Virus record (IMG/VR): IMGVR_UViG_3300017747_002675
Span: 15 to 64,014 of that record
Direction: 5' to 3' (one strand)
From: a virus
Taxonomy: Duplodnaviria; Caudoviricetes
Length of the DNA stretch: 64,000 nt
Shown: positions 1-64,000 of the stretch, one piece after another
Layout of the letters: each line of letters opens with the position of its first letter
Position numbering within the stretch: the stretch's first letter is position 1
Notes under the pieces: generated by a model
What the model saw: only the letters and a program-made list of their open reading frames with translations
Database searches by the model: none
Told to the model about the DNA's origin: nothing
Position numbers and translations under genes: made by a program

Positions 1-1
1 C

Positions 2-232
2 GCAACCGGTGCGCAGGGTGCAACTGGAGCAACTGGGGCACAAGGTGCACAGGGGCCGCAAGGTGACGTTGGCCCGCAAGGCGCTACAGGTGCGCAAGGA
101 GCTACTGGTCCACAAGGCGCAACGGGCGCACAAGGTGCGACCGGTGCGCAAGGTGCAACTGGTCCGCAAGGCGATGTTGGACCTCAAGGCGCAACAGGTG
201 CACAGGGTGCGCAAGGACCGCAAGGAGATTCC
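2..232 (+). repeat. Collagen-like Gly-X-Y coding repeat
   Basis: Imperfect 9-bp tandem units (ggt gca act / ggc gca caa / ggt ccg caa). Confidence 0.9.
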
Positions 233-961
233 GGCGTGTCGCCCATTGGCTCGGTTGTCATGTGGTCAGGGACAAGCGCAAGCATCCCGAGCGGATGGCT
301 TCTCTGCGATGGAACAGTTTATAACATATCATCGTACAACACGCTGGGCAATCTTTTGCTTTCACGGTACGGTGGAAACGGCACAACGACGTTTGCTGTA
401 CCAAACTTCACTGGTCGAGTGCCTGAAGGTATCACTGGTGCGCCTACGGTCCCTGACACTATTACAAGTAGCGCATCGTCTGCAGTCGACGCTCACACGC
501 ACTCAGTAAACTCCTCATTTACCGCTGGAAACGCAACAGCGCACACTCACCCATTAAGTGGCTCAACAACGAATGAGTCAACACTTCATTACCACTTTTG
601 GTCAGCGGCTGGAATAAGCACAAGCAACTCTGGAAACCACACCCATAGTTACTTTAAGCCTAACTCTGGCGCAAACAACAACACTGGTGGTGGCGGAGAT
701 CACGGTCATACATGGTCAATTTACGGTCAGGGCAACGGGTCACAAGTTGCAAGTGACGGCAACGCAAACGCATACCATGTTCACTACCTAACAAACGATG
801 GTGGCAGAACTGGTGCTAACGCTGCGGTAAACAGCAACTCCACAACAACGGTCAACTCGTCGTTTAGTGCCGGAACAGCAACAACTGTAAATGCCTCAAC
901 GCTGGCACACACTCACACCGTGGCAACTACAAATATTCTCTTTATCATTAGGGCTTCATGA
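2..961 (+). CDS. Collagen-repeat tail fibre with tail-collar domain and His-x-His needle (5' partial)
   Basis: The frame from base 2 reads uninterrupted Gly-X-Y ([12 protein letters not shown]) and continues in frame into ORF 236..961. It carries the collar motif [31 protein letters not shown], then seven HxH motifs. The true start is upstream of the window. Confidence 0.85.
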
Positions 962-1677
962 TGAAACTTAGCGATTGCAGTAACGAACACGGACGTATCG
1001 GTTTCTGGGAAAAAATTGTTGGAGATACTGACGATGTAGGGTTCTTTGGCATCGCGCAGCATATTGCAATTACCAACATTCAAGTCGAGCAGGATGGAAG
1101 CATTAGATGCGATTCCACATCACGAAAAGGTCCGCAGGGATTTCATCAATGGTTAGGCGATAGATGCTCATGTGGGAAGCTTGAGCCGCCATATGGCCCT
1201 ACTGGAAATCATCACATCGCTTTTGGCCAACTTGCTGCGATTTTTCCAGTGATCGAAGCGCTACCGTATGGCCACATCATGTACTTCGAACTACAAGATC
1301 CGGCTAATGAAGTGAAGGCAATAGAAGAAATTCATAGTGATTGCGCGCGAACACTACAAGAGGTGTTCCGGCTTCTTCTTGAATGGGATTTTGCGTATAC
1401 GCATCTTGGAAGTACAGAGCGAATTGCAGAAGTTAGCCACGGAATCGTAGAAGTGCTGGAGATACCGGAGCCCATTAAAAGCTGGATTCTTACTGAAGTC
1501 CCAATGGAAAAAGTTAGCAGATTTCTAGCAGGAATGTCAAACGCGCAGGAAAGAACAGAAATTTCTCAAATTCCAGCGCTAAGCGACGAATTTAGCGAGT
1601 GGCTATACGGTAAGATTTCAACGACGAGATCAATCGGAGAATACGATGCAGATACAAGTGACACAACCGGCAGGTGA
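958..1677 (+). CDS. Fibre-associated protein (possible assembly chaperone), paralogue of the C-terminus of 20221..21381
   Basis: ATGA coupling to the fibre gene; shares H..C.A.T..E.FR...EW....LG..E..A...H..L..P...L..VP...V..G with 20221..21381. Confidence 0.6.
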
Positions 1678-2470
1678 GGCCGGGCTAATTACTGTAGTTG
1701 ACGGACTACTTGACGCCGAGTATTGTTCAAGATTCATTGAAAGACTTGCCACGGTGTGGGATAGGTCGCATCAAGGAAAGACACTGAGTGGAGTCAACTG
1801 GGCGACAAAGACGACCGAAGATATTCACGTCTCCGAGTACGCGTTTAGAGAGCTTGGGATCGAGTACGATTACAAGTGGCACGACCTTGAAATGCATTTT
1901 GCCAACGGTCTAATATCTGCGGTCTCGATGTACAAACAACAGTATAGACACCTAGACACGTGGACCGACATTGGCGACACCGGGTTTCAAGTGCAGAAGT
2001 ATCACAGAAACTTTGGATACTACCGTCCGCATGTTGACTCATTTCCATCGCATAACTCATCCGTCGCTAACAGAGTCTTGGCGTCGGTGATGTATCTAAA
2101 CGACGTTGAACATGGTGGAGAAACAAACTTTCCGTTGCATGGAGTAAAGGTGACCCCTCGCGCTGGACGAATAGTTCTATTCCCAGCAGTTTGGACTCAT
2201 CCTCATGAGTCATGCGTACCGATTAGCGGCGACAAATGGATCATTTCTACGTTTATCGTCAATGACTACTACGATGAAAACGGTCAAGCAGTTGATCAAA
2301 GTCAGCATCAGGAAGTTCATTCAAACGATGAACATTTCCACCCATCACCTGGGCATGACCACGATCATCCAATCGTTCTTTCGAATCAAAACGAGCTTCT
2401 TCAACGAGAGCATTATCATAAGTGCGTACAGTGCGCAAATAACGAAGCTCACGAATGCACAGTTCTATGA
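1646..2470 (+). CDS. 2OG-Fe(II) oxygenase, prolyl-4-hydroxylase-like, with His-rich C-terminal tail
   Basis: FQVQKY..YYRPHVD (HxD), VMYLNDVEHGGETNF, HPHES (distal His), GDKWIIS (2OG-binding Lys). Confidence 0.85.
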   Translation: MQIQVTQPAGEAGLITVVDGLLDAEYCSRFIERLATVWDRSHQGKTLSGVNWATKTTEDIHVSEYAFRELGIEYDYKWHDLEMHFANGLISAVSMYKQQYRHLDTWTDIGDTGFQVQKYHRNFGYYRPHVDSFPSHNSSVANRVLASVMYLNDVEHGGETNFPLHGVKVTPRAGRIVLFPAVWTHPHESCVPISGDKWIISTFIVNDYYDENGQAVDQSQHQEVHSNDEHFHPSPGHDHDHPIVLSNQNELLQREHYHKCVQCANNEAHECTVL

Positions 2471-3264
2471 AAACAGTATCGATAATTACGCCAACGTACA
2501 ACACTGACCCAGACGTCTTAGCAAGAACATGGGCGTCTCTTAAAAGACAGACATTTACAGACTGGGAGTGGGTGATATGGGATGACTCGACTGACTCTTC
2601 GGTAGGCGCGCAAATATATGGATTTGCTTCTGATGAACGTTTCAACATTCAAATGCACACTTCTCACGTGCATTCTGGGAATATTGGAAGAGTAAAAAGA
2701 AAAGCGTTTATGTCAGCGGAAGGTCGAATCTTACTAGAGCTCGACCACGACGACGAGCTAACGCCAGACTGTCTACATGAGGTTGTAGAAGCTTTTAACG
2801 ATGAGTCAGTTGGCTTCGTATACTCAGACTGGTGCGAGCTTCTTGCTGATGGACAGTCTGGTAGATACCCAGACGGATGGGCTTTCGGCTTCGGTTCTGA
2901 CTATTGGTCGGACGAGCACGGCGTCTGGGTGATGTCTGCACCCGAGATCAACCCGACGACCATGAAGCACATCGTGTCCGCGCCTAATCATGTTCGAGCG
3001 TGGCGTGCAGACGTGTATAGAAAGCTCAACGGGCATAATCCCGCATACGTTGTTGCAGATGATTATGAACTAGTTGTAAGAACGTTTCTTGAGACAAAGT
3101 TTTTTCACATCAAGAAGCTTCTATACAAACAGCACATCGGGCCGTCAACTGCCCAAAGACAAAGAAACGCACTAATTCAAGATCTCGTCGCTTCTATTTC
3201 AGCGGAATACAGCGATAGAATAGACGCAAGATTTGAAGAACTAAATAAGACGGAGATGAAGTAA
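2467..3264 (+). CDS. Glycosyltransferase family 2 (GT-A fold)
   Basis: VSIITPTYN, WVIWDDS, LELDHDDEL (DxD-like), ADDYELVVR; start inferred at ATG 2467 overlapping the upstream TGA. Confidence 0.85.
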   Translation: MKTVSIITPTYNTDPDVLARTWASLKRQTFTDWEWVIWDDSTDSSVGAQIYGFASDERFNIQMHTSHVHSGNIGRVKRKAFMSAEGRILLELDHDDELTPDCLHEVVEAFNDESVGFVYSDWCELLADGQSGRYPDGWAFGFGSDYWSDEHGVWVMSAPEINPTTMKHIVSAPNHVRAWRADVYRKLNGHNPAYVVADDYELVVRTFLETKFFHIKKLLYKQHIGPSTAQRQRNALIQDLVASISAEYSDRIDARFEELNKTEMK

Positions 3265-3407
3265 TGGCAGAAAACATAGAACTTGACATCGACAAGATCG
3301 TACTAAGTCTTACTAATCAGATCGCCCAGCAGGCTCAGAAGATCGCCATTCTTGAGGCAACTGTTGATGCTCTAAACACAGCTCTTAACAAAAAAGAAGA
3401 CAACTAG
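3264..3407 (+). CDS. 47-aa coiled-coil hypothetical protein (not in the ORF track)
   Basis: ATG overlaps the GT2 TAA; MAENIELDIDKIVLSLTNQIAQQAQKIAILEATVDALNTALNKKEDN*; its TAG overlaps the WhiB stop in CTAG at the convergence point. Confidence 0.65.
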   Translation: MAENIELDIDKIVLSLTNQIAQQAQKIAILEATVDALNTALNKKEDN

Positions 3408-3889
3408 TCTTTTTTCTTTTTCTTCTCGTTTTCTGATTTCTTGCGAGAAGCGTGATACGCGGTTACAGCGTTCGCACTCGTGCGGCTTCTCCACGTAAAC
3501 TCGCATTCTGAACACTTAACGAGTTTCATTGTTGTCCAACGCCCGCCTTCAGGTGACGGCGCGACGACTACAGAAAGTTTTACTGGACGAGCTCCACAGT
3601 ACGGGCAGTTCGGAAATCTTGTTCTACGTATTTCCTTACCCTCATGCGACAATGACAGAGTTCTTCTAATCTCTGCCTCGTCCTTTCCACCCCAGACTCC
3701 CCAGATTTCTTTGTTCTCAAGAGCGTACTTTAAGCATTCCTTGCGGACGTCGCATTGAAAGCACAGGTTTCTAGCGTCATATTTTTCTCGCGGCACAGCG
3801 GAGAAAAAGTAAGACGACATGTGCTTGTTACTGCGTTTGCCGCATTCAGCTTCGTCCATCCACTCAAAGTCGCCTACACCTTTTGGCAT
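3404..3889 (-). CDS. whiB: WhiB-family Fe-S transcription factor with C-terminal zinc ribbon
   Basis: W...AEC..FF..ARNLCFQCDVRKECL.YAL..WGVWGG, followed by CPYC..CSEC. Confidence 0.9.
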   Translation of the reverse strand: MPKGVGDFEWMDEAECGKRSNKHMSSYFFSAVPREKYDARNLCFQCDVRKECLKYALENKEIWGVWGGKDEAEIRRTLSLSHEGKEIRRTRFPNCPYCGARPVKLSVVVAPSPEGGRWTTMKLVKCSECEFTWRSRTSANAVTAYHASRKKSENEKKKKKD

Positions 3890-4248
3890 TGAATCTCCAC
3901 CCAGGTCACCTCGAGAACTTCGTCAACGTCATCTCCGTCGCGTGTCTCGCCGTCCTGGGCGCAGATTGTCATGTCGGTGTCTCCATCGACGCAGCCGGCG
4001 TACCCGAGGATCGAAGTGGCACCGTCTAAAAGTCTGTATCCTTCACCTAACGAGACGGCGATCCCGTCTCTTTGCAGTGCGGATGCAAGAGCTCTTTTTA
4101 CTACGTCGTTCTCAAGATCTACGTGTCCGACCGTGCAAAACGTCGCTAGATCTCTGTCAAAAAAGTCGTAGTCTTCTCCAGACCATTCGACCCAGAGAGA
4201 TTCACCAATTCTAGAATCTTTCATAGTAGAAAGATTGTATCTTGTCAC
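3874..4248 (-). CDS. Hypothetical acidic protein
   Basis: ORF on the coding strand overlapping whiB; start uncertain (GTG 4248 or ATG 4224). Confidence 0.6.
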   Translation of the reverse strand: MTRYNLSTMKDSRIGESLWVEWSGEDYDFFDRDLATFCTVGHVDLENDVVKRALASALQRDGIAVSLGEGYRLLDGATSILGYAGCVDGDTDMTICAQDGETRDGDDVDEVLEVTWVEIQCQKV

Positions 4249-4326
4249 GTGCCGTAAGCGCGGTAATCTTGGCTGGATTGTTCATGTTAGCGGATGAGAC
4301 GCTGAATTAGAGGCCTTCTACAGGGT

Positions 4327-4839
4327 TTAGGCCGCTATAACGTACCCGTCTTGGTGCGGCCACAGGTACTCGTACCCGTCGGGCCGCGTGCCGGCGTCTT
4401 CGGGCCATTTGAACTGCGAGTACCACTCGTAGTTCTTGTTCAGAAGCGCGACGCGATGAGTAGAGCACAGATTCTCAAAGTACTGAAGGTCCTGCATCCA
4501 CGAAGGCAGTGTGATGTCACTGGAAATTCTGCCCAAGGACACGGCGGTGTCGTACGTACGCAGCGTCTTCTCGAGTAACGTCGACTTGTACCCTCGTGAG
4601 CGCCACTCAAAATACGTAGCGGTAATGTACGAAACAAGCAGCGTCTCGTGCCCTCGCCACATCTTGACTACTGGATGGCTAGACCAGCCTTTGGGTTCGC
4701 GGTCGTTACCGTCTGGGTCAAGCCTGCACATCGTAAGCAGGCACTGCCACGCCTCAAGGGTCTGCTTGTGTAGGCGCTTGTTGTCAAGCACCGCGGCCGT
4801 TTCTTCAAACGAATTTGTAGATACAAGAAAAGATTGCAT
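4327..4839 (-). CDS. MSMEG_6728-like / pyrimidine-dimer DNA glycosylase (T4 endonuclease V-like) family protein
   Basis: MQSFL..F..TAAVLDNKRLHKQ.LEA.Q..GW..HP.V.MWRG.E..L..Y..EW..RGY..HR..LL.K. Confidence 0.75.
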   Translation of the reverse strand: MQSFLVSTNSFEETAAVLDNKRLHKQTLEAWQCLLTMCRLDPDGNDREPKGWSSHPVVKMWRGHETLLVSYITATYFEWRSRGYKSTLLEKTLRTYDTAVSLGRISSDITLPSWMQDLQYFENLCSTHRVALLNKNYEWYSQFKWPEDAGTRPDGYEYLWPHQDGYVIAA

Positions 4840-4868
4840 GAGTCACTCCGTCACTGTTTAGAACAATG

Positions 4869-4877
4869 ATTATATCA
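4869..4877 (-). promoter_or_regulatory. Candidate extended -10 promoter TGATATAAT
   Basis: Perfect TGn-TATAAT in the intergenic gap upstream of 4327..4839. Confidence 0.5.
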
Positions 4878-4912
4878 GGACGGCTGAAAATCTTGTGACG
4901 CACGCTTTTATG

Positions 4913-6154
4913 TTATTCTTGGTAGAAGTTCTTCTTCACGAAGTTACGGCTAAATCCCTTGTCGGTGTCCAAAAGCCACTCGCGTTCGCCGATCAACTCG
5001 CCTTGCGGTCCGTTTGGCTGGCCATTAAGGGCAGCGGCCGTTGCCTCGCCGATCCACGTTGCCGCCTGCACGGCAACTGCCTTACCCCACGTCGCCCCAA
5101 GAGCCGAGTAGTTGTTGACGCTTACAAATTCCCAGTCATCGGGAAGACCTTGAATTCTTGCGGCTTCTCTGTGGGTGATACGACGTGGCTGCGTCGGGTG
5201 AACGATGTGATCAAGAGCGCTGCCTGTCATAACGTGGCAGAACGAGTTCGCGTCCCAGCGGGCTGGAAGCGAGAATCCCATGTAGAAGTCATTCAGGCGA
5301 ATCTTCTCTTCCTTTGTCGCCCAAGACTGTGGGAACCTGTTTCCGTTCTTTTCGACGGCTTCCTTAAGAGCGACGTTCAAAGCGTCCATAGGCTTCCATC
5401 CTTCGTTTCCGAGGATGTCGAAGATCTCTTGAATTCTCTGTGACTCGAGGTTTGTTCTGTTCATGTGACCGTCGACGTAACCGTCTTGGTTTCTCAGGTT
5501 TGCAACAAACTTCGACGGCTCAGCGTTGTACTTCTGCTTGTTCCAGGTAATCTCAAGATTTTCGAGGTCACCGATCACGTCGATCATCTTAGGCATTTCC
5601 TTTGGCATCTCCGCGTGGGCGCCAAAAGGCATACCGCTTTCAACAGCTACCCAGAAGTAGCGCATACGATACGAGAAACCGCCAAGCATAAGGTTGTTGT
5701 GCTTGACGTGGTACAGGTCGTACTTCTTGTTTGACAGCTCCTCGAGCATGTCGCGGTATTGGTTCATCACCGCACGACCCTGCGTATACGCCTGCTGTAC
5801 GCATTCAAACACGACCATCTTTGGTTTGATTCTAGCGGCGTACTTCATGAACGCGCGTGTGTGCTCGTGCGCCTTTGCATCAGGACCTCTGTTTGCTGGA
5901 CCCGACCACAGCGACCATCCGGAGCACGGAGGACAACCAAGCACGACGTCGGCGCTCATGTCAGGCCAATCATTCGGATCTTCAGAAAAGAAAGACGTCC
6001 ACTCGTTACCGAGATGTTTTCTGTTTACCTCGGCGACTGGGTTTCCAAAGTTGAGAGTGCCAGTTCTGACCTTCATGTCGATGCCGGATCTTACGAAGCC
6101 AAGGCTCATAAAACCGGCGAGGCCGTTACAGTCGATAAACGTCGGATTGCTCAT
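4913..6154 (-). CDS. Divergent DNA (cytosine-5)-methyltransferase-fold protein
   Basis: Motif I variant CNGLAGF, IV GCPPCSGWS, VI variant FECV, VIII YRMRYF, IX REAARIQGLPD, X variant WGKAV. Confidence 0.8.
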   Translation of the reverse strand: MSNPTFIDCNGLAGFMSLGFVRSGIDMKVRTGTLNFGNPVAEVNRKHLGNEWTSFFSEDPNDWPDMSADVVLGCPPCSGWSLWSGPANRGPDAKAHEHTRAFMKYAARIKPKMVVFECVQQAYTQGRAVMNQYRDMLEELSNKKYDLYHVKHNNLMLGGFSYRMRYFWVAVESGMPFGAHAEMPKEMPKMIDVIGDLENLEITWNKQKYNAEPSKFVANLRNQDGYVDGHMNRTNLESQRIQEIFDILGNEGWKPMDALNVALKEAVEKNGNRFPQSWATKEEKIRLNDFYMGFSLPARWDANSFCHVMTGSALDHIVHPTQPRRITHREAARIQGLPDDWEFVSVNNYSALGATWGKAVAVQAATWIGEATAAALNGQPNGPQGELIGEREWLLDTDKGFSRNFVKKNFYQE

Positions 6155-6198
6155 TGTTCTTCCTCGTTGTCTAATGCGATGGTTAACACTAACACGTA

Positions 6199-6495
6199 TT
6201 ACTTAGAGACCTGACTATTTAGACCAACTTCGTAGCCGCATGCAGCGTACCCAGCGATGTCCGTCCACGTATCGGGTTGAAACCCAGAGTTAGATGCGTA
6301 ACGGGCCACCTTGACGGCAACCATCGCCATAGCGACGTCTTCGTTGGTGAACTCTCTACCAAAAAGAACACCCCATATTTTGGCGATTCTTCCAAAGTTA
6401 TCTTCAGGTCCCCCGTACTGCGTGTCACGCTGGCCCGAGATTATCTTCGCGGCAGTTTCAAGCATTTCCTGCCGCGGGCTCTTTTCGTTCTTCAT
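6199..6495 (-). CDS. DUF6378-like phage protein
   Basis: R..ML..A..II.G.R...YG.PEDNF..IA..W..DVAMAM...K.AR..DIAGYAACG pattern. Confidence 0.7.
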   Translation of the reverse strand: MKNEKSPRQEMLETAAKIISGQRDTQYGGPEDNFGRIAKIWGVLFGREFTNEDVAMAMVAVKVARYASNSGFQPDTWTDIAGYAACGYEVGLNSQVSK

Positions 6496-6692
6496 GCCTT
6501 CACCCTCGCGATCAATTTAGCGACGTAGAACGCGGAATCTGGGTCATCTTCAGGTTGCGAGACAAACACCTCCGAGTCAAGAGGGATAGTTGCCGACTGG
6601 TCTTGAATGAACTCGCACCACTTGCTCGTGAGAGACTCTTGAATTTCTTCAAACGTTCTGCCGGTGCATTTCATCTCGATGTGAAGTCTCAC
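6492..6692 (-). CDS. Hypothetical protein
   Basis: Translationally coupled small ORF on the coding strand. Confidence 0.6.
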   Translation of the reverse strand: MRLHIEMKCTGRTFEEIQESLTSKWCEFIQDQSATIPLDSEVFVSQPEDDPDSAFYVAKLIARVKA

Positions 6693-6694
6693 TT

Positions 6695-6895
6695 CTACTC
6701 CTCGTACTCGCTGATGTCTTCAAACTCTGCCTTTATTCCGTAGCCGACTCGTTGGTACAAAAGACCGCCGTCTACAAATATCCCCGTGTCCGCGTCTTCC
6801 GGACATTCGCAGCGGACGAAGTCGTGTCTGTGTACCGACTCGATTACCTTTCCGCACGTTAGGCACTTAAGAGCGTTACGAACTAGCTTCGCCAT
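6695..6895 (-). CDS. Small Cys/His (Zn-binding) phage protein
   Basis: NALKCLTCGKVIES.HRHDFVRCEC..VDGG pattern common in phages. Confidence 0.7.
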   Translation of the reverse strand: MAKLVRNALKCLTCGKVIESVHRHDFVRCECPEDADTGIFVDGGLLYQRVGYGIKAEFEDISEYEE

Positions 6896-7268
6896 TTAGA
6901 AGTTTCTCCCTGTCTACAACTTCAAATCCGGGTGGAGCAAGATCTGGGCTTATAGTTCTGTACCAGCCACTTCTTACCATCAACACGCCGCGCTCGCCCG
7001 TCACTTCGCAGGTTTCCCAGGCGATCTGTTCGTATCTGCGTACGACGCTGTTCATTTCCTCGAACAGGTCTGTCTTAGTATTGAAGTAGTATCTAAGACC
7101 GCCAAATTTTTCCTTGATCTGCTGTATCGTATAGTCCGGGTCTATTGCACTCAACTCTTCGTCAAGTTTAACGATGAGTGAGTGCCAGCCTGGAGAACAG
7201 TCAATTCTTCTTGACCAATTTTCTTCAAATCTTGAAAGAACTGCAGAAAGATCAATCTTACTGTCCAT
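6876..7268 (-). CDS. Conserved hypothetical phage protein
   Basis: GW..L..L..QIKEKFGGLRYY..CEVTG motif. Confidence 0.7.
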   Translation of the reverse strand: MDSKIDLSAVLSRFEENWSRRIDCSPGWHSLIVKLDEELSAIDPDYTIQQIKEKFGGLRYYFNTKTDLFEEMNSVVRRYEQIAWETCEVTGERGVLMVRSGWYRTISPDLAPPGFEVVDREKLLNGEASS

Positions 7269-7269
7269 G

Positions 7270-7506
7270 CTATATCGAAGCGATCTTTTTCTCTAGTTTA
7301 TACGCAGGGTGTCTGGCAGATGGTATGTGCGGAGTCTTGTAGTCTATAGTAGTGACGTAGATGTCGCCACCCTTGACTTCTACAACCTTAACAAGTCTTC
7401 CGTTATGAAGCCTGCCAGCATCTGTGCCATATGCGTCTTTTTTCACTCTCAAAACGTCGTCAATTTTTATCTCAAGAGACGAGGCATCTTCCCATAGGTC
7501 GTTCAT
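7270..7506 (-). CDS. Hypothetical protein
   Basis: Start inferred at ATG 7506 overlapping the upstream TGA (the ORF track extends to 7536). Confidence 0.55.
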   Translation of the reverse strand: MNDLWEDASSLEIKIDDVLRVKKDAYGTDAGRLHNGRLVKVVEVKGGDIYVTTIDYKTPHIPSARHPAYKLEKKIASI

Positions 7507-7988
7507 GACCCGCCTTTTGACGTCTGCTGCGGGCACGACGATTCAAGGCATGAGTTGACGTCATAATCGTCAAGAGCTCTGAAGCACTGGGTGCACTTGA
7601 CACCACTGTCAAGAACTCTGTAGCCGTTCTTTTGACGATCAGCGTTCTTCTGCATCTTAGCCAGATACTCAGCGTCAAGTTCTTCGTCCGTCGCGCCGGC
7701 GGCGCAAAGAATATTTGCCACAAAGTGCAGAACGTCGACGCATTCCTTGAGGATCTCGTGGCGATCGGCGTACGGGTCATCGTGCTGCCAAGGCTTCCAC
7801 GAGATGGCCTTACGGACCTCAGCGAGCTCGTCGTCGATCGCCAGCATGTTCCAGCGGATGTACTCGATAAGGTTTCTTAGATCGGCATGCTCGTCGCTAT
7901 GAAACGACGAGTAGTCGACGTTGTACACATCTGTTTGCAGTTGGCGAGTCTTCTCTAGCCACTTGCCAAATAGCACCTTGTCTGTCAC
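7503..7988 (-). CDS. All-alpha dCTPase/dUTPase (T4 gp56-like, MazG superfamily)
   Basis: DELAE..SWKPW..KECVDVLHF..N..Y..K..N..RQ..GY matches the gp56/dimeric dUTPase signature. Confidence 0.8.
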   Translation of the reverse strand: MTDKVLFGKWLEKTRQLQTDVYNVDYSSFHSDEHADLRNLIEYIRWNMLAIDDELAEVRKAISWKPWQHDDPYADRHEILKECVDVLHFVANILCAAGATDEELDAEYLAKMQKNADRQKNGYRVLDSGVKCTQCFRALDDYDVNSCLESSCPQQTSKGGS

Positions 7989-8998
7989 AGCCCTAATCCA
8001 TTCTTTAGTGTGTGTATAGTGTCTTGTGCGTTCATAAGAGCGCCTGTGTAGCGCTTCCGCTGTGCCACCGATAGTTCGTAGATATCAACGTAATCCATTT
8101 CCTCTACGTTTGCCGGCAGCAACGACCAAGAATCTCCAAGAATAGACGTAATCTTCCAGTCGCTTACTATTGGAGTTCTAGAGTTCATCGCCTGCGACAT
8201 TCTGTAGCTCCACCAAAGCATTCCGTCATCTTGTACGCTTAGAATCGACCCCTGAGACTCAAGCATCATCTTTTCTACGTCTGAGTCAGTTGATAGTCTG
8301 TTGCTTTTCATCTGAACAGCAGAATTACCAAGAGTATTTTGTAGAGACTTGAACCACCTTGAGTTCATGCTGTCGACTACCCAGCGTCTACTTCTTGACG
8401 TTGCTGTAGAGCTTATCTCAGACGAGATAAGAGCACTGTCTACTTCTACAGGAAGAACCGTAGAAACATCTGTGCATGGGAGCTGCGCCTTAACAACCTG
8501 AGAACCTACGAATGGGCTACTCGGATACAGAGTAACGTAGTCCCAGTGAGAAAAAAGAGTTCTTACGCCACCCAGCGCGGACTCAAGAATCTTTTTATTA
8601 CCAACTACGTCTGAATACTGCTTTCTACCAGAGTAGAACTGTTTGATGATGTCATCGTTATTTTTATCGATGGCGCGTAGGCTTGCGGCTATCTTAGCGG
8701 GTTCTGGAGCGTCTACAAATAGTCTAAGTCTGCTATCGTTTTTTAGCAGATTGATCATGTGCAGGATTCCATACGCCTTGTTCGCGGCGATACTAAGAAT
8801 AGGAGCCACACCGAGCAATACAGAGTCGTACTGATCGAGATCACTTTTCTTTAGCAAAACGCTTGGCTCTATAAAGTGCACGGCAACGTTGTTGTCTTTC
8901 AGCATTGAAGCAACGCAGCCTATGAAGCTCGCGCGGTGATGAAACGATCTATACGACGCCTGAGAGGCGGTCATACCAGAGATGGCAATTGACTTCAT
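7985..8998 (-). CDS. GT-B glycosyltransferase, T4 beta-glucosyltransferase-like (paralogue 2)
   Basis: DLDQYDSVLLGVAPILSI..KAYG and WWSYRMSQAMNSRTPIVSD parallel the adjacent gene and recalled BGT segments. Confidence 0.55.
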   Translation of the reverse strand: MKSIAISGMTASQASYRSFHHRASFIGCVASMLKDNNVAVHFIEPSVLLKKSDLDQYDSVLLGVAPILSIAANKAYGILHMINLLKNDSRLRLFVDAPEPAKIAASLRAIDKNNDDIIKQFYSGRKQYSDVVGNKKILESALGGVRTLFSHWDYVTLYPSSPFVGSQVVKAQLPCTDVSTVLPVEVDSALISSEISSTATSRSRRWVVDSMNSRWFKSLQNTLGNSAVQMKSNRLSTDSDVEKMMLESQGSILSVQDDGMLWWSYRMSQAMNSRTPIVSDWKITSILGDSWSLLPANVEEMDYVDIYELSVAQRKRYTGALMNAQDTIHTLKNGLGL

Positions 8999-10206
8999 TA
9001 CCTGCTACCGTCTGGGTTTATCCTCAGTCCCTTGTCTTCATTCAGCGCACGATGAACGATCCTGTTGCAGTGATCAACAAATGAATCGTATGTCGGCATG
9101 TGTGAACGAAGCGTGTCAGCCTGTGCGTTTGCCGCGCCAGCCAGATCGTCGTCTGACATCGACTCGACCTGCTTGATTGTCAACGAGTACGGCGCACCAA
9201 GCGGTTTGCCTTCTCCCTTGTCCGTAACAAGAATAGACTTCACCCTCGCGGCGTACATAAATCGACTTCTCCACCAACCGCAGCCGGCATGCGGGTACGG
9301 GGGCGAAAGAATTCCCCAGTATTCGTTGTAAAACGAAAGAACGTCTTCCTCTGTGTCAAAACGCTGTCCGCCGAACTTTCTAATTAGCTTTCGGCTTCCT
9401 ACGATCTCTACAGGCCAATCTGGATTCTTCTTTTCGAGCCAAGTGTCGTGCGGCACAAGCGCCCCGAGAACCCAGGCACGCTTTTTCTCAGACGGAGGGA
9501 GCGGCTCGGCTGACGACAGGATATTGAAGATCGTTGAACTTGGGTCTAGCGCCTCAATGCCGGCCATCTCGGCGGGCATTCTCTTGCGGACAAGTGAACG
9601 GTCGCCAAACGAGTACATTGGGCACACTGGAACCATGCCATGCGACCAGCGCTCTCCTAGAAGAGCCTGGGCTGTCTGCACCAACTGGCCTTCGTGCGCC
9701 TTGATGTTGTCGTCGTTGTCGTTAAAGAAGTATCTACCGACGGCGCACTTCTTTGCAGCGTCGGGATTAGCGGCAATGATTCTTTCCAGTGCCGCGTCAG
9801 CTTCAGCCTTTGAGAAGTACGTTGCGCCTTCGTCTCCACGAACCGATGACCCAGACAGAAGATACTTGTATAGGATTTCTGGGTGGCGAACAAGTGAGCG
9901 GCACGCGTTAAACACGGCGGCAAATTGCCAGTCATCAAAGAACCCGACAGCCGGGACGCCAGAGCTGAGCGCGTACAGCGCGCCCATAGCGCCCTGGCGG
10001 CCGTTAAGAGAGTTCAATGGTCCGAGGTTGACCCAGATTACGTCGTACGACGATAGATCTTCACCAGGTGTGACGCGTCGCCAATCTACCTGATGGCCGA
10101 CGCTTTCAAGAGCTTCAACGATCGACGCTGGCACGTCGATCTTTTTAATAGTTCTATGCTCTGTATTGATTTGAAGAGCTGTGAACCCTGTCATTAAAAT
10201 CTTCAT
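8998..10206 (-). CDS. GT-B glycosyltransferase, T4 beta-glucosyltransferase-like (paralogue 1)
   Basis: MKILMTG..GHQVD..DLSSYDVIWVN..LNSLNG..GFFDDW..WWRSRF.YAA....ILVTD resembles recalled BGT MKI..VD..YD..N..G..F.D and R.WE.MA....LID. Confidence 0.65.
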   Translation of the reverse strand: MKILMTGFTALQINTEHRTIKKIDVPASIVEALESVGHQVDWRRVTPGEDLSSYDVIWVNLGPLNSLNGRQGAMGALYALSSGVPAVGFFDDWQFAAVFNACRSLVRHPEILYKYLLSGSSVRGDEGATYFSKAEADAALERIIAANPDAAKKCAVGRYFFNDNDDNIKAHEGQLVQTAQALLGERWSHGMVPVCPMYSFGDRSLVRKRMPAEMAGIEALDPSSTIFNILSSAEPLPPSEKKRAWVLGALVPHDTWLEKKNPDWPVEIVGSRKLIRKFGGQRFDTEEDVLSFYNEYWGILSPPYPHAGCGWWRSRFMYAARVKSILVTDKGEGKPLGAPYSLTIKQVESMSDDDLAGAANAQADTLRSHMPTYDSFVDHCNRIVHRALNEDKGLRINPDGSR

Positions 10207-10232
10207 TGATTCATCCTTTGTGTGATACTCAA

Positions 10233-10270
10233 GTGGCCGCCCACGGCATTCTCATGCCGCGGGCGACCAC
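10233..10270 (-). terminator. 17-bp stem, GAGA-tetraloop hairpin downstream of the SSB gene
   Basis: Minus strand GTGGTCGCCCGCGGCAT-GAGA-ATGCCGTGGGCGGCCAC; both mismatches are G.U wobbles on this strand; weak U-tract. Confidence 0.7.
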
Positions 10271-10287
10271 CAAAGAACAGCAGCTCG

Positions 10288-10860
10288 TCAGAACGGAGCG
10301 GCTGGCGGTGTCTGTGCCTGAACCTCGGCAACAGGTGCCGGAGCGGGGGCAGGTGCCGGAGCCGGAGCAGCGGCAACAGGTGCGGGCGCCGGAGCAGGTG
10401 CCGGAGCCGGAGCGGGGGCAGGAGCTGCAGCCATAGGAGCCGGAGCGGAAGTTGTCGGAAGAGAGTAGTATGTCTTGATCTCGTTCTTCTTCTGACCCTG
10501 CCATGTACGGCTACCAACCTGCGCGCGGAAGCTACGACCCTTGAGGGTCTGCTCGATCTGAGCGTTCGTCGGATTGGTCGCGAAGTAGTTGCGATCAAGA
10601 CCGAGAGCGTTCATCTTGCGGAAGAAGATTCCGAGTGCGCTCGGGTTGTCTGTCGAGACGACGAGGTTGTCCCACACGAGACGCTTAGCGTGCGCCCCGG
10701 TTGTGACCTGTGCCTTCACGGCAAACATCGTCTTGCCCGTCTGAGTGGCCTTAGCCTGTGCCTCAACGATCACGAGGTCGTAGTCGCCGTCGGGCAGCGG
10801 GTCGTACCCACCGACGTCACCCGCCTCCTTGACGAGGTCACCCCAATTGAGTGTGCTCAT
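10288..10860 (-). CDS. Single-stranded DNA-binding protein (DUF669-like) with Ala-Pro tail
   Basis: YDPLPDGDY.L.I..A..K....GKTMF..G....R.VWDN..F pattern; ends PAPAPA..APF. Confidence 0.75.
   Translation of the reverse strand: MSTLNWGDLVKEAGDVGGYDPLPDGDYDLVIVEAQAKATQTGKTMFAVKAQVTTGAHAKRLVWDNLVVSTDNPSALGIFFRKMNALGLDRNYFATNPTNAQIEQTLKGRSFRAQVGSRTWQGQKKNEIKTYYSLPTTSAPAPMAAAPAPAPAPAPAPAPAPVAAAPAPAPAPAPAPVAEVQAQTPPAAPF
10320..10447 (-). repeat. Ala-Pro low-complexity coding repeat in the SSB linker
   Basis: Recurring caggtgccggagccggagc units. Confidence 0.8.
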
Positions 10861-10888
10861 TGTTTTTACCTATGTCTTTCTGTGTTGG

Positions 10889-11650
10889 TTACTTTGCTTG
10901 CTGATCCGGACGGGGTCCGAAAACGATATCGAGCATTCGTTCGACACTGAGGTCTCCCTGCTCGACGATCTTACCGAGGCGGCCTTGAACACGCTCGCCT
11001 GCCTCGTACTGGTTCGTGCGCTCGACGTACATGCGACGCGCCTTGTACGGCCCTTGTGTCGGGTCCGGGTTGTTGAACTCTTCGACGTTGATCGCGCCGA
11101 GGATGTCGTAGAAGTACGGAGCCTGAATGGCAAGCTGGCCTTGGAGGTACGGACGATACCGACCGTCCTGGCTCTGACGTGCCATGGCTGTCAGTACGAC
11201 TGCCTCGAGCGGGTTTGTTGCGTGCATCGTAAGGTCGCGGAGATCACGAAGCAGCGCACCCATGTGACGAAGAAGCTCGCCCCACTGTTGCATCTGCATC
11301 TGATTGGTTCCGGCGATGTTGTCCATGCACTTAACCTGCAACTCGGAGACCGAGTCGATGATCAGTGACTTGAACTGGTGGCGTCCGATCTGAAGCCACT
11401 GGTACGCCTTGAGAACGGTGTCGTACTCTGTGACGTTGACAACGCAGGTATCCCACGTCCCGTCAGCAGCCGGCGGCTCCTCACGCAACGGGTCCCAGTA
11501 CTTTACGTTGATAGGCAGGAATCTGTGCCCGCCTTCCACGTCCAGCATCAGACGCGGGTATGGTGCGGTGACTGCAAACGTCGATTTACCGACCTTTGAT
11601 TCACCGTACACCATAAGAGTAAGCGATCGCTGTACTCCACTCATGGTCAT
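10889..11650 (-). CDS. AAA/P-loop ATPase, Sak4/RecA-like recombination protein
   Basis: VYGESKVGKST (Walker A), LIIDSVSE (Walker B), lies between exonuclease and SSB. Confidence 0.8.
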   Translation of the reverse strand: MTMSGVQRSLTLMVYGESKVGKSTFAVTAPYPRLMLDVEGGHRFLPINVKYWDPLREEPPAADGTWDTCVVNVTEYDTVLKAYQWLQIGRHQFKSLIIDSVSELQVKCMDNIAGTNQMQMQQWGELLRHMGALLRDLRDLTMHATNPLEAVVLTAMARQSQDGRYRPYLQGQLAIQAPYFYDILGAINVEEFNNPDPTQGPYKARRMYVERTNQYEAGERVQGRLGKIVEQGDLSVERMLDIVFGPRPDQQAK

Positions 11651-12606
11651 TCACTTCCTTTCATCTCTGTTGATTCGTAATACTTATACGGATCACCTTG
11701 CGTATACAGCTCGGCGATCGCGTGCTCTGCAGCGCTACCGTCGTCAAACAACGGGCATACTGCAAAGAACTGGCACTTCCACTTGCAATCTCGGCTTGGC
11801 CGAGGATATGCAACGAAGTGATGATCTTGTCCTTCGTCCAATGCGTCTCGCACAGCGAGCATGTCGCCTACGGTACCATGAATTCTGTTCCAAAACGCTC
11901 TCAACGCAAAGGTGTTGTGTCTGACCTCGATCTGATCGTAGAACGGCGGCTTCGCGTTTGCGGTGCGCTTGACCTTCTTCAACATCGTGAAGATACCGCC
12001 TTCGCTGCGCTCGCCTTCTTTGTTCTGCGCCGCCTCGAGAAGCATGTACGTTAGGATCTGCTCGTTCATGTGAGCAAGAGCAGCAAACTCTGTGAACGAA
12101 CCGCCAACCGTCTTGAAGTCACGGAACATGCGCACACCGTCTGCTTTGCGACGAACACGCATGTCAAGTTTACCTTGAAGTTCTACCCTGCCCTCGAACA
12201 TCGGCATCGTGATGATTTCTTCTGTCGAGATCATCTCAAGATCGGCGTCGATGCCGTTCTCGTTGACCCAGTCGAGATATCCCTCGAGCATGATTCTACC
12301 GAGCTCGGCTTCTGTCTCGAGTTCCATCGTGTCGCGGAAGCTCTCTACAAGAGCCTTCTTGTCGAGCTGCACAAAGTGAGCGTATGCCTCGAGCAGTGGA
12401 GTTCCTGTTGAATAGTACATATCCAACGCCGAGTGAACGCGTGAGCCCAGCGCAAGAGCTCCAGTGAAGTTCTGAGTCTGTGGCTGAAGTCTACGATAGT
12501 AGTTTAACCACCACTTTCTTCTACAGTCCTTAAACGTTTGAATCTCAGAGTTCGAGATTCTCAGTGGCTCACGGCGGAGCTCTACCGGTGTTTCGTTGAT
12601 TGTCAC
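11647..12606 (-). CDS. PD-(D/E)XK (RecB/Cas4-like) exonuclease
   Basis: SNSEIQTFKDCRRKWW, GSRVHSAL, QGKLDM, RDFKT, CKWKCQFFAVC. Confidence 0.85.
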   Translation of the reverse strand: MTINETPVELRREPLRISNSEIQTFKDCRRKWWLNYYRRLQPQTQNFTGALALGSRVHSALDMYYSTGTPLLEAYAHFVQLDKKALVESFRDTMELETEAELGRIMLEGYLDWVNENGIDADLEMISTEEIITMPMFEGRVELQGKLDMRVRRKADGVRMFRDFKTVGGSFTEFAALAHMNEQILTYMLLEAAQNKEGERSEGGIFTMLKKVKRTANAKPPFYDQIEVRHNTFALRAFWNRIHGTVGDMLAVRDALDEGQDHHFVAYPRPSRDCKWKCQFFAVCPLFDDGSAAEHAIAELYTQGDPYKYYESTEMKGSE

Positions 12607-14405
12607 AGTGATCCTGTCTTGTCGTCTCTCAACATCTTGAGAAGTTGGTCTTTGTCTCGTACTATCTGTTCGAAGTTGTCAGCCTTTGTGTCTAGAACCT
12701 GAATCACACGTTCTTCGATCGTCCCATCGGTAACGTAGTCTGTGATCACGATGGAGTCATGGATCTCACTACCGATTCTGTGAACTCGGTCAAGAGCCTG
12801 CTTGTAATCAACCAGTGACCACGGGCGCTGAAGCATGATCAGCCTGCGAGCAGCAGTCAGTGTCACTCCGACTCCACCTGCCTGTGCAGTGAAAAGAATC
12901 CACTTAATTCTGCCATTCTGAAAATCATCGATGGCCTTTTGGCGCTCTTCCTCTGTCTGTGCGCCGGTAATCAATCCGTGAGGAATCTTCGCCTTTTCAA
13001 GGCGGGCACTAAGAAGTTCGATGAGCTGTCGAGACACCGCACACACGGCGACAGAATCATCTCCAAAGTCGCCGTTTTCGATGTCGTCCATCAGCGCATC
13101 TACCTTGCACGACGGTTCCGCTAGTTTGACGGCAATCTCTCCAGTAAACTCGTCTACGTCGATCGCTGCGTATGAACTTGCGAACTGCAACAACCGTGTA
13201 GCCTGAGTTAGTGGGCTCGGTGCTGTTAGCGCTTCACCGCTTTCCAACTGAGCGATCATGACGTCGCGCATCTGCTCGTACGCCTTTTTCTGCTTTGTAG
13301 ACATTTCTACGTCGCGGCGCTCCTTGATCACAGGTGGCAACCATGGAAGAACCTTTGCCTTGAGCATTCTGCGCATACGCGGGTTGATAGCTGCGTAGAA
13401 TTCGTCGTTCATGTGCGGCTTGACGCCAAGCACCATCATTCCACCGAACGCGTTCAACATCGTGTCAACCATACGGTCAATCCAACGAGTCTTGCTAGGC
13501 CATTCGTTTGGCGACAGCCAGTGCAGAATCGGCCACAGGTCGAGGACGTTGTTGGCGATAGGTGTGCCAGTGAGCGCAAAACGGATGTCTGCGTTTCCTG
13601 TTGCCGCCCAGAGCGCGCGTGTCTGCTTGCTCTTTGGTTCCTTTGAACGGTGAATCTCGTCAGCAACTACTGACTTAAAGTCGATCTTATTGAGTTCACG
13701 GATGTGCACCTCACAGCGGTTTTCCGAAACCTTCTCATCATGACCACCGCATTCAACGCATCGCGCCAACGCAACAGATCCGTAACTGGCAAGACGCGAG
13801 TGAGTACGTAATGACTCCCAGTTGATGACGTATACGTCAACGTCTTCTTCGGCGAATTGCTTACGGCGCTGTGTCGCTGATCCGCTGATAACCTGAACGT
13901 TTACTCCAGGCCACCACATCGCGAACTCGCGCTTCCAGTTTTTCTTCAAAGTGTTCGGACACACGATGAGCGCAGGGAACACTTCCTCGCCTCTGTCCTT
14001 CAGTTCTTTCAATGCGCGGATCGTCTGCGCTGTCTTCCCGAGGCCCGGCTCATCAGCAAGAAGAGCGCGACGCGCAGCTGCAAGGAACTTCACTCCAGCG
14101 CGCTGGTGCGGGAACAACGCCTCGTCACCGTCGGCTGTCTCAAGCTCACGTAGTGCGTTGCACGGAGCAACGCGCGTGTTGAATTCGTTTGTAGCCCATT
14201 CTGTAAGTCTCGGTCCGATACGCAGTTCGGTCTTAAACACCGACCGAAGAGCGAGGCATGTTGACCAGCCAAGTGGCGCACGCCACGCTTTGTCAGCAGC
14301 CGACCATGTCGCGCCCGGGATACCTTTGCATAGCTCTTTGTATCGCCATTCGGTGTCGATACGGATATGCTCACCCGAATCACTAAGTTCTACATCAACT
14401 GGCAC
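12603..14405 (-). CDS. SNF2-family DNA helicase
   Basis: LFPHQRAG, LLADEPGLGKT, ADEIH, LTGTP, QAGGVGVTLTAA, QALDRVHRIG. Confidence 0.9.
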   Translation of the reverse strand: MPVDVELSDSGEHIRIDTEWRYKELCKGIPGATWSAADKAWRAPLGWSTCLALRSVFKTELRIGPRLTEWATNEFNTRVAPCNALRELETADGDEALFPHQRAGVKFLAAARRALLADEPGLGKTAQTIRALKELKDRGEEVFPALIVCPNTLKKNWKREFAMWWPGVNVQVISGSATQRRKQFAEEDVDVYVINWESLRTHSRLASYGSVALARCVECGGHDEKVSENRCEVHIRELNKIDFKSVVADEIHRSKEPKSKQTRALWAATGNADIRFALTGTPIANNVLDLWPILHWLSPNEWPSKTRWIDRMVDTMLNAFGGMMVLGVKPHMNDEFYAAINPRMRRMLKAKVLPWLPPVIKERRDVEMSTKQKKAYEQMRDVMIAQLESGEALTAPSPLTQATRLLQFASSYAAIDVDEFTGEIAVKLAEPSCKVDALMDDIENGDFGDDSVAVCAVSRQLIELLSARLEKAKIPHGLITGAQTEEERQKAIDDFQNGRIKWILFTAQAGGVGVTLTAARRLIMLQRPWSLVDYKQALDRVHRIGSEIHDSIVITDYVTDGTIEERVIQVLDTKADNFEQIVRDKDQLLKMLRDDKTGSL

Positions 14406-14434
14406 TCAATACCTCTTGTCGTTCGTTATCTGTC

Positions 14435-14443
14435 ACTGTATCA
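14435..14443 (-). promoter_or_regulatory. Candidate extended -10 promoter TGATACAGT
   Basis: TGn-TAnnnT in the intergenic gap upstream of the helicase. Confidence 0.35.
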
Positions 14444-14491
14444 CATACTAAGCGGAAATGTCTTCACGCATGCAATTTTTTCTTAGTATGA

Positions 14492-14956
14492 CTACTCAAG
14501 CAGCCTAGTTGGCGCCCAGCCTGTCTTTACTAAGCGCAGAAGCCCGTGTCTAATCGCGTCAAGCGCGTGACCTTCTCCACCGCGGTACCAGTAGTCTAGT
14601 TTCTTTAGAGCCGTGTTGTCAAACATTCTTTTTGCGTCAGATGGAGACTGAAACAGCAACGTATTTGGGTCTATGCCGTTGCTAAGCATGAGATACTTGA
14701 GAATACCGATCTGCTCGAGGCTGAACGGCGCCTGTGAGTTTTTCACCGTCTGAGCGTTGATCGTAAACCTCTCGCAGACAATTTCTAGCTTCGCGCCCGT
14801 CTCTTTGGCCGTCTGAATGGCCTCAAGTATCGGCTTATGGTATTCTTCCATAAGAAACTCCCCGGAGGCCAAGAGGCGCGGTTCTAGGCCACTCTCATGG
14901 GAAATGACGGCGATACCGCTCTTCTTCCCCGGGTCAACGGCAAGAATGAGCCTCAT
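14492..14956 (-). CDS. RuvC-like Holliday junction resolvase
   Basis: ILAVDPGKKSG, VCERF, HALDAIRH. Confidence 0.7.
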   Translation of the reverse strand: MRLILAVDPGKKSGIAVISHESGLEPRLLASGEFLMEEYHKPILEAIQTAKETGAKLEIVCERFTINAQTVKNSQAPFSLEQIGILKYLMLSNGIDPNTLLFQSPSDAKRMFDNTALKKLDYWYRGGEGHALDAIRHGLLRLVKTGWAPTRLLE

Positions 14957-15273
14957 GTCCAGACCACCCTAGATACTCCAGACCTTAGTAGTATACTTTC
15001 GCACTTCTTGCACGGCTTTGACGGGGCTGGTGACCCGTCTGCCGCAATTCTGGCAACGTAGACGTTAGAACCAACGGCCAGGTTGCCTGCCGCGGTGATA
15101 GCAGCAAACTCAGCATGAACATGAGACACTCGCCACGCGGTCTTCGGATCGCCGATCTTTTTGTTTGTCGACGTTGAGACGATTTTTCCGTTTCTTACAA
15201 CGACGCATCCGTGCTTATGGCGGCACTTGCTCTTCGCTGCGACCCCAAGCGCCATTTCAAGGTAGCGATTCAT
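14953..15273 (-). CDS. Short zinc-dependent cytidine/dCMP deaminase-fold protein
   Basis: HAEFAAI and PCKKC, KHGCVVVRNGKIVS. Confidence 0.75.
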   Translation of the reverse strand: MNRYLEMALGVAAKSKCRHKHGCVVVRNGKIVSTSTNKKIGDPKTAWRVSHVHAEFAAITAAGNLAVGSNVYVARIAADGSPAPSKPCKKCESILLRSGVSRVVWT

Positions 15274-17096
15274 CAGTACTTGTCGCCCCAGGTCTCAAGC
15301 GGCCCGTCTACGTCTGCGGTAAGAGGTACGGCCCAGCCCTCGGTTGTGGTCATGCACTGCTTGACAAGTTGCTTGATCTCCTCAGCGTCCTCACGGGGCG
15401 CCTGTAGCACGATTTCGTCGTGCACCGGAACGATCAGCATCTCTGTAAGATCTGCCTGGTCAAGTTTTACAAGATTTGACTTGAACACCTCGGCAGCTCC
15501 ACCTTGAATGAGGTAGTTCACCAGCGTGTAGACTCTGCCTTCGTCGCATGGCAGTCTACGACCTGTCCAGGTGTAGACGTACCCCTGACCTTCGGCCTTC
15601 AGTCTTCTCATCCCGATGTCTTCTATCTGTCTCTGGAAGTAGGACATTCCTGGGAATCTGTTATCGAACGCGTCCGATGTCTGCTTCATCTGTATCTCGG
15701 CGACTCCTGCGGTTAACGCCTGCTTTGCGACGCCGGCTCCGTAAAGACGACCGTAGATCATGCTCTTGATGAGACCTCGACGCTTGTCAGACTTCTGCAT
15801 CGTCGGGTCATTGTACACCTCACGGCCGATCTCGGTGAACGGGTCAGAGCCTGTAGCATCGGCGAGGTGGAACAGATTGATTAGGTTGCTGTCGTTTGAC
15901 AGACTGGCGAACATGCGGAACTCGACCTGGTCAAGGTCGCTCGTGATAATCACGTGATCCTCGTCCTTGGGAATGAACGCGCGTCGAACTACGTCGTCTC
16001 CCTTAGGCAACGTCTGTAGCGCCGGATTGGTGATCGACATGCGTGATGTACGGGCGCCCAACGTCTTAACAGATGGGTGAACTATCCCGTCGATAGACTC
16101 CGTAAGAAAGTTAGAGAAATACGTTCCGGCAAGTTTGTCAGCCTTACGTTGCTTGAGAACCGTGTCGGCAAGTGCCGATACTTCAGTGTTTCCGTCTCTC
16201 TGAAGAATCTTTAATTGATCCTTAGTGCATGACTTTTGCCCAGTCGGCGTGAACTCGGTGATCTCAGCACCGAGCGACTCAAACAGGTGAACAAGTTGAA
16301 CGTTGCTGGTAATAGACACACCACCATACGTGTCGCGCGCCCACTTCTTTACAGACTCGGTATACGCGGTAAGTTCGTCGTACTTCCTCTGCGAGTAGTC
16401 AAGATCTACGCGCGCACCGTTGATCTCCATGCGGGTGACGATCTTGCGCGTCGCCATCTCAAGTTCGTACGCGCGCTGATACGGACCTTCTGGTCCGCAC
16501 TGCTTGTAAAACATTTCCCACAGCCGCGTGGTTAGAACACAGTCAAGCGCGCCGTATGACCAATATGGTGTGAAGTTCGTCGGGACAGTGCCCCACGTCC
16601 ACCCGTTCTTGACAAGTTCAACATCAAGCGTGTCCTGTAGAGCAACGGCCCTGCTGTCGATATGAAGAGCCGCGAGGCGCTTAAGAGCACCAGAGCCCAG
16701 CGGGTCAACTACGTGAGCCATGATCATCGTGTCGTGAGCGCGGTGCCACGGAATATCCCACCGAGACTGAACGTCAAACCAACGAGCCTCGAACGCAATG
16801 TTGTGGCAGATAAGTGGTCCGTCAAACTTGTCCATCGCCTCGTAGAAAACGCCCGACCATTCGTTCCAGGGAATAGACCAGCCTTGCTCCCCGTCACCAA
16901 CCTGCACGAGGCGAAGACGGCCATGCCAAGGAGACAGCGCGTGATCTCTTGGGTTGCCTGGTAGCTCACCAGTTTCTGTGTCTACTGAGATAGCGTTGTA
17001 CGGTCTTCTCTGACCAAGCCAATGAAGAAAGTTCTGCGCCTTCTCGACGCTGTCTACGAGATGAAGTTGTACGTTTGAAAGGTCGTTGTCACTCAA
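15273..17096 (-). CDS. polA: DNA polymerase family A (3'-5' exonuclease plus polymerase, no 5'-3' exonuclease)
   Basis: VDTET, HNIAFE, HDTM, LDCV exonuclease motifs; DLDQVE (A), KSMIYGRLYG (B), VHDE (C). Confidence 0.92.
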   Translation of the reverse strand: MSDNDLSNVQLHLVDSVEKAQNFLHWLGQRRPYNAISVDTETGELPGNPRDHALSPWHGRLRLVQVGDGEQGWSIPWNEWSGVFYEAMDKFDGPLICHNIAFEARWFDVQSRWDIPWHRAHDTMIMAHVVDPLGSGALKRLAALHIDSRAVALQDTLDVELVKNGWTWGTVPTNFTPYWSYGALDCVLTTRLWEMFYKQCGPEGPYQRAYELEMATRKIVTRMEINGARVDLDYSQRKYDELTAYTESVKKWARDTYGGVSITSNVQLVHLFESLGAEITEFTPTGQKSCTKDQLKILQRDGNTEVSALADTVLKQRKADKLAGTYFSNFLTESIDGIVHPSVKTLGARTSRMSITNPALQTLPKGDDVVRRAFIPKDEDHVIITSDLDQVEFRMFASLSNDSNLINLFHLADATGSDPFTEIGREVYNDPTMQKSDKRRGLIKSMIYGRLYGAGVAKQALTAGVAEIQMKQTSDAFDNRFPGMSYFQRQIEDIGMRRLKAEGQGYVYTWTGRRLPCDEGRVYTLVNYLIQGGAAEVFKSNLVKLDQADLTEMLIVPVHDEIVLQAPREDAEEIKQLVKQCMTTTEGWAVPLTADVDGPLETWGDKY

Positions 17097-17574
17097 CGTC
17101 GTCGTCCTTGACTACTGTTAGTTCTATCTTACACTTCTTTAGATACTCAAACACGTCGTACGGTCTACGGTGGAGATCTGCTGATCGCAGTCTACAAACT
17201 ACTCGAGCAAGTCCGGAGTTCGTTATCAGTTTAGCGCACTGCATACACGGAGCGCTCGTCACGTATAGTGTCCCGCCGGCAACACTCGAACGGTCGACGT
17301 ACAGTAGAGCGTTCGCCTCAGCGTGAATCGCCGGGCACGCATCGTACATGTTGTCGAGCGGCGCCTCTCCTCGTGCTCTTGGGCACCACTGGTTGCACGT
17401 CCCAGATTCAGGCCAATCGGCGGCAGGTCCGTTGTACCCAGTGGCGCATATTCTTTGTTCTCTAGAAACGATTACGGCGCCAAGTTGCGCGCGAGAACAA
17501 CGAGACCTAAGGCCAATAGTTTCGGCTATGGCAAGCCATGTTTCATCCCAGGACGGTCTTGTATCGTTCATCAA
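17089..17574 (-). CDS. dCMP deaminase
   Basis: RP.WDE.WL.IA, ATGYNG, HAEANAL, PCMQCAKLI. Confidence 0.88.
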   Translation of the reverse strand: MMNDTRPSWDETWLAIAETIGLRSRCSRAQLGAVIVSREQRICATGYNGPAADWPESGTCNQWCPRARGEAPLDNMYDACPAIHAEANALLYVDRSSVAGGTLYVTSAPCMQCAKLITNSGLARVVCRLRSADLHRRPYDVFEYLKKCKIELTVVKDDDVE

Positions 17575-17762
17575 TCTTCGTCATCTTCGTCGTCTTCTAT
17601 CGAGGCCTCTGCGATGCCTGTGATTAGCATTTTTGCAATAAGCTCTAGCCCGTCACGTCTAGAAAAACCAGCTTCACGTAGAGTGAGGTACATCTCGTGC
17701 ATGCTTACCGCGGCTTCCTTCATCGGTGAGGAATAGTCGTCGTCCCAGTCGCCGCTCATCAC
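17571..17762 (-). CDS. Small acidic hypothetical protein
   Basis: Coupled by ATGA overlaps on both sides. Confidence 0.7.
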   Translation of the reverse strand: MMSGDWDDDYSSPMKEAAVSMHEMYLTLREAGFSRRDGLELIAKMLITGIAEASIEDDEDDED

Positions 17763-18619
17763 GCCTCTTTTCTTTTGTTCTTTTCGATCGCCGTAATCAT
17801 AGAACTAGCATACCATCGTTCCTGCGGAGAAAGAGAATCTAGTATGCTATGATCGTTCACCGAGTTAAGAATTGCTATCGCTGAATCCTTTACGTCGTCC
17901 CACGAGTCACCGTAGATCGCCGGAACGTTTTCAACGTTATCAGTCTTCTTGAGGTTATCCGCAGCCGCGTAATTTGATTCGTAAATGTGAAGTGACCCAA
18001 CATGATGAGCGTATGTGCCAGGCTCAACAGCAAGCACGCTGCACATCGCAAGTTGAACCCTTGTAAATTGGAAGAAGTCATACGCTGCACCCAACCACAC
18101 ATCGTTTGAGCGCATGTATACGCTCATGTTTAGTTTGTTATCTCTGATCCTAAACTGATGAAGAACAGTGCAGGGGTAGTCTCTCTTGCCTTCTTGGTTG
18201 TCGTATTCCGGGTTCCAAATAGTGACAACTGCCTGCCGAGTGTCTCGGTCGTTTTTCAGCTTTTCAATGGCGTAGTCGTACTGACCGTTTGTTCTACGTC
18301 CATACGCTCCATGAAATATTCCGTTGTCTTCAGCGTAGTTCTTAAACTGCGGACCGACGGCGATGACAGTTTCTGGAGTGCTTACTCCACCAAGAAGCTG
18401 ACACGCCTCAACGGCACCGATGCCCGGCACTGTGCCGCGGCCAACACCGAGTGGGAGCGCGGCAAAGATGTTGTCAATGTGAATGACGGCATCTTCTATC
18501 TCTAAGGTGTTGAAGCCGCGTGGAGAAGCCGGTCTGCCGTTGTCAAGAACGTGCTTGACAAGATCGACGTACCCGTTGACAGCGTCCTCGATGTGAATGG
18601 ATTTTACGGAAGTATCCAA
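17759..18619 (-). CDS. Thymidylate-synthase-fold pyrimidine-modifying enzyme, probable dCMP hydroxymethylase/methylase
   Basis: DTRQAV..WN, YPC (C150), MRSNDVWLGAAYD (D181 where ThyA has Asn177), SLHIYE. Confidence 0.8.
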   Translation of the reverse strand: MDTSVKSIHIEDAVNGYVDLVKHVLDNGRPASPRGFNTLEIEDAVIHIDNIFAALPLGVGRGTVPGIGAVEACQLLGGVSTPETVIAVGPQFKNYAEDNGIFHGAYGRRTNGQYDYAIEKLKNDRDTRQAVVTIWNPEYDNQEGKRDYPCTVLHQFRIRDNKLNMSVYMRSNDVWLGAAYDFFQFTRVQLAMCSVLAVEPGTYAHHVGSLHIYESNYAAADNLKKTDNVENVPAIYGDSWDDVKDSAIAILNSVNDHSILDSLSPQERWYASSMITAIEKNKRKEA

Positions 18620-19605
18620 TGCGTGTACCTTTCATCTCTATTGTAGACAAAACTTGTGATTGCTTGGCCATACTCAAAGCGATCTTGATGATGAAATCTT
18701 CTGACGTACTGCGGGTGCGGGAGAACAACGTACCTGTCGTCGTTCAAGCCACACTGGCGAATTTTCTTTTCTGCCAGTCTCCCAAGTGCTACGATCTTTG
18801 GCTGACCAAGAACTTCTAAAAGATCGTTCAGCGAGTCTTCTGAAAAGTCATCTGAGTTGATGATACCGCAGGCTCGCCAACTTGCTTCAGGGAGTGACGA
18901 AAGAAGGTAGTCACCTGAGTTCCCGTTGATAGGCATGAACGGAAGAATCGTCTCGGCTGGGTCATTTCTTTTGTCGCCGATAAGAAGCGAATGCGGCCAC
19001 CTCGGTCCGATGTACGTCGGAAACTTAGAAAGTGGTTCAGCTGCCTTTGATTTTTTTGTCGCGGCGTCAATTATAGCGTCTGCGGCGTACTTAACGTAGT
19101 TTATTCCGTCTGGTATCGTGACCTTTAGCTCTACACCATACGCCTTGTTGTACCCAAACTCGTACCTATCGAGAATGCCGGCAAGTTCATGCGCATCGAC
19201 AAAGTCATCACCGCGGTTATTGATTCTTTCGGTGATGACCTCGAGAGGCTGGTAGACCCAGAACTGCGCAACACCTCGGGACTCGAGGAATAGCTCTACC
19301 CAGCGCCAACCGGCTACCCCAAGAAGACCGTACTCGTCCTTGCACGTCTCGGGGCGCTTGATCGGCGCGTATGTTACCTCTCCCCAGTGCCACCTATCTG
19401 ACACGGCAACACGACCCGTCCAGTCGATGTTTTCAATGGCTACAGCGTACTCGTGAAGAGCCCACCTGCGGGTAAGCTCTTCAGGCTTGCCTTTGTGAAA
19501 CTCTTCTACGTCGGCGCCAGGCCTAGCTCGCTTAAGTTGGCTTTTGATCTCTTCTGCAAGGGTGCTCTTACCTGAAGCGTCTGCACCTTCTAAAACTATG
19601 AACAT
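18604..19605 (-). CDS. dNMP (thymidylate) kinase fused to a UDG-superfamily-like domain
   Basis: N-terminal EGADASGKST and SDRWHWGE; C-terminal LLIGD..SGDYL..PKIVALGRLA..LPHPQY. Confidence 0.7.
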   Translation of the reverse strand: MFIVLEGADASGKSTLAEEIKSQLKRARPGADVEEFHKGKPEELTRRWALHEYAVAIENIDWTGRVAVSDRWHWGEVTYAPIKRPETCKDEYGLLGVAGWRWVELFLESRGVAQFWVYQPLEVITERINNRGDDFVDAHELAGILDRYEFGYNKAYGVELKVTIPDGINYVKYAADAIIDAATKKSKAAEPLSKFPTYIGPRWPHSLLIGDKRNDPAETILPFMPINGNSGDYLLSSLPEASWRACGIINSDDFSEDSLNDLLEVLGQPKIVALGRLAEKKIRQCGLNDDRYVVLPHPQYVRRFHHQDRFEYGQAITSFVYNRDERYTHWILP

Positions 19606-19665
19606 TCGTCAATCCGTCCTTTGGCGGTCTACTATATAACGTATTCAAACGCAAAAGATGATCGA

Positions 19666-20142
19666 TTACGGGATGACCTCGATACGGTATACTGCCTCAA
19701 TCCCTTTATCGATCTTCGACGCTTCCTCAAGAAGCCTTTGAGCAACGTGCGTAAGGTATCTTGCACCGCTCTCGTCATACTTGTAAAGAGCCTCAAGAAC
19801 GGCGTTCGGATCTTCGCTTACCTGCGCCCAGTTGCGGTCTTTTTCGGGGAAGATAACCGCGGCTGAAAGCGAGGCATTGCAGATTTCACACGGGACGAGC
19901 TCTCTGGGTGCAGTGACGGACTGCGTCGGCACCTCACTAAGTCCGTATCTTTTGACGAGGTGACACGTCGCGGCGTGATAGACGACAGACACGCCAACAC
20001 GAGAAAGAACGTACGAGCCACTCTCCGTTTTGTACAGTTCGAACTCTATCCAGCGCAGCGAGTCTCTGCGCCACGACGACGACTTACCAAGAACCTTACC
20101 GTTGAACTGAAGAATTCTGTCTCCGTCTTTTACCTGTATCAT
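19666..20142 (-). CDS. Hypothetical protein
   Basis: Clean ORF with a GAAAGATGG SD-like sequence upstream; RW.E..LY.T..G.YVL pattern. Confidence 0.7.
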   Translation of the reverse strand: MIQVKDGDRILQFNGKVLGKSSSWRRDSLRWIEFELYKTESGSYVLSRVGVSVVYHAATCHLVKRYGLSEVPTQSVTAPRELVPCEICNASLSAAVIFPEKDRNWAQVSEDPNAVLEALYKYDESGARYLTHVAQRLLEEASKIDKGIEAVYRIEVIP

Positions 20143-20220
20143 GCGAATACCATCTTTCGTAGCGAACTAGTTGAATCATAATATGTAAACCATCTTCTCG
20201 TGTTCATAGCAAGACTGTTT

Positions 20221-21381
20221 TTACATCGGATACGAGTCTGGCAGCGAGTCGTAGTTCACGTGGACCTGCTCGTCCTCGAGTCTTTTGTAGAACAGTCTGT
20301 AGACGTCCATCAGCCAATATCTAAACGACTCCGGACACTCAGGAGACGTAGTTGACTTAACCAGAGCCGTGGAGTCCCCTAGCACGTACTTTGCTACAGG
20401 CTGAGGTGGCACAGTCTCTAGCAGATCATTTCTGACGTTCAGCGGCATTTGAAGAGCTCTTAGCACGTCATGACACGTTACTGCCATCGGCTCGTTGTTG
20501 CCGAGCTCAGTGTGCGACCACGCCCACTCAATGATCATCCTAAAGAGCTCATGCGCCGTATGCGCCATACATTGCGGGTGCGTCTGCCATATCTTCTGTG
20601 TTCCGACCACGTCTACGTAGGTCTCGTCTAATTCGCTGTACGTAATGAACGCGATAGGCGCGATGTCAACAGCCATATCATGACGTTTGATCGTCGGAAA
20701 CGCGCCACGACCTTGCTCCTGAGCGTCTCTTGCGCCTTTGAACGACGTTATTTCTGTGTCAAACTTGGCGGTACCGTGCGTGACCTGCTCAAAGCTTTTG
20801 ATCGTGTAGTTGTTTGCCGAACACGCATTTGCGTACGTCTTTGATGACGTTCTTAAGACTGGTTTCCATAGTTGAAAGCCTGTAAACTTTCTTTCCGGCT
20901 GATTTATTATCTCGATGTCCCAGTTCAAACGGCCCTGGTTCCATACGCACGAAAAGTTGTTAGACAACCGCGGGCGCTTAACCGGAGGCTCCCAGTGCCC
21001 GTCAACTGAGTTCCACACCCAGTTCTCAAACGGCTGCGTCTCAGGATCCTTATGATCAGTAAGATCGTTGAACGGCGGTGGCGAAGAAATATGAAACGTG
21101 TCTCTGTTCAATTCGCTTAGTGTTGATCTGTAGTCAGAGTTTGAGTTGACAAAATCTCTTAGCTCATCGAGAGAGTGAATTCTTATCTTAAAGATATCCA
21201 TCATCTCGGGCGAGATTCTTGAGAAATCAAACGTATCTTCTACATTAGAAATTGAAGTCTGACCTTCGTAGGCGTCAAGAAGAAAGAACGTTTTTTCAGG
21301 TGCCGGAAAGTCACCTTTAAGAGTTTCATATATGTTTAGATCTTCGCTAAACTGAAAAAATGTTACGTATTTCATTGTCAT
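20221..21381 (-). CDS. Tail-tip-associated protein, C-terminus paralogous to 958..1677
   Basis: Follows the tail-tip gene with ATGA overlap; PFENWVWN..HWEPPV motif; shared HxC..FR..EW module. Confidence 0.6.
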   Translation of the reverse strand: MTMKYVTFFQFSEDLNIYETLKGDFPAPEKTFFLLDAYEGQTSISNVEDTFDFSRISPEMMDIFKIRIHSLDELRDFVNSNSDYRSTLSELNRDTFHISSPPPFNDLTDHKDPETQPFENWVWNSVDGHWEPPVKRPRLSNNFSCVWNQGRLNWDIEIINQPERKFTGFQLWKPVLRTSSKTYANACSANNYTIKSFEQVTHGTAKFDTEITSFKGARDAQEQGRGAFPTIKRHDMAVDIAPIAFITYSELDETYVDVVGTQKIWQTHPQCMAHTAHELFRMIIEWAWSHTELGNNEPMAVTCHDVLRALQMPLNVRNDLLETVPPQPVAKYVLGDSTALVKSTTSPECPESFRYWLMDVYRLFYKRLEDEQVHVNYDSLPDSYPM

Positions 21382-23573
21382 CCAGTCAATGTCTCGTAGC
21401 TGTAGCGTAGCTGTATTTCTTTAATCGTCGAGTAGTACAGCCCGTCTCCGGAGTAGTACCCGGGGAACACGTTTGCCTTAATGTAGAAATAATAGTCTGC
21501 ATACGTAGGTGTGAGACTAAAACCAGACAGATATATCCAACCGTTTGCGACCGTCCCAAAACCGCCGGAGTCGAACTTTAGATCGCCAGAACCGGTACCA
21601 TTCATGTACACTTGAATTCTGCTAGCCGCTATTGAACCGATCTGTATAGCAACGCCCTCAAGTGTCGCGTCGCGGTATCCTGCTGGTAGTATTGGCCTAA
21701 ATAGGATACTCACAAAGTCATCGTCACTTGAAGTTTTAGCTACCTTTGTTGACGTGGTTACAGTGTATGAGACGGTTCCAAACGCCGCAGAGAACGGGAC
21801 GTCGTACGGGTAGTCGGCGTCGATTCTGGTGACATAGTTTGAGCTAGAGCTTGTTCTAGCACTTGTCCCACCAAAAACACTCGTGCTTATGCCTCTTGAA
21901 GTGTCGACGCGTAGCGATCCACCGCTCGCACTCGATGGGCTAGATATTGCGCTGTCGTACGGTGTCAACGTTAAAATTGCACCAGCCGCAGATGACACCA
22001 GATATGCTTGGTTGTACACAGAGCTGGAGCTACCGACTATTCTTACTTCGTCTCCAGGTTCAAGCCCGATTCTACTTGAGCTGTTTAGTTCTACGCGTAC
22101 GTTGCCGCCTTTTTGAAGAGTAAGAGTGCTGATGCCGTACGATAACGACGTGACAGACGTAGCTATGTTTGGGTAGCCAGCGTCAAAGTCAAACGTGTCA
22201 CTGATGTAGTAGCCGTTTAATCCAAAGGCAGCAGATCTTTCAAAGTACGTTAGATTTTTCACCCTCGTTGCCGTGCCAGACACGGTCTTGTACGGATAGG
22301 CTTCCCACTGCGTACTCGAGTTGTTATCTGAAGACAGATAGTCTTCTGCGGCGCCGTTTTCGCTGGAGTTCGCGAAGATCGCAGAAGAAAAATATGAAGT
22401 CTGACTTGCCGCAGCGTACCCAACTGACGACGGTATGTAGGTTCTAACCCAGAGCTTTGGTCTTACGGTTGCAGAGTAAGAACTATACGGACCGTAGACT
22501 CCAAGAGTCGAGTAGTAGACGCGGGCACGAAAACGGTACTCGTCTGTTTGATTCGCTGAAAACGCGTATGCGACGGTTCGAGTAGTCGCGTCGTTTGTAA
22601 GAAGGTTGCTAGAATCGTTGAACGTGGTCACCGTCCATGATCCGCTAGAGCCGGCAGTTCTTGAGCTACGCTCCCACTGCATATAAGCGCTGCCGTTGTT
22701 GTATGCGTTACCGTCTGACGCCATCGTAAGAACAGTGTCGCTCGTGAACCCGTCGACCTTCACTGGAGTAGACGGAGTGTGAAGAGGGTGAGTTAAGACG
22801 ACGTTTGACGGGTCGCTGTCGTCACTATAGCCAGACACCGGAGACCCGTAATAAGTTCTTGCCGTGCAATAATATGCGGTGTTGTAGCTCAGCCCGGTAA
22901 ACGTCACAGTTCTAGACGTTGTAGTGTCGTTTGACGGCAGATTCGTGCTGTTGACCGTGTCTTGAAGAGTCCCGCCTGGGTAGTCGTACAACCTAAACTG
23001 AATGTACGCCGTCGCGCCGTTGATCGAGTAGTTTGCGTTCGATGACGACGAAAATGAAAGACTTGTCGACGTAATAGTGCCGGTGTTTACCGGAGTTGTC
23101 GGTATGGTCTTGACATAGTCAAGCGTCGTGTCCTCGTGGAGAACGAGCATCGACGGCCCCGTCGAAATGACGTTGTTGCTCGAGTCTAGATACTCGATGT
23201 ACGAATCAAACTGATACGTAGTTCCCCGGGTAAGACCGGTAAAGTTTAACTGCGCCGACGTGTTCGACGACACCATGTTCGACGTAAATACGCTTGTAGT
23301 TTGGTTTGTTGTAGAAAACTGCCCGTCAATCCACACGACTGCACGACGTCTATCGGTGCCGGTGTGGTTGACTCCAATTTTGATCGACGTAAGCGTCTTA
23401 TCGACGGTGTCAAGATCGCTGTACGTCTCGTTTGAGTTTCTAAAATAGAACGGGACCCACGAAGATCCGTCCCAGACCTCGCCTTTGTTGATGTTGACCC
23501 ACGACGAACCGTTCCATATCTCCGGATCTGTCATCGAGTCCCACGATGAACCGTTCCAAACTTCAAGTGCCAT
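21378..23573 (-). CDS. Minor tail / receptor-binding protein
   Basis: Three N-terminal W(N/D)GSSW repeats, FN3-like Ser/Thr-rich segments (FTGLTRGTTY, FTGLSYNTAY), possible carbohydrate-binding C-terminus. Confidence 0.7.
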   Translation of the reverse strand: MALEVWNGSSWDSMTDPEIWNGSSWVNINKGEVWDGSSWVPFYFRNSNETYSDLDTVDKTLTSIKIGVNHTGTDRRRAVVWIDGQFSTTNQTTSVFTSNMVSSNTSAQLNFTGLTRGTTYQFDSYIEYLDSSNNVISTGPSMLVLHEDTTLDYVKTIPTTPVNTGTITSTSLSFSSSSNANYSINGATAYIQFRLYDYPGGTLQDTVNSTNLPSNDTTTSRTVTFTGLSYNTAYYCTARTYYGSPVSGYSDDSDPSNVVLTHPLHTPSTPVKVDGFTSDTVLTMASDGNAYNNGSAYMQWERSSRTAGSSGSWTVTTFNDSSNLLTNDATTRTVAYAFSANQTDEYRFRARVYYSTLGVYGPYSSYSATVRPKLWVRTYIPSSVGYAAASQTSYFSSAIFANSSENGAAEDYLSSDNNSSTQWEAYPYKTVSGTATRVKNLTYFERSAAFGLNGYYISDTFDFDAGYPNIATSVTSLSYGISTLTLQKGGNVRVELNSSSRIGLEPGDEVRIVGSSSSVYNQAYLVSSAAGAILTLTPYDSAISSPSSASGGSLRVDTSRGISTSVFGGTSARTSSSSNYVTRIDADYPYDVPFSAAFGTVSYTVTTSTKVAKTSSDDDFVSILFRPILPAGYRDATLEGVAIQIGSIAASRIQVYMNGTGSGDLKFDSGGFGTVANGWIYLSGFSLTPTYADYYFYIKANVFPGYYSGDGLYYSTIKEIQLRYSYETLTG

Positions 23574-23585
23574 ACTTAGTTCTCA

Positions 23586-24503
23586 CTAACTAAAGTGAAT
23601 GTCGCCTGTAGCCGGGGCAGTTGGTTTAGTCGCGCCGTACGAGATATTTCTTAGGAACCCGCTGGTACCGCCGGAGATAGAGATTGTCGTCGTGCCTGCT
23701 GACCCTGAAGTTCTTGTAGGTCCGAGGTAGCCGCCAACGAGTGGTGTAAGCACTCCAACAGAGAACCAAGCGCTTCCATTTGTGTTTAGGTACGCGTTGC
23801 CTAGTTCGTCTAACGCACCAGACGATAGCGAAGACGCGCCGATCGTCCAACCGCCAACAGATCCGGTAGTAGACGTCATCGAGCCGGCGGGTGTAACCCT
23901 AAACGGCGCGCTGGCAAACGTCGAGTTTCCAAGATAGATACCGTTGGTATCTGCCTTGAAGATCGTCGTACCGGAGCCGATCGTGATCGTGCCACCGACG
24001 ATCGTGTTGCCTGACAAAATTCTGCCGGTGAGAGTTCCCGTTGTGATGTTGGCAGCGTCAATGTTTGAGACGGTGATAACGCTTGCGTCGATTGTGCCGG
24101 CGGTGATCTTATTAGCGCTGATGCTGTCAAGGGCGTTGTCGCCAAGCGTAAACCCGACCCAGCCGGGGCTGACGGGATCTTCCTGATAGCGATAGAACTT
24201 ATTGTCGTCGTCTGTGTCAAACCAGATGTCGCCAGACTTATAGTTGCCACCCGTCGGCTCGCTTGGCTGTCTGTAGATGACGTTCTTGCCGTTCGCGCTT
24301 GCTTGAATAGACGCGACGTTTTCATTTAGCTCTGCGCTAAGGGTCAGTGCGGTAATAGCGCCTGGCGCTATGTTGTCAGAAGTAATCACCCTAGAGCCGA
24401 TGCGAGTAGGGGTGCCACGTCTAACTATCGACGAAACTTTGGTTTCTGTCTCAAGAAACCTCTGACCAAAAGTACGTCTGCTTCTTCTAAGATTACTCGC
24501 CAA
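23586..24503 (-). CDS. Minor tail protein
   Basis: Likely TTG start at 24503 with GGAGG upstream; GDIWFDTDD, I.A..IT.GT repeats. Confidence 0.7.
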   Translation of the reverse strand: MASNLRRSRRTFGQRFLETETKVSSIVRRGTPTRIGSRVITSDNIAPGAITALTLSAELNENVASIQASANGKNVIYRQPSEPTGGNYKSGDIWFDTDDDNKFYRYQEDPVSPGWVGFTLGDNALDSISANKITAGTIDASVITVSNIDAANITTGTLTGRILSGNTIVGGTITIGSGTTIFKADTNGIYLGNSTFASAPFRVTPAGSMTSTTGSVGGWTIGASSLSSGALDELGNAYLNTNGSAWFSVGVLTPLVGGYLGPTRTSGSAGTTTISISGGTSGFLRNISYGATKPTAPATGDIHFS

Positions 24504-26910
24504 CTTTGTCAACCTCCCACTCGGCAAACAGCAGCAGTTCAACTTCTTCTGGGAACGCTACGCCGTCTGGAACTCTTACCTTGATGTTCTCGATCTTTCT
24601 TACAAGAATGTCGTCTCGAATCTCGAGATCGCTTGACATTCTCATCTGTACAAAGTTGTCGTAGATAATGACGGCGCACCAGTCCCCCGGCGCGTACGTA
24701 CCAACAACAGGAGCGATGCTACCGTTTACGCCGATCTTTAGATCGGTAACGGGCGGTCTAAACTCACTTAGATAGCGTTGCGCGTAGCTGTACAGTTGAC
24801 TTTCAGCGTAGGCGTCCTGGCGTGTCTGCGACTCATCAAGAATTGGCCACCCCGCGTTCAACAGGTCTGTCGCGGACGCTACAGCGTACGGTTGGCTAGC
24901 TTCGTCTCCAAGATCACTGATGTTTCCGACAACAAAAAATCTTGTTGCAGCGTTTTCTGCTGACTCGTCCATGGTAACGGTATTTATGTTTCCGGGATAC
25001 TCAAAAACGAGTTCATCAGCGCCAAAACGACTTAGCGGCGACACCTCGCCTGGCGCCGGCGGATTTGGTACGTTGATCGGCAGCAGCACGAACGTTCGCG
25101 TAAACGTTGAAGTCGTCGGATCATACGCGCAGTCGATTCGGTACTCAAACCCATCTACGGTGTCAGAATATTCGTCGAGTTCTTCACCAATTGACCGCAG
25201 TTCGTAGCCTCTGTACGTGCGGTTGTCGATAGTAACGCCGCTGTAGTCGTTAGTAGAAAAGTCGATGCCGATGTCTGAGTTTCCAGGGAACGGGCCATAG
25301 GTGTTTGAGAAGAGACGAGGAGTAACGGTTGCCGACCCTGCCAACGGTACGATTAGGTTGACAGATCCCCCGCTGTCGTACTCATCTACGTTCGAGCTCG
25401 CGATAGCAAAGTACGTTGGAGTCGCGATCGTCACCGTTTCTTCGCTGGAGTTGTAAGAACTTGGAGTCACGCCGGCGATGCTTACCTTGTCGCCAACAGA
25501 AAATGCGTTATCTGCCGTGATAGTAATGTGGCCGGAGACTTCTCCACCAGACACGTACGCGGCAGGAGTACCCGCGTTTAGTATGGTGAATACCTTTTTA
25601 GTTTCAGTGTCCACACTGTAAACTGTCCCGGTGATGTTATACGCTACAGGGTCGACTCCAGTGACGGTCACGGTGTCACCAGCCTTAAACGGCACTATTG
25701 AGTCACAGAAGTACCAGAACAAGCCAAACGCGTGAGCCGTGCTTTCAATCATCGGGTGCGTTATGCTTGTTATCGTCGCTTCGTACACCTCGCTCGACGC
25801 GACGTAGACGTAGTACGTAAACGTCGTCGACGTCGGTATCGAGTTGATCAAGTGCCTACCATCAAACGTCGCGTACGCGGCCGCCGGATCGTCTACGTTC
25901 TCGATATCTACGTACTGCCCGACAGAAAAGCTGTGGCTTGAAGACGTAGTAAGAGTCACAAGGCCAGTTGTCGCGTCCAGCTCTTTCTTAGTCACCGTGG
26001 CAGTTGCTGTAGACGTTGGTGCGCTTACGACATTGGTTGCCGTTTTTGCGTATGAAACGGTATTTGTAGTTGTCGCCGTGACGGTGTAGCTGCCGTCAAA
26101 ACTTGCGCCAATATTCTCAACGTCGACGGTCTGACCGACGCTAAGATCGTGAGCCGAGGACGTAGTTAGCGTGACTACGTTGTCCGTCAGCGCTCTCGTT
26201 GATACGGCGAACTCGTTTCTAACTCCAGGCTGCAGCTCTGAGTTCGGAAATTGAATGTTCGAGAAGTCAACCTGCATCTCTGTAAGAAGCTCACGCGTGT
26301 AGTCATAGGTGTCGACTCTGACCTTGACGGTCGTAGACGCGTACGTACCGACCGGCAGGCTTGCGATGCTTACGGCGAATGACGTGTCCGTAAGACCGGA
26401 CGCAAGAATAGTGTAGTAGCCATTGTATGTGAAGTTTGAGACATCGTAGAACTCAAGCTTTACAGGCGCACCTGCTGTAAAGTCGTACGATCCGCTGCTA
26501 AGTGTCACTACGGTAAGACCGCCTACAGTTGACTTGACCGCCGTGGCGCCAAAGTCGTGGCTGAACGTGCGCCAGATATTTCTGTGATACAGATAGCTTG
26601 TAAATTCAGCGCCCTGAACCGACAGACTTTTTTCGGTCAGACTGTACGATCTGCTCCAGATGATGCCGCCCCAGACGCATTCGTTGTCCCTAACGACGTA
26701 CAACCCCGTCTTGCCTGGCATCGTGTTTTCATACAGGTTCAACGCATCGGTTTCATCGATGACGGCGATGTTGCCGCTGAACTTGCCGGCGCTCTTTAGC
26801 GATCTTTCGTACGAAACGCCTTGAAAAGGAATTTCGGCAAGAAGAGAGTTAGACAGCAGATCTGTTACAAAGTATCTATACTTCGGTGCGGTGGGGTCGA
26901 ACCCTGTCAT
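24493..26910 (-). CDS. Baseplate hub / minor tail protein with several inserted beta modules
   Basis: YRYFVTDLL..LAEIP..SYERSL..G.F.G N-terminus typical of siphophage Tal/hub proteins; downstream of the Dit-like gene. Confidence 0.75.
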   Translation of the reverse strand: MTGFDPTAPKYRYFVTDLLSNSLLAEIPFQGVSYERSLKSAGKFSGNIAVIDETDALNLYENTMPGKTGLYVVRDNECVWGGIIWSRSYSLTEKSLSVQGAEFTSYLYHRNIWRTFSHDFGATAVKSTVGGLTVVTLSSGSYDFTAGAPVKLEFYDVSNFTYNGYYTILASGLTDTSFAVSIASLPVGTYASTTVKVRVDTYDYTRELLTEMQVDFSNIQFPNSELQPGVRNEFAVSTRALTDNVVTLTTSSAHDLSVGQTVDVENIGASFDGSYTVTATTTNTVSYAKTATNVVSAPTSTATATVTKKELDATTGLVTLTTSSSHSFSVGQYVDIENVDDPAAAYATFDGRHLINSIPTSTTFTYYVYVASSEVYEATITSITHPMIESTAHAFGLFWYFCDSIVPFKAGDTVTVTGVDPVAYNITGTVYSVDTETKKVFTILNAGTPAAYVSGGEVSGHITITADNAFSVGDKVSIAGVTPSSYNSSEETVTIATPTYFAIASSNVDEYDSGGSVNLIVPLAGSATVTPRLFSNTYGPFPGNSDIGIDFSTNDYSGVTIDNRTYRGYELRSIGEELDEYSDTVDGFEYRIDCAYDPTTSTFTRTFVLLPINVPNPPAPGEVSPLSRFGADELVFEYPGNINTVTMDESAENAATRFFVVGNISDLGDEASQPYAVASATDLLNAGWPILDESQTRQDAYAESQLYSYAQRYLSEFRPPVTDLKIGVNGSIAPVVGTYAPGDWCAVIIYDNFVQMRMSSDLEIRDDILVRKIENIKVRVPDGVAFPEEVELLLFAEWEVDKVGE

Positions 26911-26942
26911 GTCTGTCTCTCATCTCTGTTTCTTTGTCAAGG

Positions 26943-28160
26943 CTAACCGATCCAACCCGACCTATAGTAAATTACCATGGACGCGTCGGACGTGGCGTCG
27001 CCTTCGTCTGTGAACTGTATCGGGTTGTCGCCTGAAGAAAGCGTCAACCAATCTGTAAGAGTGTCGATCTTTACGCGGGCGCCAATAGTCTCACCGTTCA
27101 ACGCAACTTCGTGAGTGTACGTGTCTATCTCAAGAACGTCTGCGTTTCGTGACACGGTGCCTGTAGCCGCCGTGTTTGACACAGTCTGTGTCGTCGTGTT
27201 CGTGTAGCTGATGTTGTAGACGCCGGCACCGGAGTTTGCTCCAGTGATCAAAACTACTCCATCGTAGGGAGCTCCCATGCCAGAGACCGTGACGTAGTCG
27301 CCCTCAACTATCGTATGCGCCGCGCTAAGTGTCAGTGTTATGACGTAGTTTACGATCTGCTTAAAGGTGACAGTCGCTGTTTCGCTGGCTCGCAGCGGTT
27401 CAACGATCGTCAGGACCTGAGTGTTCGCGCTGTTCGCTATCGTCGCCGGGCCAACGATAGGGCCGGTGACCTCGATGAACAGAGGCACCTCGATGTTTCC
27501 GACGTTCTCGATCGTGGTCGCGCCGGTTTCTAGTGTAGACGAGTTTGCGCACGCTAGGTTGACTACGTCGTAACCGTCTGGGTCCGAGTCATTCCACGAG
27601 TACTTGATCGGATCAGCGGCACGAAGTCCGATCGAGAAGTCGGTTCTTCCGCGCGCGTTTACGGTTTGAATGCTTGGCTTACCGCTTAGGCGAACGAAGG
27701 CAGCGCGGGTTGGAGATTCCTTGGTCTTCAGCCACGCGCCCGATCTAACAAGACTGGTAGCGTTGATCAATTCGGCTCTTGCTGCCGGCATTAGATCAGG
27801 CCCAGGTGTTAGAAAAGACCCGTTGAGAGTGATTTGGCGTGCCGCCCAGCGGCCTGAAGCGTCGAACGAGCCGTCTCCCCAACCGCGCGGGATGTCGGGA
27901 ATCTCAGGGTCTGGGTGCTCCCACCAACCAATGATGTCTGTGCACACCCAAAGAACGTTGTTTGCGTCGAGTCTGTTTAGTATGAGATCGCCGAGTAGCA
28001 CATCTTCTCGGAGCTTCATTCCAGTAAATACTGGCGGCGGCTCCGGAATGAGTGTCTTGTTTACGTTTGTTGTTTCTCTGTTCTGAGAAACGCTGTCGAT
28101 GTACGGCCCAGAGCCATAGGCTCCGCTCCCGTACGTCAACAAACCGGTGTACTCTGCCAT
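26943..28160 (-). CDS. Distal tail (Dit-like) protein
   Basis: IGWW..P.P..RGWGDG..R.ITL.G, L.AADP.KY, N.G....P...V.GP. Confidence 0.7.
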   Translation of the reverse strand: MAEYTGLLTYGSGAYGSGPYIDSVSQNRETTNVNKTLIPEPPPVFTGMKLREDVLLGDLILNRLDANNVLWVCTDIIGWWEHPDPEIPDIPRGWGDGSFDASGRWAARQITLNGSFLTPGPDLMPAARAELINATSLVRSGAWLKTKESPTRAAFVRLSGKPSIQTVNARGRTDFSIGLRAADPIKYSWNDSDPDGYDVVNLACANSSTLETGATTIENVGNIEVPLFIEVTGPIVGPATIANSANTQVLTIVEPLRASETATVTFKQIVNYVITLTLSAAHTIVEGDYVTVSGMGAPYDGVVLITGANSGAGVYNISYTNTTTQTVSNTAATGTVSRNADVLEIDTYTHEVALNGETIGARVKIDTLTDWLTLSSGDNPIQFTDEGDATSDASMVIYYRSGWIG

Positions 28161-28176
28161 CGAAGTTCAGCCCTGA

Positions 28177-28800
28177 CTAGGCTACGTCTCCGTAGGTGAT
28201 GTTTGTGGTGCCGCTCGTCGAAAGGCCGAGACTGTTGAACCGTAGCCAGCTACCAGCCTTAGGGGTAATCGTGCCAGATGCAACTGAGACCTGAAGAGGG
28301 AATCTTGCGGTTGCTGTACCCTTAAGAACCATTCCACGGATTCTGATCACCTGAATAGCCGCGGTGTCTCCGCCGGTGATCGCTTTGTTCGCTGTAGAGT
28401 TGAACTGGTTGAAACCTGTCATCGACGTAGATGAGCCTACAACAGTCTCGAGCGAAACCTTCACCTCTGCCTGAAACTGCGTTGCAGCTGTTGACGCCCA
28501 GCCGAGAGTGATCGCTCCTGTAGAAGAATTGTTCAGCCGTAGGTAGTACTCAAATGAGTAGAGATGGTTAAGAGTTAGATTCGGCGAGACGCCAAAAGGA
28601 TTGGTAGCAGTCGTCGTGATCCCGCTGCCGTCTGCGGCGAGGTAGCGAAACATGGTGCTAGCCAGTTGATAGTCGTCTGTACCAGACGAGTACACGAAGC
28701 GACCGTCTATCTCCTGAATAGCGGCGTTCAGTGTGGTGCCCCAGTTTGCGTCGCCGTTTTCCGGTATCTGCGTTGATCCGTTGATTAGATACGTTGTCAC
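28177..28800 (-). CDS. Virion structural protein
   Basis: GTG start with GGAG; P..GD.NWG..LN...ID.F N-terminus seen in tail proteins. Confidence 0.6.
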   Translation of the reverse strand: MTTYLINGSTQIPENGDANWGTTLNAAIQEIDGRFVYSSGTDDYQLASTMFRYLAADGSGITTTATNPFGVSPNLTLNHLYSFEYYLRLNNSSTGAITLGWASTAATQFQAEVKVSLETVVGSSTSMTGFNQFNSTANKAITGGDTAAIQVIRIRGMVLKGTATARFPLQVSVASGTITPKAGSWLRFNSLGLSTSGTTNITYGDVA

Positions 28801-28835
28801 GAGTTCTCCATTTCAATCATCTTTACAATCATAAC

Positions 28836-31800
28836 CTACGCGGCGCCTCTGCGGAGTTGTAACGCAAGCTCTCTAGAGATCTTCGACGCGAGTTCGGTTT
28901 CATTCATTCCTTCGGACGGGTAGACATTCATGGTGATCCCGCCCTTGACGCCACCGGAAAGAAACTCGATCATCGCCTTGTCGCGCCTTGATAGACCGTC
29001 TGGGTCAAGAGGCTCAACGCGTTCTGGACGTCCGGCTTCACCAATGACAGCAAGCACGCCGCCAGGCGTCGGCGACACGGTGCCGCCGAGTGCCATCTGG
29101 CGCGCTCTAGTGTCAAAGCGCCCGCTGTCATTAGTGCCGTATGTCGTGTTGGCGGCAATTCGAGATCTGTAGTATTCCGACGCCGCTTTCCCTGCCGCTG
29201 CAGCTCTGGCGTTCGACCCATCGATGTCAACTCTTTCAAGAGTGATCTTTGTGACCTTGTCGATGTTGTCAACCAACGGAATAGCGTTGTACGCCGAGAT
29301 CAAACCGTTTATAGCTGTAATCGCAAGGTTGATACCCCACTCAACTCCACCAATGACTGCGTTGATGATTCCTTCGATGACGCTAACTACACCACTAAAA
29401 GTAGACGAGACTATGCGAGCAAGAGTGCCAAACACGGCTGCGAACGCAGACCCGATCTTGTCGAATAGACCACTGATTATCCCAACGCCTAGGTCGATCG
29501 CTCCGATTATGGCGTTCCATATAGGCTCAAACACAGGCTTGAGAGCGTTAAACACCGTGCTGAATACGCTGCTTATGAAACCAAACGCCGTTGTTATCGC
29601 GCCGACGCCGATGTTGACGCCTGTAGTAATGTACGGCCACACGGTGTCGAAGATGCTCTTTAAGAAGCCGAACACCGTCGAGAAGACACTCTTAACTACA
29701 CCGAACACCGTCGAGAAGATCGATCCGAAGTTCTTAACGCCCCAGGATATGGCACCCCAAACCGCCTTGAACACGACCTTAAGGACCGTAAACACTCCGA
29801 TGAAGATCGCCTTGACGATGTTGAACACCATCATGAACAGCACCTTAAAGATCTCAAGGCCTTTCATAAAGATTCTAAAAACGTTGACAAACAGGACGCG
29901 TAGTATGTTGAACACCGGCCTAGCGACAACCATGAACGCTCTGAAGACCGTCTTGAAGACGTTGAATATTACGCCTAGCACCGTCTTGACGACTTTGAAG
30001 AACGTCTTAAAGACGAACAACACGGGCTGCATCGCCTTGTTGACGATAGGCCAAATCTTATTGAATACGCCTTTCCAGAAGTCGAACAGGAACTGAACGT
30101 ACCTAACTATCAGATCTATTACGCCCTTAATGATCCCCCAAATAGCGTTGAACACCGGCTTGAGGATTTCTACTAGCCCTAGTATGATGGTAATTATAGG
30201 CGCAAGAATCGCTCTCATTATGCTGAAGGCAGCCTTAAAGGTGTTAACAAGAGACTTAAACGCAAACTCTATGGTATTACTGATCGACCCAAACGCTTTA
30301 CCAAAGTGTTTTTTCGCGCCGTCTACGTCTCCGCTGAGAAGCGAAAACACGCCGCGGATGATCTCATACACTGCCTTGAATGCGTTTATTACGGCACCGA
30401 TGGCGTAGATAAACGACATAATTCCAAACTTGATGCCGTCAATCAACGGCATGACAAACCGCTCCAGGTACGGGACCCAATACTCCGCTAGGAAGTCGCC
30501 AAACGCCCTAAATGCGTTCTTAAACTTATCGATAGATATGCTACCGACTCCCATCGCGCCGAAAACTTCATCGAGTACGCCCTTGATATCGTCGAACGCG
30601 TCCTTGAGTTTTGCTAGAACCTTTTCCCACAGCTCCTTAAGGGCGTCCCTAAGCTTTTGGCTGTAGACTATAGCAAGAGCGATCGCGGCGTACAGCGCGG
30701 CTATCGCTATAGTTATTCCGGTAGCTACACCGCCGCCGACGCCAAGCAGCATAATTCCAAGTCTTAGAAGCTTAAAATACCCAATCACGCCCTTTAGCAG
30801 AACGCCAAGAACCCTGAAAACAAAGGCGATTTTACCGAACGCGCCCCCTATGGCCATAAAAACGAATCTACCGATTCTGCCAACGACGCTGAGAGCCTTG
30901 CTTACACCGATGATCATCGCTACTTGAAGAGCGATCTTTCTTATTATGTCGTTGGAGAAGATCTTGATAAGAATGTCAAGAACAGTTTCAAGAGTCCCAA
31001 AGAACATTTCGATAGACTGCGACTCGGCGAACAGCGACAAAAATTCTCCAAGCTTTGTCACAAAATCGCCCATAGCCGGGGCTGCCTTTTGTAGAATCTC
31101 AAACACGTCGCCGATCGTGCCGGCCAACGGCATCAACGCGTCGGCTGTCTTACCGATGCTTTCATCGTCGCCAAGCTTTAGAAATTCCTTTACTATCTCG
31201 ACAATCAATGTCGAGATCTTTGAAAAGTTCTCAGATGCGTCGATAAAGAACTGTTTCAATGACCCGTCATCAAGAAGTTTTTTAGTGAACTCGTCGAACT
31301 TCTTCATCGACTTTTCAAACGTGTCAAGCAGCATCTCGCCGCCGGAGCCTGGCCCCGACGCGGCTTTGCCGATGTTCTTGATCGCGCCGAATAGTCCGTT
31401 CTTGCCGAGCGCGCGACCAAGCTGCGCAGCGATATCGCCTGCTCTAGTGAACGTATTGCGCAGCTCTCCTGTTTGATTTCTAAGTTCTCTCGTCTCCTTC
31501 CAACCAGTGGTTAAGGTGACGATCCAGTCGGTAAAACGACGTATGAGCGGGTCTGCCGCGTCGAGCAGCGACAACATGATGTCGTACAGGTTACCGAACA
31601 CGATGCCAAGTTTGCCTGTCGTGTCGGCGTTAGTGTCAGTGATTCTTGTCAGCTCTTCTAGGTTTTTACCTTCAGTGACAATCTTTGAAAAGTCAAGCGC
31701 AGATTTGCCAAGAGCCTTGCCTGTTTTTTGAAGAATAGGTTGAAGAGCCGGAAATAGATTAGTGACAAGATTGTCAAGAGCAAAGGTTAGAGGCCCAAAA

Positions 31801-32774
31801 AGTTCCTTACCTGCAGCGTGACGAAGCTCTACGAGTTTGGGCTGAATAGATACGAGGTACTCAGCAAACGCTCTTGCCTCTGCGGATAGTTTATTCAGCG
31901 CTTCAGCATCTGCCGAGCTGCCGCCGCCGCTACCTTTTCTCGCTTCCTCGAGTCTTTCCTGCGCCTCTATGAGCCGCTTTAGCGCGTCAAGTTCTGCCTT
32001 TGCTCGCGCATCTACAGCTTCCTGTACCGCTTTTTGCGCGTCGACAACTTCTTCTTGGCCTTCAACACCAAGTTTGTTTCTTTTTTCAGTTTCTTTAGCA
32101 AGGTCAGCGTTTCTATCCTTCGCGCGACGCATGTTGAGGTCGGCTTCTTGATAGGCAAGTTCAGCCTCGCGTCTAGCTCTTGAGTTCGGGGGCAGATCTT
32201 GAACTCGAGCAAGCGTTTCTCTCGCCTTCTCAAGTTCAATGGCGGCTTTCTTTTCAGATATCGCCGCGTCTTCAGCGTCAAAATTGAGTTGCTGCAGACT
32301 TTCAGACGCCTCCTGCCTCGCTTTAGTTAGCCGTTCTTCTGCTTCAGTTAATCGATCGTTCGCTCTAGCAAGCGCTTCACGATTTTGCTCGAGTACTTCA
32401 GCTAATCGTCTTTCGGCCTCCGCCACTCGCTTTGAGTTGTCCCCGCCTCCGCCGCCACCTTTCTTCGTGAGCGACTTCATCGCTGCACCGATGCCGCTGA
32501 ACGCCATCTTTGCAGTTATCGCGGCCTGACCGATCGCCGAGAAGATGCTAGGAAGAACGATCAGAGATGGTAGAGCTGCTGCAACCTGCGACGTAAGAGC
32601 CGTAAGACCAGACACCATCGATGAGAGACCGCCGACAGCGACGGCAATTGCGGGACCAAAGGCATAGCCTTGGATCGTCATTCTTCTGAATGCTTCGTAC
32701 GCCTGGTCTGCTTCTCGTCTGAAGTCAGTGGTGATCGCTTTGATCTTTATGTACGCTGTACCGACAATTGCCAT
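28836..32774 (-). CDS. Tape measure protein
   Basis: 1,312 aa with an N-terminal coiled coil, long amphipathic repeats and C-terminal MALGG.V..GEAG.PE..PL; follows the tail chaperone. Confidence 0.92.
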   Translation of the reverse strand: MAIVGTAYIKIKAITTDFRREADQAYEAFRRMTIQGYAFGPAIAVAVGGLSSMVSGLTALTSQVAAALPSLIVLPSIFSAIGQAAITAKMAFSGIGAAMKSLTKKGGGGGGDNSKRVAEAERRLAEVLEQNREALARANDRLTEAEERLTKARQEASESLQQLNFDAEDAAISEKKAAIELEKARETLARVQDLPPNSRARREAELAYQEADLNMRRAKDRNADLAKETEKRNKLGVEGQEEVVDAQKAVQEAVDARAKAELDALKRLIEAQERLEEARKGSGGGSSADAEALNKLSAEARAFAEYLVSIQPKLVELRHAAGKELFGPLTFALDNLVTNLFPALQPILQKTGKALGKSALDFSKIVTEGKNLEELTRITDTNADTTGKLGIVFGNLYDIMLSLLDAADPLIRRFTDWIVTLTTGWKETRELRNQTGELRNTFTRAGDIAAQLGRALGKNGLFGAIKNIGKAASGPGSGGEMLLDTFEKSMKKFDEFTKKLLDDGSLKQFFIDASENFSKISTLIVEIVKEFLKLGDDESIGKTADALMPLAGTIGDVFEILQKAAPAMGDFVTKLGEFLSLFAESQSIEMFFGTLETVLDILIKIFSNDIIRKIALQVAMIIGVSKALSVVGRIGRFVFMAIGGAFGKIAFVFRVLGVLLKGVIGYFKLLRLGIMLLGVGGGVATGITIAIAALYAAIALAIVYSQKLRDALKELWEKVLAKLKDAFDDIKGVLDEVFGAMGVGSISIDKFKNAFRAFGDFLAEYWVPYLERFVMPLIDGIKFGIMSFIYAIGAVINAFKAVYEIIRGVFSLLSGDVDGAKKHFGKAFGSISNTIEFAFKSLVNTFKAAFSIMRAILAPIITIILGLVEILKPVFNAIWGIIKGVIDLIVRYVQFLFDFWKGVFNKIWPIVNKAMQPVLFVFKTFFKVVKTVLGVIFNVFKTVFRAFMVVARPVFNILRVLFVNVFRIFMKGLEIFKVLFMMVFNIVKAIFIGVFTVLKVVFKAVWGAISWGVKNFGSIFSTVFGVVKSVFSTVFGFLKSIFDTVWPYITTGVNIGVGAITTAFGFISSVFSTVFNALKPVFEPIWNAIIGAIDLGVGIISGLFDKIGSAFAAVFGTLARIVSSTFSGVVSVIEGIINAVIGGVEWGINLAITAINGLISAYNAIPLVDNIDKVTKITLERVDIDGSNARAAAAGKAASEYYRSRIAANTTYGTNDSGRFDTRARQMALGGTVSPTPGGVLAVIGEAGRPERVEPLDPDGLSRRDKAMIEFLSGGVKGGITMNVYPSEGMNETELASKISRELALQLRRGAA

Positions 32775-32827
32775 GTGCCGTCACCTCCTCACATCGTATT
32801 GCATCAGTATTGATTTTACAACGGTTT

Positions 32828-33277
32828 TTAGTGGCCTAGTGGAGCGTCGAGGCCTCTACCAAACGGAAGTCTCGACGACGCGTCTGGGGACGTTGGGGCG
32901 ATGTATGGCTTGACTTCTCGAGATTTTCCAGACCGTTCAAACGGGTCTACAGGCACAGGAACTTCGTAGTCTTCTTCCATTATGCTATCAGCAACATCCG
33001 GCGGAAGAGTAGTGCCGCTGTTCTTAGAAGACGCGTACTTGTACTCTCTGCCGTACAGATTAGCGTATAGAGAAATTCTTGATTTGTCTCGCGCCTCGCC
33101 CTGCTCAGCGGTGCTGATCGAGTGCATGTCTTCTTCAAAATAGAAATGAAGAACGTCAAGAAGATCCGGCGCAGATAGCGACCGAAGATCTAACCCAAGA
33201 GTTATTGATTTGCCGTTTACATACGGCCAGAGTTCTACTGCCCAGTCGACGAGAGCTCTGGCCGCTTCGTAGGGCGT
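32828..33277 (-). CDS. Tail assembly chaperone, -1 frameshift extension (gpGT-like)
   Basis: The -1 frame opens right after TGA at 33278-33280 (ACG CCC TAC GAA..) and has no start codon until 33127. Confidence 0.7.
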   Translation of the reverse strand, partial: TPYEAARALVDWAVELWPYVNGKSITLGLDLRSLSAPDLLDVLHFYFEEDMHSISTAEQGEARDKSRISLYANLYGREYKYASSKNSGTTLPPDVADSIMEEDYEVPVPVDPFERSGKSREVKPYIAPTSPDASSRLPFGRGLDAPLGH

Positions 33278-33582
33278 TCAGAGTACATTTCGACGAGCCA
33301 TTGAATGATGTCCATCAGAGTTTCCATATGGACGATCCGCTCAGGGTCTAGGCACAGAACGTTGAATCTTTCAAGACTCTCCGGCACTAGCACTGTACTA
33401 AAGAACTGGTCAACAACCTTACCAGCGTCTGAAGCGTTTTCATCTGCTGTTTTTGTCGCCAGGTCAAGAATAGTCTTGCCTGGGATCTGCGGGCGACAGG
33501 TAAACTCTTCGTCGCACAACTTGAATGAGATCGGTTCGGCGTCCGAAAAATCAGGGGTCCCGAAGTCCTTAAACTTAGCCAT
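33235..33582 (-). CDS. Tail assembly chaperone (gpG-like)
   Basis: Start inferred at ATG 33582 (GGAG upstream); ends WLVEMYSERPTKRPELSSTGQ; directly upstream of the tape measure gene. Confidence 0.8.
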   Translation of the reverse strand: MAKFKDFGTPDFSDAEPISFKLCDEEFTCRPQIPGKTILDLATKTADENASDAGKVVDQFFSTVLVPESLERFNVLCLDPERIVHMETLMDIIQWLVEMYSERPTKRPELSSTGQ

Positions 33583-33641
33583 CAGATATCTACGTCTCCA
33601 TCCGTGTGTTAGGTATCTTTTGTGCAACTACGCACTGGTAA

Positions 33642-33650
33642 ACTATAACA
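33642..33650 (-). promoter_or_regulatory. Candidate extended -10 promoter TGTTATAGT
   Basis: TGn-TATAGT in an AT-rich gap, with TTGCAT 19 nt upstream of the hexamer. Confidence 0.4.
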
Positions 33651-33687
33651 TTTTTCACGTGTTCTCATGCAAAAAAGAGCAGACTTA

Positions 33688-34095
33688 TCACGTCTTCATC
33701 GCTATTCTAAGAGCTGTTGTCAAATACGGATTTGGCCTAGTTCCAGGGTGCATGACAGCTCTTTTATGAACAATTACTCCATTGCTTCCTCTAAACCTCA
33801 GAAGCTTGGGTGGTGTGGCAACGATAACGTGCGGCCGCGTGCCGGTGTGATGAAGGAGAGCGTACGTTCTCATCGAGCCAATTGTGAACTCAAAACCAGT
33901 CGCCGTTCTAGATCGCTGCATTGATATTGAAGCCGCGAGTCGCCCAGTACGCTTACCCACAAGTGATCTAGCGATCTCCTGCGCTTTTCTAGCCTTGGCC
34001 TCGACGTGCTTATTGACCTTACCGCCACGCGAGTTCAGCATCACCTCAATAGCGCCGTAGTCCCACTTCATGTAGACCTGTGTGCTAACGCTCAT
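33688..34095 (-). CDS. HK97 gp10-like neck/tail completion protein
   Basis: Basic 135 aa, RTGRLAASI, YAL..H.GT, HPGT.PNPYL..AL. Confidence 0.7.
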   Translation of the reverse strand: MSVSTQVYMKWDYGAIEVMLNSRGGKVNKHVEAKARKAQEIARSLVGKRTGRLAASISMQRSRTATGFEFTIGSMRTYALLHHTGTRPHVIVATPPKLLRFRGSNGVIVHKRAVMHPGTRPNPYLTTALRIAMKT

Positions 34096-34102
34096 CTTAG
34101 AC

Positions 34103-34606
34103 CTACGGGATCGCCATCGTCAACTGAAGTACGACGAGTTGAAAACCACCTTCAGGTGGCGGCGTCTCGACGGTTCCGATGACACCGATTCCGTACCCGC
34201 CTTCTTCCCACATATCAAGAAGATTTATCGACTGAAGAAGAACCCAGGTATCGATCGCTGATATCTGCGCGGCTTCCTCGATAGTCGCCGACGTTGGCGG
34301 CCTGCCGTTTACGGACACGGTCGGTATCTCTCTAGCGACGGTGACAAGAACAACCGCTGTTCTAGGCGCAGTGCATCTTCTTGGTTCGGAGATCTCGTTG
34401 CCAGGTGAGCCAAGATATGTTTGAACAAGTGTCACCGTCAACTGTTCGCAGTCGATAGATGACTGTCCGACCGTCCAATACCTTCTCGTTGGCAGTGGTA
34501 CGTTGTACGAGTTAAACGTAGTGACGACGCGCGCCAAGATACCATCTAGCATATTGCAGATGTTTAGCGCGTCTTCTGAGACCTCTGAGATATCTACGAT
34601 TCCCAC
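34103..34606 (-). CDS. Putative tail terminator/completion protein
   Basis: Synteny between the adaptor and gp10-like genes. Confidence 0.5.
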   Translation of the reverse strand: MGIVDISEVSEDALNICNMLDGILARVVTTFNSYNVPLPTRRYWTVGQSSIDCEQLTVTLVQTYLGSPGNEISEPRRCTAPRTAVVLVTVAREIPTVSVNGRPPTSATIEEAAQISAIDTWVLLQSINLLDMWEEGGYGIGVIGTVETPPPEGGFQLVVLQLTMAIP

Positions 34607-35971
34607 TTAGGATCCGATCGTGTATGCGTTGATGACAGACGAGGCAAGACCGATCTTTAGGTTGCCGGTGCAGATCAACGACGTCTCCGTCGTGCCACCA
34701 ACTGTCCGTGTGCCGTACAGTTCGTACGTCCCGGGGTCGATCATCTTTAGAACCTCAAGGGCGTCGGCATACGTTACGGAGATGGTTATTCTATCGTCCG
34801 TTGTAGAAGTGGCGGTGCCGCTTGCTGCGACAGACGATACGTTCGACGCGGTCTTGGCGTATCTAAACGTCGTAGGTGTCGGCACCTGAGTTATCGTATA
34901 TGTGCCGTTGAACGTTGCGTCAACACCGGCGATGACAACCTCGGTGTCGACGTAAAAACCATGATCTGTGCTCGTAGTGATCGTGGCGACGTTCGACGAC
35001 AATGACTTGTTCGTCACGGTTCTTGCCGAGGTCGTCGGGTCACTTGTCACCGCGGCGCCTGTCAACGTCTTCGACGCCGTTTCACCGTAGTTTCTGATGA
35101 TTACCTCGGGAGACCACCCGCCGGACAGAAGGAACAGACCGTTGATGGAATCGAGTGACACGTTCGTCGTACCTGTCCCACCAGCGGGGACGACGATGTC
35201 GAGAGCGCTTGCGCCGAGCTTCATCGACTTCGGCGCGCTTCTTCTTGCTCTTGGAACGTCGGTAGAAAATACTCTGGCCTTGGCCTTTGCCTTGTCTGGG
35301 TTCACAGACTTAAGAAACAGGTCTACAGCGTACAGACCTGTACGCATCTCGTCGATGAAGTCCTGACTATCCAGCAGCGTGTACGACACGCCCTGTCGAG
35401 ATATCGACGTTACACGCTGTGGCAGGGCGCACGTGTCGTCGCCATTGAACAACTTTGCAAACTCGATGGCTAGAGTTCTTGCAGCCATCTTGCCCATCGT
35501 CGGCGGCTCAACTCCATATGAGTACGTGACCTCGACGTTACACGCCGACCACGGAACGCCGACAACGGCTTGAATTGTCGAGTGATCAACCAAGTAGTAC
35601 TTGTCGGGGCTTATTATGTTGCCTACTCTGTCACGTATCGTGTGTATTTTTGTGACTGGCCGACCGCGAAGACGAATACGAGACGTGGAGGTCATGCCGT
35701 CCGACGTCATGTCTTCGTAGAAGTCAAGGTCATCTGAGAAGAAGTTATACACGTCACCATCGACAAGAATGGCCTTGTTGTTGTCGATGGCTGGGCCGTA
35801 ACGGTACGTACGACCGGCGCATACGTAGCGCTCCGTAACAGTGGTGGTTCCGCTGTATTTACGTCCCGACAGCGCCCAGAGCAGGTTAGAGGCCGACTTG
35901 GCGGCCTCGTAAGCAAACTCTGTCTCGGCAAAATCGCCGAGCTCCTCGGGTGTTACCCATAGATTAGACAT
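34607..35971 (-). CDS. Head-to-tail adaptor with C-terminal beta module
   Basis: LWALSGRKYSG, A...LA.EF.K...C.LP.RVT..SRQGVS, G...VD.FL...NP. Confidence 0.75.
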   Translation of the reverse strand: MSNLWVTPEELGDFAETEFAYEAAKSASNLLWALSGRKYSGTTTVTERYVCAGRTYRYGPAIDNNKAILVDGDVYNFFSDDLDFYEDMTSDGMTSTSRIRLRGRPVTKIHTIRDRVGNIISPDKYYLVDHSTIQAVVGVPWSACNVEVTYSYGVEPPTMGKMAARTLAIEFAKLFNGDDTCALPQRVTSISRQGVSYTLLDSQDFIDEMRTGLYAVDLFLKSVNPDKAKAKARVFSTDVPRARRSAPKSMKLGASALDIVVPAGGTGTTNVSLDSINGLFLLSGGWSPEVIIRNYGETASKTLTGAAVTSDPTTSARTVTNKSLSSNVATITTSTDHGFYVDTEVVIAGVDATFNGTYTITQVPTPTTFRYAKTASNVSSVAASGTATSTTDDRITISVTYADALEVLKMIDPGTYELYGTRTVGGTTETSLICTGNLKIGLASSVINAYTIGS

Positions 35972-35999
35972 CTTACCTCGTCTCTATCTGCATAAACTG

Positions 36000-36042
36000 C
36001 AATGGCGCGTCCTATGTATTTTACACATAGAACGCGCCATTG
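36000..36042 (-). terminator. 18-bp stem hairpin downstream of the major tail gene
   Basis: Minus strand CAATGGCGCGTTCTATGT-GTAAAAT-ACATAGGACGCGCCATTG, with one G.U pair. Confidence 0.7.
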
Positions 36043-36055
36043 ACAGTTACGCTGA

Positions 36056-37105
36056 TCAGGACGTCGGGTCCTCTGTGGACGCGATGATGAAGTCGATCGA
36101 CTCGTCCTCGTTGTAGTTGATGTTGCCAGGCATGTTGTATGCGGTTGTCGAACCCTGCGAGGTGAAGTCGGTCACTGCCCAGCTGTTAGCTGTGCAGAGA
36201 ACGGTGCCTGTGTCGGCAGCCGAGGTGATCGTACCACTCGTTGTTGTTGTGTACGTGAGCGTTGTTGTCAACGGCACTGCAGTGATCGTGTATGTTCCTT
36301 CAATTACTGAGTTGCCGTTCGTTCCAGACACTGTAATCTCGTCGCCAACGCGCAGCCCGTGAGCTGTAGACGTTGTGAGGGTAACTGTTGAGCCCGAGCG
36401 GGCGCTGTTCGAGATGGTCTTGGTGATGTCACCGTGCCACTGGTAGAAGCCCTTGCGGCCGGTCGGCGCCCACGTTGAACGAGCGTACGAGTACGGGCGC
36501 TCTGTGGCGGTCGGGAACTCCCAGCGATCGTCGAGGCCGTCAGCGAACAACGAGTTTCCGAGGCCGTAACCTTCAAAGGTTGTCGCGATCATGCCGTTCT
36601 CGATCACGCGATCGCCTGACTGACGAAGCTTGGCGTACGGGAACACCCAGTGGAAGTAGGGGTTTGTTCCGGCGCGCTTACCGTCAGCAACGGCGAACGA
36701 CCAGCACTCGATCGCAACACCGTTACCGGCGGGGTCGTCACCAACAGCGGGGGACGACCAACCGATGCTCTTGCGGCTTGGAGCAGCGTATGTGCCATAG
36801 TTCTTGCGAAGCAGCAGACCGCCGGACACGAGCTGTGTCAACTCGGGGTCTGGCTCACAGATCGCGAGCTCCATAGTCACTCTCTTCAGAGTGTCGGGCG
36901 CGCGGTACGAGACGCAGATGACGCCGTTTGCCGACTTCTCGACAATTTCGTCTCCCTGCTCGTATTCCGGCGTGAACGACAGACGCATGAACGCGCTGGT
37001 CGTGTAACTGTCGCCAGGCTGATTAAGAAGGTTGCCAGACGCGTCAAGACGTGTGACGCGAATTGACACACCTTGAATACTCGCGGCGTAATCTTGAGTT
37101 GCCAT
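36056..37105 (-). CDS. Major tail protein with C-terminal beta module
   Basis: IRVTRLD..G, E.GDEI..K.A.G..C, C..DPEL..L..G actinophage tail-tube pattern. Confidence 0.85.
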   Translation of the reverse strand: MATQDYAASIQGVSIRVTRLDASGNLLNQPGDSYTTSAFMRLSFTPEYEQGDEIVEKSANGVICVSYRAPDTLKRVTMELAICEPDPELTQLVSGGLLLRKNYGTYAAPSRKSIGWSSPAVGDDPAGNGVAIECWSFAVADGKRAGTNPYFHWVFPYAKLRQSGDRVIENGMIATTFEGYGLGNSLFADGLDDRWEFPTATERPYSYARSTWAPTGRKGFYQWHGDITKTISNSARSGSTVTLTTSTAHGLRVGDEITVSGTNGNSVIEGTYTITAVPLTTTLTYTTTTSGTITSAADTGTVLCTANSWAVTDFTSQGSTTAYNMPGNINYNEDESIDFIIASTEDPTS

Positions 37106-37146
37106 GTGGTTTTCTCCTTGATAGAAATCTGCTAACGCAGTTAATC

Positions 37147-38022
37147 TTATATCGACAAATCAACCCTGACAGCGAGATGAATCGACGTGTCAAAGTATAC
37201 CGCGGCCGGGCGAATTGCCTTGAGCCGCATATCGTTCTGGTTTCCGGACACGTCGTACGCCTGGGCTAGATTGTCGTTCACAACGTCAACGTTTCCAAGG
37301 AAAACTTTTACTTTTCCAGTTGCGAAGATCCACTTGTTGGTGTCTGACGCTGTCGCGCCAGTCGCGCCGTCAGGGCCTGTTCCGGAGTATCCAGATCCGA
37401 CGATGACTGGAGTTCCGCCCATCGTCTGAAGGTGCTCCTTGCCTTTGTCGTGGAAAAGCATGTTGCTGTTGCTCGAAAGTATGGCGACCATGTCTCGCGT
37501 CATGTGAATGACGCCTTGCTCGCCGCCGTCAGATGTCTGACCGATGTAGTGCTCTAGAAGTGCAAGAGCTCTTTTTGCAGAAAGCGCAGTACCGCTGCTT
37601 AGAATTGTAGCGGTGCTCGCTGTAAGTGCCTTGTTGTCGTGGCTCTCGCCTTTACGGATTGCTCCGTCCCAAAGCTCGAGCTCAAGGGCGTGTTGAGAAA
37701 CGCCTTCAAGTTGACGCTTGATACGTGCGATTCTGTCGAGACCTAGAAAGCCTAGTGTAGATTTAATCTCTTCGACTTCAATGAAAAATGGCTTGATCTC
37801 GTCGAAGTAGTTTACCGCAGCAGCGGCGACAACGTCTTCGCTGGTGTTGTCTGTGTCGTCATAATTTGAGACGTGATAGACTTCTGTCTCCCACTCTTGC
37901 GAGAAACCGCGAACCCACTTGTCTTCCTCGTTCGAGTTATTGGGCTTAGCTACAGAAAGCAGACCGAACATCGAAGGTTCTATTTTTGGTGCTTGTATTA
38001 CACCATTCTTTGGGAAAGCCAT
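37147..38022 (-). CDS. Second capsid protein (capsid-pentamer-like)
   Basis: 291 aa immediately after the major capsid gene, the arrangement annotated hexamer/pentamer in cluster-B-like actinophages. Confidence 0.6.
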   Translation of the reverse strand: MAFPKNGVIQAPKIEPSMFGLLSVAKPNNSNEEDKWVRGFSQEWETEVYHVSNYDDTDNTSEDVVAAAAVNYFDEIKPFFIEVEEIKSTLGFLGLDRIARIKRQLEGVSQHALELELWDGAIRKGESHDNKALTASTATILSSGTALSAKRALALLEHYIGQTSDGGEQGVIHMTRDMVAILSSNSNMLFHDKGKEHLQTMGGTPVIVGSGYSGTGPDGATGATASDTNKWIFATGKVKVFLGNVDVVNDNLAQAYDVSGNQNDMRLKAIRPAAVYFDTSIHLAVRVDLSI

Positions 38023-38064
38023 CTATGGTTCCTTACCTGATGAAAGTTGCTTTTTATTCGTTTT

Positions 38065-38094
38065 GGGGGAGCCCGCACGGATGCAGGCTCCCCC
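38065..38094 (-). terminator. 13-bp stem, UCCG-loop hairpin downstream of the major capsid gene
   Basis: Minus strand GGGGGAGCCTGCA-TCCG-TGCGGGCTCCCCC (one G.U), followed by an A-rich rather than U-rich tract. Confidence 0.6.
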
Positions 38095-38114
38095 TAACGA
38101 GTGTACTACTGGGA

Positions 38115-39953
38115 TCAGTATTCGATCGCAGCGGCGGTGGCAGCACCGGTCGTGTCGCGGAGGGCAGCAGCCACACCGTTCACGCTGATGGTGGATGTCA
38201 CGACGAGCGACTCGATACCAACCTTAGCGATGCCCTCGAAGGTTTCAACGAACATCTTGTAGTCGTTGGTGCCGACGAGTGTCGAGTCACGGATGATACC
38301 AAGATCCAAGGTACCGCCGTCGAGGAACAGGAACGTTCCTTCGGCGAAGATGTACCAAGTGAAGGTGTCTGTGAACTCGTTCATCGCTTCTGCGCCCTGC
38401 GCGCCGTAGACGTTCAGGTCGGGCGAGAACGTGATGCTCACTCCACGAGAAGCGAGGTAGCCCTCGATCTCGCCAGCGGCAACGTTCATTGTCCCGTCGC
38501 CAGGCATGGCCAACGTGAGGTCGGCGATCATGGCGTCACGGATCCATGTAGGAGCAATGACCTTGAGGTTCTGCGACGGGTCAAGACGGTGACGGCTACG
38601 GTACTGAGTAGCGGCGCGGCCGACCTGCACGAGGAAGTCGCGAGCAACACCGATGAGGCTGGTGGTGGTCACGGCTGTCGAGCCGGATGTCAGCTTGCTA
38701 GCCAAGTACTGCTCGGCCTCACGGGCGTGCTGGATCAGAGCAAGCTCGTTGTGACGAGCAATCAACTCTGGATACGCACGTGTCATGAGGTTACCGAACT
38801 GGAGCTGCAGGGTCACGGCGTCGGTGGCGACTGTGAGCTCTGTAGCGGCAGAAACGGTGAGGCTGGTCTTGGTGTCGGTACCGGGGCTGGTGTCGGTGAC
38901 GTTTGTCCACACTCCAACGGCGTTGGCGTAGCTGCTCAGCACCGGGGGCTGAATGTAGCGGATACCGCCACGGTCAGCCTGGAAGCGAGGCAGCGAGTCA
39001 CGGATCGGGCGAACCGTGGTGCCGAAGCCGAAGATGTCGTACTTGACCTCGAACGGTGTGCTGTGTCCACCGGACGCGACTAGCGCCTCGGGACCAGTTA
39101 CGCTCTTGATCTTGACGGTGTTGGAATCCACGTCGGACGTGAGGACTCTCTCATCGGGGTAACGGGTAGTGATCGACGCAACGATGTGCTGCTCGCCGTC
39201 TCCGCCCTTGACACGGCGAAGACCGTGCAAACGCGAAGCCATGGCCTCAGCAATTTCGGTGTAGTCGCTCATCTGAGCGCCGGCTGTGTAACCAGGGATG
39301 TCAGCACCGGCGGTGATCACCGTCGGAGCAGCTTCCTTGGCTTGAGGGCGGCGGTCAGCGGGAGCCTGGACGTTGACGTCCTGAGCTCCATCTTCTGCGG
39401 CGGCGGTCATAGGTGCCTCCTGGCCTTCCTGCTCCTGTGGAGCGGTTTCTGTGATTGTGGTTAGTTCAGCCACCTCTTCGACCGCTACTGCGGCTTCTTC
39501 GACGGCTTCTGTGATCTCGATTGTTGTGGTGTCTTCGGTTGCTGAAAGTTCTGAGCCTTCCACTGTCTCGGTCGACGCTGACGACATGGCCGGCATTTCC
39601 TTCTTCTCCTCTTCGGCTTCAGGGGCCTCGGCCGGAGCCGCTTCCTCTGTCTCTTCTGCCTCGGGAGCCATAGGCGCCTCTTCCATCTCACCCTCCTGCA
39701 TCGCTGCCTGCACGCGAGTGGCGGCCTCGGCGGCGCGGGCGGCTAGCTCTTGAGCTAGTGCCTGGCGACGCTTCGACTCACCGCGCACGGTGTCGAGCAT
39801 GTCAGCAAGAGTTGTCATTGCCTCAACCGTTTCCGGTGTCGGATCATTACCTTCAACCGCCTCAAACTCCGTAACAATGGCAGTCTGCAGCTCGACGATT
39901 TGCTCGTCGGTCAGCTCTCCCATGTTATCGAGTTGTTGCTTGATTTGGTCCAC
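38115..39953 (-). CDS. Major capsid protein (hexamer-type) with N-terminal acidic scaffold-like region
   Basis: GTG start with GGAGGAGG; ALVASGG, RDSLP.F...RGG, FLFLDGGTLDLG..RDS.L...ND...F.E.FE. Confidence 0.9.
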   Translation of the reverse strand: MDQIKQQLDNMGELTDEQIVELQTAIVTEFEAVEGNDPTPETVEAMTTLADMLDTVRGESKRRQALAQELAARAAEAATRVQAAMQEGEMEEAPMAPEAEETEEAAPAEAPEAEEEKKEMPAMSSASTETVEGSELSATEDTTTIEITEAVEEAAVAVEEVAELTTITETAPQEQEGQEAPMTAAAEDGAQDVNVQAPADRRPQAKEAAPTVITAGADIPGYTAGAQMSDYTEIAEAMASRLHGLRRVKGGDGEQHIVASITTRYPDERVLTSDVDSNTVKIKSVTGPEALVASGGHSTPFEVKYDIFGFGTTVRPIRDSLPRFQADRGGIRYIQPPVLSSYANAVGVWTNVTDTSPGTDTKTSLTVSAATELTVATDAVTLQLQFGNLMTRAYPELIARHNELALIQHAREAEQYLASKLTSGSTAVTTTSLIGVARDFLVQVGRAATQYRSRHRLDPSQNLKVIAPTWIRDAMIADLTLAMPGDGTMNVAAGEIEGYLASRGVSITFSPDLNVYGAQGAEAMNEFTDTFTWYIFAEGTFLFLDGGTLDLGIIRDSTLVGTNDYKMFVETFEGIAKVGIESLVVTSTISVNGVAAALRDTTGAATAAAIEY

Positions 39954-40061
39954 TGTCCCTCCTCCGGGCCAGTCACGGTAAACAACTGTAGTTTACCTAG
40001 GGTTTCTGTCCAAGGGAGGGACTCACAAGCACGAACGCTCGGAGGCACTCACCTAGGTTTT

Positions 40062-40070
40062 ATATTAACA
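40062..40070 (-). promoter_or_regulatory. Candidate extended -10 promoter TGTTAATAT for the capsid operon
   Basis: TGn-TAATAT about 110 nt upstream of the capsid start. Confidence 0.35.
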
Positions 40071-40075
40071 TACAA

Positions 40076-40657
40076 TTATGTCAACAATCGAAGAAGCGTG
40101 CTCATTTCAGAGGACACCTCTCCTTGAGAAAAGTAGTCTCCACCGGCCTTGTATGTCCGGAGTTTCTGGGTAACCTCGTCGGCATCTTTCTTGCCGATCT
40201 TCTTTTCTACTCGAGAAATCATCTCGTCCATTAGATTTTTAAGTGGCTCCGGCAGGTCACTGAAGCGCATCTTCTTAGTGTCAGAACCAAACGTGTCAGA
40301 TCCTGCCAAAGAATTAGCGATGGCGACACCAAGCAAACGTGCGGTTTCTCGTACGTTTTCTAAAGAATCAGCGTTCAAAGCCCCTGTGTCTAGCCGTGTA
40401 AGAACGGACCTCAACTGGTCGGCGGCCTTAGCGGCTGCCTTTAGACTTCCAGCCTCGTTTAGCTTTTCTATTTCTTCGGCTCTCGCTAGCGAGGCCTCTA
40501 GACCAGCTACCTGTAGGTTTTCCTTGATACGCGCGAGGACAGCCCTAAACTTTCCCTTAGCGTCTCGAGGCTGTGTCTTGCCAGACTCGTAGATCGTGTT
40601 CTCGCGGTCATATTCCTTAGAATACGAAACTGCTTTTGACTTTGGTTCTTCAGCCAT
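40076..40657 (-). CDS. Head-associated helical protein with RDAKGKF motif
   Basis: Overlaps the protease stop; lies between protease and capsid genes. Confidence 0.7.
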   Translation of the reverse strand: MAEEPKSKAVSYSKEYDRENTIYESGKTQPRDAKGKFRAVLARIKENLQVAGLEASLARAEEIEKLNEAGSLKAAAKAADQLRSVLTRLDTGALNADSLENVRETARLLGVAIANSLAGSDTFGSDTKKMRFSDLPEPLKNLMDEMISRVEKKIGKKDADEVTQKLRTYKAGGDYFSQGEVSSEMSTLLRLLT

Positions 40658-43600
40658 TCTTCTTCACAACTCCGTCGGGGATCAGTGCGAATCGGCACAC
40701 GCCCATTGGCTCGACTGGCATTGCGAGAATCTTGCATGACGTGCCGCCTTCATACAGAATGCAGTACTCGCAGCTTATGTTCTTTTCAGCCTTGTCGTTC
40801 TCCGATGCTGGAGTGTAGCCAGCCCAGACGCCTGTGTCGTCCTGATTGAACTTACCGTACTTTTCGGTGATCTCGATTAGAGCCTCGGCGAGTTCTTTCT
40901 CTTCTGCAACGACGACTCCACCCATGGCGTCTGCGGTGATAACGCGATCAGCTTGAGCTTTTGGGCTATCAGTCTCAGAAACTTTCGCCTTGAGCGAGGC
41001 GACTCGAGCCTGAATGTTGTCGACCACGTCGTCGTCGATCAGGCCCGCTGTCTTCCACTGATCAGGGATGAGGTCTGCCTTGCCGAGACCACGCGCGCGC
41101 TTCATGATGTGACGACGCACGAGTGCTCGCTTCGACGGCTTTGATCTGCCGTACGCTTGGATAGCGTTACGAAGATCCGACTCGTTGCTGATCGGATACG
41201 ATCCGTCGGGAAGAGCCTTACCCTCTTCGGCAAGCTTCTTGCGCTTCTTCATCGAGATATATCCGAGCGACTCGTAGTCTTCGCCGTCACGCACACGAGC
41301 GGCAAGCTCCTCGGCCTTCGCGGCGAGCTGCGCTTGACGCTCTTGCTTAACGGCTTCAATCTTTGCACGAGCCTCGTCAGCCTTGGCCGCAAGCACCGTC
41401 GGGTCTGGGCGAACACCTGTCTGAATCTCGAGCTGAGCGATTCTGTTGTTGAGTTCGTTCAGCGGGTCGTTCTTCAGCTTAGCGAGTGTCATCGCACCGG
41501 CCGCGACGAGCGCGTAGACCTGGCCGCTTGCGACTCTTGCGCGAGCGATCGGAAATCCGGGGACGTTTACCTGACAGACAGCAACGAGCTCGAGGCTGCC
41601 CTTGATTGGGCGCCAGTCGCCTGAAGGTGCCGAGGCACGCAGCGCGCGAATCTGCTCAGGGGCCGCGTTGGGGCGCAGCGCTCCAGCAACCCAGATACCA
41701 TGAGCGTCTTCGCCGGCATGAACGTCGGCGATCGCTGAACCGGTGTCGTCGTAGTGACGGGCGGCCTCAACAGCACTTGCCTCGAGCGAGGCATGACCAC
41801 CGGCAAGAGTCAACTGACCGACGGGGTAATCGTTTCCGTCGTCTGCACGCAGAACTCCGGTGTGGAAGTACGCGTACTTGCTGCGGCTGCGCGGTGGCTT
41901 TGTCCCGTACGACATTCCGATGTGATCGACGTGCCATGCAGCGATGTGACCAAAGACTCTACCGTTATCATCGACTGTGAGCGGTGTCGGCTTTGACAGC
42001 TTGGGATCGGCAAACCAAGTTGCCGGCGGAACCACTGGAATTGAACTTGCGACCATTCCGCACGCAACGAGCGCCGCGGCTTCAAGATCGTCAACCTGAT
42101 CGACGTATATACCGTCTGCCATCGGCTTCATTTCTTCCTCCTGCTGTTGAGAAGAGTTTGCATCTTCTTCAATGTAGATCTTGCATTCCTCAAAGGCTGG
42201 CTTAGGGACAATCGTCACGGCCATGACTCTGGCCTTGTCAACCTTGATCTTAGTACCGCCAATTTTTTCTGACTTTTTGATTTCTTCCTTCAGATCTTCC
42301 TTGAGATCTTCGATGTCTGTCTTCGCATCGGCGGTTTCGTTCGGGTCCTCTTCGCTTGCCTCGAATCTGTCGAGGTCAGCGGACACGCCTCTGATAAAGC
42401 CGTTACGAACCATTCTTTCGACTTCGCGGCCGTACGGGCCGGTGTCGAATACGCCACGAGCGTTACCAATGCCGTCATCGGTGCGTTCCATGCTGTCGAT
42501 TCTTCCAACAACAACCGAACCGTCGTGGCCATCGGATGTTTTGATCTGCCACAGCAACGGCAGCGGCAACTCACGAACCGTGATGGCGCCACGCTTGAAG
42601 ATTCTACCGTCACCTGTCTCGACGCCTTCTGGGATGACGAGAGGGATCGAGAACGGTGACCCACAGTGTTCCGATGAAGCTGACGCAAGTGTCACACGAG
42701 CCTTAGCGTCGGCGATCTTTGCGCGGCTAATCAGCGCCGCAACGACCGCTTCGTATTCCGCTATTTCGTAGTCGTTCAATCCGCTGCCGCGGACGTTTCT
42801 CTTGCCGACGTTAAACTTGCTGCCAGGCCATACTCCGGTAGCTTCCTTGTGGCGAAGAGAGCAGTATCCCTTAGCGCGTGGGCCCATGTACTTAGATAGT
42901 TGACGGTAGCAACGTGTCCAGTCGCCAGGCGTGTTCCAACGAATCTTCGCTGCACCGCGTCCGTACAGCCAGTAGCGACGAAGCTTTTCTGCCTTGCCGC
43001 GATTTCGGTCTAGCCCGCCTTCTCCAACGGCGACAAGCGGGTCGATCTTTGCAGAATGAAGATCTGCGATGATCTTTGCGTTGCGACCGTAGATACCGGA
43101 TGCGACGAGACCGTCTACCTGAGCGAGAGTGTCCTTGTATACTTCACCTGTAAGTGCCACGACAGGCGGTGGAGTAGCAGACGTTAGATCGGCAAGAATC
43201 TGCGGATCCTTCTCCCACTTCTTGTCGACGCGCTTGAACGTCATCGGCGAAGTGGAGTTGCTTGCGGCGGGAACGATGCACACGAGATCCATGACCGCTC
43301 GAGGATCGTCGGGCGACACGAGAGCGAAATACATGGGCTCAACGTCACTCGTCTCCGGAGTGATCTCTTCGCCTATGCCTTCGGACTTCGGCTTTTCTTC
43401 TTTTTCGTTCGCCTCTGCGGCTGAAGTGATCGGCTGATAGTAGAGGTTGTTCTTCTTCTTTTTAAAGAACTCCTGAAGAAGAGGGTGATCCTTCGCACTG
43501 TCTGTGTACAGCTCGGTGCCGGTGTCCTTCTCGAGCTTCTTAAGGTAGTCCGACTTCTTATGTTTTGCAGCTCGGTCACCGGGTTCGCTCGACTTCCACG

Positions 43601-45101
43601 GAGTCTGCGAAGACCCGGGCTGTTGCCTACCGCGCTGTGACATTACCCAGGCCGGATAGTCGGCGACGATCTGTGTAAGATCTGCCGCTCCAAGCGCGGG
43701 AAGTCCGCCGGGGATAGAAGCGTTAGGTCTGTCGATCGGAGCTCGCGGCTGAGCAAGAATGCCTGAAGTGTCGAGAGGCTGCTGATCGCTCTCCCGCTGC
43801 GGACGAATCGGAGTCGGTGCAAACGTGTCTTCGCCTTCAGTCTGGTTTGCAGGCACATCGACTGTTGAGCCGTCGTCCATTTTTACGGTCACGCTCTGCG
43901 TCTCCGGGTTGATTCTGGTGATGCTGCCACGCTTGTTCGTGTCGCCACCGACCACAACTCGTGATCCCGCCTTTGAGAACTTGCCTTTCTTATCACGAAC
44001 CTGGCGTCTAGCGTTCTGCGCGCGCTCCTCCGGAGTGTACTCGGCTTCATCGCCGCCAGGGCCGCTCAACGGCTCCTCACCTGCGGCGACCATCGCGGCA
44101 TCAACCATCACCCAGTCGATGCCGTCAGCGGCCTCAGCCACAAGCGTTGCCTCGTACTCGTCAAGGTCGTCGATGGCGACTGCGCTGAAAGGCGACTCCT
44201 GCATGTGAGCCGATATGATCATTGCAGACTGCGGATCGATGAAGATATGGTGCTTTTCTACCGTGTCGTACGGGTCATCAAGCGACCTATCGTAGGTCAT
44301 GATATCGCTGTCGATGTGACCGAGGTCGTCCCAGCCTCTGCCGTCCCACACGCTGACCTTGCCAAAGGCGTCGATCATGTACAGCCTGTCGATCCCAGAA
44401 CCGTCGAGTCTCACTCTTGCAGCGAACTCGGGGGCTCTGTTGTCTTCTCCATCGTACGCCTCTGCCATGTTAAATGCGCTGGTGTCGGAGTCGTAGTCAG
44501 AGCCGTAGACGTCGTACTTTGTCTCGTACATTCCTTCGCCAGAAGCGTCTGCCTTTAGCGCCTTGTTCTCGCGCTCGACGATCTGACGAGCCCATCTCCA
44601 CGCGGTGTCTCCACCCCAAAGAGCCCACGCGATTCGCCCACGCGACGGGAATCCGTCTTCGCCAGGCTTGTATCCTTCAGCCTTCTTGTCGATCTCGTGG
44701 CGAGGAAAATACTTGGCGATGTGACGAACCTTATTGATTCCGATCTGCCCGCCTTTAGCGAGAATGCGAGCGGTGTTCACACCGACCGGGGTGCCGCCAC
44801 GCTTATGCTCCTTGCGCCATTCAAGAGCTCGCTTCGCCTCTTCCTGCGCGCCCTTTGGAATGGTGTACAGGCGAGCAGCCGCGGTGATTGTCGTGATACT
44901 GATGTCGGAGAGAGCGCCGGTCGCTAGTTCGAGATGAACCTCAGAAGGTTGTACTTCTGTTCTGTCCCACGCATAGATGTATGACAGGTCCTCAAGAGGG
45001 CCTGTCTCCTCGACCATGTTTGTTAACTTGTCAATGACGACAGCATTTCTGCCGTCAGTGAACAGCATCGAGTTTCTTGATTCACCGTGAAGAGTTATCA
45101 T
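40650..45101 (-). CDS. Prohead (capsid maturation) protease, 1,483-aa multidomain fusion
   Basis: Protease-like core PLVIPEGVETGDGR..LPLPL..HDG..VVG.ID..GVSADLD; HFHTG / GIWVAG region; extra N- and C-terminal modules. Confidence 0.75.
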   Translation of the reverse strand: MITLHGESRNSMLFTDGRNAVVIDKLTNMVEETGPLEDLSYIYAWDRTEVQPSEVHLELATGALSDISITTITAAARLYTIPKGAQEEAKRALEWRKEHKRGGTPVGVNTARILAKGGQIGINKVRHIAKYFPRHEIDKKAEGYKPGEDGFPSRGRIAWALWGGDTAWRWARQIVERENKALKADASGEGMYETKYDVYGSDYDSDTSAFNMAEAYDGEDNRAPEFAARVRLDGSGIDRLYMIDAFGKVSVWDGRGWDDLGHIDSDIMTYDRSLDDPYDTVEKHHIFIDPQSAMIISAHMQESPFSAVAIDDLDEYEATLVAEAADGIDWVMVDAAMVAAGEEPLSGPGGDEAEYTPEERAQNARRQVRDKKGKFSKAGSRVVVGGDTNKRGSITRINPETQSVTVKMDDGSTVDVPANQTEGEDTFAPTPIRPQRESDQQPLDTSGILAQPRAPIDRPNASIPGGLPALGAADLTQIVADYPAWVMSQRGRQQPGSSQTPWKSSEPGDRAAKHKKSDYLKKLEKDTGTELYTDSAKDHPLLQEFFKKKKNNLYYQPITSAAEANEKEEKPKSEGIGEEITPETSDVEPMYFALVSPDDPRAVMDLVCIVPAASNSTSPMTFKRVDKKWEKDPQILADLTSATPPPVVALTGEVYKDTLAQVDGLVASGIYGRNAKIIADLHSAKIDPLVAVGEGGLDRNRGKAEKLRRYWLYGRGAAKIRWNTPGDWTRCYRQLSKYMGPRAKGYCSLRHKEATGVWPGSKFNVGKRNVRGSGLNDYEIAEYEAVVAALISRAKIADAKARVTLASASSEHCGSPFSIPLVIPEGVETGDGRIFKRGAITVRELPLPLLWQIKTSDGHDGSVVVGRIDSMERTDDGIGNARGVFDTGPYGREVERMVRNGFIRGVSADLDRFEASEEDPNETADAKTDIEDLKEDLKEEIKKSEKIGGTKIKVDKARVMAVTIVPKPAFEECKIYIEEDANSSQQQEEEMKPMADGIYVDQVDDLEAAALVACGMVASSIPVVPPATWFADPKLSKPTPLTVDDNGRVFGHIAAWHVDHIGMSYGTKPPRSRSKYAYFHTGVLRADDGNDYPVGQLTLAGGHASLEASAVEAARHYDDTGSAIADVHAGEDAHGIWVAGALRPNAAPEQIRALRASAPSGDWRPIKGSLELVAVCQVNVPGFPIARARVASGQVYALVAAGAMTLAKLKNDPLNELNNRIAQLEIQTGVRPDPTVLAAKADEARAKIEAVKQERQAQLAAKAEELAARVRDGEDYESLGYISMKKRKKLAEEGKALPDGSYPISNESDLRNAIQAYGRSKPSKRALVRRHIMKRARGLGKADLIPDQWKTAGLIDDDVVDNIQARVASLKAKVSETDSPKAQADRVITADAMGGVVVAEEKELAEALIEITEKYGKFNQDDTGVWAGYTPASENDKAEKNISCEYCILYEGGTSCKILAMPVEPMGVCRFALIPDGVVKKNG

Positions 45102-45865
45102 TATTTAGCACCTTCACTTGATTTTACACCATCTTTAATTGGCCCACCAGTGACCCAGGCGTCACAGGTGCGGCTTGCAGCGCACTTGAAGTCGAAGGCC
45201 TCGCAGAACCCAAGCTCGGCTGCATCGATCGCGTCCCACGCGTCCTGTTCGCCAGATCCGCCACTTTCGATTCCGGTAGCGATGCAGTTCTTCATCTTCG
45301 ACGTGATGACGAAGAACACGCAGTTAGCGCAAAGGCTCTTCTTGGCGTCCTCTGGCTTAATATTCCACGACTTTGCCTTGTCTGCCCAGAAGTCCTCGTT
45401 TGGTTCCTTCGGGTTGAGCGGGCCGTATCCGGCAACGGTAATCGCTCTCTTGCGGTTCTTAAGGTTGATCGCGATGTCCAGCGTAGCCGGTGGGCAGCCG
45501 GTAGTGTCGTTTGCCGCGGGGGCGGCTGCACCACCGTCTTCAGCGGCTGCAGTAAGTGACGGCTTAAAGTTTCCGCTGTACATGACTGAGCGGTTCTTTG
45601 CCTGAAACTTGTCAAACCTTTCGATGACAGAAACGTCACCGTAGAACTCTGTAGAGTATCTTAGATCGTCCGTTTCTTCCTCGAAGAACTTGTTGCTTAC
45701 CTTGATCCAAGACCCGTTGTCACGAACAAACGTAGCCTTCTTTTCGGAGCTCGAGTAGACTAGGTACTCAGGCTCGCCTGAGTCAAGATCGGTAATGAGG
45801 TACAGATCGTCACCGGTCTTAAGAGCCGTTGGCCACTTTTTGATGTCTGCAATTCCCATGTTCAC
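45101..45865 (-). CDS. Head-locus protein with C-terminal Cys cluster (CANC..C..C..C..CDAW)
   Basis: YGPLNP..FW..LCANCVFF..GFCEAFDFKCAASRTCDAW. Confidence 0.7.
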   Translation of the reverse strand: MNMGIADIKKWPTALKTGDDLYLITDLDSGEPEYLVYSSSEKKATFVRDNGSWIKVSNKFFEEETDDLRYSTEFYGDVSVIERFDKFQAKNRSVMYSGNFKPSLTAAAEDGGAAAPAANDTTGCPPATLDIAINLKNRKRAITVAGYGPLNPKEPNEDFWADKAKSWNIKPEDAKKSLCANCVFFVITSKMKNCIATGIESGGSGEQDAWDAIDAAELGFCEAFDFKCAASRTCDAWVTGGPIKDGVKSSEGAK

Positions 45866-46116
45866 TCGGCCTTCTTGTCCGCGCTGGGCGCCGTGCTGTA
45901 GACACTGGCGTAATCAACTTTCCAGTCTCTTTTACCTGTAAGATACATAATTATATAATCATCTTGCGACATGTTAGAGTCAAGTTCAGCAAGTAATCCG
46001 GTAAGAGCGTAAAGATTGTTCTTGTCGAACGAAGACAGTTTCGCTCTTTCTAGAAGAACTGTAATCTGCTTGTGTGTGCCTGGTGTGTTCATTGTATCAT
46101 CTTCTTTATCGGTCAA
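45862..46116 (-). CDS. Hypothetical protein
   Basis: Overlap-coupled ORF. Confidence 0.6.
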   Translation of the reverse strand: MTDKEDDTMNTPGTHKQITVLLERAKLSSFDKNNLYALTGLLAELDSNMSQDDYIIMYLTGKRDWKVDYASVYSTAPSADKKAE

Positions 46117-46442
46117 AAGCCGTCATAGCTCTTAAACATTCTGTTCTCTTCTTCGGACATTTCTCGTATGACGTAGAGAACGCCTCTGCTCATGAAAAAC
46201 GCCTTTTGGTCAATTTCATCGACGTACAGAGGCGTTTTCTTGTCGAGATCAAAAAACGTCGCCCCTCTCTCGTGGTTAATGAATAACTGATCGTCCGGTG
46301 CCTCGACGACCGCGAAAGCAAAACGTCTAGTACCTTTCATTTCTCCTGAGACGTTCTCCAAAATTGCTGGTCTGGCGATCAATGAACTGCGGTCTTTAGA
46401 GCCTTCTGCTTTACTGAAGACAAATAGAGGTTCTTTGCTCAT
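46113..46442 (-). CDS. Hypothetical protein
   Basis: Overlap-coupled ORF. Confidence 0.6.
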   Translation of the reverse strand: MSKEPLFVFSKAEGSKDRSSLIARPAILENVSGEMKGTRRFAFAVVEAPDDQLFINHERGATFFDLDKKTPLYVDEIDQKAFFMSRGVLYVIREMSEEENRMFKSYDGF

Positions 46443-46444
46443 TT

Positions 46445-49400
46445 TTACGCACCTCCTGTGACGAAGAAATCTTGGATAGGGACACCGTACATGGTTGTAA
46501 TCCCAAATCTCTTCAGTCTTGCTATGATCGCTGCCTTGACTTCCTTACTGACGACAACCCTTGTGACTCCTTCGGGACCGAGGTGGCGTTTTACCATCAT
46601 CTCGTACATGTGAGGTGTTATTTCTGAGACGACGTTGTCGTGGCCGTCTCTTCTTCCGAACCTGTCGTACCTGTTGGCAAAGACCTCACCTCGTCTGAAG
46701 ATGTTCTTTGCGCTAAATTCAAGGTATACTTGCCTCTGTGCTATACCGTAGGCCGGCGCCTCTCCAGGGCCTAGATACACGTAATCTGCGCCTCCACTGT
46801 TCATGTCAGAGCTCGATGACATGCCTTCTACCTGTTTTCCAGATCTAAATCTCTCAAGTGTTGACTGTAGCCCTGCAACTATGCTTCCGTCCTCAGATCC
46901 AAGAAGTAGATTGATTACCTTTTCAGCGGTCTCTTCTGGCGTATTGGTGTCTGTAAAGACGCTGTGGTGAAAAGCGTCTACACCTGTCTCGTCCATGAAT
47001 AGCTCTACAGCTTCGTCTGATAACCGCATCTCGACAAGACCATTTTCTCCCACGAAGATCTCGATGTCGTCTGCGGTGACGCCGTAATAACTTTCTAAAG
47101 CCTCAAGAATCATTTCTCTGGCCTTACCAGAGGCGTTCTTCTTTGCATCGACATACTCGTAATCTTTTCCAAGATAGCTTTCTAACTCGCTTCTTTCCAG
47201 TGAAGTCATACGTTTGTCCCTCATAAATCCGCCAAAAATCGAGATCAATCTGTTCTCAGCAAGCGCTCGTATATCCTGCTTTCTTGCCGGTCGCGGATCG
47301 GTGACACCGGCGATCATGAGAGCGTCTCTAATGTCACTTTCCGACGGGTCTAGAGAACTAAACGTCACGTCAACAGCGCCATTTATTGCAAGAAAGTAGT
47401 TGTCGACTCCTGTTTTAGCGGTGATCGTAAACCTTCCGTCCGGGTCGGTGTACTTAAAAGTCTTGACGGCGTCTGGGCCGTAAGAATTCAGTGAACTTGC
47501 CTCGTCGTCAACGTTGACATACATATACCCGCCGGGTCCAAGAGTCGAGCGATCAATCTGCGCGCCCGAAGAGACCGACCAGTTGCCAGAAGAGTCGTTT
47601 GTGACGCGCTCGACCAGGCCTTCCATCGCCCATGAAGTTAGTTTGTACCGCATTGCTGCAACGGTGCTGTCTACGTCGTCGAGAGAGATGTCCTCGCTTG
47701 GTAGCCCTTCATTGGTCCCTACTATCGGCACCCATACAGGTTTAGAACCTGAGCCTCGCGAAAGTATCCACGAGAATTTTCCGCTATACAATGCTTTTTT
47801 GTAGAACGTGACGATGCCGTCCTCGACGTCAGGGCCGTCGACGAGCGAGTCTTCCTTAGATCGTTTTGTTCTTGTGACAGACCGAAGCGCTTCAAGTATC
47901 GGCTTAACGTTCTTAAAGTCGGACTCTCCATAGGACAGTGGAGCGGTGTCGATAAAGCGCGGCACTCCAACTCTGCTGATCTCGTCTCTTGGGTACGTTG
48001 AAAGCTTTTTGACGATCTCTTCTGGAGTGGCACGAAGAGCTTCATAAAGATCATTGTCGTATTCTGGCTTTCCGTCGCTAAGAACCTCGAAGACCTGGTA
48101 CTTCAAAAAGTTTTGTGCCATATCTTCGTCTTCTACGCCAAATGCTTCAAAATCTGCGTTAAGAATCGAGTCATATATCTGATCTATAGATTCTTTAAGA
48201 CTATTTTTATTAGGGAGCTCATTCCCGTGCGTATCTAGGCCAACTCGTATTCCACGCAGATATAGCACTGTTTCGTCGAGCATTCCTAGGCTAAGAAGAG
48301 TCGCGACTTCGGCTCTTAGTTCTGCGTCGTCTAGCTTTGCTACATGATTAAAAATCATGGCCGCGGTCGCCTCGCCGGTGCCCATGTCAAACCCGGATTT
48401 CATACGTCTCTTCACAGATTCGATGTCAACCGTTTTTGTTTTGTCTGATCCGCCGTCTCTGCCTTTTATATAAAACGCAAAGACTTTAGCTGGACTAGTG
48501 TAGGCAGTTGACCTCAACATCGGGTGCGGCGATAGATTCATGTTGTACGGTCTGCTCTGCGGTGGCACCTCGTAGCCTGCGCTTCCGATCTTTTCACCAC
48601 GCCCACGGAGTTGAACGTTTGACCCGGCCTCAAATGCTTCGCTCTCCGTGACGTTAAATCTTTCCATAAGATACTCGCGTCTTTTCTTTAACGTTGACGC
48701 TACAAACTTTGCAGTATCTGGGTCACTAATAGTAGTTGACACCAATGAGTCTATCTGCTCGGGCGTAATTCTTGCTACACGCATTACGCTGTTTCGTATC
48801 TGCTCGTCGGTCATATCGGCGAACAGCGCCGCAGACTGTGCATTCACACCGCGGTCTCGAAGCGAGTCAATCTCGGAGACTACGTCGCCGAAAGCGTCTC
48901 CCTTAGGTTCGCCCTGAGCGCGAAACATCAACGCTCCACCCGGGTCAACGCGCACAGGGCGACCGTCTTCTCCGATGATCATGTTGTCAAACGTCAAACC
49001 GGCAACGTCCCAGTTCGAAAGCCACGCGTCGACAGCAAATCCATCGCGTATTTCGTCGAGAACTTTTGCATCTCCAGAGTTTATAGCGTCTCGCAGTGTC
49101 TTTCCACTGGGGTCACTTTTAATGATCGGAGAATATGTCGCTATTCTTCCGTCTTTTTCGGCAACGCTGACAGATATAGATCTAATCCCAGCTAGGCCGT
49201 ACAGATCTGACGCAAGAGACTCGTTTTGGGCGTGCGTCTCAGATTTAGACATCTTGACGTAGTACTTGGATCCAACCTCGTCCTCGTATGTCCCGCCTTC
49301 GTTCGATCCTGCCTGACTACCGACCATCTTCCACGACGAGATGTCCGTTGACATGCCGATCGCTGCGTTCAGGCTCAGTCCGGTCACGCCCTGCATTGAT

Positions 49401-52243
49401 TGGCCAGAATACGTAAAATTAAGAGAGTTTGTTGTCTTTGAAAAAGTGACGCTATTTGTTGCGACCTCGTCAAAGTTCATTTCTGACACGTCGCACTGTA
49501 TGAACTCAGACTCTATAAGGCTCGGCTTCTTAAAAGTAGAATTTTTAAGATTGCTCAAAACAAAATCAGTACTTAGTATGTACCCGTTCTCAAATAGAGA
49601 GCTGGCCATATCGCACTCTTTAAACGTCGAGCCTTCTATCTTAGCCTGAAAGGTGTTGAATCCCTGCATACTGCAACCTTTGAAGTACGCCGAATCTACG
49701 CTCGTATACGACCCAAAATTAGTGAAATTAAGATTGCATTCCGTGAAAGTAACGTCTTTTAGACTAGCAAAGTTGAAGGTGCACCCCAAAAGCGAGCTGT
49801 CTGTGAACGTGGCCCCCTTAATTTTAGTTTCTCCGAAGAGAGAGTAGTCAAATTTAGTGCCTACGGCTCTTACGTCGTCTAATGTTGCGTTCGATAGATT
49901 GGCGTGTTTCAGTACCGCTCTATCTAAAGTCGCGCCACTAAGATCTACGTTCATGAGTTTCGCGCTATTTAACATGGCGTCGCTAAGATTGACACCTTTA
50001 AGATCCATGCCAGAAAGATCCATGCCTGAAAGCATCGCACCTGAAAGATCGGCGCCTGGCACTATCTCCTCAAGCGGAGGCACGGCTCCCTTCCATCTCG
50101 TGTTGTTTAGAACGTTTTCTGACACCGGCTCACCGGTAACGACGTCCGTGGGGACGTCGGGATCGACCAACGGCGGGCCCGACAGCGGATTGTACTTCTT
50201 CTCCGGTTCTGGTTTTTTCGTCTCTTTCTTTGGAGTAAATCTCTTAGAGTAAGAAACACCGGAACCTCCGTCAGACGTATCGTCGCGCGTTCCTTTCACG
50301 TACGCGTGATGCGCGAACCACGAGTCGGCGCCAGGCCAACGAACAAGATCGCCGGCAACAAGTCTGAACGGATCGTCAAAGCTCTCTTGACTTGCCTTGT
50401 TCACTAGCGCCTCAAGATCGTCAACCTGAGAGTCACTATCAAAGTACGGAGTCCCAAACGAGTCTGTGCGCTCGGTCCCCGAGCGCCACGCCTCGATAGC
50501 GTCTCGAGCGCCCTGAATGTGAGTCAGTCTATCGTCCTCTGTCTCCCAGTCAAAACCGTTGCGACCCCAGTGGGTTGCGCCGATCATCGTATCGTCCTTC
50601 GCGGTCTTTTTTACCTTCGACGAACCGAGTAGATTGACCTCGTCTACACCTGCTTCGCGATATAGAAACTCTGATCTCGTGTTGAAAACTGAGCCGATGC
50701 CCCGTGACTGATGCTCTGGTCGAAGAGAGAGAATATCGTGCTTTACAGCAAGATCTCCATTTGCCTTCATAAGCACAGTTCGACCAAAAGTACCGAGCGT
50801 TTCGCCTGTCTCGGCGTCTACGAAGTCTCCACTGAAGTACAGTTGATGCTCGATGTCTCCACCATACGCGCCTGAAGTATCTAGATCTGCAAAAAACCAA
50901 CCGGCGCCGTCTTCAGGCATCTCAGCGAGCTCGATGCGGATGTCTTTGCCGTTTTTGTCTTTGAAAACGGCCTTATCGAACGACTCCAGGAGATGTTGTC
51001 TAGTCTTTGCGGCACGCTCTTCCTTCGTCGCTATGCCAGGATTTCGCATGACGTCGCCGATCGACTTGAACGCGTCTCTCTGTTCGTCGGTCACCGACTG
51101 TGCCGCAGACAGCGCCGTGTCTATGCCCGCTGTTTCTGACTTTGCCGGGCTCACTGGCTTGATGGGCTTCTTTTCTCCTTGAATAAACTCGAGAGCTTCC
51201 TTAGCGTCTGCCTCTGCGCTTTCAAGGTCAGCCGCGATCAGCGACTGAACCTGGGCCCAGCTTCTAATGCCTTCAAAGCCCTCGGGGAAAATCTGATCAC
51301 CTTTGTCTGCCCAGCCGTCTGGTTCGGCGTCGTCTGCTGTATAGAAGTTAGGTCTGTGAACGTCCCACGAGTTTGAAGAAAAGGGGTCGTTTTCTTGCTC
51401 TTTTGGTATCCGGACAAAGTACCCGTCCTTAGACCTAAATACACTGTAAGGATGCTTCCCTTGCTCTATCTCTTCCCATTCGGTTGGTGTATCGATGATC
51501 TTGACATCTGCCGCGTCGACAAACGAGTCTTCCTTCTCAAAATCAACCTGGTCAAGATCAACGTTCGGAGCGTCTTCAAACGCCTCGTCGCTAAGAATCG
51601 CCTTGGCGGCAGTACCTTTTGTCGACGGAAATACGTAGATTCCCTTTGGTAGACCACCCATCGGGTTATCAACCTGAACCTCGATGTCGTCGTCGCCAGA
51701 CGACCCGACTACCTTGCCTGAGACGGCAGAGAATGACCCGTCAAGCCCGCGAATGGACACGGTAAACCCGCCGCCCATTTCAGCGAATCGGCCACGCCTG
51801 TCACGTCGCTGGACCTTCGCCCGGGCTCTACGCGCGGCTACCGAGTTACCTCCTAGGAACGATAAAGCACCTGCTACGAGCGCTTCTCGATCATCCTCCG
51901 AGTCGTCAGTTTCGCCGTCGCCGTCTTCCGGCGTATACATCGCCCGCTCGGCGGCTGTCAGAGGGCGAATGCGGTAAAAAATGCCGTTGCTTGAGAAGTA
52001 CGCCTCACCTGTTCCAGAGCTGTATTTCAATGATTTACCGTTGTCAAGGTTATATAGCATGAAACGATCGACAGCGACGATCTCGACGGCCGGTCGCTGG
52101 CCTTTACTGAGTTGCTCCGGCTGCGAGTAGTCAAACACTCGTTCAATTATTCTTGTCGAGACAACTTTGCCACCGTCTCGCATGGCGTCTAGTGCTACCT
52201 TGCTGTTAAACAGGTCGTATTGTGATAGCTTATTCTTTGCCAT
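46445..52243 (-). CDS. 1,932-aa multidomain head-locus protein (GNAT, pentapeptide repeats, HipA/PI3K-like kinase, putative H-Y-E ADP-ribosyltransferase)
   Basis: RDRRGRF; PEHQSRGIGS; ADLSG/AMLSG pentapeptides; GSNEGG..YYVK..NE.LA..DAWLSNWD..RVDPG; GLQSTLERF..GGADYVYL..YEMMVK. Confidence 0.8.
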   Translation of the reverse strand: MAKNKLSQYDLFNSKVALDAMRDGGKVVSTRIIERVFDYSQPEQLSKGQRPAVEIVAVDRFMLYNLDNGKSLKYSSGTGEAYFSSNGIFYRIRPLTAAERAMYTPEDGDGETDDSEDDREALVAGALSFLGGNSVAARRARAKVQRRDRRGRFAEMGGGFTVSIRGLDGSFSAVSGKVVGSSGDDDIEVQVDNPMGGLPKGIYVFPSTKGTAAKAILSDEAFEDAPNVDLDQVDFEKEDSFVDAADVKIIDTPTEWEEIEQGKHPYSVFRSKDGYFVRIPKEQENDPFSSNSWDVHRPNFYTADDAEPDGWADKGDQIFPEGFEGIRSWAQVQSLIAADLESAEADAKEALEFIQGEKKPIKPVSPAKSETAGIDTALSAAQSVTDEQRDAFKSIGDVMRNPGIATKEERAAKTRQHLLESFDKAVFKDKNGKDIRIELAEMPEDGAGWFFADLDTSGAYGGDIEHQLYFSGDFVDAETGETLGTFGRTVLMKANGDLAVKHDILSLRPEHQSRGIGSVFNTRSEFLYREAGVDEVNLLGSSKVKKTAKDDTMIGATHWGRNGFDWETEDDRLTHIQGARDAIEAWRSGTERTDSFGTPYFDSDSQVDDLEALVNKASQESFDDPFRLVAGDLVRWPGADSWFAHHAYVKGTRDDTSDGGSGVSYSKRFTPKKETKKPEPEKKYNPLSGPPLVDPDVPTDVVTGEPVSENVLNNTRWKGAVPPLEEIVPGADLSGAMLSGMDLSGMDLKGVNLSDAMLNSAKLMNVDLSGATLDRAVLKHANLSNATLDDVRAVGTKFDYSLFGETKIKGATFTDSSLLGCTFNFASLKDVTFTECNLNFTNFGSYTSVDSAYFKGCSMQGFNTFQAKIEGSTFKECDMASSLFENGYILSTDFVLSNLKNSTFKKPSLIESEFIQCDVSEMNFDEVATNSVTFSKTTNSLNFTYSGQSMQGVTGLSLNAAIGMSTDISSWKMVGSQAGSNEGGTYEDEVGSKYYVKMSKSETHAQNESLASDLYGLAGIRSISVSVAEKDGRIATYSPIIKSDPSGKTLRDAINSGDAKVLDEIRDGFAVDAWLSNWDVAGLTFDNMIIGEDGRPVRVDPGGALMFRAQGEPKGDAFGDVVSEIDSLRDRGVNAQSAALFADMTDEQIRNSVMRVARITPEQIDSLVSTTISDPDTAKFVASTLKKRREYLMERFNVTESEAFEAGSNVQLRGRGEKIGSAGYEVPPQSRPYNMNLSPHPMLRSTAYTSPAKVFAFYIKGRDGGSDKTKTVDIESVKRRMKSGFDMGTGEATAAMIFNHVAKLDDAELRAEVATLLSLGMLDETVLYLRGIRVGLDTHGNELPNKNSLKESIDQIYDSILNADFEAFGVEDEDMAQNFLKYQVFEVLSDGKPEYDNDLYEALRATPEEIVKKLSTYPRDEISRVGVPRFIDTAPLSYGESDFKNVKPILEALRSVTRTKRSKEDSLVDGPDVEDGIVTFYKKALYSGKFSWILSRGSGSKPVWVPIVGTNEGLPSEDISLDDVDSTVAAMRYKLTSWAMEGLVERVTNDSSGNWSVSSGAQIDRSTLGPGGYMYVNVDDEASSLNSYGPDAVKTFKYTDPDGRFTITAKTGVDNYFLAINGAVDVTFSSLDPSESDIRDALMIAGVTDPRPARKQDIRALAENRLISIFGGFMRDKRMTSLERSELESYLGKDYEYVDAKKNASGKAREMILEALESYYGVTADDIEIFVGENGLVEMRLSDEAVELFMDETGVDAFHHSVFTDTNTPEETAEKVINLLLGSEDGSIVAGLQSTLERFRSGKQVEGMSSSSDMNSGGADYVYLGPGEAPAYGIAQRQVYLEFSAKNIFRRGEVFANRYDRFGRRDGHDNVVSEITPHMYEMMVKRHLGPEGVTRVVVSKEVKAAIIARLKRFGITTMYGVPIQDFFVTGGA
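49400..50062 (-). repeat. Pentapeptide repeat coding region
   Basis: ADLSG AMLSG MDLSG MDLKG VNLSD AMLNS AKLMN VDLSG ATLDR.. Confidence 0.85.
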
Positions 52244-52247
52244 GTTC

Positions 52248-55200
52248 TCATCCTACCCAGAACGGGTTTGACCTGTCGCCTTTACGGAACTTACTTTTAG
52301 TCGTTGCAGGCCCGCCTAGCAGCGCTGCTCGCGCCTCTGACATCAGGCCCATTCCACTGAGCTGAGAAAAGATTGCGAGACGCAACTGCGGCGGAATGTC
52401 TGTCTTAAGCAAGTCAATAAGCCCAAAGACGCCCTGCTTCTGTAGCTTTGGATCGCTACTCTTGGCTTTTTTCAAGAAATCATCAAACACAGGTTTGTAG
52501 AACGCCTCTCCACTTCCAGTGGGGGCTTCAGCTCCGGCCTTGCCGTATCTACCGTATCTTCCATACACTACAGCGAAGTCAGATATTGATCCGTCTTCAA
52601 TCATCTTTTCAAGATTCTCGATCGCCTTCGGGTTTAAAGCTCTTCCTGGCTGTCTAAACTCACCTTTTACGTACTTCTTATGAGCCACTATTTTATGAGG
52701 CTTGCCGTTGCGGCGCTGCAGCGTGATCAACGTTCCAGTACCTTTCTCGATAGCTATGATGCTGTGATCGGGATTGCTTGCTAGCCCGTACTCCTCAGCA
52801 ATAGTCATCGTTCCGGCTTCGTTTGGAACATTTAATGCGCCACCTGCGTACGGAGGGAGCATCTTACGCTCCTTGAGCCTGTCCATAATTTTAGCTATTG
52901 CCTCTGCCTTGCTTACAAGATCGTCACCAGTTTTCCACTCGTCTGGGTCGACTTCGTTCCCAAATAGACGCACAAAATCACGAACAGGCACGCCGTTGAT
53001 CTCCGTTACGCCTCTCTTATCTAGCTCCTTGAGTATGAAATTTCTTAGTTCGGCGCCGACATAGATATTTGACATAGCACTATTATCAAGATGGCGCTTC
53101 AACATGAGCTCATAGCCTTCAGGTTTGATGTGACCGACAGGGTCGTTGTGAACTCTTCCGCCAAAGTAGTCTTCTTGGTTTGCCCATAGGTCAAGGCGCG
53201 TAAGAACCTCTACTGGGTCATAAAAGATAAACACGTTGTCGTCGTCGTCGTGTATCAGCTCACCTTTCTGTGCAGTTCGGTGCTGGTCGTATCCGACCAT
53301 TGTTAGATACACGTAATCGGCGCCTCCAGTGCTCATATCAGACTCTGATGATCCACCCATGTACTGCAGACCTAGATCAAAACGCTCTTGAGTAGAAAGA
53401 AGACCTAGACCAAACTCGTTTGCAATAACGTCAACAACAGTCGCGGCTCTTTCTTCTACAGTCAAACTTCCGAGTGACAGAGCGTGGCTAAGACCTGGAA
53501 GGTTTCTTTGGTCTATGATCTTCTGCGCGACGTCCCTAGGGATCTTCATCTCGATAAGCCCGTCCTCACCAACACCCACCGTCACGTCGTCTGCCGTAAC
53601 GCCAAGCTTGCGTTTAATATCGTTCAAAACTTTTAGTCGTGCTGGCCCTGTTAGGTTCAACGCCGGGTCGGAAACTCCACCAAACAACGAGATTAACTTG
53701 TTCTCCGCAAGAACTTTAAGATCTTTCTTTGTCATCGGTCTTGGATCGGTGACTCCTGCAGCTCTTAAGGCCTCGGCGATCTCTTCGTCGCTCGGGTCCA
53801 AAGACGAGAACACTATTTCGACCTTGTTGTCTACGGTTGACCACTCGTGGTTGTCTTTTATACCAACCTCGATTCCTGAGCTCGGGTCGCTCTCGAACAC
53901 CTTCACTACAAAAGGTTTGCCGTTGACCTCTCCGTCGTACCTACGAAGCACACCGGTCTGGGTTGACGTTAGCTTAGAAAATTCGCTTTCAACTCTTGCA
54001 ATTCCGGTCGTCTTATCGATAGACTTACGCCTAAACGATATGACATCTGGGCCAAACATAGTTTTCCATCGTGATTTTTTATTAGCGACAACGCTCTTCG
54101 CGTCATTTCTCTTAAGAGCGTCTGCAGCCCAAGACGTGAGCTTAAATCTTGCGACAAGAACCGCTGACTTTTCGTCGTCTCCCTCCTTGGTAAAGGTGAT
54201 TCTGCCGTCTTCGACGTCATCACCGTCGATAAGAGAATCGATTATTGGACGTGCGCTGTCGGTGAGATCGTTGATCGCGTCGCGTATTGACGGTACGGCG
54301 TCAAAATCAGTTTCATCGTACGATAGGGGACTGTCGTCGACGATCTTTTCAACACCTGACCCACGGACCGCTCTCTGCTTTCTTTCTCCGACGATATCGG
54401 CAAGATCGTCTATACTCTTTTTCGCTATATCTTTGAAAGCTTTCTTAACGCCTTCGTCGTTTTGTAGCGCGCTATTGAGATCTTGCACGTATGAGCCCGT
54501 TGCTGATGTTCTAGGAATGCTTAGGTCTGCCCCTGTCGAAGTTCTGTACACAAAATCAGAAGAGTCGATTATGCCCTGAAAGTCCCCTTCTCTCACATCT
54601 ATAATAGCTTTATCAATCACGCTTCTAGCGTCTCCACGGGCCTCTCTCTGCGCGGTTTTTAGCCAGTGCATTCCTTCTTCTACGCGTCCAGCAAGTATCA
54701 AGCCGTAGCCGACTGCCAATACGTCGTATACTTTTTCATCCGCAAGAAGACTATTTATCTCGTCAGCGGCAGTGTCGGGGTCGTATGGTCTATCTGACGA
54801 GTCAAGAACTGAGATGCTTAGCGCGTCACCGGAATCTTCGTCGTAGAATGAGAATAGAAAAGCACTGCGCTGTTGGTTCACGAAGTCCGGTGTATATCTA
54901 AACAAACCATCGCCTTCGTCGAAGTTCTTGATGTCTTCTTCAGACGGCGCCTGCGGAGCGTCAGCGGGGGTACCGGCCTCTGCTTCCTGCACTCTCTGGT
55001 TTACTACATCGGCGAGATCAGGCTTCGACTGCTCAACTACGGCGAGGCGCACTGACATAACAGTGCCATCATCCGACTGGCTCTTAGCTACAACCCTAAA
55101 GGTCGTGTTTCTATCGATAAGAAATTCCTGCTCTTCTGAGAATTCAAGTATGTCTTCGCCGTTGAGATACCCCTGCACATAGATGCCTGTTGTTCCCGCC

Positions 55201-58200
55201 GGGGCGTATATCTCAAGGCGAAAATAATCGCTCGGAATATCGTCCTCTGAAGACGTCGAAGTAAAGGCAGCGTCGGTGACCAAATCTCCCACCTCGTACG
55301 CTCTTATCACTTCAACAATGTCTTCAGGCACCATTCTATAGAAAACTGCGTCCTTAGGCAGCTTAGGCGCTTTCTCCATTAGCTTATCGATTTTGTCAAT
55401 TTCATCTATGACCGTACCTAGCGGTTGAGATGAGATATTTCCACTGCGAAGAAAACCGTTTATCGACGTGAAGCCAGAGCCTTGGTATGATCTAAGACCT
55501 AAAGACTCTTCTAGCCCTTGGTCAGATGTTTCGTTTGTGTCTGGGTCGACAAGAACAAATCCCTGTTCTTCGTATAGATCAGACATCGCAGATTCAAAGT
55601 CCCATCCCGGAGTATCGACCTGCCAGTCCGGTTCAATATTCGCGGCGTCGACGTCGGCCTCGTCATCTTTTGACAGACCGGGCGCGTCTTCTATAGGTCT
55701 TGGGGCTTCGACGCTTTCATCTCCGTTGTCAACCGCGAGGACGACAGTATCGTAGGTATATTGCTTTTTGGGCATACCAGTGACCGGGTCGGGGACGGTC
55801 ATTCCGCGCTCGTCTAGGACGTCAGGACCTTCAACGGTGGCATTCTGGGTAACTACAAACTTAGTCCCGGCAGGGAACGAAAAATCTAGACCTTCATACG
55901 GGTCGTGAGACTCAGAAAGACTCTTAATCAACGCTTCTTTGTCGACTGCAATATCGAGCAACGCTTGAGGTATCTCTACTGGTTTTGGCTTGCCGTGAAA
56001 GACGACATCCGTGCCCGGCGCGGCCTGGAATTTGACAAGTAGAACATTTTCACCTTCAATGGCTCTTTGTACGTCTCCCCGATAGTCGTGTGAAGTTCGT
56101 ATAGGCTCTTCGCTGACAAACGTCTTACCAAGTTTCAACTTACCTATGCCAAGAAACGCGCCCGGCTCCCTAGCAATGCTGGTAACCACAAATCCGCTGA
56201 CTCCAAGTTTACCAGGGTTGTTGTCCAGTTCAGGAGAGTTATCAGCTTCAGGAGCCTCGGCTGTGGCCTTCGAGGACGACTCGTCTTTTTGAGTCACAGG
56301 CGCCTTAGTTTTCTTGAGCTTAACCTTGTGTCTTTTCTCGTCTTCAATATATTCAACAGACACGACCTCAAACGTGCCTGACGCGATAACCTCACCTTCA
56401 TCCCAGTTAGACACTTTAGATATATCTACACCGTCAACGTCTGCACCACTAACTTCGAGAGTGATATTGCCGAACTCGAAGGTTGCCTCTTCATCCTTAG
56501 AAAACGATCGCGGGGGGATAGATACTACAGCACCTTTTCTTAAAAAATCTTTCGTCAGATCCGTGTTTTTAATCCCTCTATATATCTTCTTTTTATGCGG
56601 AGAACGCTGGGACAGTCGAGAAAGCAGACGATAATATGCGCCAGCTATAGACGGCTCTTGCCCACCTATCTGCTCGTCGCCTCTAGCAAGATTCAGCTCA
56701 GATCTAACGACATCAGCATACGACAGAGGCATACCGTACTTTTTAGCAAACTCTACGACATCTTGCAGTGACGACGGTTCTTGGTTCTTGTATAAAGCAC
56801 CGCCAATTTCTCTTTCAACGTTCCCAAAACCCTCTATAATGCCACCGTCAAGAAAAGAAGATAGTGCCATTAGAGCTCTGTATGCTTCTCTCTCTTCAGG
56901 GTTGTTTGACCTTGCGAACTCAAGGAACTCGCCCAGAAGTTGATGAACTGCACCGGCGTCTTCTTTAATCTTCTTAGAAATTCTTTCAACTAAATCGTTG
57001 AAAGGCTTGCTTGTCTCGTCTGGGTTTTTCTCAAGAAAATCATTTATCAAGGACAAAGTTACTTGGGCAACCGGTGCCGACATCATTGCTGACTTAAGCT
57101 TTTCTTCATAGGTTAGCTCTTCATCTTCATTGAAGAGCTCGCCGTCCGGTTCTATGTCTTTAAGAATTTTGGAGGCCTCGGCTGTGGCCCCCGAGGGGGC
57201 CTCACCTTTTGGGGTATCAGTCCTTGATTCCTCATCGCCTGACCACGCATCCGCCTCAGATCGGGCCTCCACGTTCTCTCTGAGCGCCTCCGTTGTACCA
57301 GCCGCAGGTGCACCGCCACCGTCCTCGGGAGCGACGTACGGACGGGTGCCAAGACCTCCGTCACCGTCTCCACCCTTAGCCTCCTCAAGCACCTTAAGCT
57401 GCTCGTCGAGCTTCTTAGGCTTCTTGTCTTCGGAGGTGGTACCGTTGTCGATCCACGGTGAGTTGTCGTCGCCATCGTGAATCAACGTCAGTGTCTTGTT
57501 GCTTCTTACGCTGATATGGCGTCTCGGTCCCCAGCTCTTTTCGCTGACCTTGTCGGGGTCACGGTGATCGATGTCCTGCTTAAAGTAGACGTAGCCCCAG
57601 TCGTCACCGTCGACCTTGTAGCGAAGGATCGTTCCGGCATACCCCCACTTGTCGCGGGCACGCATACCAGGCTTGATGAACACGCCTTTCTTATCGAAGC
57701 CTTGCATGTTTCCTTCAGGCGGCAACCCCTTGCCGAGAACCTGACCGGTCTTTGCCGAGCCGTCGTAGAATCTTCTGGCATCTCGAGCGCCGTCGGCAAG
57801 GCCGTCGTACATCTGCTTTTGCCATTTTTCGGGGAACTTCAGCCCTCGCATTCTTTCTTCAAACTCAGTAAGAGCAGCGATCGTTTCTTCGATTGAAGCC
57901 TCGCCGTTTCGCTGCTTTTCTAAGATGTCGATGAGAGCACGGATCTCCTTAGCGTACTTTCTTTCAGGCTTGTCTCCGTTTGTTTCGATCTCATCGGCTT
58001 CTTCGTTGAGCTCGTTGATGTAGTCAGCGATCTTAGCCGCGTCGTCCATGTCAAACGACTCGCCAGGCGCGGGCTCCTCTGTTACGACGTCGACGTCCTG
58101 ATTTCTTTCATCAGACATCGATGGAGCGACAAACTCTTCTGGAGCGATCTCGTTTGGCGCCTCTGGAGTTCCAGACATGCCAGGCTCCGGATCGGGCTCT

Positions 58201-61200
58201 GGCGACGAGACCGATGTCTCGACCGGCCCGGGTGGCGGAGGCGGAATGATGTCGCCGGCGTCTGGCGACGGTGGCGGCGGTGGGACTTCGCCTTCTGGAG
58301 TGTTCGGCGACTCGTCAGCGTCCGTAGTTTTGTCGTACACCCACGCAAGCGAGCCAATGTCGAGCTCCTTCTTCGCGCGAGTAACGGCGACGTAGTTCAG
58401 CTTCAACTCTTCTGGAGACGGCAGCACCTCGATTTCTTCTTCGGATTCCTCGTCGTATACAAACTTTGGACCCCAGAAGTCTCCACCGATGCGAACGCGA
58501 TCCCACTCAAGGCCCTTTGCACGGTGTGCGCTCGTGACGACGACATCGATCTTGTCTCCGCCGCCTCCACCCATTCCTTCGCGAAGCTGCTTTAGTGTCG
58601 CAAGACGGTCGTTATCGGACTTAATCGACTTGATCCACCGCTTACGCTCCGCGTCCCACTTGAAGCCGAGCTTCTTAGCTGCGTCCTTGTTGTTGAACAA
58701 TTTTTCCCCGGTGAGAGAAACGCTGTCGCCAACAACGACGTAGTCAACACCGTCGATGATCTTACCTTTTGAGCCGGTACGGGCAACGTCGATTGTAAGT
58801 TCGGGAAGATCTCCACCGCCGCCGACGCCAAGCCCATCTTCGCTGCTGCTGTAGATCTTGAGCTTCGACAACATGTCATCGACGCCGTTGAATCCAATGT
58901 CGTCGATCAACTTAATGAACTTACCAACCTTGCGTGACGCTTCTTCATCAGCAAGAGCCTTTAAGAGCTCGTCCCATGAAGAATACGGAGCAAGCTCATC
59001 GTGCATCTTACTCGGCTTCGGGCCTTCGCCCTTGAGGTACCTTGCGGAGTCGTTGAACGACTGAAGATCGTCCTTGAAGTTCTTTGCTACGCCGACGACG
59101 CGGCCACGCTCGAACTCGGCAAAGATCTCAGAGATCGCGCCACTGTTTGTTCTTACAAGAACAGCCTGCGCGTCTTCCATGGAGCCTGGCTCGACGATTA
59201 CTCCGTCGGGTCCGCCGCCCTCGATTCGGTTACGAGAGTTAAGCAGACTGAGGAATCTGTTGCCCATTCCTGCAATCTGCGGTCCGAATCTCCACGACTT
59301 CGTCAGCGGCAGTTCGAACTCTGCGTCAACCTGCTCGAGTTGGTCGACGGCGCCACGGAATCCGTAGATCGCCTGGTTGCTATCGCCAACGTAGATCTTT
59401 TGGATCTTCTGGTCGGCGATGACCTTACCAAGAACCGGGTTGATGTCCTGCGCCTCGTCAAAGAAGATGATGTCCGCAGGTCTAGAGAGTCCGGAGCCGC
59501 TCTTCGAAAGATCAGGGCGTGTCAACGCCCACATCTTTGTGATGTGACTGTTTGTGACTCGAAGAACGCCGTTAGGGCTCTTGAGGTCTGCCCAGATCTC
59601 GTTCGCCCAAGCGATCAACTGAGGCTCTGGTCTAAAGTCTACGAAGTGCTGCGGTCCGATCTCGTCGTCTGCGCTGTTTGCAAATTTATTGATAGCCGCG
59701 TTTAAGAGGCGAATGGTCTCGAACTGTGTAAGTTTGTAGGGCTTACCGTCGTAACCGACTCCTGAATGGCCGTCAATGCCGAAGTGTCTTCCGATGTCTT
59801 TCGCCTTGACGAGCGCCGTCTTGTTGCCCATCTTCTTCGTGATGTCATTCGACACCGCGCGATAGGCGATCGAGTCAGCGGTACGCGACTCGACGTTGTC
59901 AGGCATCGTAGCCTCGGCCTCGGTCTGGATCGACTTATTGAACGCGACGTAGATGATCTTCTTGTTCGGCTGCTCTCTCTTGAGCCGTCGTGCGATCAAC
60001 TTAAGCGTACTCGTCTTACCTGTACCGGCGAGCGCAAGAACCTTGGTGTCTTTGCCCGTTAGAACAGCGTCGACGATCGAGCGCTGCTGATCGGTCGGCG
60101 GGAACGCCTCGCCGGCGTACGGATCCTTGACGTCCTTGCCGTCGCTCTCGGGCGAGTCGACGTCAATAGCGTCTGTCATCGGCGACGGGTTCGCCGTGTC
60201 TCCACCGGGTACGCCGTCGGGGTCTACAGGATCTGCGCCTTCCGTCGACGCTGCCTTGATGATGTCATCTAGCGGCGGGACCGAGCATGGGCCGTTTTCT
60301 TCTCCAACAGCGGCCGTCAAGCCGGCGCCACCGCAGTTCCATGCGGCGGCGATCGCCTTCTTCATCTCGTACTCGGCGAGATCCTGCTTGTACTGCTCGT
60401 ATGCGGCATCGTACTCGGCCTCGCGAAGTCTTTGTGCCTCAAACGCGCCGTCCGAGTCAAGCAGACCGGTCGAAGTGTCGGGGTTGCCGATGGCTCGCTC
60501 AAGCATCGCGTCGACGATGTTCGCCGATGCCTCTGCGTCTGCGTCTGCGCGGTGCCAGTTGTTAAGCTCGACGCCGAGATACTCGGCGACCGGGCCAAGA
60601 CTGTTCGACGCTCTACGCTTGCCGTCCTTGCCGACCTGCATCGGACCGTCTGGGTTCTTTACCGACCACTTTGGCAACGTACCTGCCGCGAGGTCCTTCG
60701 AGTCGATCGTGCCGGCGATGTCAAGCTCGAGACCTTGCTCGCCAAGTGTTCTCTCAAGAACCTCACGATCGAACGGGACGTACTGTCCACCAAGAATCGG
60801 GCTCTCGCCGGCGAACTTGATGAACATCTCGTGAGCTTCTCTCATCGAGACCTGCTGAGCAAGCCACTCGTCTGTGACGGGCTCGCCGTCTTCTCTCTTC
60901 AGGTTGTCTCTCGACCACTCAGAAAGTCTGAACTCTGGGTTCATGTAGACGTTCATGCGGTCGATGACCTTGCCGTCCTTGACCTTGACTGCACCGAGCT
61001 GCACTGGTCTGTTCAGCTCGCCGTCACCGGGTGTCGTGCTAAGACCGGTAGTCTCATAGTCGAAGTAGACGATCTCCGTCCCACGGATAACTTCCGCGGC
61101 CTCTTCCCATGTCTCGACGCCGGAGAGGAGCTCCTGCATTCTTCCACTGAACGCTCCAGGGGTTGGCTTTCTTGGCTTTTCGGGGCGATGCAGCGCCGGC

Positions 61201-64000
61201 TCGTCGCCCATCGGCGGAACGGTTCCGCCACGAGAAACGTCGATGACCGTCGTCGCGTTCCACTCCTTACGCTGGAGCTCGTGACCCGGGTAGTAACCCT
61301 GAACGCTTACCTTGCCGTTAGGAGTGCTTTCGTCGATGAACACCTTGTCGATGACGAACGAGTCTGTTGCGGTGATGTCGCCGGGGAGCAGGTCCTGCGC
61401 CTGGTAACCCATCGACTCGGTCAACGGGACCGGGTCTGGGAACATCTCCGGATCATCAACTCCCTCTGGGATATTGAAACGATCAAGGATCGCGCGACGA
61501 CGGGCCTTCAACTTGTCCTTAAGAACCTTGCGGTCTGACTCACTCTTGACGTTCGCGTCAATGATCGAGTCGATCATCGACGGAGTGAGATCACGAAGAC
61601 GCATAGCGGCATTTCTCAATTGCTCGTCGGTAGTGTCGGCGAACACGCTCGCGGCCTGTGGGTTGATGTCCATGTCGCGCATCGAGTCGAGATCGCGGTC
61701 GTCGTAGCTGAAACGATCGTCGCCCTTGGCCGTGCCCCGTGCTCTCCACATCAACGACGCGCCCGGATCAACGCGGATCGGGTCGCCGTTTCCATCGGAG
61801 ATGATGTTCGTGGAGTCGTCGTACAGGTAGCCGATGACGTCGTAGTTTGCGAGCCACGCGTCGATCACGAAGTGATCACGGATCTTGTCTAGGTATTCCT
61901 GATCGCCGTCGTTGTACGGACCGAAGAAACCCATCGGGTCGGAGTTCGGGACGATCGGAGAGACGAGACGTAGCTCGCCGCTTTCATCGCCGTACGCCGT
62001 CTCCGCGGCGGGCACTCCGAGCGCCTCGTACAACAGCGCTGCTAGGGTCTCATTGTCCGCGTGAGATTGTGAACGCGGAATCTTGACGTAGTATTCATTA
62101 CCGTCAGCGTCGCGGTAGAAGCCGCCAGGATTGGAGCCCGTTCCTCCGCCGATCTTTGTCCAGTTCTCGATGCCCGAGTACGTTCTAGTCTTAGGCGGCC
62201 ACGACATCGGCGGCTCGGTGGCAGCTTCAGGGGCCGGCATCGCCTGCGTCGCTCGGCTGGGTGGCTCAACTCTACGGACCTGAACGACGAACTCGTCGTC
62301 CTTGCCGACCCTACCGCGGTTTTTACGAACTGAGACGACCTCAAACTGCCCGAAACCGAAGACCTCGCTTTCGCCTTCAAACGGCGAGATCGACGATACG
62401 TCGACCGAGTCAACGTCACCTGGTAGACCCTCGAAGATAACTCTTCTTCTTCCGTCGCGCACTGGCATGAACATCTGCGAGGCTATCGACCCATCGGAGA
62501 TGTTCATCGTCGTCCACGAGCGAGCGTCCATGTAAAACCTCGAACCCTCGGTAGTGTACATGGAAAAGTCGATGCTGTCTTCGTTGACGCCGATCACTCT
62601 GTAGAGAGTCTGCTCGTTCGGCTTCGCCGCCGCACTCATCAATCGATAGAACGCCGCGCCAGAAGTCTGGGCGTCGAGCGTGTCGGTGCCGTCGATGATC
62701 TTACCGCGGCTTTCCATGAACTCAGGGTAGCCGCCGTATTCTCTAACTAGCTCATCGTACGCGTCGAACGCGGCATCGACACCAAGCTTGCGGCTCAGCG
62801 CGTCGACAAGTCTGTACCTATAACCTGACTCATCTCGAGCGTACTGTTCAAAGTCTTCTCGGTCTATCGTCTCCATGATGTCGCCGCCGTCGAGAGACAT
62901 GAGTATGCCCCAGTAGCCTCTAAACGCCTGGCGATCGTCTGGGTCGTCGCTGATGGATAGATCGTAGAGATCTTCAAACAGCGACTCGACATCGTCTCCG
63001 TTTTCAAAAGCGTTTGAAATGCGCTCGGCGACGCTCTTGATAGACTCGTTCTGTTCGTCATAGTCGGCAAGAGCGTCGCGAACAGTCGCGGTGCGCTCTA
63101 CTCTACTAATCTGTGTGCTGAGTCTAGCTGCGCGCGAAATTTCTTCGTTGCGCGAGGTGGTAGGAATCTCCGTGCGCAACGGGCTCGTCGAAGGCTCGAT
63201 TCTCATGTCATCGTTCTGCTGAGCGATCCGCTCGACGTTTGTCTGCTCGCGATCTGGGTCAAGTCTCGAGTCATACAGTCCGGCAAGAATCATTGGCGCA
63301 TCGAGCCCGGACAACTGAAGTGCTTCGTAGATCGCCTCGGCCTTGACACGCTCCGGCCCACGATTAAAGTCGAGGAATCCGAAACCTGTCGCGTCCTCGT
63401 CATCGGTCGGCAGAACGGCGTCACGAAGACCCTTAGCAAGTTCTTCCTGACTGAACTGAGATGCAAGGATCTCAGGGTCGTCGGTGTAGTCATCGCTAGC
63501 CTGATCGGTGCGTCCGGTGGGTTCGTAGATGTCAAAGATCTGTGGCTTGTATGCGCCTTCAGGAGTCTCAAACATCGAGTCAAACTCTTCGTTGAAGAAC
63601 TCGAGGTCCGGTGTCATCTCTTCAGCTTCAGGCGCAGCAAACTCGATCTTGTCAAGAGCGAACGTACGATCTTCGCCGTCACCTTCGCTGAACCCGACGA
63701 GATTCGTGTTTCCGTTCTTTGGATTGAAGTACATGCGCTGCGGGCGAACGGTACGCTCTTTCCCGTTGTACATGAACTTGATCTTGTCGCCGGAGTTGAT
63801 CGCGGCGTCGATCTGATCGCGGATCTCTGTTATCCCACCTGGAGCGATGTCACGAGGTTCACCTGGTCCGCCAGCAATCGCGCTGTTGACATAGTCGATA
63901 GCGTCTGGGTCATCACCAATGAACTCGCCGATATCGCTGCTGACGTCGTTGTACGCAGGTCCGCCGAGTCTGTTGTCGGTGTATACGTACTCCTTTGAAC
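52248..64000 (-). CDS. Giant (>3,900 aa, 5' partial) multi-enzyme head-locus protein: WYL, ART, kinase, DEDDh exonuclease, UvrD-like helicase, further ARTs, H-Y-E module
   Basis: The frame stays open from 63773 to the window end (..IRDQIDAAINSGDKIKF-MYNGKERTVRP..). Motifs: FDYETTG / WHRADAD, ALAGTGKT / FFDEAQD / YVAVTRAK, YR..STS..EQE. Confidence 0.88.
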   Translation of the reverse strand, partial: SKEYVYTDNRLGGPAYNDVSSDIGEFIGDDPDAIDYVNSAIAGGPGEPRDIAPGGITEIRDQIDAAINSGDKIKFMYNGKERTVRPQRMYFNPKNGNTNLVGFSEGDGEDRTFALDKIEFAAPEAEEMTPDLEFFNEEFDSMFETPEGAYKPQIFDIYEPTGRTDQASDDYTDDPEILASQFSQEELAKGLRDAVLPTDDEDATGFGFLDFNRGPERVKAEAIYEALQLSGLDAPMILAGLYDSRLDPDREQTNVERIAQQNDDMRIEPSTSPLRTEIPTTSRNEEISRAARLSTQISRVERTATVRDALADYDEQNESIKSVAERISNAFENGDDVESLFEDLYDLSISDDPDDRQAFRGYWGILMSLDGGDIMETIDREDFEQYARDESGYRYRLVDALSRKLGVDAAFDAYDELVREYGGYPEFMESRGKIIDGTDTLDAQTSGAAFYRLMSAAAKPNEQTLYRVIGVNEDSIDFSMYTTEGSRFYMDARSWTTMNISDGSIASQMFMPVRDGRRRVIFEGLPGDVDSVDVSSISPFEGESEVFGFGQFEVVSVRKNRGRVGKDDEFVVQVRRVEPPSRATQAMPAPEAATEPPMSWPPKTRTYSGIENWTKIGGGTGSNPGGFYRDADGNEYYVKIPRSQSHADNETLAALLYEALGVPAAETAYGDESGELRLVSPIVPNSDPMGFFGPYNDGDQEYLDKIRDHFVIDAWLANYDVIGYLYDDSTNIISDGNGDPIRVDPGASLMWRARGTAKGDDRFSYDDRDLDSMRDMDINPQAASVFADTTDEQLRNAAMRLRDLTPSMIDSIIDANVKSESDRKVLKDKLKARRRAILDRFNIPEGVDDPEMFPDPVPLTESMGYQAQDLLPGDITATDSFVIDKVFIDESTPNGKVSVQGYYPGHELQRKEWNATTVIDVSRGGTVPPMGDEPALHRPEKPRKPTPGAFSGRMQELLSGVETWEEAAEVIRGTEIVYFDYETTGLSTTPGDGELNRPVQLGAVKVKDGKVIDRMNVYMNPEFRLSEWSRDNLKREDGEPVTDEWLAQQVSMREAHEMFIKFAGESPILGGQYVPFDREVLERTLGEQGLELDIAGTIDSKDLAAGTLPKWSVKNPDGPMQVGKDGKRRASNSLGPVAEYLGVELNNWHRADADAEASANIVDAMLERAIGNPDTSTGLLDSDGAFEAQRLREAEYDAAYEQYKQDLAEYEMKKAIAAAWNCGGAGLTAAVGEENGPCSVPPLDDIIKAASTEGADPVDPDGVPGGDTANPSPMTDAIDVDSPESDGKDVKDPYAGEAFPPTDQQRSIVDAVLTGKDTKVLALAGTGKTSTLKLIARRLKREQPNKKIIYVAFNKSIQTEAEATMPDNVESRTADSIAYRAVSNDITKKMGNKTALVKAKDIGRHFGIDGHSGVGYDGKPYKLTQFETIRLLNAAINKFANSADDEIGPQHFVDFRPEPQLIAWANEIWADLKSPNGVLRVTNSHITKMWALTRPDLSKSGSGLSRPADIIFFDEAQDINPVLGKVIADQKIQKIYVGDSNQAIYGFRGAVDQLEQVDAEFELPLTKSWRFGPQIAGMGNRFLSLLNSRNRIEGGGPDGVIVEPGSMEDAQAVLVRTNSGAISEIFAEFERGRVVGVAKNFKDDLQSFNDSARYLKGEGPKPSKMHDELAPYSSWDELLKALADEEASRKVGKFIKLIDDIGFNGVDDMLSKLKIYSSSEDGLGVGGGGDLPELTIDVARTGSKGKIIDGVDYVVVGDSVSLTGEKLFNNKDAAKKLGFKWDAERKRWIKSIKSDNDRLATLKQLREGMGGGGGDKIDVVVTSAHRAKGLEWDRVRIGGDFWGPKFVYDEESEEEIEVLPSPEELKLNYVAVTRAKKELDIGSLAWVYDKTTDADESPNTPEGEVPPPPPSPDAGDIIPPPPPGPVETSVSSPEPDPEPGMSGTPEAPNEIAPEEFVAPSMSDERNQDVDVVTEEPAPGESFDMDDAAKIADYINELNEEADEIETNGDKPERKYAKEIRALIDILEKQRNGEASIEETIAALTEFEERMRGLKFPEKWQKQMYDGLADGARDARRFYDGSAKTGQVLGKGLPPEGNMQGFDKKGVFIKPGMRARDKWGYAGTILRYKVDGDDWGYVYFKQDIDHRDPDKVSEKSWGPRRHISVRSNKTLTLIHDGDDNSPWIDNGTTSEDKKPKKLDEQLKVLEEAKGGDGDGGLGTRPYVAPEDGGGAPAAGTTEALRENVEARSEADAWSGDEESRTDTPKGEAPSGATAEASKILKDIEPDGELFNEDEELTYEEKLKSAMMSAPVAQVTLSLINDFLEKNPDETSKPFNDLVERISKKIKEDAGAVHQLLGEFLEFARSNNPEEREAYRALMALSSFLDGGIIEGFGNVEREIGGALYKNQEPSSLQDVVEFAKKYGMPLSYADVVRSELNLARGDEQIGGQEPSIAGAYYRLLSRLSQRSPHKKKIYRGIKNTDLTKDFLRKGAVVSIPPRSFSKDEEATFEFGNITLEVSGADVDGVDISKVSNWDEGEVIASGTFEVVSVEYIEDEKRHKVKLKKTKAPVTQKDESSSKATAEAPEADNSPELDNNPGKLGVSGFVVTSIAREPGAFLGIGKLKLGKTFVSEEPIRTSHDYRGDVQRAIEGENVLLVKFQAAPGTDVVFHGKPKPVEIPQALLDIAVDKEALIKSLSESHDPYEGLDFSFPAGTKFVVTQNATVEGPDVLDERGMTVPDPVTGMPKKQYTYDTVVLAVDNGDESVEAPRPIEDAPGLSKDDEADVDAANIEPDWQVDTPGWDFESAMSDLYEEQGFVLVDPDTNETSDQGLEESLGLRSYQGSGFTSINGFLRSGNISSQPLGTVIDEIDKIDKLMEKAPKLPKDAVFYRMVPEDIVEVIRAYEVGDLVTDAAFTSTSSEDDIPSDYFRLEIYAPAGTTGIYVQGYLNGEDILEFSEEQEFLIDRNTTFRVVAKSQSDDGTVMSVRLAVVEQSKPDLADVVNQRVQEAEAGTPADAPQAPSEEDIKNFDEGDGLFRYTPDFVNQQRSAFLFSFYDEDSGDALSISVLDSSDRPYDPDTAADEINSLLADEKVYDVLAVGYGLILAGRVEEGMHWLKTAQREARGDARSVIDKAIIDVREGDFQGIIDSSDFVYRTSTGADLSIPRTSATGSYVQDLNSALQNDEGVKKAFKDIAKKSIDDLADIVGERKQRAVRGSGVEKIVDDSPLSYDETDFDAVPSIRDAINDLTDSARPIIDSLIDGDDVEDGRITFTKEGDDEKSAVLVARFKLTSWAADALKRNDAKSVVANKKSRWKTMFGPDVISFRRKSIDKTTGIARVESEFSKLTSTQTGVLRRYDGEVNGKPFVVKVFESDPSSGIEVGIKDNHEWSTVDNKVEIVFSSLDPSDEEIAEALRAAGVTDPRPMTKKDLKVLAENKLISLFGGVSDPALNLTGPARLKVLNDIKRKLGVTADDVTVGVGEDGLIEMKIPRDVAQKIIDQRNLPGLSHALSLGSLTVEERAATVVDVIANEFGLGLLSTQERFDLGLQYMGGSSESDMSTGGADYVYLTMVGYDQHRTAQKGELIHDDDDNVFIFYDPVEVLTRLDLWANQEDYFGGRVHNDPVGHIKPEGYELMLKRHLDNSAMSNIYVGAELRNFILKELDKRGVTEINGVPVRDFVRLFGNEVDPDEWKTGDDLVSKAEAIAKIMDRLKERKMLPPYAGGALNVPNEAGTMTIAEEYGLASNPDHSIIAIEKGTGTLITLQRRNGKPHKIVAHKKYVKGEFRQPGRALNPKAIENLEKMIEDGSISDFAVVYGRYGRYGKAGAEAPTGSGEAFYKPVFDDFLKKAKSSDPKLQKQGVFGLIDLLKTDIPPQLRLAIFSQLSGMGLMSEARAALLGGPATTKSKFRKGDRSNPFWVG

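Follow-up and report, generated by a model that had tools for sequence, protein, structure and literature searches.

The DNA analyzed here, a window of 64,000 nucleotides, comes from a freshwater actinobacterial phage in whose DNA, judging from the sequence, cytosine is most likely replaced by 5-hydroxymethylcytosine (5hmC) to which a sugar is then attached. Glycosylated 5hmC DNA is the best reading of the gene set and, in our judgment, a reasonably probable one. In phage T4, DNA carrying sugar-5hmC serves the evasion of host nucleases. The strategy is already known as textbook T4 pathway logic, and the present phage is a new instance of it. Gene clusters of this kind have also been linked to cytosine-modified viral DNA before: in metaviromes, ThyA homologs with Asp177 together with a deaminase and an NTP pyrophosphohydrolase are enriched on contigs with APOBEC3A-resistant cytosines (PMC8670742). 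Homology, active-site signatures, folds, gene linkage, and conservation were established here, and from them we infer every catalytic activity named below.

A sequence-only reading had named six open reading frames and proposed a counterpart for each step of the pathway. All six are present where it placed them, on the minus strand; a matching gene was found for every step, and the decisive residues agree. The genes are densely packed, with overlaps of stop and start codons such as the GTGA at 7985–7988. The module and its neighbors read as follows:

18604–19605, minus strand: nucleotide monophosphate kinase (YorR/TMPK-like P-loop) with a C-terminal domain; proposed to phosphorylate 5hm-dCMP
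17759–18619, minus strand: putative pyrimidine hydroxymethylase of the ThyA fold, its active site bearing the gp42-type signature (dCMP to 5hm-dCMP)
17571–17762, minus strand: conserved 63-aa ORF between synthase and deaminase, with no assigned function
17089–17574, minus strand: putative dCMP deaminase of the ComEB/Cd type, which would provide the host with dUMP for making dTMP
15273–17096, minus strand: family A DNA polymerase that includes a 3'-5' exonuclease; proposed to build the modified dNTP into phage DNA
8998–10206, minus strand: GT402, BGT-fold GT-B glycosyltransferase (GT); proposed DNA 5hmC glycosyltransferase
7985–8998, minus strand: GT337, GT-B glycosyltransferase and distant paralog of GT402; proposed second DNA glycosyltransferase
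7503–7988, minus strand: gp56-like all-alpha NTP pyrophosphatase; proposed dCTPase/dUTPase clearing dCTP from the pool
4913–6154, minus strand: C5-cytosine DNA methyltransferase (C5-MTase) homolog

We propose a T4-type route, part pre- and part postreplicative, whose end product would be sugar-decorated 5hmC. The gp56 homolog would convert dCTP (and dUTP) to the monophosphate, draining dCTP and feeding dCMP into the pathway. The ThyA homolog would then transfer a folate-derived methylene onto C5 of dCMP, with attack by water giving 5hm-dCMP, which the kinase of the overlapping gene would turn into the diphosphate and the host NDP kinase into 5hm-dCTP, ready for incorporation by the phage family A polymerase. 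Part of the dCMP may be turned by the deaminase into dUMP, from which the host would make thymidylate; the complete relatives DSL-LC01 and GodonK have the synthase as their sole ThyA homolog and lack ThyX. After replication, the two paralogous BGT-fold enzymes would glycosylate the 5-hydroxymethyl group, drawing on a host NDP-sugar; two sugars may be added serially, or the enzymes may differ in anomer or sequence context.

The product of 17759–18619 matched Thymidylat_synt (PF00303, 1.3e-22) in Pfam and T4 gp42 in BLASTP (33% identity over 125 aa, E = 2e-15). It carries the published markers of T4 gp42-type 5hm-dCMP synthases, with Asp at Ec-143 and Ec-177 (L143D and N177D), Asp169 kept, and Ser167/Arg126. 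Ten of the 12 residues near C5 are the same as in gp42, and Cys146, Thr147, Met165, Arg166, Ser167, Asn168, Asp169, and Gly173 are identical in the two enzymes. By the marker rules, Asp177 denotes dCMP rather than dUMP, Asp143 a hydroxymethyl rather than a methyl product, and a retained Asp169 an enzyme other than a 5-hydroxycytosine (5hoC) synthase, all tested examples of which carry Asn169 (PMC13326640). MilA has Ala and Lys where the deoxyribose type has Ser167 and Arg126 (PMC5175136), and in our alignment the phage enzyme is of the deoxyribose type, unlike MilA. Judged by the marker residues, the enzyme is unlikely to be one that makes dTMP or 5-hydroxy-dCMP or that acts on CMP and, with Asp169 kept, is expected to install a hydroxymethyl group as the handle, not a hydroxyl. 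The earlier call of a dCMP-type, gp42-like synthase was thus borne out at Asp177, Asp143, and Asp169, and the signature is invariant among 80 relatives from IMG/VR.

The gene at 7503–7988, previously read as a gp56-like dCTPase, held up equally well. It matched dUTPase_2 (PF08761, 3.6e-12) in Pfam and T4 gp56 in BLASTP (29% identity, E = 2e-13), in an alignment that pairs the acidic helices DDE..E and E..E..D of the two proteins; by sequence its product is a true homolog of the T4 gp56 dCTPase/dUTPase, its dCTP specificity being putative. Its GTG start overlaps the stop of GT337, and the gene was found in all five further relatives searched. The proposed dNMP kinase in the gp1 role stood as a P-loop nucleotide kinase but turned out to be YorR/TMPK-like, with the gp1 family excluded. 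It matched PHROG 761 (thymidylate kinase, 7e-17) and, as a profile (A3), SPbeta YorR (2axp, 1.2e-9); it has nothing in common with T4 gp1 beyond the P-loop, and its sequence marks it as an analog of gp1, not a homolog. The YorR/TMPK-like P-loop part takes up the N-terminal ~185 aa and is followed by a conserved domain of ~140 aa, of uncertain fold, that scored 17.7 bits against UDG (PF03167), under the cutoff of 24.3, with weak matches in 7 of 22 members. The stop of the kinase gene overlaps the start of the ThyA homolog by 16 nt, and this overlap is the one observation that suggests its substrate.

Two further claims, a dCMP deaminase and a polymerase of the phage's own, were confirmed by matches to dCMP_cyt_deam_1 (PF00383, 1e-18), with the catalytic motifs HAE (HAEANAL) and PCxxC (PCMQC) intact, and to family A polymerases (PF00476, 7e-56). 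Kinase, ThyA homolog, PolA, and deaminase occur in essentially all of the 80 relatives at 42–100% protein identity, the deaminase in every one. The 63-aa ORF, without a family match in Pfam or PHROG, is found in most relatives (41–100% identity). Both GT genes and the gp56-like gene were present wherever the fetched flank reached the type A cassette. The sugar cassette itself is swapped among relatives: in some, the GT cassette is replaced by genes making NDP-sugars (kinase, HAD, nucleotidyltransferase), and some add a UDP-galactopyranose mutase, changes that resemble DNA-glycosylation clusters already described in RB69 and RL38J1. No NDP-sugar synthesis gene lies within the window.

Neither GT gene matched Pfam, NCBIfam, or an informative PHROG, so that "BGT-like" could not be read from a family match, and hhalign against BGT was not significant. 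What stood of that earlier claim is the fold; membership in the BGT sequence family did not, for either protein. T4 BGT was the top PDB match of both AlphaFold (AF2) models (pLDDT 96.2 for GT402 and 92.5 for GT337), with Z = 19.4 over 306 aligned residues (rmsd 4.0) for GT402 and Z = 18.0 over 299 for GT337, followed in each case by SenB (Z = 17.8 and 16.2). The two proteins share 25% identity (E = 2e-7), and GT337 diverges far faster than its neighbors, showing 32–42% identity among relatives where the helicase shows ~80%. The GT402 family comprises 604 clusters at 50% identity, and homologs occur in Erwinia phage FBB1, Aeromonas phage 60AhydR15PP, and Manatee Spring MW202657.

DNA as the acceptor, like the identity of the sugar and how much of the cytosine is replaced, we infer, and it is possible, though unlikely, that 5hmC DNA is made while both GT-Bs glycosylate a virion protein, a polymer of the host envelope, or a small molecule, leaving bare 5hmC in the DNA or 5hmC altered by another enzyme. 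Generic GT-B enzymes score just 1.5–2 Z units below BGT (SenB, PimA, and MshA lie within ~2), which leaves room for an acceptor other than DNA, and neither GT is tied to BGT at the family level; two further annotated GTs adjoin these genes in phage GodonK, and the authors describing DSL-LC01, the nearest named phage, interpreted its UDP-galactopyranose mutase gene as an auxiliary gene for the cell wall (PMC10611076). Against this, the GT genes lie within a replication and nucleotide module, translationally coupled to the gp56 homolog, and the linkage is kept in freshwater and Gordonia phages alike. Viruses make up the top Atlas clusters of the GT402 family, a synthase with the gp42 signature accompanies it in all three unrelated phages checked (the three named above), and the family-invariant Asp92 of GT402 and the invariant Asp96 of GT337 align with the catalytic base of BGT, Asp100, as does Arg266 of GT337 with BGT Arg269.

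Conserved linkage extends to the C5-MTase homolog (PF00145, 5.7e-23), which keeps the PPC catalytic motif and is 37% identical to gp110 of GodonK, a phage with the same gene order. It occurs in four of five relatives. An intact, module-linked enzyme in most relatives suggests that it meets some DNA still unsubstituted at C5, and it fits poorly with complete replacement of cytosine. GGCC is slightly underrepresented (O/E 0.71), which is not what one would expect with every cytosine shielded.

The same gene bears on a quite unlikely alternative, in which 5hm-dCMP is deaminated to 5hm-dUMP and glycosylated 5hmU replaces thymine, cytosine being left for the C5-MTase. The deaminase gene lies one small ORF from the synthase in all relatives, dUMP hydroxymethylases of the SPO1 gp29 type are among the nearest full-length relatives of the synthase, and the complete relatives DSL-LC01 and GodonK have no second ThyA, no ThyX, and no phage dTMP synthase. 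However, known 5hmU phages use an Asn177 enzyme directly on dUMP, as SPO1 does with gp29; T4 itself pairs gp42 with a dCMP deaminase; and one 90%-complete relative lacks the C5-MTase while retaining all the other genes. The metavirome association of Asp177, deaminase, and NTP pyrophosphohydrolase is likewise with modified cytosine (PMC8670742).

In another reading, the synthase converts dCMP to the 5-methyl-dCMP known from Xp12, the 5-hydroxy-dCMP known from RB69, or a novel C5 product, and the DNA base would then not be hydroxymethylcytosine, since the product rules depend on few marker residues, identity to gp42 in the core is low, Trp80 is replaced by Phe, and the last 60 C-terminal residues show no kinship to any characterized member. 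We consider this very unlikely: Asp143 in place of a bulky hydrophobic residue speaks against a methyl product, Asp169 against 5hoC, and the hydroxyl acceptor required by the GTs also argues against 5-methylcytosine. Plain nucleotide supply (dTMP synthase, dTMP kinase, dUTPase, and dCMP deaminase) near unrelated auxiliary GTs, with DNA canonical except for methylation, is what the GenBank labels in DSL-LC01 and GodonK say and would suit a phage readily assembled from Illumina metagenomes, but it is highly improbable, as a ThyA homolog with Asn177 changed to Asp is not expected to yield dTMP, the entire active site agrees with gp42 rather than ThyA, and Straboviridae with the same GT family have retained a canonical ThyA of its own gene in addition to the gp42-type one.

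The closest precedent in logic is T4 (gp56, gp42, gp1, Cd, and alpha- and beta-glucosyltransferases), with which the phage shares mostly the same folds: a gp56 homolog, a gp42-type ThyA homolog, a dCMP deaminase, and GT-Bs structurally closest to BGT. It differs in a kinase that is YorR/TMPK-like, unlike gp1, and has an additional domain fused to it, in GTs that are two paralogs outside the BGT family instead of an AGT/BGT pair, in the absence of canonical ThyA or ThyX from its complete relatives, in the linked C5-MTase homolog, and in its actinobacterial host, family A polymerase, and, in relatives, a long tail with a tape measure protein. The glycosylated 5hoC systems of RB69, DLP3, and Rhizobium phage RL38J1 likewise combine a dCMP-acting ThyA homolog, a nucleotide kinase (TMPK-like in RL38J1, as here), and DNA glycosyltransferases (PMC13326640). 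Their phage-encoded NDP-sugar genes, including UDP-galactopyranose mutase, are shared by our phage's relatives and absent from the window, and their synthases, which have D169N, use a flavin cofactor to produce 5hoC, whereas the phage synthase keeps Asp169.

GodonK (Godonkavirus, cultured, with relatives) and Actinomycetia phage DSL-LC01 encode homologous kinase, ThyA (Asp177), deaminase, and PolA, and a second block of GT402-like, GT337-like, gp56-like, C5-MTase-like, and WhiB genes in the same order, an order thus common to our phage and a cultured Gordonia phage. GodonK differs in its two extra GTs and in a shorter kinase without the C-terminal domain. In GenBank the counterparts are named thymidylate synthase, thymidylate kinase, dUTPase, and hypothetical proteins, and the single publication on these phages that we found proposes no DNA modification (PMC10611076). 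Among characterized enzymes, the closest full-length relatives of the synthase are the SPO1 gp29-type dUMP hydroxymethylases (31% identity over 216 aa), which have Asp143 and a divergent C terminus in common with it; gp29, a dUMP enzyme, has Asn at both 177 and 147, whereas the phage enzyme has Asp177 and Thr147, like gp42.

The whole reading turns on one protein, a ThyA homologue, which lies in the window with the other genes considered here.

Genes of the putative cytosine hypermodification pathway in the window
7503-7988, minus strand: gp56-like protein, 161 aa (PF08761, dimeric dUTPase/dCTPase, 3.6e-12)
7985-8998, minus strand: GT337, candidate DNA glycosyltransferase
8998-10206, minus strand: GT402, candidate DNA glycosyltransferase
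15273-17096, minus strand: DNA polymerase (PolA), assigned to family A
17089-17574, minus strand: dCMP deaminase (PF00383, 1e-18; HAE and PCxxC motifs, as HAEANAL and PCMQC)
17759-18619, minus strand: ThyA-family synthase (PF00303, 1.3e-22)
18604-19605, minus strand: P-loop nucleotide kinase at the N-terminus (PHROG 761, 7e-17)

All ORFs named in the sequence-only reading are present, and all are on the minus strand. They are tightly packed: the kinase and synthase genes overlap by 16 nt, the synthase, the intervening ORF (orf63, 17571-17762) and the deaminase by 4 nt at each junction, and GT402 and GT337 by 1 nt, while a GTGA is common to GT337 and the gp56-like gene. In the 80 IMG/VR loci retrieved using the ThyA homologue, the kinase, the ThyA homologue itself, the deaminase and PolA were essentially always present, with protein identities of 42-100%, and GT402, GT337 and the gp56-like gene were present wherever the retrieved flank extended to a cassette of the same type. 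The stop-to-start packing and the conservation across relatives show that the ORFs are real genes. The window covers nearly all of a 64,014-bp IMG/VR record of an estimated completeness of ~48%, has a GC content of ~50% and carries almost every gene beyond its first 3.4 kb on the minus strand, including three very long ORFs in a row (1,483, 1,932 and 3,841 aa; 40650-63773). The nearest named genome, that of the uncultured Actinomycetia phage DSL-LC01 (from a lake in Shanghai), is 77% identical in DNA across the helicase/nuclease block and shares the gene order; the GodonK group of cultured Gordonia phages is related more distantly. Together with a WhiB gene in the window, these relatives point to an actinobacterial host.

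To read the substrate and product of the synthase, we aligned it with E. coli ThyA (Ec numbering below), T4 gp42, SPO1 gp29 and the DSL-LC01 and GodonK proteins, and used the residue rules that the Weigele and Peters groups published in 2026 (PMC13326640). According to these, replacement of Ec Asn177 by Asp changes the substrate from dUMP to dCMP (a rule also given in PMC8670742), a bulky Leu143 shuts out water and leads to a methyl product, and Asp or Glu at 143 accompanies hydroxymethylation. The synthase has Asp at 177, its AAYD aligning with FRND of T4 (D179) at a site occupied by Asn in E. coli ThyA and SPO1 gp29, and Asp at 143 in an RDYPC motif, like SDFMC of T4; the further residues are Cys146, Thr147, Met165, Arg166, Ser167, Asn168, Asp169 and Gly173. 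SPO1 gp29, a dUMP hydroxymethylase, combines Asn177 with Asn147. At 10 of the 12 residues listed in PMC13326640 as lying within 6 Å of C5, the synthase equals gp42, the two mismatches being an indel at 142 and position 80, where Phe replaces Trp. The catalytic Cys (C146) is retained, as are R21, R166, S167, H207 and Y209, which bind phosphate and ribose. BLASTP against gp42 gave 33% identity over 125 aa (E 2e-15) with the residue register unchanged, and the gp42-type signature is invariant across all 80 relatives. The proposal of a gp42-like dCMP-type synthase is supported, and the enzyme is predicted to form 5hm-dCMP from dCMP and methylene-tetrahydrofolate. Compared along its full length, it resembles SPO1-type enzymes more than gp42, so its cytosine specificity may have arisen independently of that of T4.

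Other activities were considered for this fold. The best PDB sequence match of the synthase is MilA, a CMP hydroxymethylase whose ribose preference depends on Ala176 and Lys133 (PMC5175136), but the synthase has Ser (in RSND) and Arg (in DTRQ) at Ec positions 167 and 126, the deoxyribose type, instead of Ala and Lys. A flavin-dependent 5-hydroxy-dCMP synthase of the RB69 gp48 type would be marked by Asn at Ec 169 (PMC13326640), and the RSND motif keeps Asp169 in the window and all 80 relatives. No other ThyA homologue and no ThyX was found in the complete genomes of DSL-LC01 and GodonK, which argues that the synthase is not the dTMP synthase of the phage. A TET/JBP route was rejected, as the sole 2OG oxygenase in the window (1646-2470, plus strand) belongs to PF13640 and lies beside tail-collar and GT2 genes, outside the module. 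The oxygenase gene shares the only sizeable plus-strand cluster (236-3264) with an ORF of no assigned function, a GT2 glycosyltransferase gene and one for a protein with a tail-collar domain; at the corresponding position, DSL-LC01 encodes a tryptophan halogenase and a glycosyltransferase. Hydroxymethylation of dCMP stays the predicted activity of the synthase.

The genes predicted to supply and clear nucleotides were largely as proposed. Residues 11-123 of the gp56-like protein aligned with T4 gp56 in BLASTP (29% identity, E 2e-13) and both acidic metal-binding helices are kept, as IDDELAEV versus IDDEFREL in T4 and as EILKECVDVLHF versus EIKFELVDIFHF in T4, in agreement with the suggested dCTPase; the protein is predicted to hydrolyze dCTP and dCDP. 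Its gene was found in five of five further relatives searched, including those with another sugar cassette. The zinc-site motifs of the CDA fold are intact in the deaminase, and the family A assignment bears out a polymerase of the phage's own. A second CDA-fold deaminase (14953-15273, minus strand; 106 aa), encoded between the RuvC-like gene and PolA, likewise keeps its HAE and PCxxC motifs intact; it occurs in only a subset of the relatives and is absent from DSL-LC01.

The kinase had been assigned the role of T4 gp1. In its N-terminal ~185 residues it resembles thymidylate kinases and SPbeta YorR (E 1.2e-9 in a profile comparison), so a P-loop nucleotide kinase of the YorR/TMPK-like kind is retained, but homology to gp1 is rejected (hhalign probability 0.6%, the alignment being limited to the P-loop). 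As the two proteins are unrelated apart from the P-loop, the gp1 role is an analogy only. The C-terminal ~140 aa (18607-19023, minus strand) are conserved in 42 of 42 full-length freshwater relatives and absent in GodonK. This domain gave a subthreshold signal for the UDG superfamily (PF03167, 17.7 bits where the cut-off is 24.3), and a profile search of the PDB returned matches for the N-terminal kinase and none for the C-terminal domain. Its motifs G-D...PF...G.SG..L and HPQ may resemble those of family 4 UDGs. Fusion of a dNMP kinase to a domain resembling uracil-DNA glycosylase would, if true, be unusual.

GT402 and GT337 gave no informative match in Pfam (even at E 10), NCBIfam or PHROGs. 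They are distant paralogues of each other (25% identity, E 2e-7) with a common WW..R motif. Modeled from alignments of 60 and 39 homologues with AlphaFold pLDDT values of 96.2 and 92.5, respectively, both show a GT-B, two-Rossmann fold, and T4 BGT is the top PDB match for each in VIA-align (GT402: Z 19.4, 306 aligned residues, rmsd 4.0; GT337: Z 18.0, 299 aligned residues, rmsd 4.0). The lead of BGT in these model-based comparisons is modest, being followed by SenB (Z 16.2 for GT337 and 17.8 for GT402), T4 alpha-glucosyltransferase (15.1 and 17.2) and then generic GT4 enzymes. MAFFT add-alignments at ~10% identity place an invariant Asp, D92 of GT402 (60/60 sequences) and D96 of GT337 (39/39), against Asp100, the catalytic base of BGT, and align R266 of GT337 with the phosphate-binding Arg269. 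The GT402 family profile did not match T4 BGT significantly in hhalign (probability 5%), and PF09198 on 40% of the members in one related Atlas cluster is a lead only. Of the suggestion that these are BGT-like transferases, the predicted fold with BGT as top match stands but membership of the GT63/PF09198 sequence family does not. Isoelectric points were uninformative as a proxy for DNA binding (8.4 for GT337 and 6.2 for GT402, the families ranging from 5 to 10), and it is from gene linkage only that we infer 5hmC in duplex DNA as the acceptor. The GT402 family comprises 604 clusters at 50% identity, the nearest Atlas clusters being all viral, and GT337 is 32-42% identical between lineages whose helicases are ~80% identical.

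The linkage extends to distant phages. The GodonK order, with GT402-like gp118, GT337-like gp116, two further glycosyltransferases, gp56-like gp112, the C5-methyltransferase homologue gp110 and WhiB, parallels that of the window, though its synthase, kinase, deaminase and PolA block is 25 kb off. Beyond actinophages, homologues of GT402 were found in three phages: Erwinia phage FBB1 of the Tevenvirinae, in which a UDP-galactopyranose mutase gene immediately precedes the homologue (L097:5937-8062), Aeromonas phage 60AhydR15PP (Straboviridae; L103:4001-5077) and a Manatee Spring siphovirus. The first two homologues are unannotated. All three have a ThyA homologue bearing the full gp42 signature, and the two Straboviridae, FBB1 and 60AhydR15PP, also encode a canonical ThyA. 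With a GT402 homologue and a gp42-signature ThyA, FBB1 and 60AhydR15PP are candidates for a nonglucose sugar on modified cytosine. What lies between the DUF669 and gp56-like genes differs among the 80 relatives, with at least three forms.

Cassettes flanked by the DUF669 and gp56-like genes
Type A: GT402 and GT337, as found in the window
Type B: 415-aa unknown protein with an APH-like kinase, a HAD-like protein and a sugar-phosphate nucleotidyltransferase
Type C: glycosyltransferase, UDP-galactopyranose mutase and glycosyltransferase, as in DSL-LC01
Relatives with a swapped cassette: L020:18168-20697; L077:12662-13147; L069:11100-14081

Judged by gene content, the sugar cassette is swappable at a fixed genomic slot. 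The 415-aa protein of type B was not significantly matched by the GT402 profile in hhalign, and PHROGs gave no name to the proteins of that cassette. Phage NDP-sugar routes adjoining DNA glycosyltransferases are a pattern reported for RB69, DLP3 and RL38J1 (PMC13326640).

Three observations fit less well, one being the second deaminase noted above. A C5-cytosine methyltransferase homologue (4913-6154, minus strand), with an intact PPC motif and 37% identity to GodonK gp110, adjoins the gp56-like and glycosyltransferase genes from the freshwater phages through to GodonK. It was found in four of five relatives searched and is missing in one 90%-complete relative keeping everything else. Such an enzyme beside a C5-substituting pathway possibly reflects incomplete cytosine replacement, host DNA as the target or another role. 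Next to its gene, between it and small ORFs, lies a 98-aa DUF6378 protein (6199-6495, minus strand), whose PHROG families are named "phosphofructokinase", a doubtful label for that length. Among 4-bp palindromes in the window, only GGCC was clearly underrepresented (190 observed versus 267 expected, O/E 0.71, z -4.7), the others being near expectation, and nothing can be concluded on DNA modification from these counts.

Taken together, the computation supports the sequence-only reading of cytosine hypermodification. We consider it likely that the DNA contains a base derived from 5hmC and, with somewhat less confidence, favor glycosylated 5hmC made by GT402 and GT337. A two-layer, swappable DNA-coating system, as opposed to a plain copy of the T4 system, is a speculative extension that we think improbable. 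Under it, two fast-evolving GT-B enzymes confined to viruses would decorate 5hmC made before replication, and relatives would swap this cassette for private NDP-sugar pathways, via galactofuranose or via the kinase, HAD and nucleotidyltransferase proteins, giving lineage-specific sugars; as a second layer, the C5-methyltransferase homologue and the kinase-fused UDG-like domain would handle cytosines and uracils escaping replacement.

Should glycosylated 5hmC indeed be present, it would protect a group of actinophages that is widespread in lakes against restriction enzymes and, probably, against some CRISPR systems; such DNA would also behave differently in methods built around canonical cytosine. 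Relatives occur in many freshwater metagenomes: they account for 80 IMG/VR loci and for sequencing runs belonging to 15 studies, although most of the stretch is present in only about seven of the runs. All 20 runs listed with the stretch are freshwater or lake DNA metagenomes, where it is present as contigs, and no RNA run is among them. The GenBank labels of thymidylate synthase, thymidylate kinase and dUTPase conceal the pathway. The same genes are found in the cultured Gordonia phages GodonK, Phendrix, Sixama, Forza and GMA2, which makes the prediction directly testable, and new DNA glycosyltransferases would become available from the virus-only GT402 family. The main value lies in this testability and in the wide spread of the phage group in lakes.

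We found no paper proposing cytosine hypermodification for GodonK-like or freshwater actinophages; the DSL-LC01 paper classes the mutase gene, like the methyltransferase gene, as auxiliary (PMC10611076). In metaviromes, ThyA with Asp177, a deaminase and an NTP pyrophosphohydrolase are enriched on contigs with APOBEC3A-resistant cytosines (PMC8670742). One actinophage, Brevibacterium phage LuckyBarnes, has been published with a dCMP hydroxymethylase and two glycosyltransferases, but it does not represent the same system: its enzyme (gene 41, L096:6456-8009) has Asn at position 177 and its glycosyltransferases are unrelated. Given that Asn, the enzyme looks like a dUMP hydroxymethylase, and the phage may modify thymine, not cytosine. 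The logic of the pathway in the window is the same as that of T4, whereas the kinase, TMPK-like as also in RL38J1, and the sequence family of the glycosyltransferases are nonorthologous parts, and the methyltransferase is an extra partner.

Follow-up and report, generated by a model that had tools for sequence, protein, structure and literature searches.

An uncultured freshwater actinobacterial siphovirus encodes, in the 64,000-nucleotide stretch of its genome analysed here (the window), a giant protein in which eight recognised domains share one polypeptide: three R-S-ExE ADP-ribosyltransferases (ARTs), a CtkA/PI4K/HipA-like kinase, a DEDDh exonuclease, a UvrD helicase, a WYL-like domain and a C-terminal DarT-like ART. 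The protein belongs to a large, undescribed family whose genes lie within the phage head operon. Overall, the best explanation is that it is packed into the capsid, injected with the DNA and modifies the host, to which we assign a probability of roughly 65%.

The giant reading frame was confirmed as a single uninterrupted frame of more than 3,900 residues, as originally predicted. The window stops 14 bases short of the end of a 64,014-base IMG/VR contig, and the N-terminus of the protein is therefore lost. A relative, P0002, is 93% identical across residues 44-2339 and carries an N-terminus longer by 963 residues. The complete gene has ~4,900 codons, of which the window contains the last four fifths, at the 3' end. 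Purifying selection acts on this real and intact frame, with a pN/pS against P0002 of 0-0.49, far below 1 along its entire length. Because the sequence comes from a metagenome, two artefacts were considered, an assembly chimera and an open frame without coding function; the former had been named in advance as a finding that would overturn the prediction. Contigs of independent lake-metagenome runs tile the whole gene with at least 99% identity, which rules out a chimera. An independent JGI assembly shows the same domain order and more than 40 homologues exist; together with the pN/pS values, this leaves an artefact with a negligible probability. No RNA runs holding the sequence are listed.

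A search with residues 100-860 identified 43 giant relatives of 2.3-6.5 thousand residues, more than 40 of them in the same genomic slot. No close DNA relatives were found among GenBank phages, and a peptide-pattern search of IMG/VR gave none either. A tblastn search with the first 334 residues of P0002 matched DSL-LC01 alone, and an ESM Atlas look-up of the first 420 residues of P0002 returned no usable match.

Table 1 Features of the giant protein and of the adjoining head operon. Positions refer to the window; residue i of the giant frame starts at position 63998-3(i-1).
Feature	Position	Strand	Residues	Remarks
Giant ORF	52248..63998	-		3,916 codons + stop; 5'-truncated at contig end
WYL-like domain	63642..63818	-	61-119	Pfam
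Conserved region, unknown fold	62679..63611	-	130-440	covered by 34-40 of 43 relatives
ART1, R-S-ExE ADP-ribosyltransferase	62265..62654	-	449-578	R467, S494, E543, E545
Atypical protein-kinase-like domain, CtkA/PI4K/HipA type	61464..62186	-	605-845	
DEDDh (RNase T / DnaQ-like) exonuclease	60480..61076	-	975-1173	
Exonuclease-helicase junction	60279..60371	-	1210-1240	Cys-containing, family-conserved
UvrD-type SF1 helicase	58356..60110	-	1297-1881	Pfam and phrog_1967
Pro-rich linker	58224..58292	-	1903-1925	
Family-conserved module	57399..58151	-	1950-2200	function unknown
ART2 cassette	56231..57231	-	~2257-2589	
ART2 core	56337..56639	-	2454-2554	diverged ART1 paralogue; R2474, S2498, E2534, E2536
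Region originally called a degenerate ART	55845..56192	-	2603-2718	unknown fold, nearly private to the lineage
ART3, VIP2/C3-type ADP-ribosyltransferase	55017..55529	-	2824-2994	
C-terminal module, N-terminal alpha/beta sub-domain	53655..54326	-	3225-3448	
C-terminal module, DarT-like ADP-ribosyltransferase core	52944..53534	-	3489-3685	H3505, R3539, Y3562, E3630
C-terminal tail	52251..52901	-	3700-3916	poorly conserved
Second giant protein	46445..52243	-		1,932 aa; N-terminal signature segment, pentapeptide repeats, same kinase, same DarT-like C-module
Protease-like head protein	40650..45101	-		1,483 aa; signature segment at ~aa 345-399
Helical scaffold-like protein	40076..40657	-		193 aa; signature segment close to N-terminus
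Major capsid protein	38115..39953	-		78% identical to Actinomycetia phage DSL-LC01 counterpart

Nine domains had been called in the original prediction, and eight of them hold: the WYL domain, the first, second and third ARTs, the kinase, the exonuclease, the helicase and the H-Y-E module at the C-terminus. Every catalytic residue that could be checked is conserved. The WYL call is marginal, its Pfam score of 21.4 bits falling just below the cut-off of 21.8; P0002, with additional copies of the domain, reaches 39.5 bits, and the copy number among the relatives varies from one to four. The conserved region that follows has no Pfam match. The exonuclease matches Pfam RNase_T over residues 977-1161 (E 2e-9) and contains D980, E982, D1077, H1149 and D1154. 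The helicase, found in about half of the relatives, spans residues 1303-1881 in Pfam, matches phrog_1967 at 1.7e-80 and contains the Walker A lysine K1328 and motif II residues D1514/E1515. The predicted Pro-rich linker is present as well, with its Pro-rich stretch at residues 1906-1923. The original prediction also proposed that the linkers may be cut by the prohead protease. The candidate cleavage motif [LIVM]-T-A-[AGS] occurs once in the giant protein against 0.74 expected by chance, and the sole site lies in the exonuclease-helicase junction. The motif was rejected on this ground and lends no support to a general cutting of the linkers.

ART1 and the kinase were modelled together with AF2 (pLDDT 83). 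The closest structures to ART1 in VIA are HopU1 (Z 10.1), Tre1 (9.9) and SpvB (9.1), and Foldseek returns CDTa, C3 and iota toxin; R467, S494-x-T496 and E543-x-E545 are invariant among 34 relatives. ART2 was recovered with a profile built from ART1 (E 2e-12), has a weak Pfam ART match, and carries R2474, S2498-x-S2500 and E2534-x-E2536. ART3 matches Pfam ADPrib_exo_Tox (E 3e-15) and both Alt-like and VIP2-like PHROG families, with R2888, S2914-T-S2916 and E2956-Q-E2958 in place. All three combine a fold, family or profile match with the Arg, Ser-x-Ser/Thr and Glu-x-Glu elements of R-S-E ARTs of the VIP2/C3/Alt clade. The ninth call, a degenerate ART between ART2 and ART3, found no support in Pfam, in the ART1 and ART3 profiles or in an ESM Atlas look-up, which gave no usable match.

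The modules are gained and lost as cassettes between near-identical strains. Related strains from two lake-water runs have 60 bases in place of the ART2 cassette, which is also missing from P0002, and the C-terminal third of the protein is strongly diverged between near-identical strains.

The kinase segment superimposes on CtkA (Z 15.6, rmsd 3.3, 208 residues aligned), CotH (14.0), PI4KII-alpha (13.2) and HipA (11.9). The 34 relatives compared all retain K639, E650, D713, N718, D720 and D744. The fold, the ATP-binding lysine, the catalytic Asp/Asn pair and the metal-binding aspartate thus place the domain in the CtkA / PI3-PI4 kinase / HipA group. By sequence, the giant protein has no Pfam match in this segment, the relatives give weak PI3_PI4_kinase matches, and a PDB sequence search returned LepB alone (E 0.8, non-significant). 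The adjoining 1,932-residue protein carries a kinase 42% identical to that of the giant protein. A further kinase relative sits in a 5,337-residue protein annotated as an ADP-ribosyltransferase on an Actinocatenispora chromosome.

The C-terminal core has a DarT fold, and the resemblance is at the fold level only. In the AF2 model of the module (pLDDT 86.5), the top four structure matches are all entries of DarT, the toxin of DarTG toxin-antitoxin systems (PDB 8baq, 7omu, 7omv and 7yk3), with Foldseek E 1e-4 and probability 1.0. In VIA, the DarT matches score Z 7.7 (rmsd 3.6, 151 residues aligned), 7.5, 6.7 and 6.5, with the next match at 4.7; a Z below 8 is middling when taken alone. The candidate catalytic residues H3505, R3539, Y3562 and E3630 are conserved and lie on the expected strands, the putative counterpart of the DarT-specific arginine being invariant, and their spacing of 34/23/68 is similar to the 38/20/89 of Thermus DarT (H13, R51, Y71 and E160; PMC9967889). 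Sequence searches do not recover this relationship: the Pfam DarT model (PF14487) matches nothing on the contig even with an E cut-off of 1, 30 C-module sequences gave no Pfam match, and a PDB search with the C-module profile gave one short unrelated match. Unlike DarT, the core is attached to the end of a giant head-operon protein, where it is preceded by an extra sub-domain of 220 residues that has no clear structural relative (best Z ~4.5). Neither a DarG-like macrodomain nor a NADAR was detected on the 64-kb contig, which represents a genome only ~48% complete. DarTG defends bacteria against phages, whereas the C-module is carried by a phage. The module is represented by 288 sequence clusters, nearly all of them C-terminal in proteins of 1.5-7 thousand residues. 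Apparently stand-alone modules of ~320 residues were rejected as free genes: their contigs are 1 kb long, and the modules are pieces of larger genes.

The genomic slot of the giant gene is constant: it follows the portal and a ferritin-like gene and precedes the protease and capsid genes. The position between portal and protease and capsid genes was seen at each of the six metagenomic loci retrieved and also in three GenBank phages (DSL-LC01, Arthrobacter phage Mimi and Microbacterium phage Pumpernickel), which bears out the predicted location upstream of the protease and capsid genes, where MuF fusions occur. The original prediction asked whether the N-terminus would show a MuF domain or an RDxxGRF motif. 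Phage_Mu_F has no match in the giant protein or in full-length P0002 in Pfam scans at E up to 0.1, and none in DSL-LC01, Mimi gp77 or Pumpernickel gp82, whereas full-length relatives do contain a segment of ~50 residues around R-D-x-x-G-[RK]-F. The giants share this segment with both the protease-like and the scaffold-like protein. A profile built from other loci matches just three ORFs of the window, the second giant protein (E 1.5e-23), the protease-like protein (5.7e-16) and the scaffold-like protein (1.7e-11), with the next match at E 2.9. In the giant protein itself the signature is not visible because the N-terminus falls beyond the contig. Two relatives encode the N-terminal part that bears the signature in a reading frame of its own. 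The segment is internal, near residue 200 in giants and ~360 in the protease-like protein, and has no sequence relation to the T4 targeting peptide, a short N-terminal stretch that the prohead protease removes. That it is shared with the protease-like and scaffold-like proteins lends support to the proposed capsid loading, as would fit a head-cargo protein.

The original prediction knew of no described protein combining this many activities. This is not borne out, given the class of polyvalent proteins defined by Iyer et al. 2017: these contain 2-15 domains, and roughly one third come from phages, for which packaging is predicted (PMC5512222). The giant family is best filed as a new variant of these proteins, whose packaging and injection are likewise a prediction. 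Like them, it joins many unrelated enzyme domains in one giant polypeptide (eight recognised domains here), is phage-encoded next to portal, packaging and head genes, includes ARTs, kinases and helicases, and shows cassette-like variability (PMC5512222). Several features differ. The kinase of polyvalent proteins is a truncated Ser/Thr/Tyr kinase in Verrucomicrobia/Bacteroidetes phages, while that of the giant is CtkA/PI4K/HipA-like, and UvrD is reported among polyvalent proteins solely in a Streptomyces plasmid protein (PMC5512222). Zincin-like metallopeptidase, H-Y-D ART, the large-polyvalent-protein domains and the SNF2-methylase dyad are absent from the giant protein and P0002 in Pfam searches at E up to 0.1, which cover families with Pfam models. 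Moreover, the giant family has fixed ends of its own, the N-terminal signature segment and the C-terminal DarT-like module. On balance, the original interpretation is partly supported. The idea of capsid-packed cargo co-injected with DNA was already known; this protein family had not been described before.

[quoted passage not shown] These proteins carry one enzyme each rather than eight; the giant has no MuF and no known T4-type N-terminal targeting peptide. Only ~3% of siphoviruses are reported to encode ARTs (PMC9503650). The N4 virion RNA polymerase, P1 DarB and a protein of more than 4,400 residues in Microbacterium cluster EK phages (PMC7302621) are also very large, and they are known or thought to travel in the capsid and to be delivered with the DNA. 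No sequence or domain relationship between these and the giant was found, and they come from phages of other morphotypes and comprise other enzyme sets. Size alone is therefore no bar to injection.

We then propose a model for the action of the giant protein. It would be made late, along with the head proteins, and its N-terminal part would anchor it in the procapsid, with possible trimming by the head protease. The protein would be ejected with the DNA, like T4 Alt, P1 DarB and the 3,500-residue N4 virion RNA polymerase. Inside the cell, the arginine-type ARTs and the kinase would modify host proteins, the exonuclease and helicase would act on nucleic acids or nucleotide signals, and the DarT-like domain would ADP-ribosylate single-stranded DNA bases, most likely stalling host replication. 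For a polypeptide of ~520 kDa passing through a siphovirus tail, the sole precedent of that size to our knowledge is the N4 polymerase, and N4 is a podovirus. It is tempting to speculate further that actinobacterial siphoviruses possess a separate cargo system, in which the R-D-x-x-G-[RK]-F segment loads half-megadalton arrays that each end in an offensive DarT-like enzyme ADP-ribosylating host DNA. This is a tentative idea that may well prove wrong; if true, a known anti-phage weapon would have been turned on the host.

One alternative is that the protein is a late or middle polyprotein for host takeover or DNA metabolism, which is never packaged, acts only in the producing cell and lies in the head operon by chance. 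An exonuclease and a UvrD helicase are ordinary replication and repair activities, the MuF domain is absent, and no virion proteomics for Mimi, Racecar, Atuin, Pumpernickel or DSL-LC01 was found in the literature. However, all relatives examined have the gene between portal and protease, no proteins other than the protease-like and scaffold-like ones share the signature segment, and host-modifying ARTs made late would have little time to act. We therefore regard this explanation as unlikely. A packaged protein could also work in the capsid or on the phage's own genome, for example by ADP-ribosylating phage DNA against restriction through the DarT-like domain, with the helicase and exonuclease aiding packaging or ejection. 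This would agree with the DNA substrate implied by a DarT fold, with the lack of an antidote macrodomain or NADAR on the contig, and with P1 DarB, a packaged enzyme that protects incoming DNA (PMC5512222). Three arginine-type ARTs and a kinase, by contrast, belong to types that modify proteins, here presumably those of the host, and DarT modification, where characterised, blocks replication (PMC9967889) and would be harmful to the phage; such a role is quite improbable.

The variable modules raise the further question of whether the protein is a polymorphic toxin for bacterial or inter-phage conflict, such as superinfection exclusion, rather than for host takeover. The gain and loss of the ART2 cassette, the diverged C-terminal third and the chromosomal Actinocatenispora kinase relative would be in line with this. 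Pfam, however, detects no secretion or immunity family, no small adjoining immunity gene was noted, and the phage head-operon context is constant, so that we consider a polymorphic toxin very unlikely.

If the giant protein is indeed packaged and injected, freshwater actinobacterial phages deliver an enzyme kit that is larger than and different from those of the described polyvalent proteins. The kit would contain arginine-type ARTs, a type reported absent from polyvalent proteins, and a phage-borne relative of DarT, which is otherwise known as a bacterial anti-phage defence. The signature segment common to the scaffold-like and protease-like proteins is a candidate head-loading tag. The hosts are probably abundant lake Actinomycetia, and the family may therefore matter in lakes. 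Cultured SEA-PHAGES relatives, the Arthrobacter phage Mimi and the Microbacterium phage Pumpernickel, encode giant proteins with the same core motif.

The giant gene forms a single open frame, 3,916 codons long within the window, and continues past the window edge. Since the window ends 14 bases short of the end of the 64,014-base contig (IMG/VR; CheckV completeness ~48%), the loss of the giant protein's N-terminus is technical. A relative from an independent JGI assembly, P0002 (4,641 residues), is 93% identical across residues 44-2339 and supplies 963 residues upstream of the present start. Between the two proteins, pN/pS is 0-0.49 in each 200-residue bin, and Logan contigs of other runs, one from a different study, tile the entire gene at ≥99% identity. 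Together, these results demonstrate that the giant gene is real and its frame uninterrupted, and the tiling rules out the assembly chimera against which the original prediction had cautioned.

The domain list of that prediction holds, by Pfam, PHROGs, profiles and predicted structures, for all calls but one. The WYL match reaches 39.5 bits in P0002, which has extra copies. We folded residues 440-860 with a 22-relative alignment (pLDDT 83). The first 139 residues of the model form an R-S-E ADP-ribosyltransferase (ART1; HopU1 Z 10.1, Tre1 9.9, SpvB 9.1), for which Foldseek matches CDTa, C3 and iota toxin, while model residues 166-406 form an atypical kinase (CtkA Z 15.6 over 208 aligned residues, CotH 14.0, PI4KII-alpha 13.2, MavQ 12.0, HipA 11.9). 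In 34 relatives, no substitution occurs at R467, S494, E543 or E545 of ART1, nor at K639, E650, D713, N718, D720 or D744 of the kinase. ART2 retains the Arg, Ser-x-Ser and Glu-x-Glu. The exception is the 'degenerate ART' at residues 2603-2718, which gave no match to ART profiles, any Pfam family or the ESM Atlas.

Locations of domains, neighbouring genes and signature segments (residues are those of the giant protein)
Feature	Location	Strand	Remark
Giant gene	window 52248-63998	-	
WYL	residues 61-119		21.4 bits, below the cut-off of 21.8
DEDDh exonuclease	residues 977-1161		Pfam/PHROGs, direct
UvrD helicase	residues 1303-1881		Pfam/PHROGs, direct; phrog_1967 E 1.7e-80
ART2	residues 2454-2554		ART1-derived profile, E 2e-12
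ART3 (VIP2-type)	residues 2824-2994		Pfam/PHROGs, direct; E 3e-15
Second giant	window 46445-52243	-	1,932 aa, directly downstream of the giant gene
Signature segment, second giant	window 51692-51889	-	
Signature segment, protease-like protein	window 43908-44072	-	
Signature segment, scaffold-like protein	window 40502-40636	-	protein of 193 aa
Ferritin/Dps-like gene, L005	4458-5792		between portal and giant genes
Ferritin/Dps-like gene, L006	5767-6996		between portal and giant genes
Ferritin/Dps-like gene, L007	931-2683		between portal and giant genes
Ferritin/Dps-like gene, L009	3295-4891		between portal and giant genes
Ferritin/Dps-like gene, L010	5727-7001		between portal and giant genes

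The C-terminal module (residues 3210-3690) shares 33% identity with the C-terminal end of the second giant. HMMER, run over all of 1.8 billion representatives, returned 288 matches, nearly all of which end proteins of 1.5-7 thousand residues; apparent free-standing modules of ~320 residues were rejected as fragments on 1-kb contigs. The AF2 model (pLDDT 86.5, pTM 0.86) has two sub-domains, and the best four structural matches of the second (3489-3685) are all DarT (VIA Z 7.7, 7.5, 6.7 and 6.5, then 4.7 for the next match; Foldseek, E. coli DarT1, E 1e-4, probability 1.0). H3505, R3539, Y3562 and E3630 are invariant or near-invariant in the family and lie on the expected strands, R3539 being the likely counterpart of the DarT-specific catalytic Arg. 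Their spacing is 34/23/68, compared with 38/20/89 for H13, R51, Y71 and E160 of Thermus DarT (PMC9967889). We class the module as DarT-like in its predicted fold and, probably, its chemistry. By sequence it is placed outside the curated DarT family, and the Pfam DarT model gives no match. No macrodomain or NADAR gene was found on the 64,014-base contig, a ~48% complete genome.

The second giant contains a signature segment, ~200 residues of pentapeptide repeats, which are of the DNA-mimic type, a kinase 42% identical to that of the giant protein, and its own DarT-like C-terminal module. In L010 (7001-24308), one of six metagenomic loci with relatives (L005-L010), the array is divided into two overlapping giant frames of 3,435 aa and >3,617 aa. 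In L007 (2638-5955) and L008 (3324-6968), the signature-bearing N-terminal 1,100-1,200 residues occupy a separate frame without a gene call. Each case could reflect a genuine split, a frameshift or a sequencing error.

The capsid protein shares 78% identity with its counterpart in the Actinomycetia phage DSL-LC01 and ~54% with those of 190-kb Microbacterium and Arthrobacter phages. As predicted, the giant gene lies upstream of the protease and capsid genes, in an order constant across L005-L010, DSL-LC01 and the phages Mimi and Pumpernickel: terminase where the locus extends far enough, portal, often a ferritin/Dps-like gene with DUF5824, the giant gene, sometimes a second giant, two small genes, a protease-like protein of ~1,400 residues, a protein of ~190 residues and the capsid gene. 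MuF-toxin fusions occupy the same head-operon slot. Of the two N-terminal elements proposed, a MuF domain is absent from every full-length relative and the R-D-x-x-G-[RK]-F motif is present at ~residue 200.

This core sits within a conserved stretch of ~50 residues, the signature segment, found at that position in all full-length giants. It also occurs in second giants and further genes of the slot, at ~residue 360 of the protease-like protein, and N-terminally in the 190-residue helical protein of four loci and the window; Mimi gp77 and gp79 and Pumpernickel gp82 have Trp for Phe in the core. A profile built solely from other loci matches exactly three of the 390 window ORFs, those of the second giant (E 1.5e-23), the protease-like protein (5.7e-16) and the scaffold-like protein (1.7e-11); the next match is at E 2.9. 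These matches, our best available evidence, suggest that scaffold, protease and giants share a handling route, by which the giants would be loaded into the procapsid; the segment is a candidate head-loading or processing signal. Residues 1-230 of the capsid protein (window 39260-39953, minus strand) begin with a helical N-terminal part, which is conserved, and include a long acidic spacer; a conserved Thr-Ala-Ala-Ala follows at residues 183-186, immediately before the part common to other phages. In many giants, similar sites ([LIVM]-T-A-[AGS]) precede the signature segment by ~20-25 residues, and one lies at residue 1227, in the conserved Cys junction of the giant protein; they are a possible maturation cleavage motif, at a count no higher than chance.

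In the interval from the second giant to the protease-like gene, window 45101-45865 (minus strand) encodes a 254-aa protein with a Cys-rich C-terminal half. Its Thr-Ala-Ala-Ala-Glu-Asp-Gly stretch recurs unchanged at the boundary of the capsid protein; the DSL-LC01 gene at this position is annotated 'high potential iron-sulfur protein'. In metagenomic relatives, the ferritin/Dps-like protein, whose position falls outside the window, is usually fused to DUF5824 or has DUF5824 after it. Encapsulins, whose fold is also HK97, classically carry ferritin-like proteins, so this one could be further capsid cargo.

The original prediction held that no described protein combines this many activities, which is incorrect because polyvalent proteins had been defined with 2-15 domains, ~35% of them encoded by phages, and with packaging and injection as their predicted fate (Iyer et al. 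2017, PMC5512222). However, Alt/VIP2 R-S-E ARTs, present here, are stated not to occur in genuine polyvalent proteins (PMC5512222); the kinase there is truncated and of a different type, UvrD appears in a plasmid protein only, whereas here it is phage-encoded, and none of the marker domains is among our Pfam matches. Neither the giant-protein family nor a virion-borne DarT-like domain is mentioned in the same authors' 2022 survey (PMC9503650) or their jumbo-phage survey (PMC7824862), and the DSL-LC01 paper left a 3,289-residue homologue unannotated. The >4,400-residue protein of cluster EK phages, 'likely processed, and virion associated' (Jacobs-Sera et al. 2020, PMC7302621), is unrelated. 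We regard it as close to certain that the giant protein belongs to the head operon and is of the polyvalent, multi-enzyme type, and put the probability that it is packaged and injected at about 0.65; the proposed injected polyprotein is partly supported.

Synonymous divergence from P0002 is as low as 0.01-0.05 in some blocks of the giant protein, and its last 900 residues show 0.7-0.78. P0002 lacks the ART2 cassette (window 56231-57231, 999 bases). Related strains from two lake-water runs of two other studies have 60 bases in its place, and in these natural variants 111 bases replace a 96-base stretch (window 62787-62884). Thus, near-identical phages differ by whole enzyme cassettes. The helicase is absent from about half of the relatives, and others add Nudix, KTSC, pentapeptide or extra ART domains; sequence comparison indicates that domains of this family behave like cassettes. 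Six freshwater metagenome runs contain >90% of the words sampled from window 54001-64000; lake-water runs (2020-2024) and four runs labelled fungus metagenome contain ~50-58%. The list comprises 20 runs from 17 studies, so this phage lineage turns up repeatedly, in many lake and freshwater samples.
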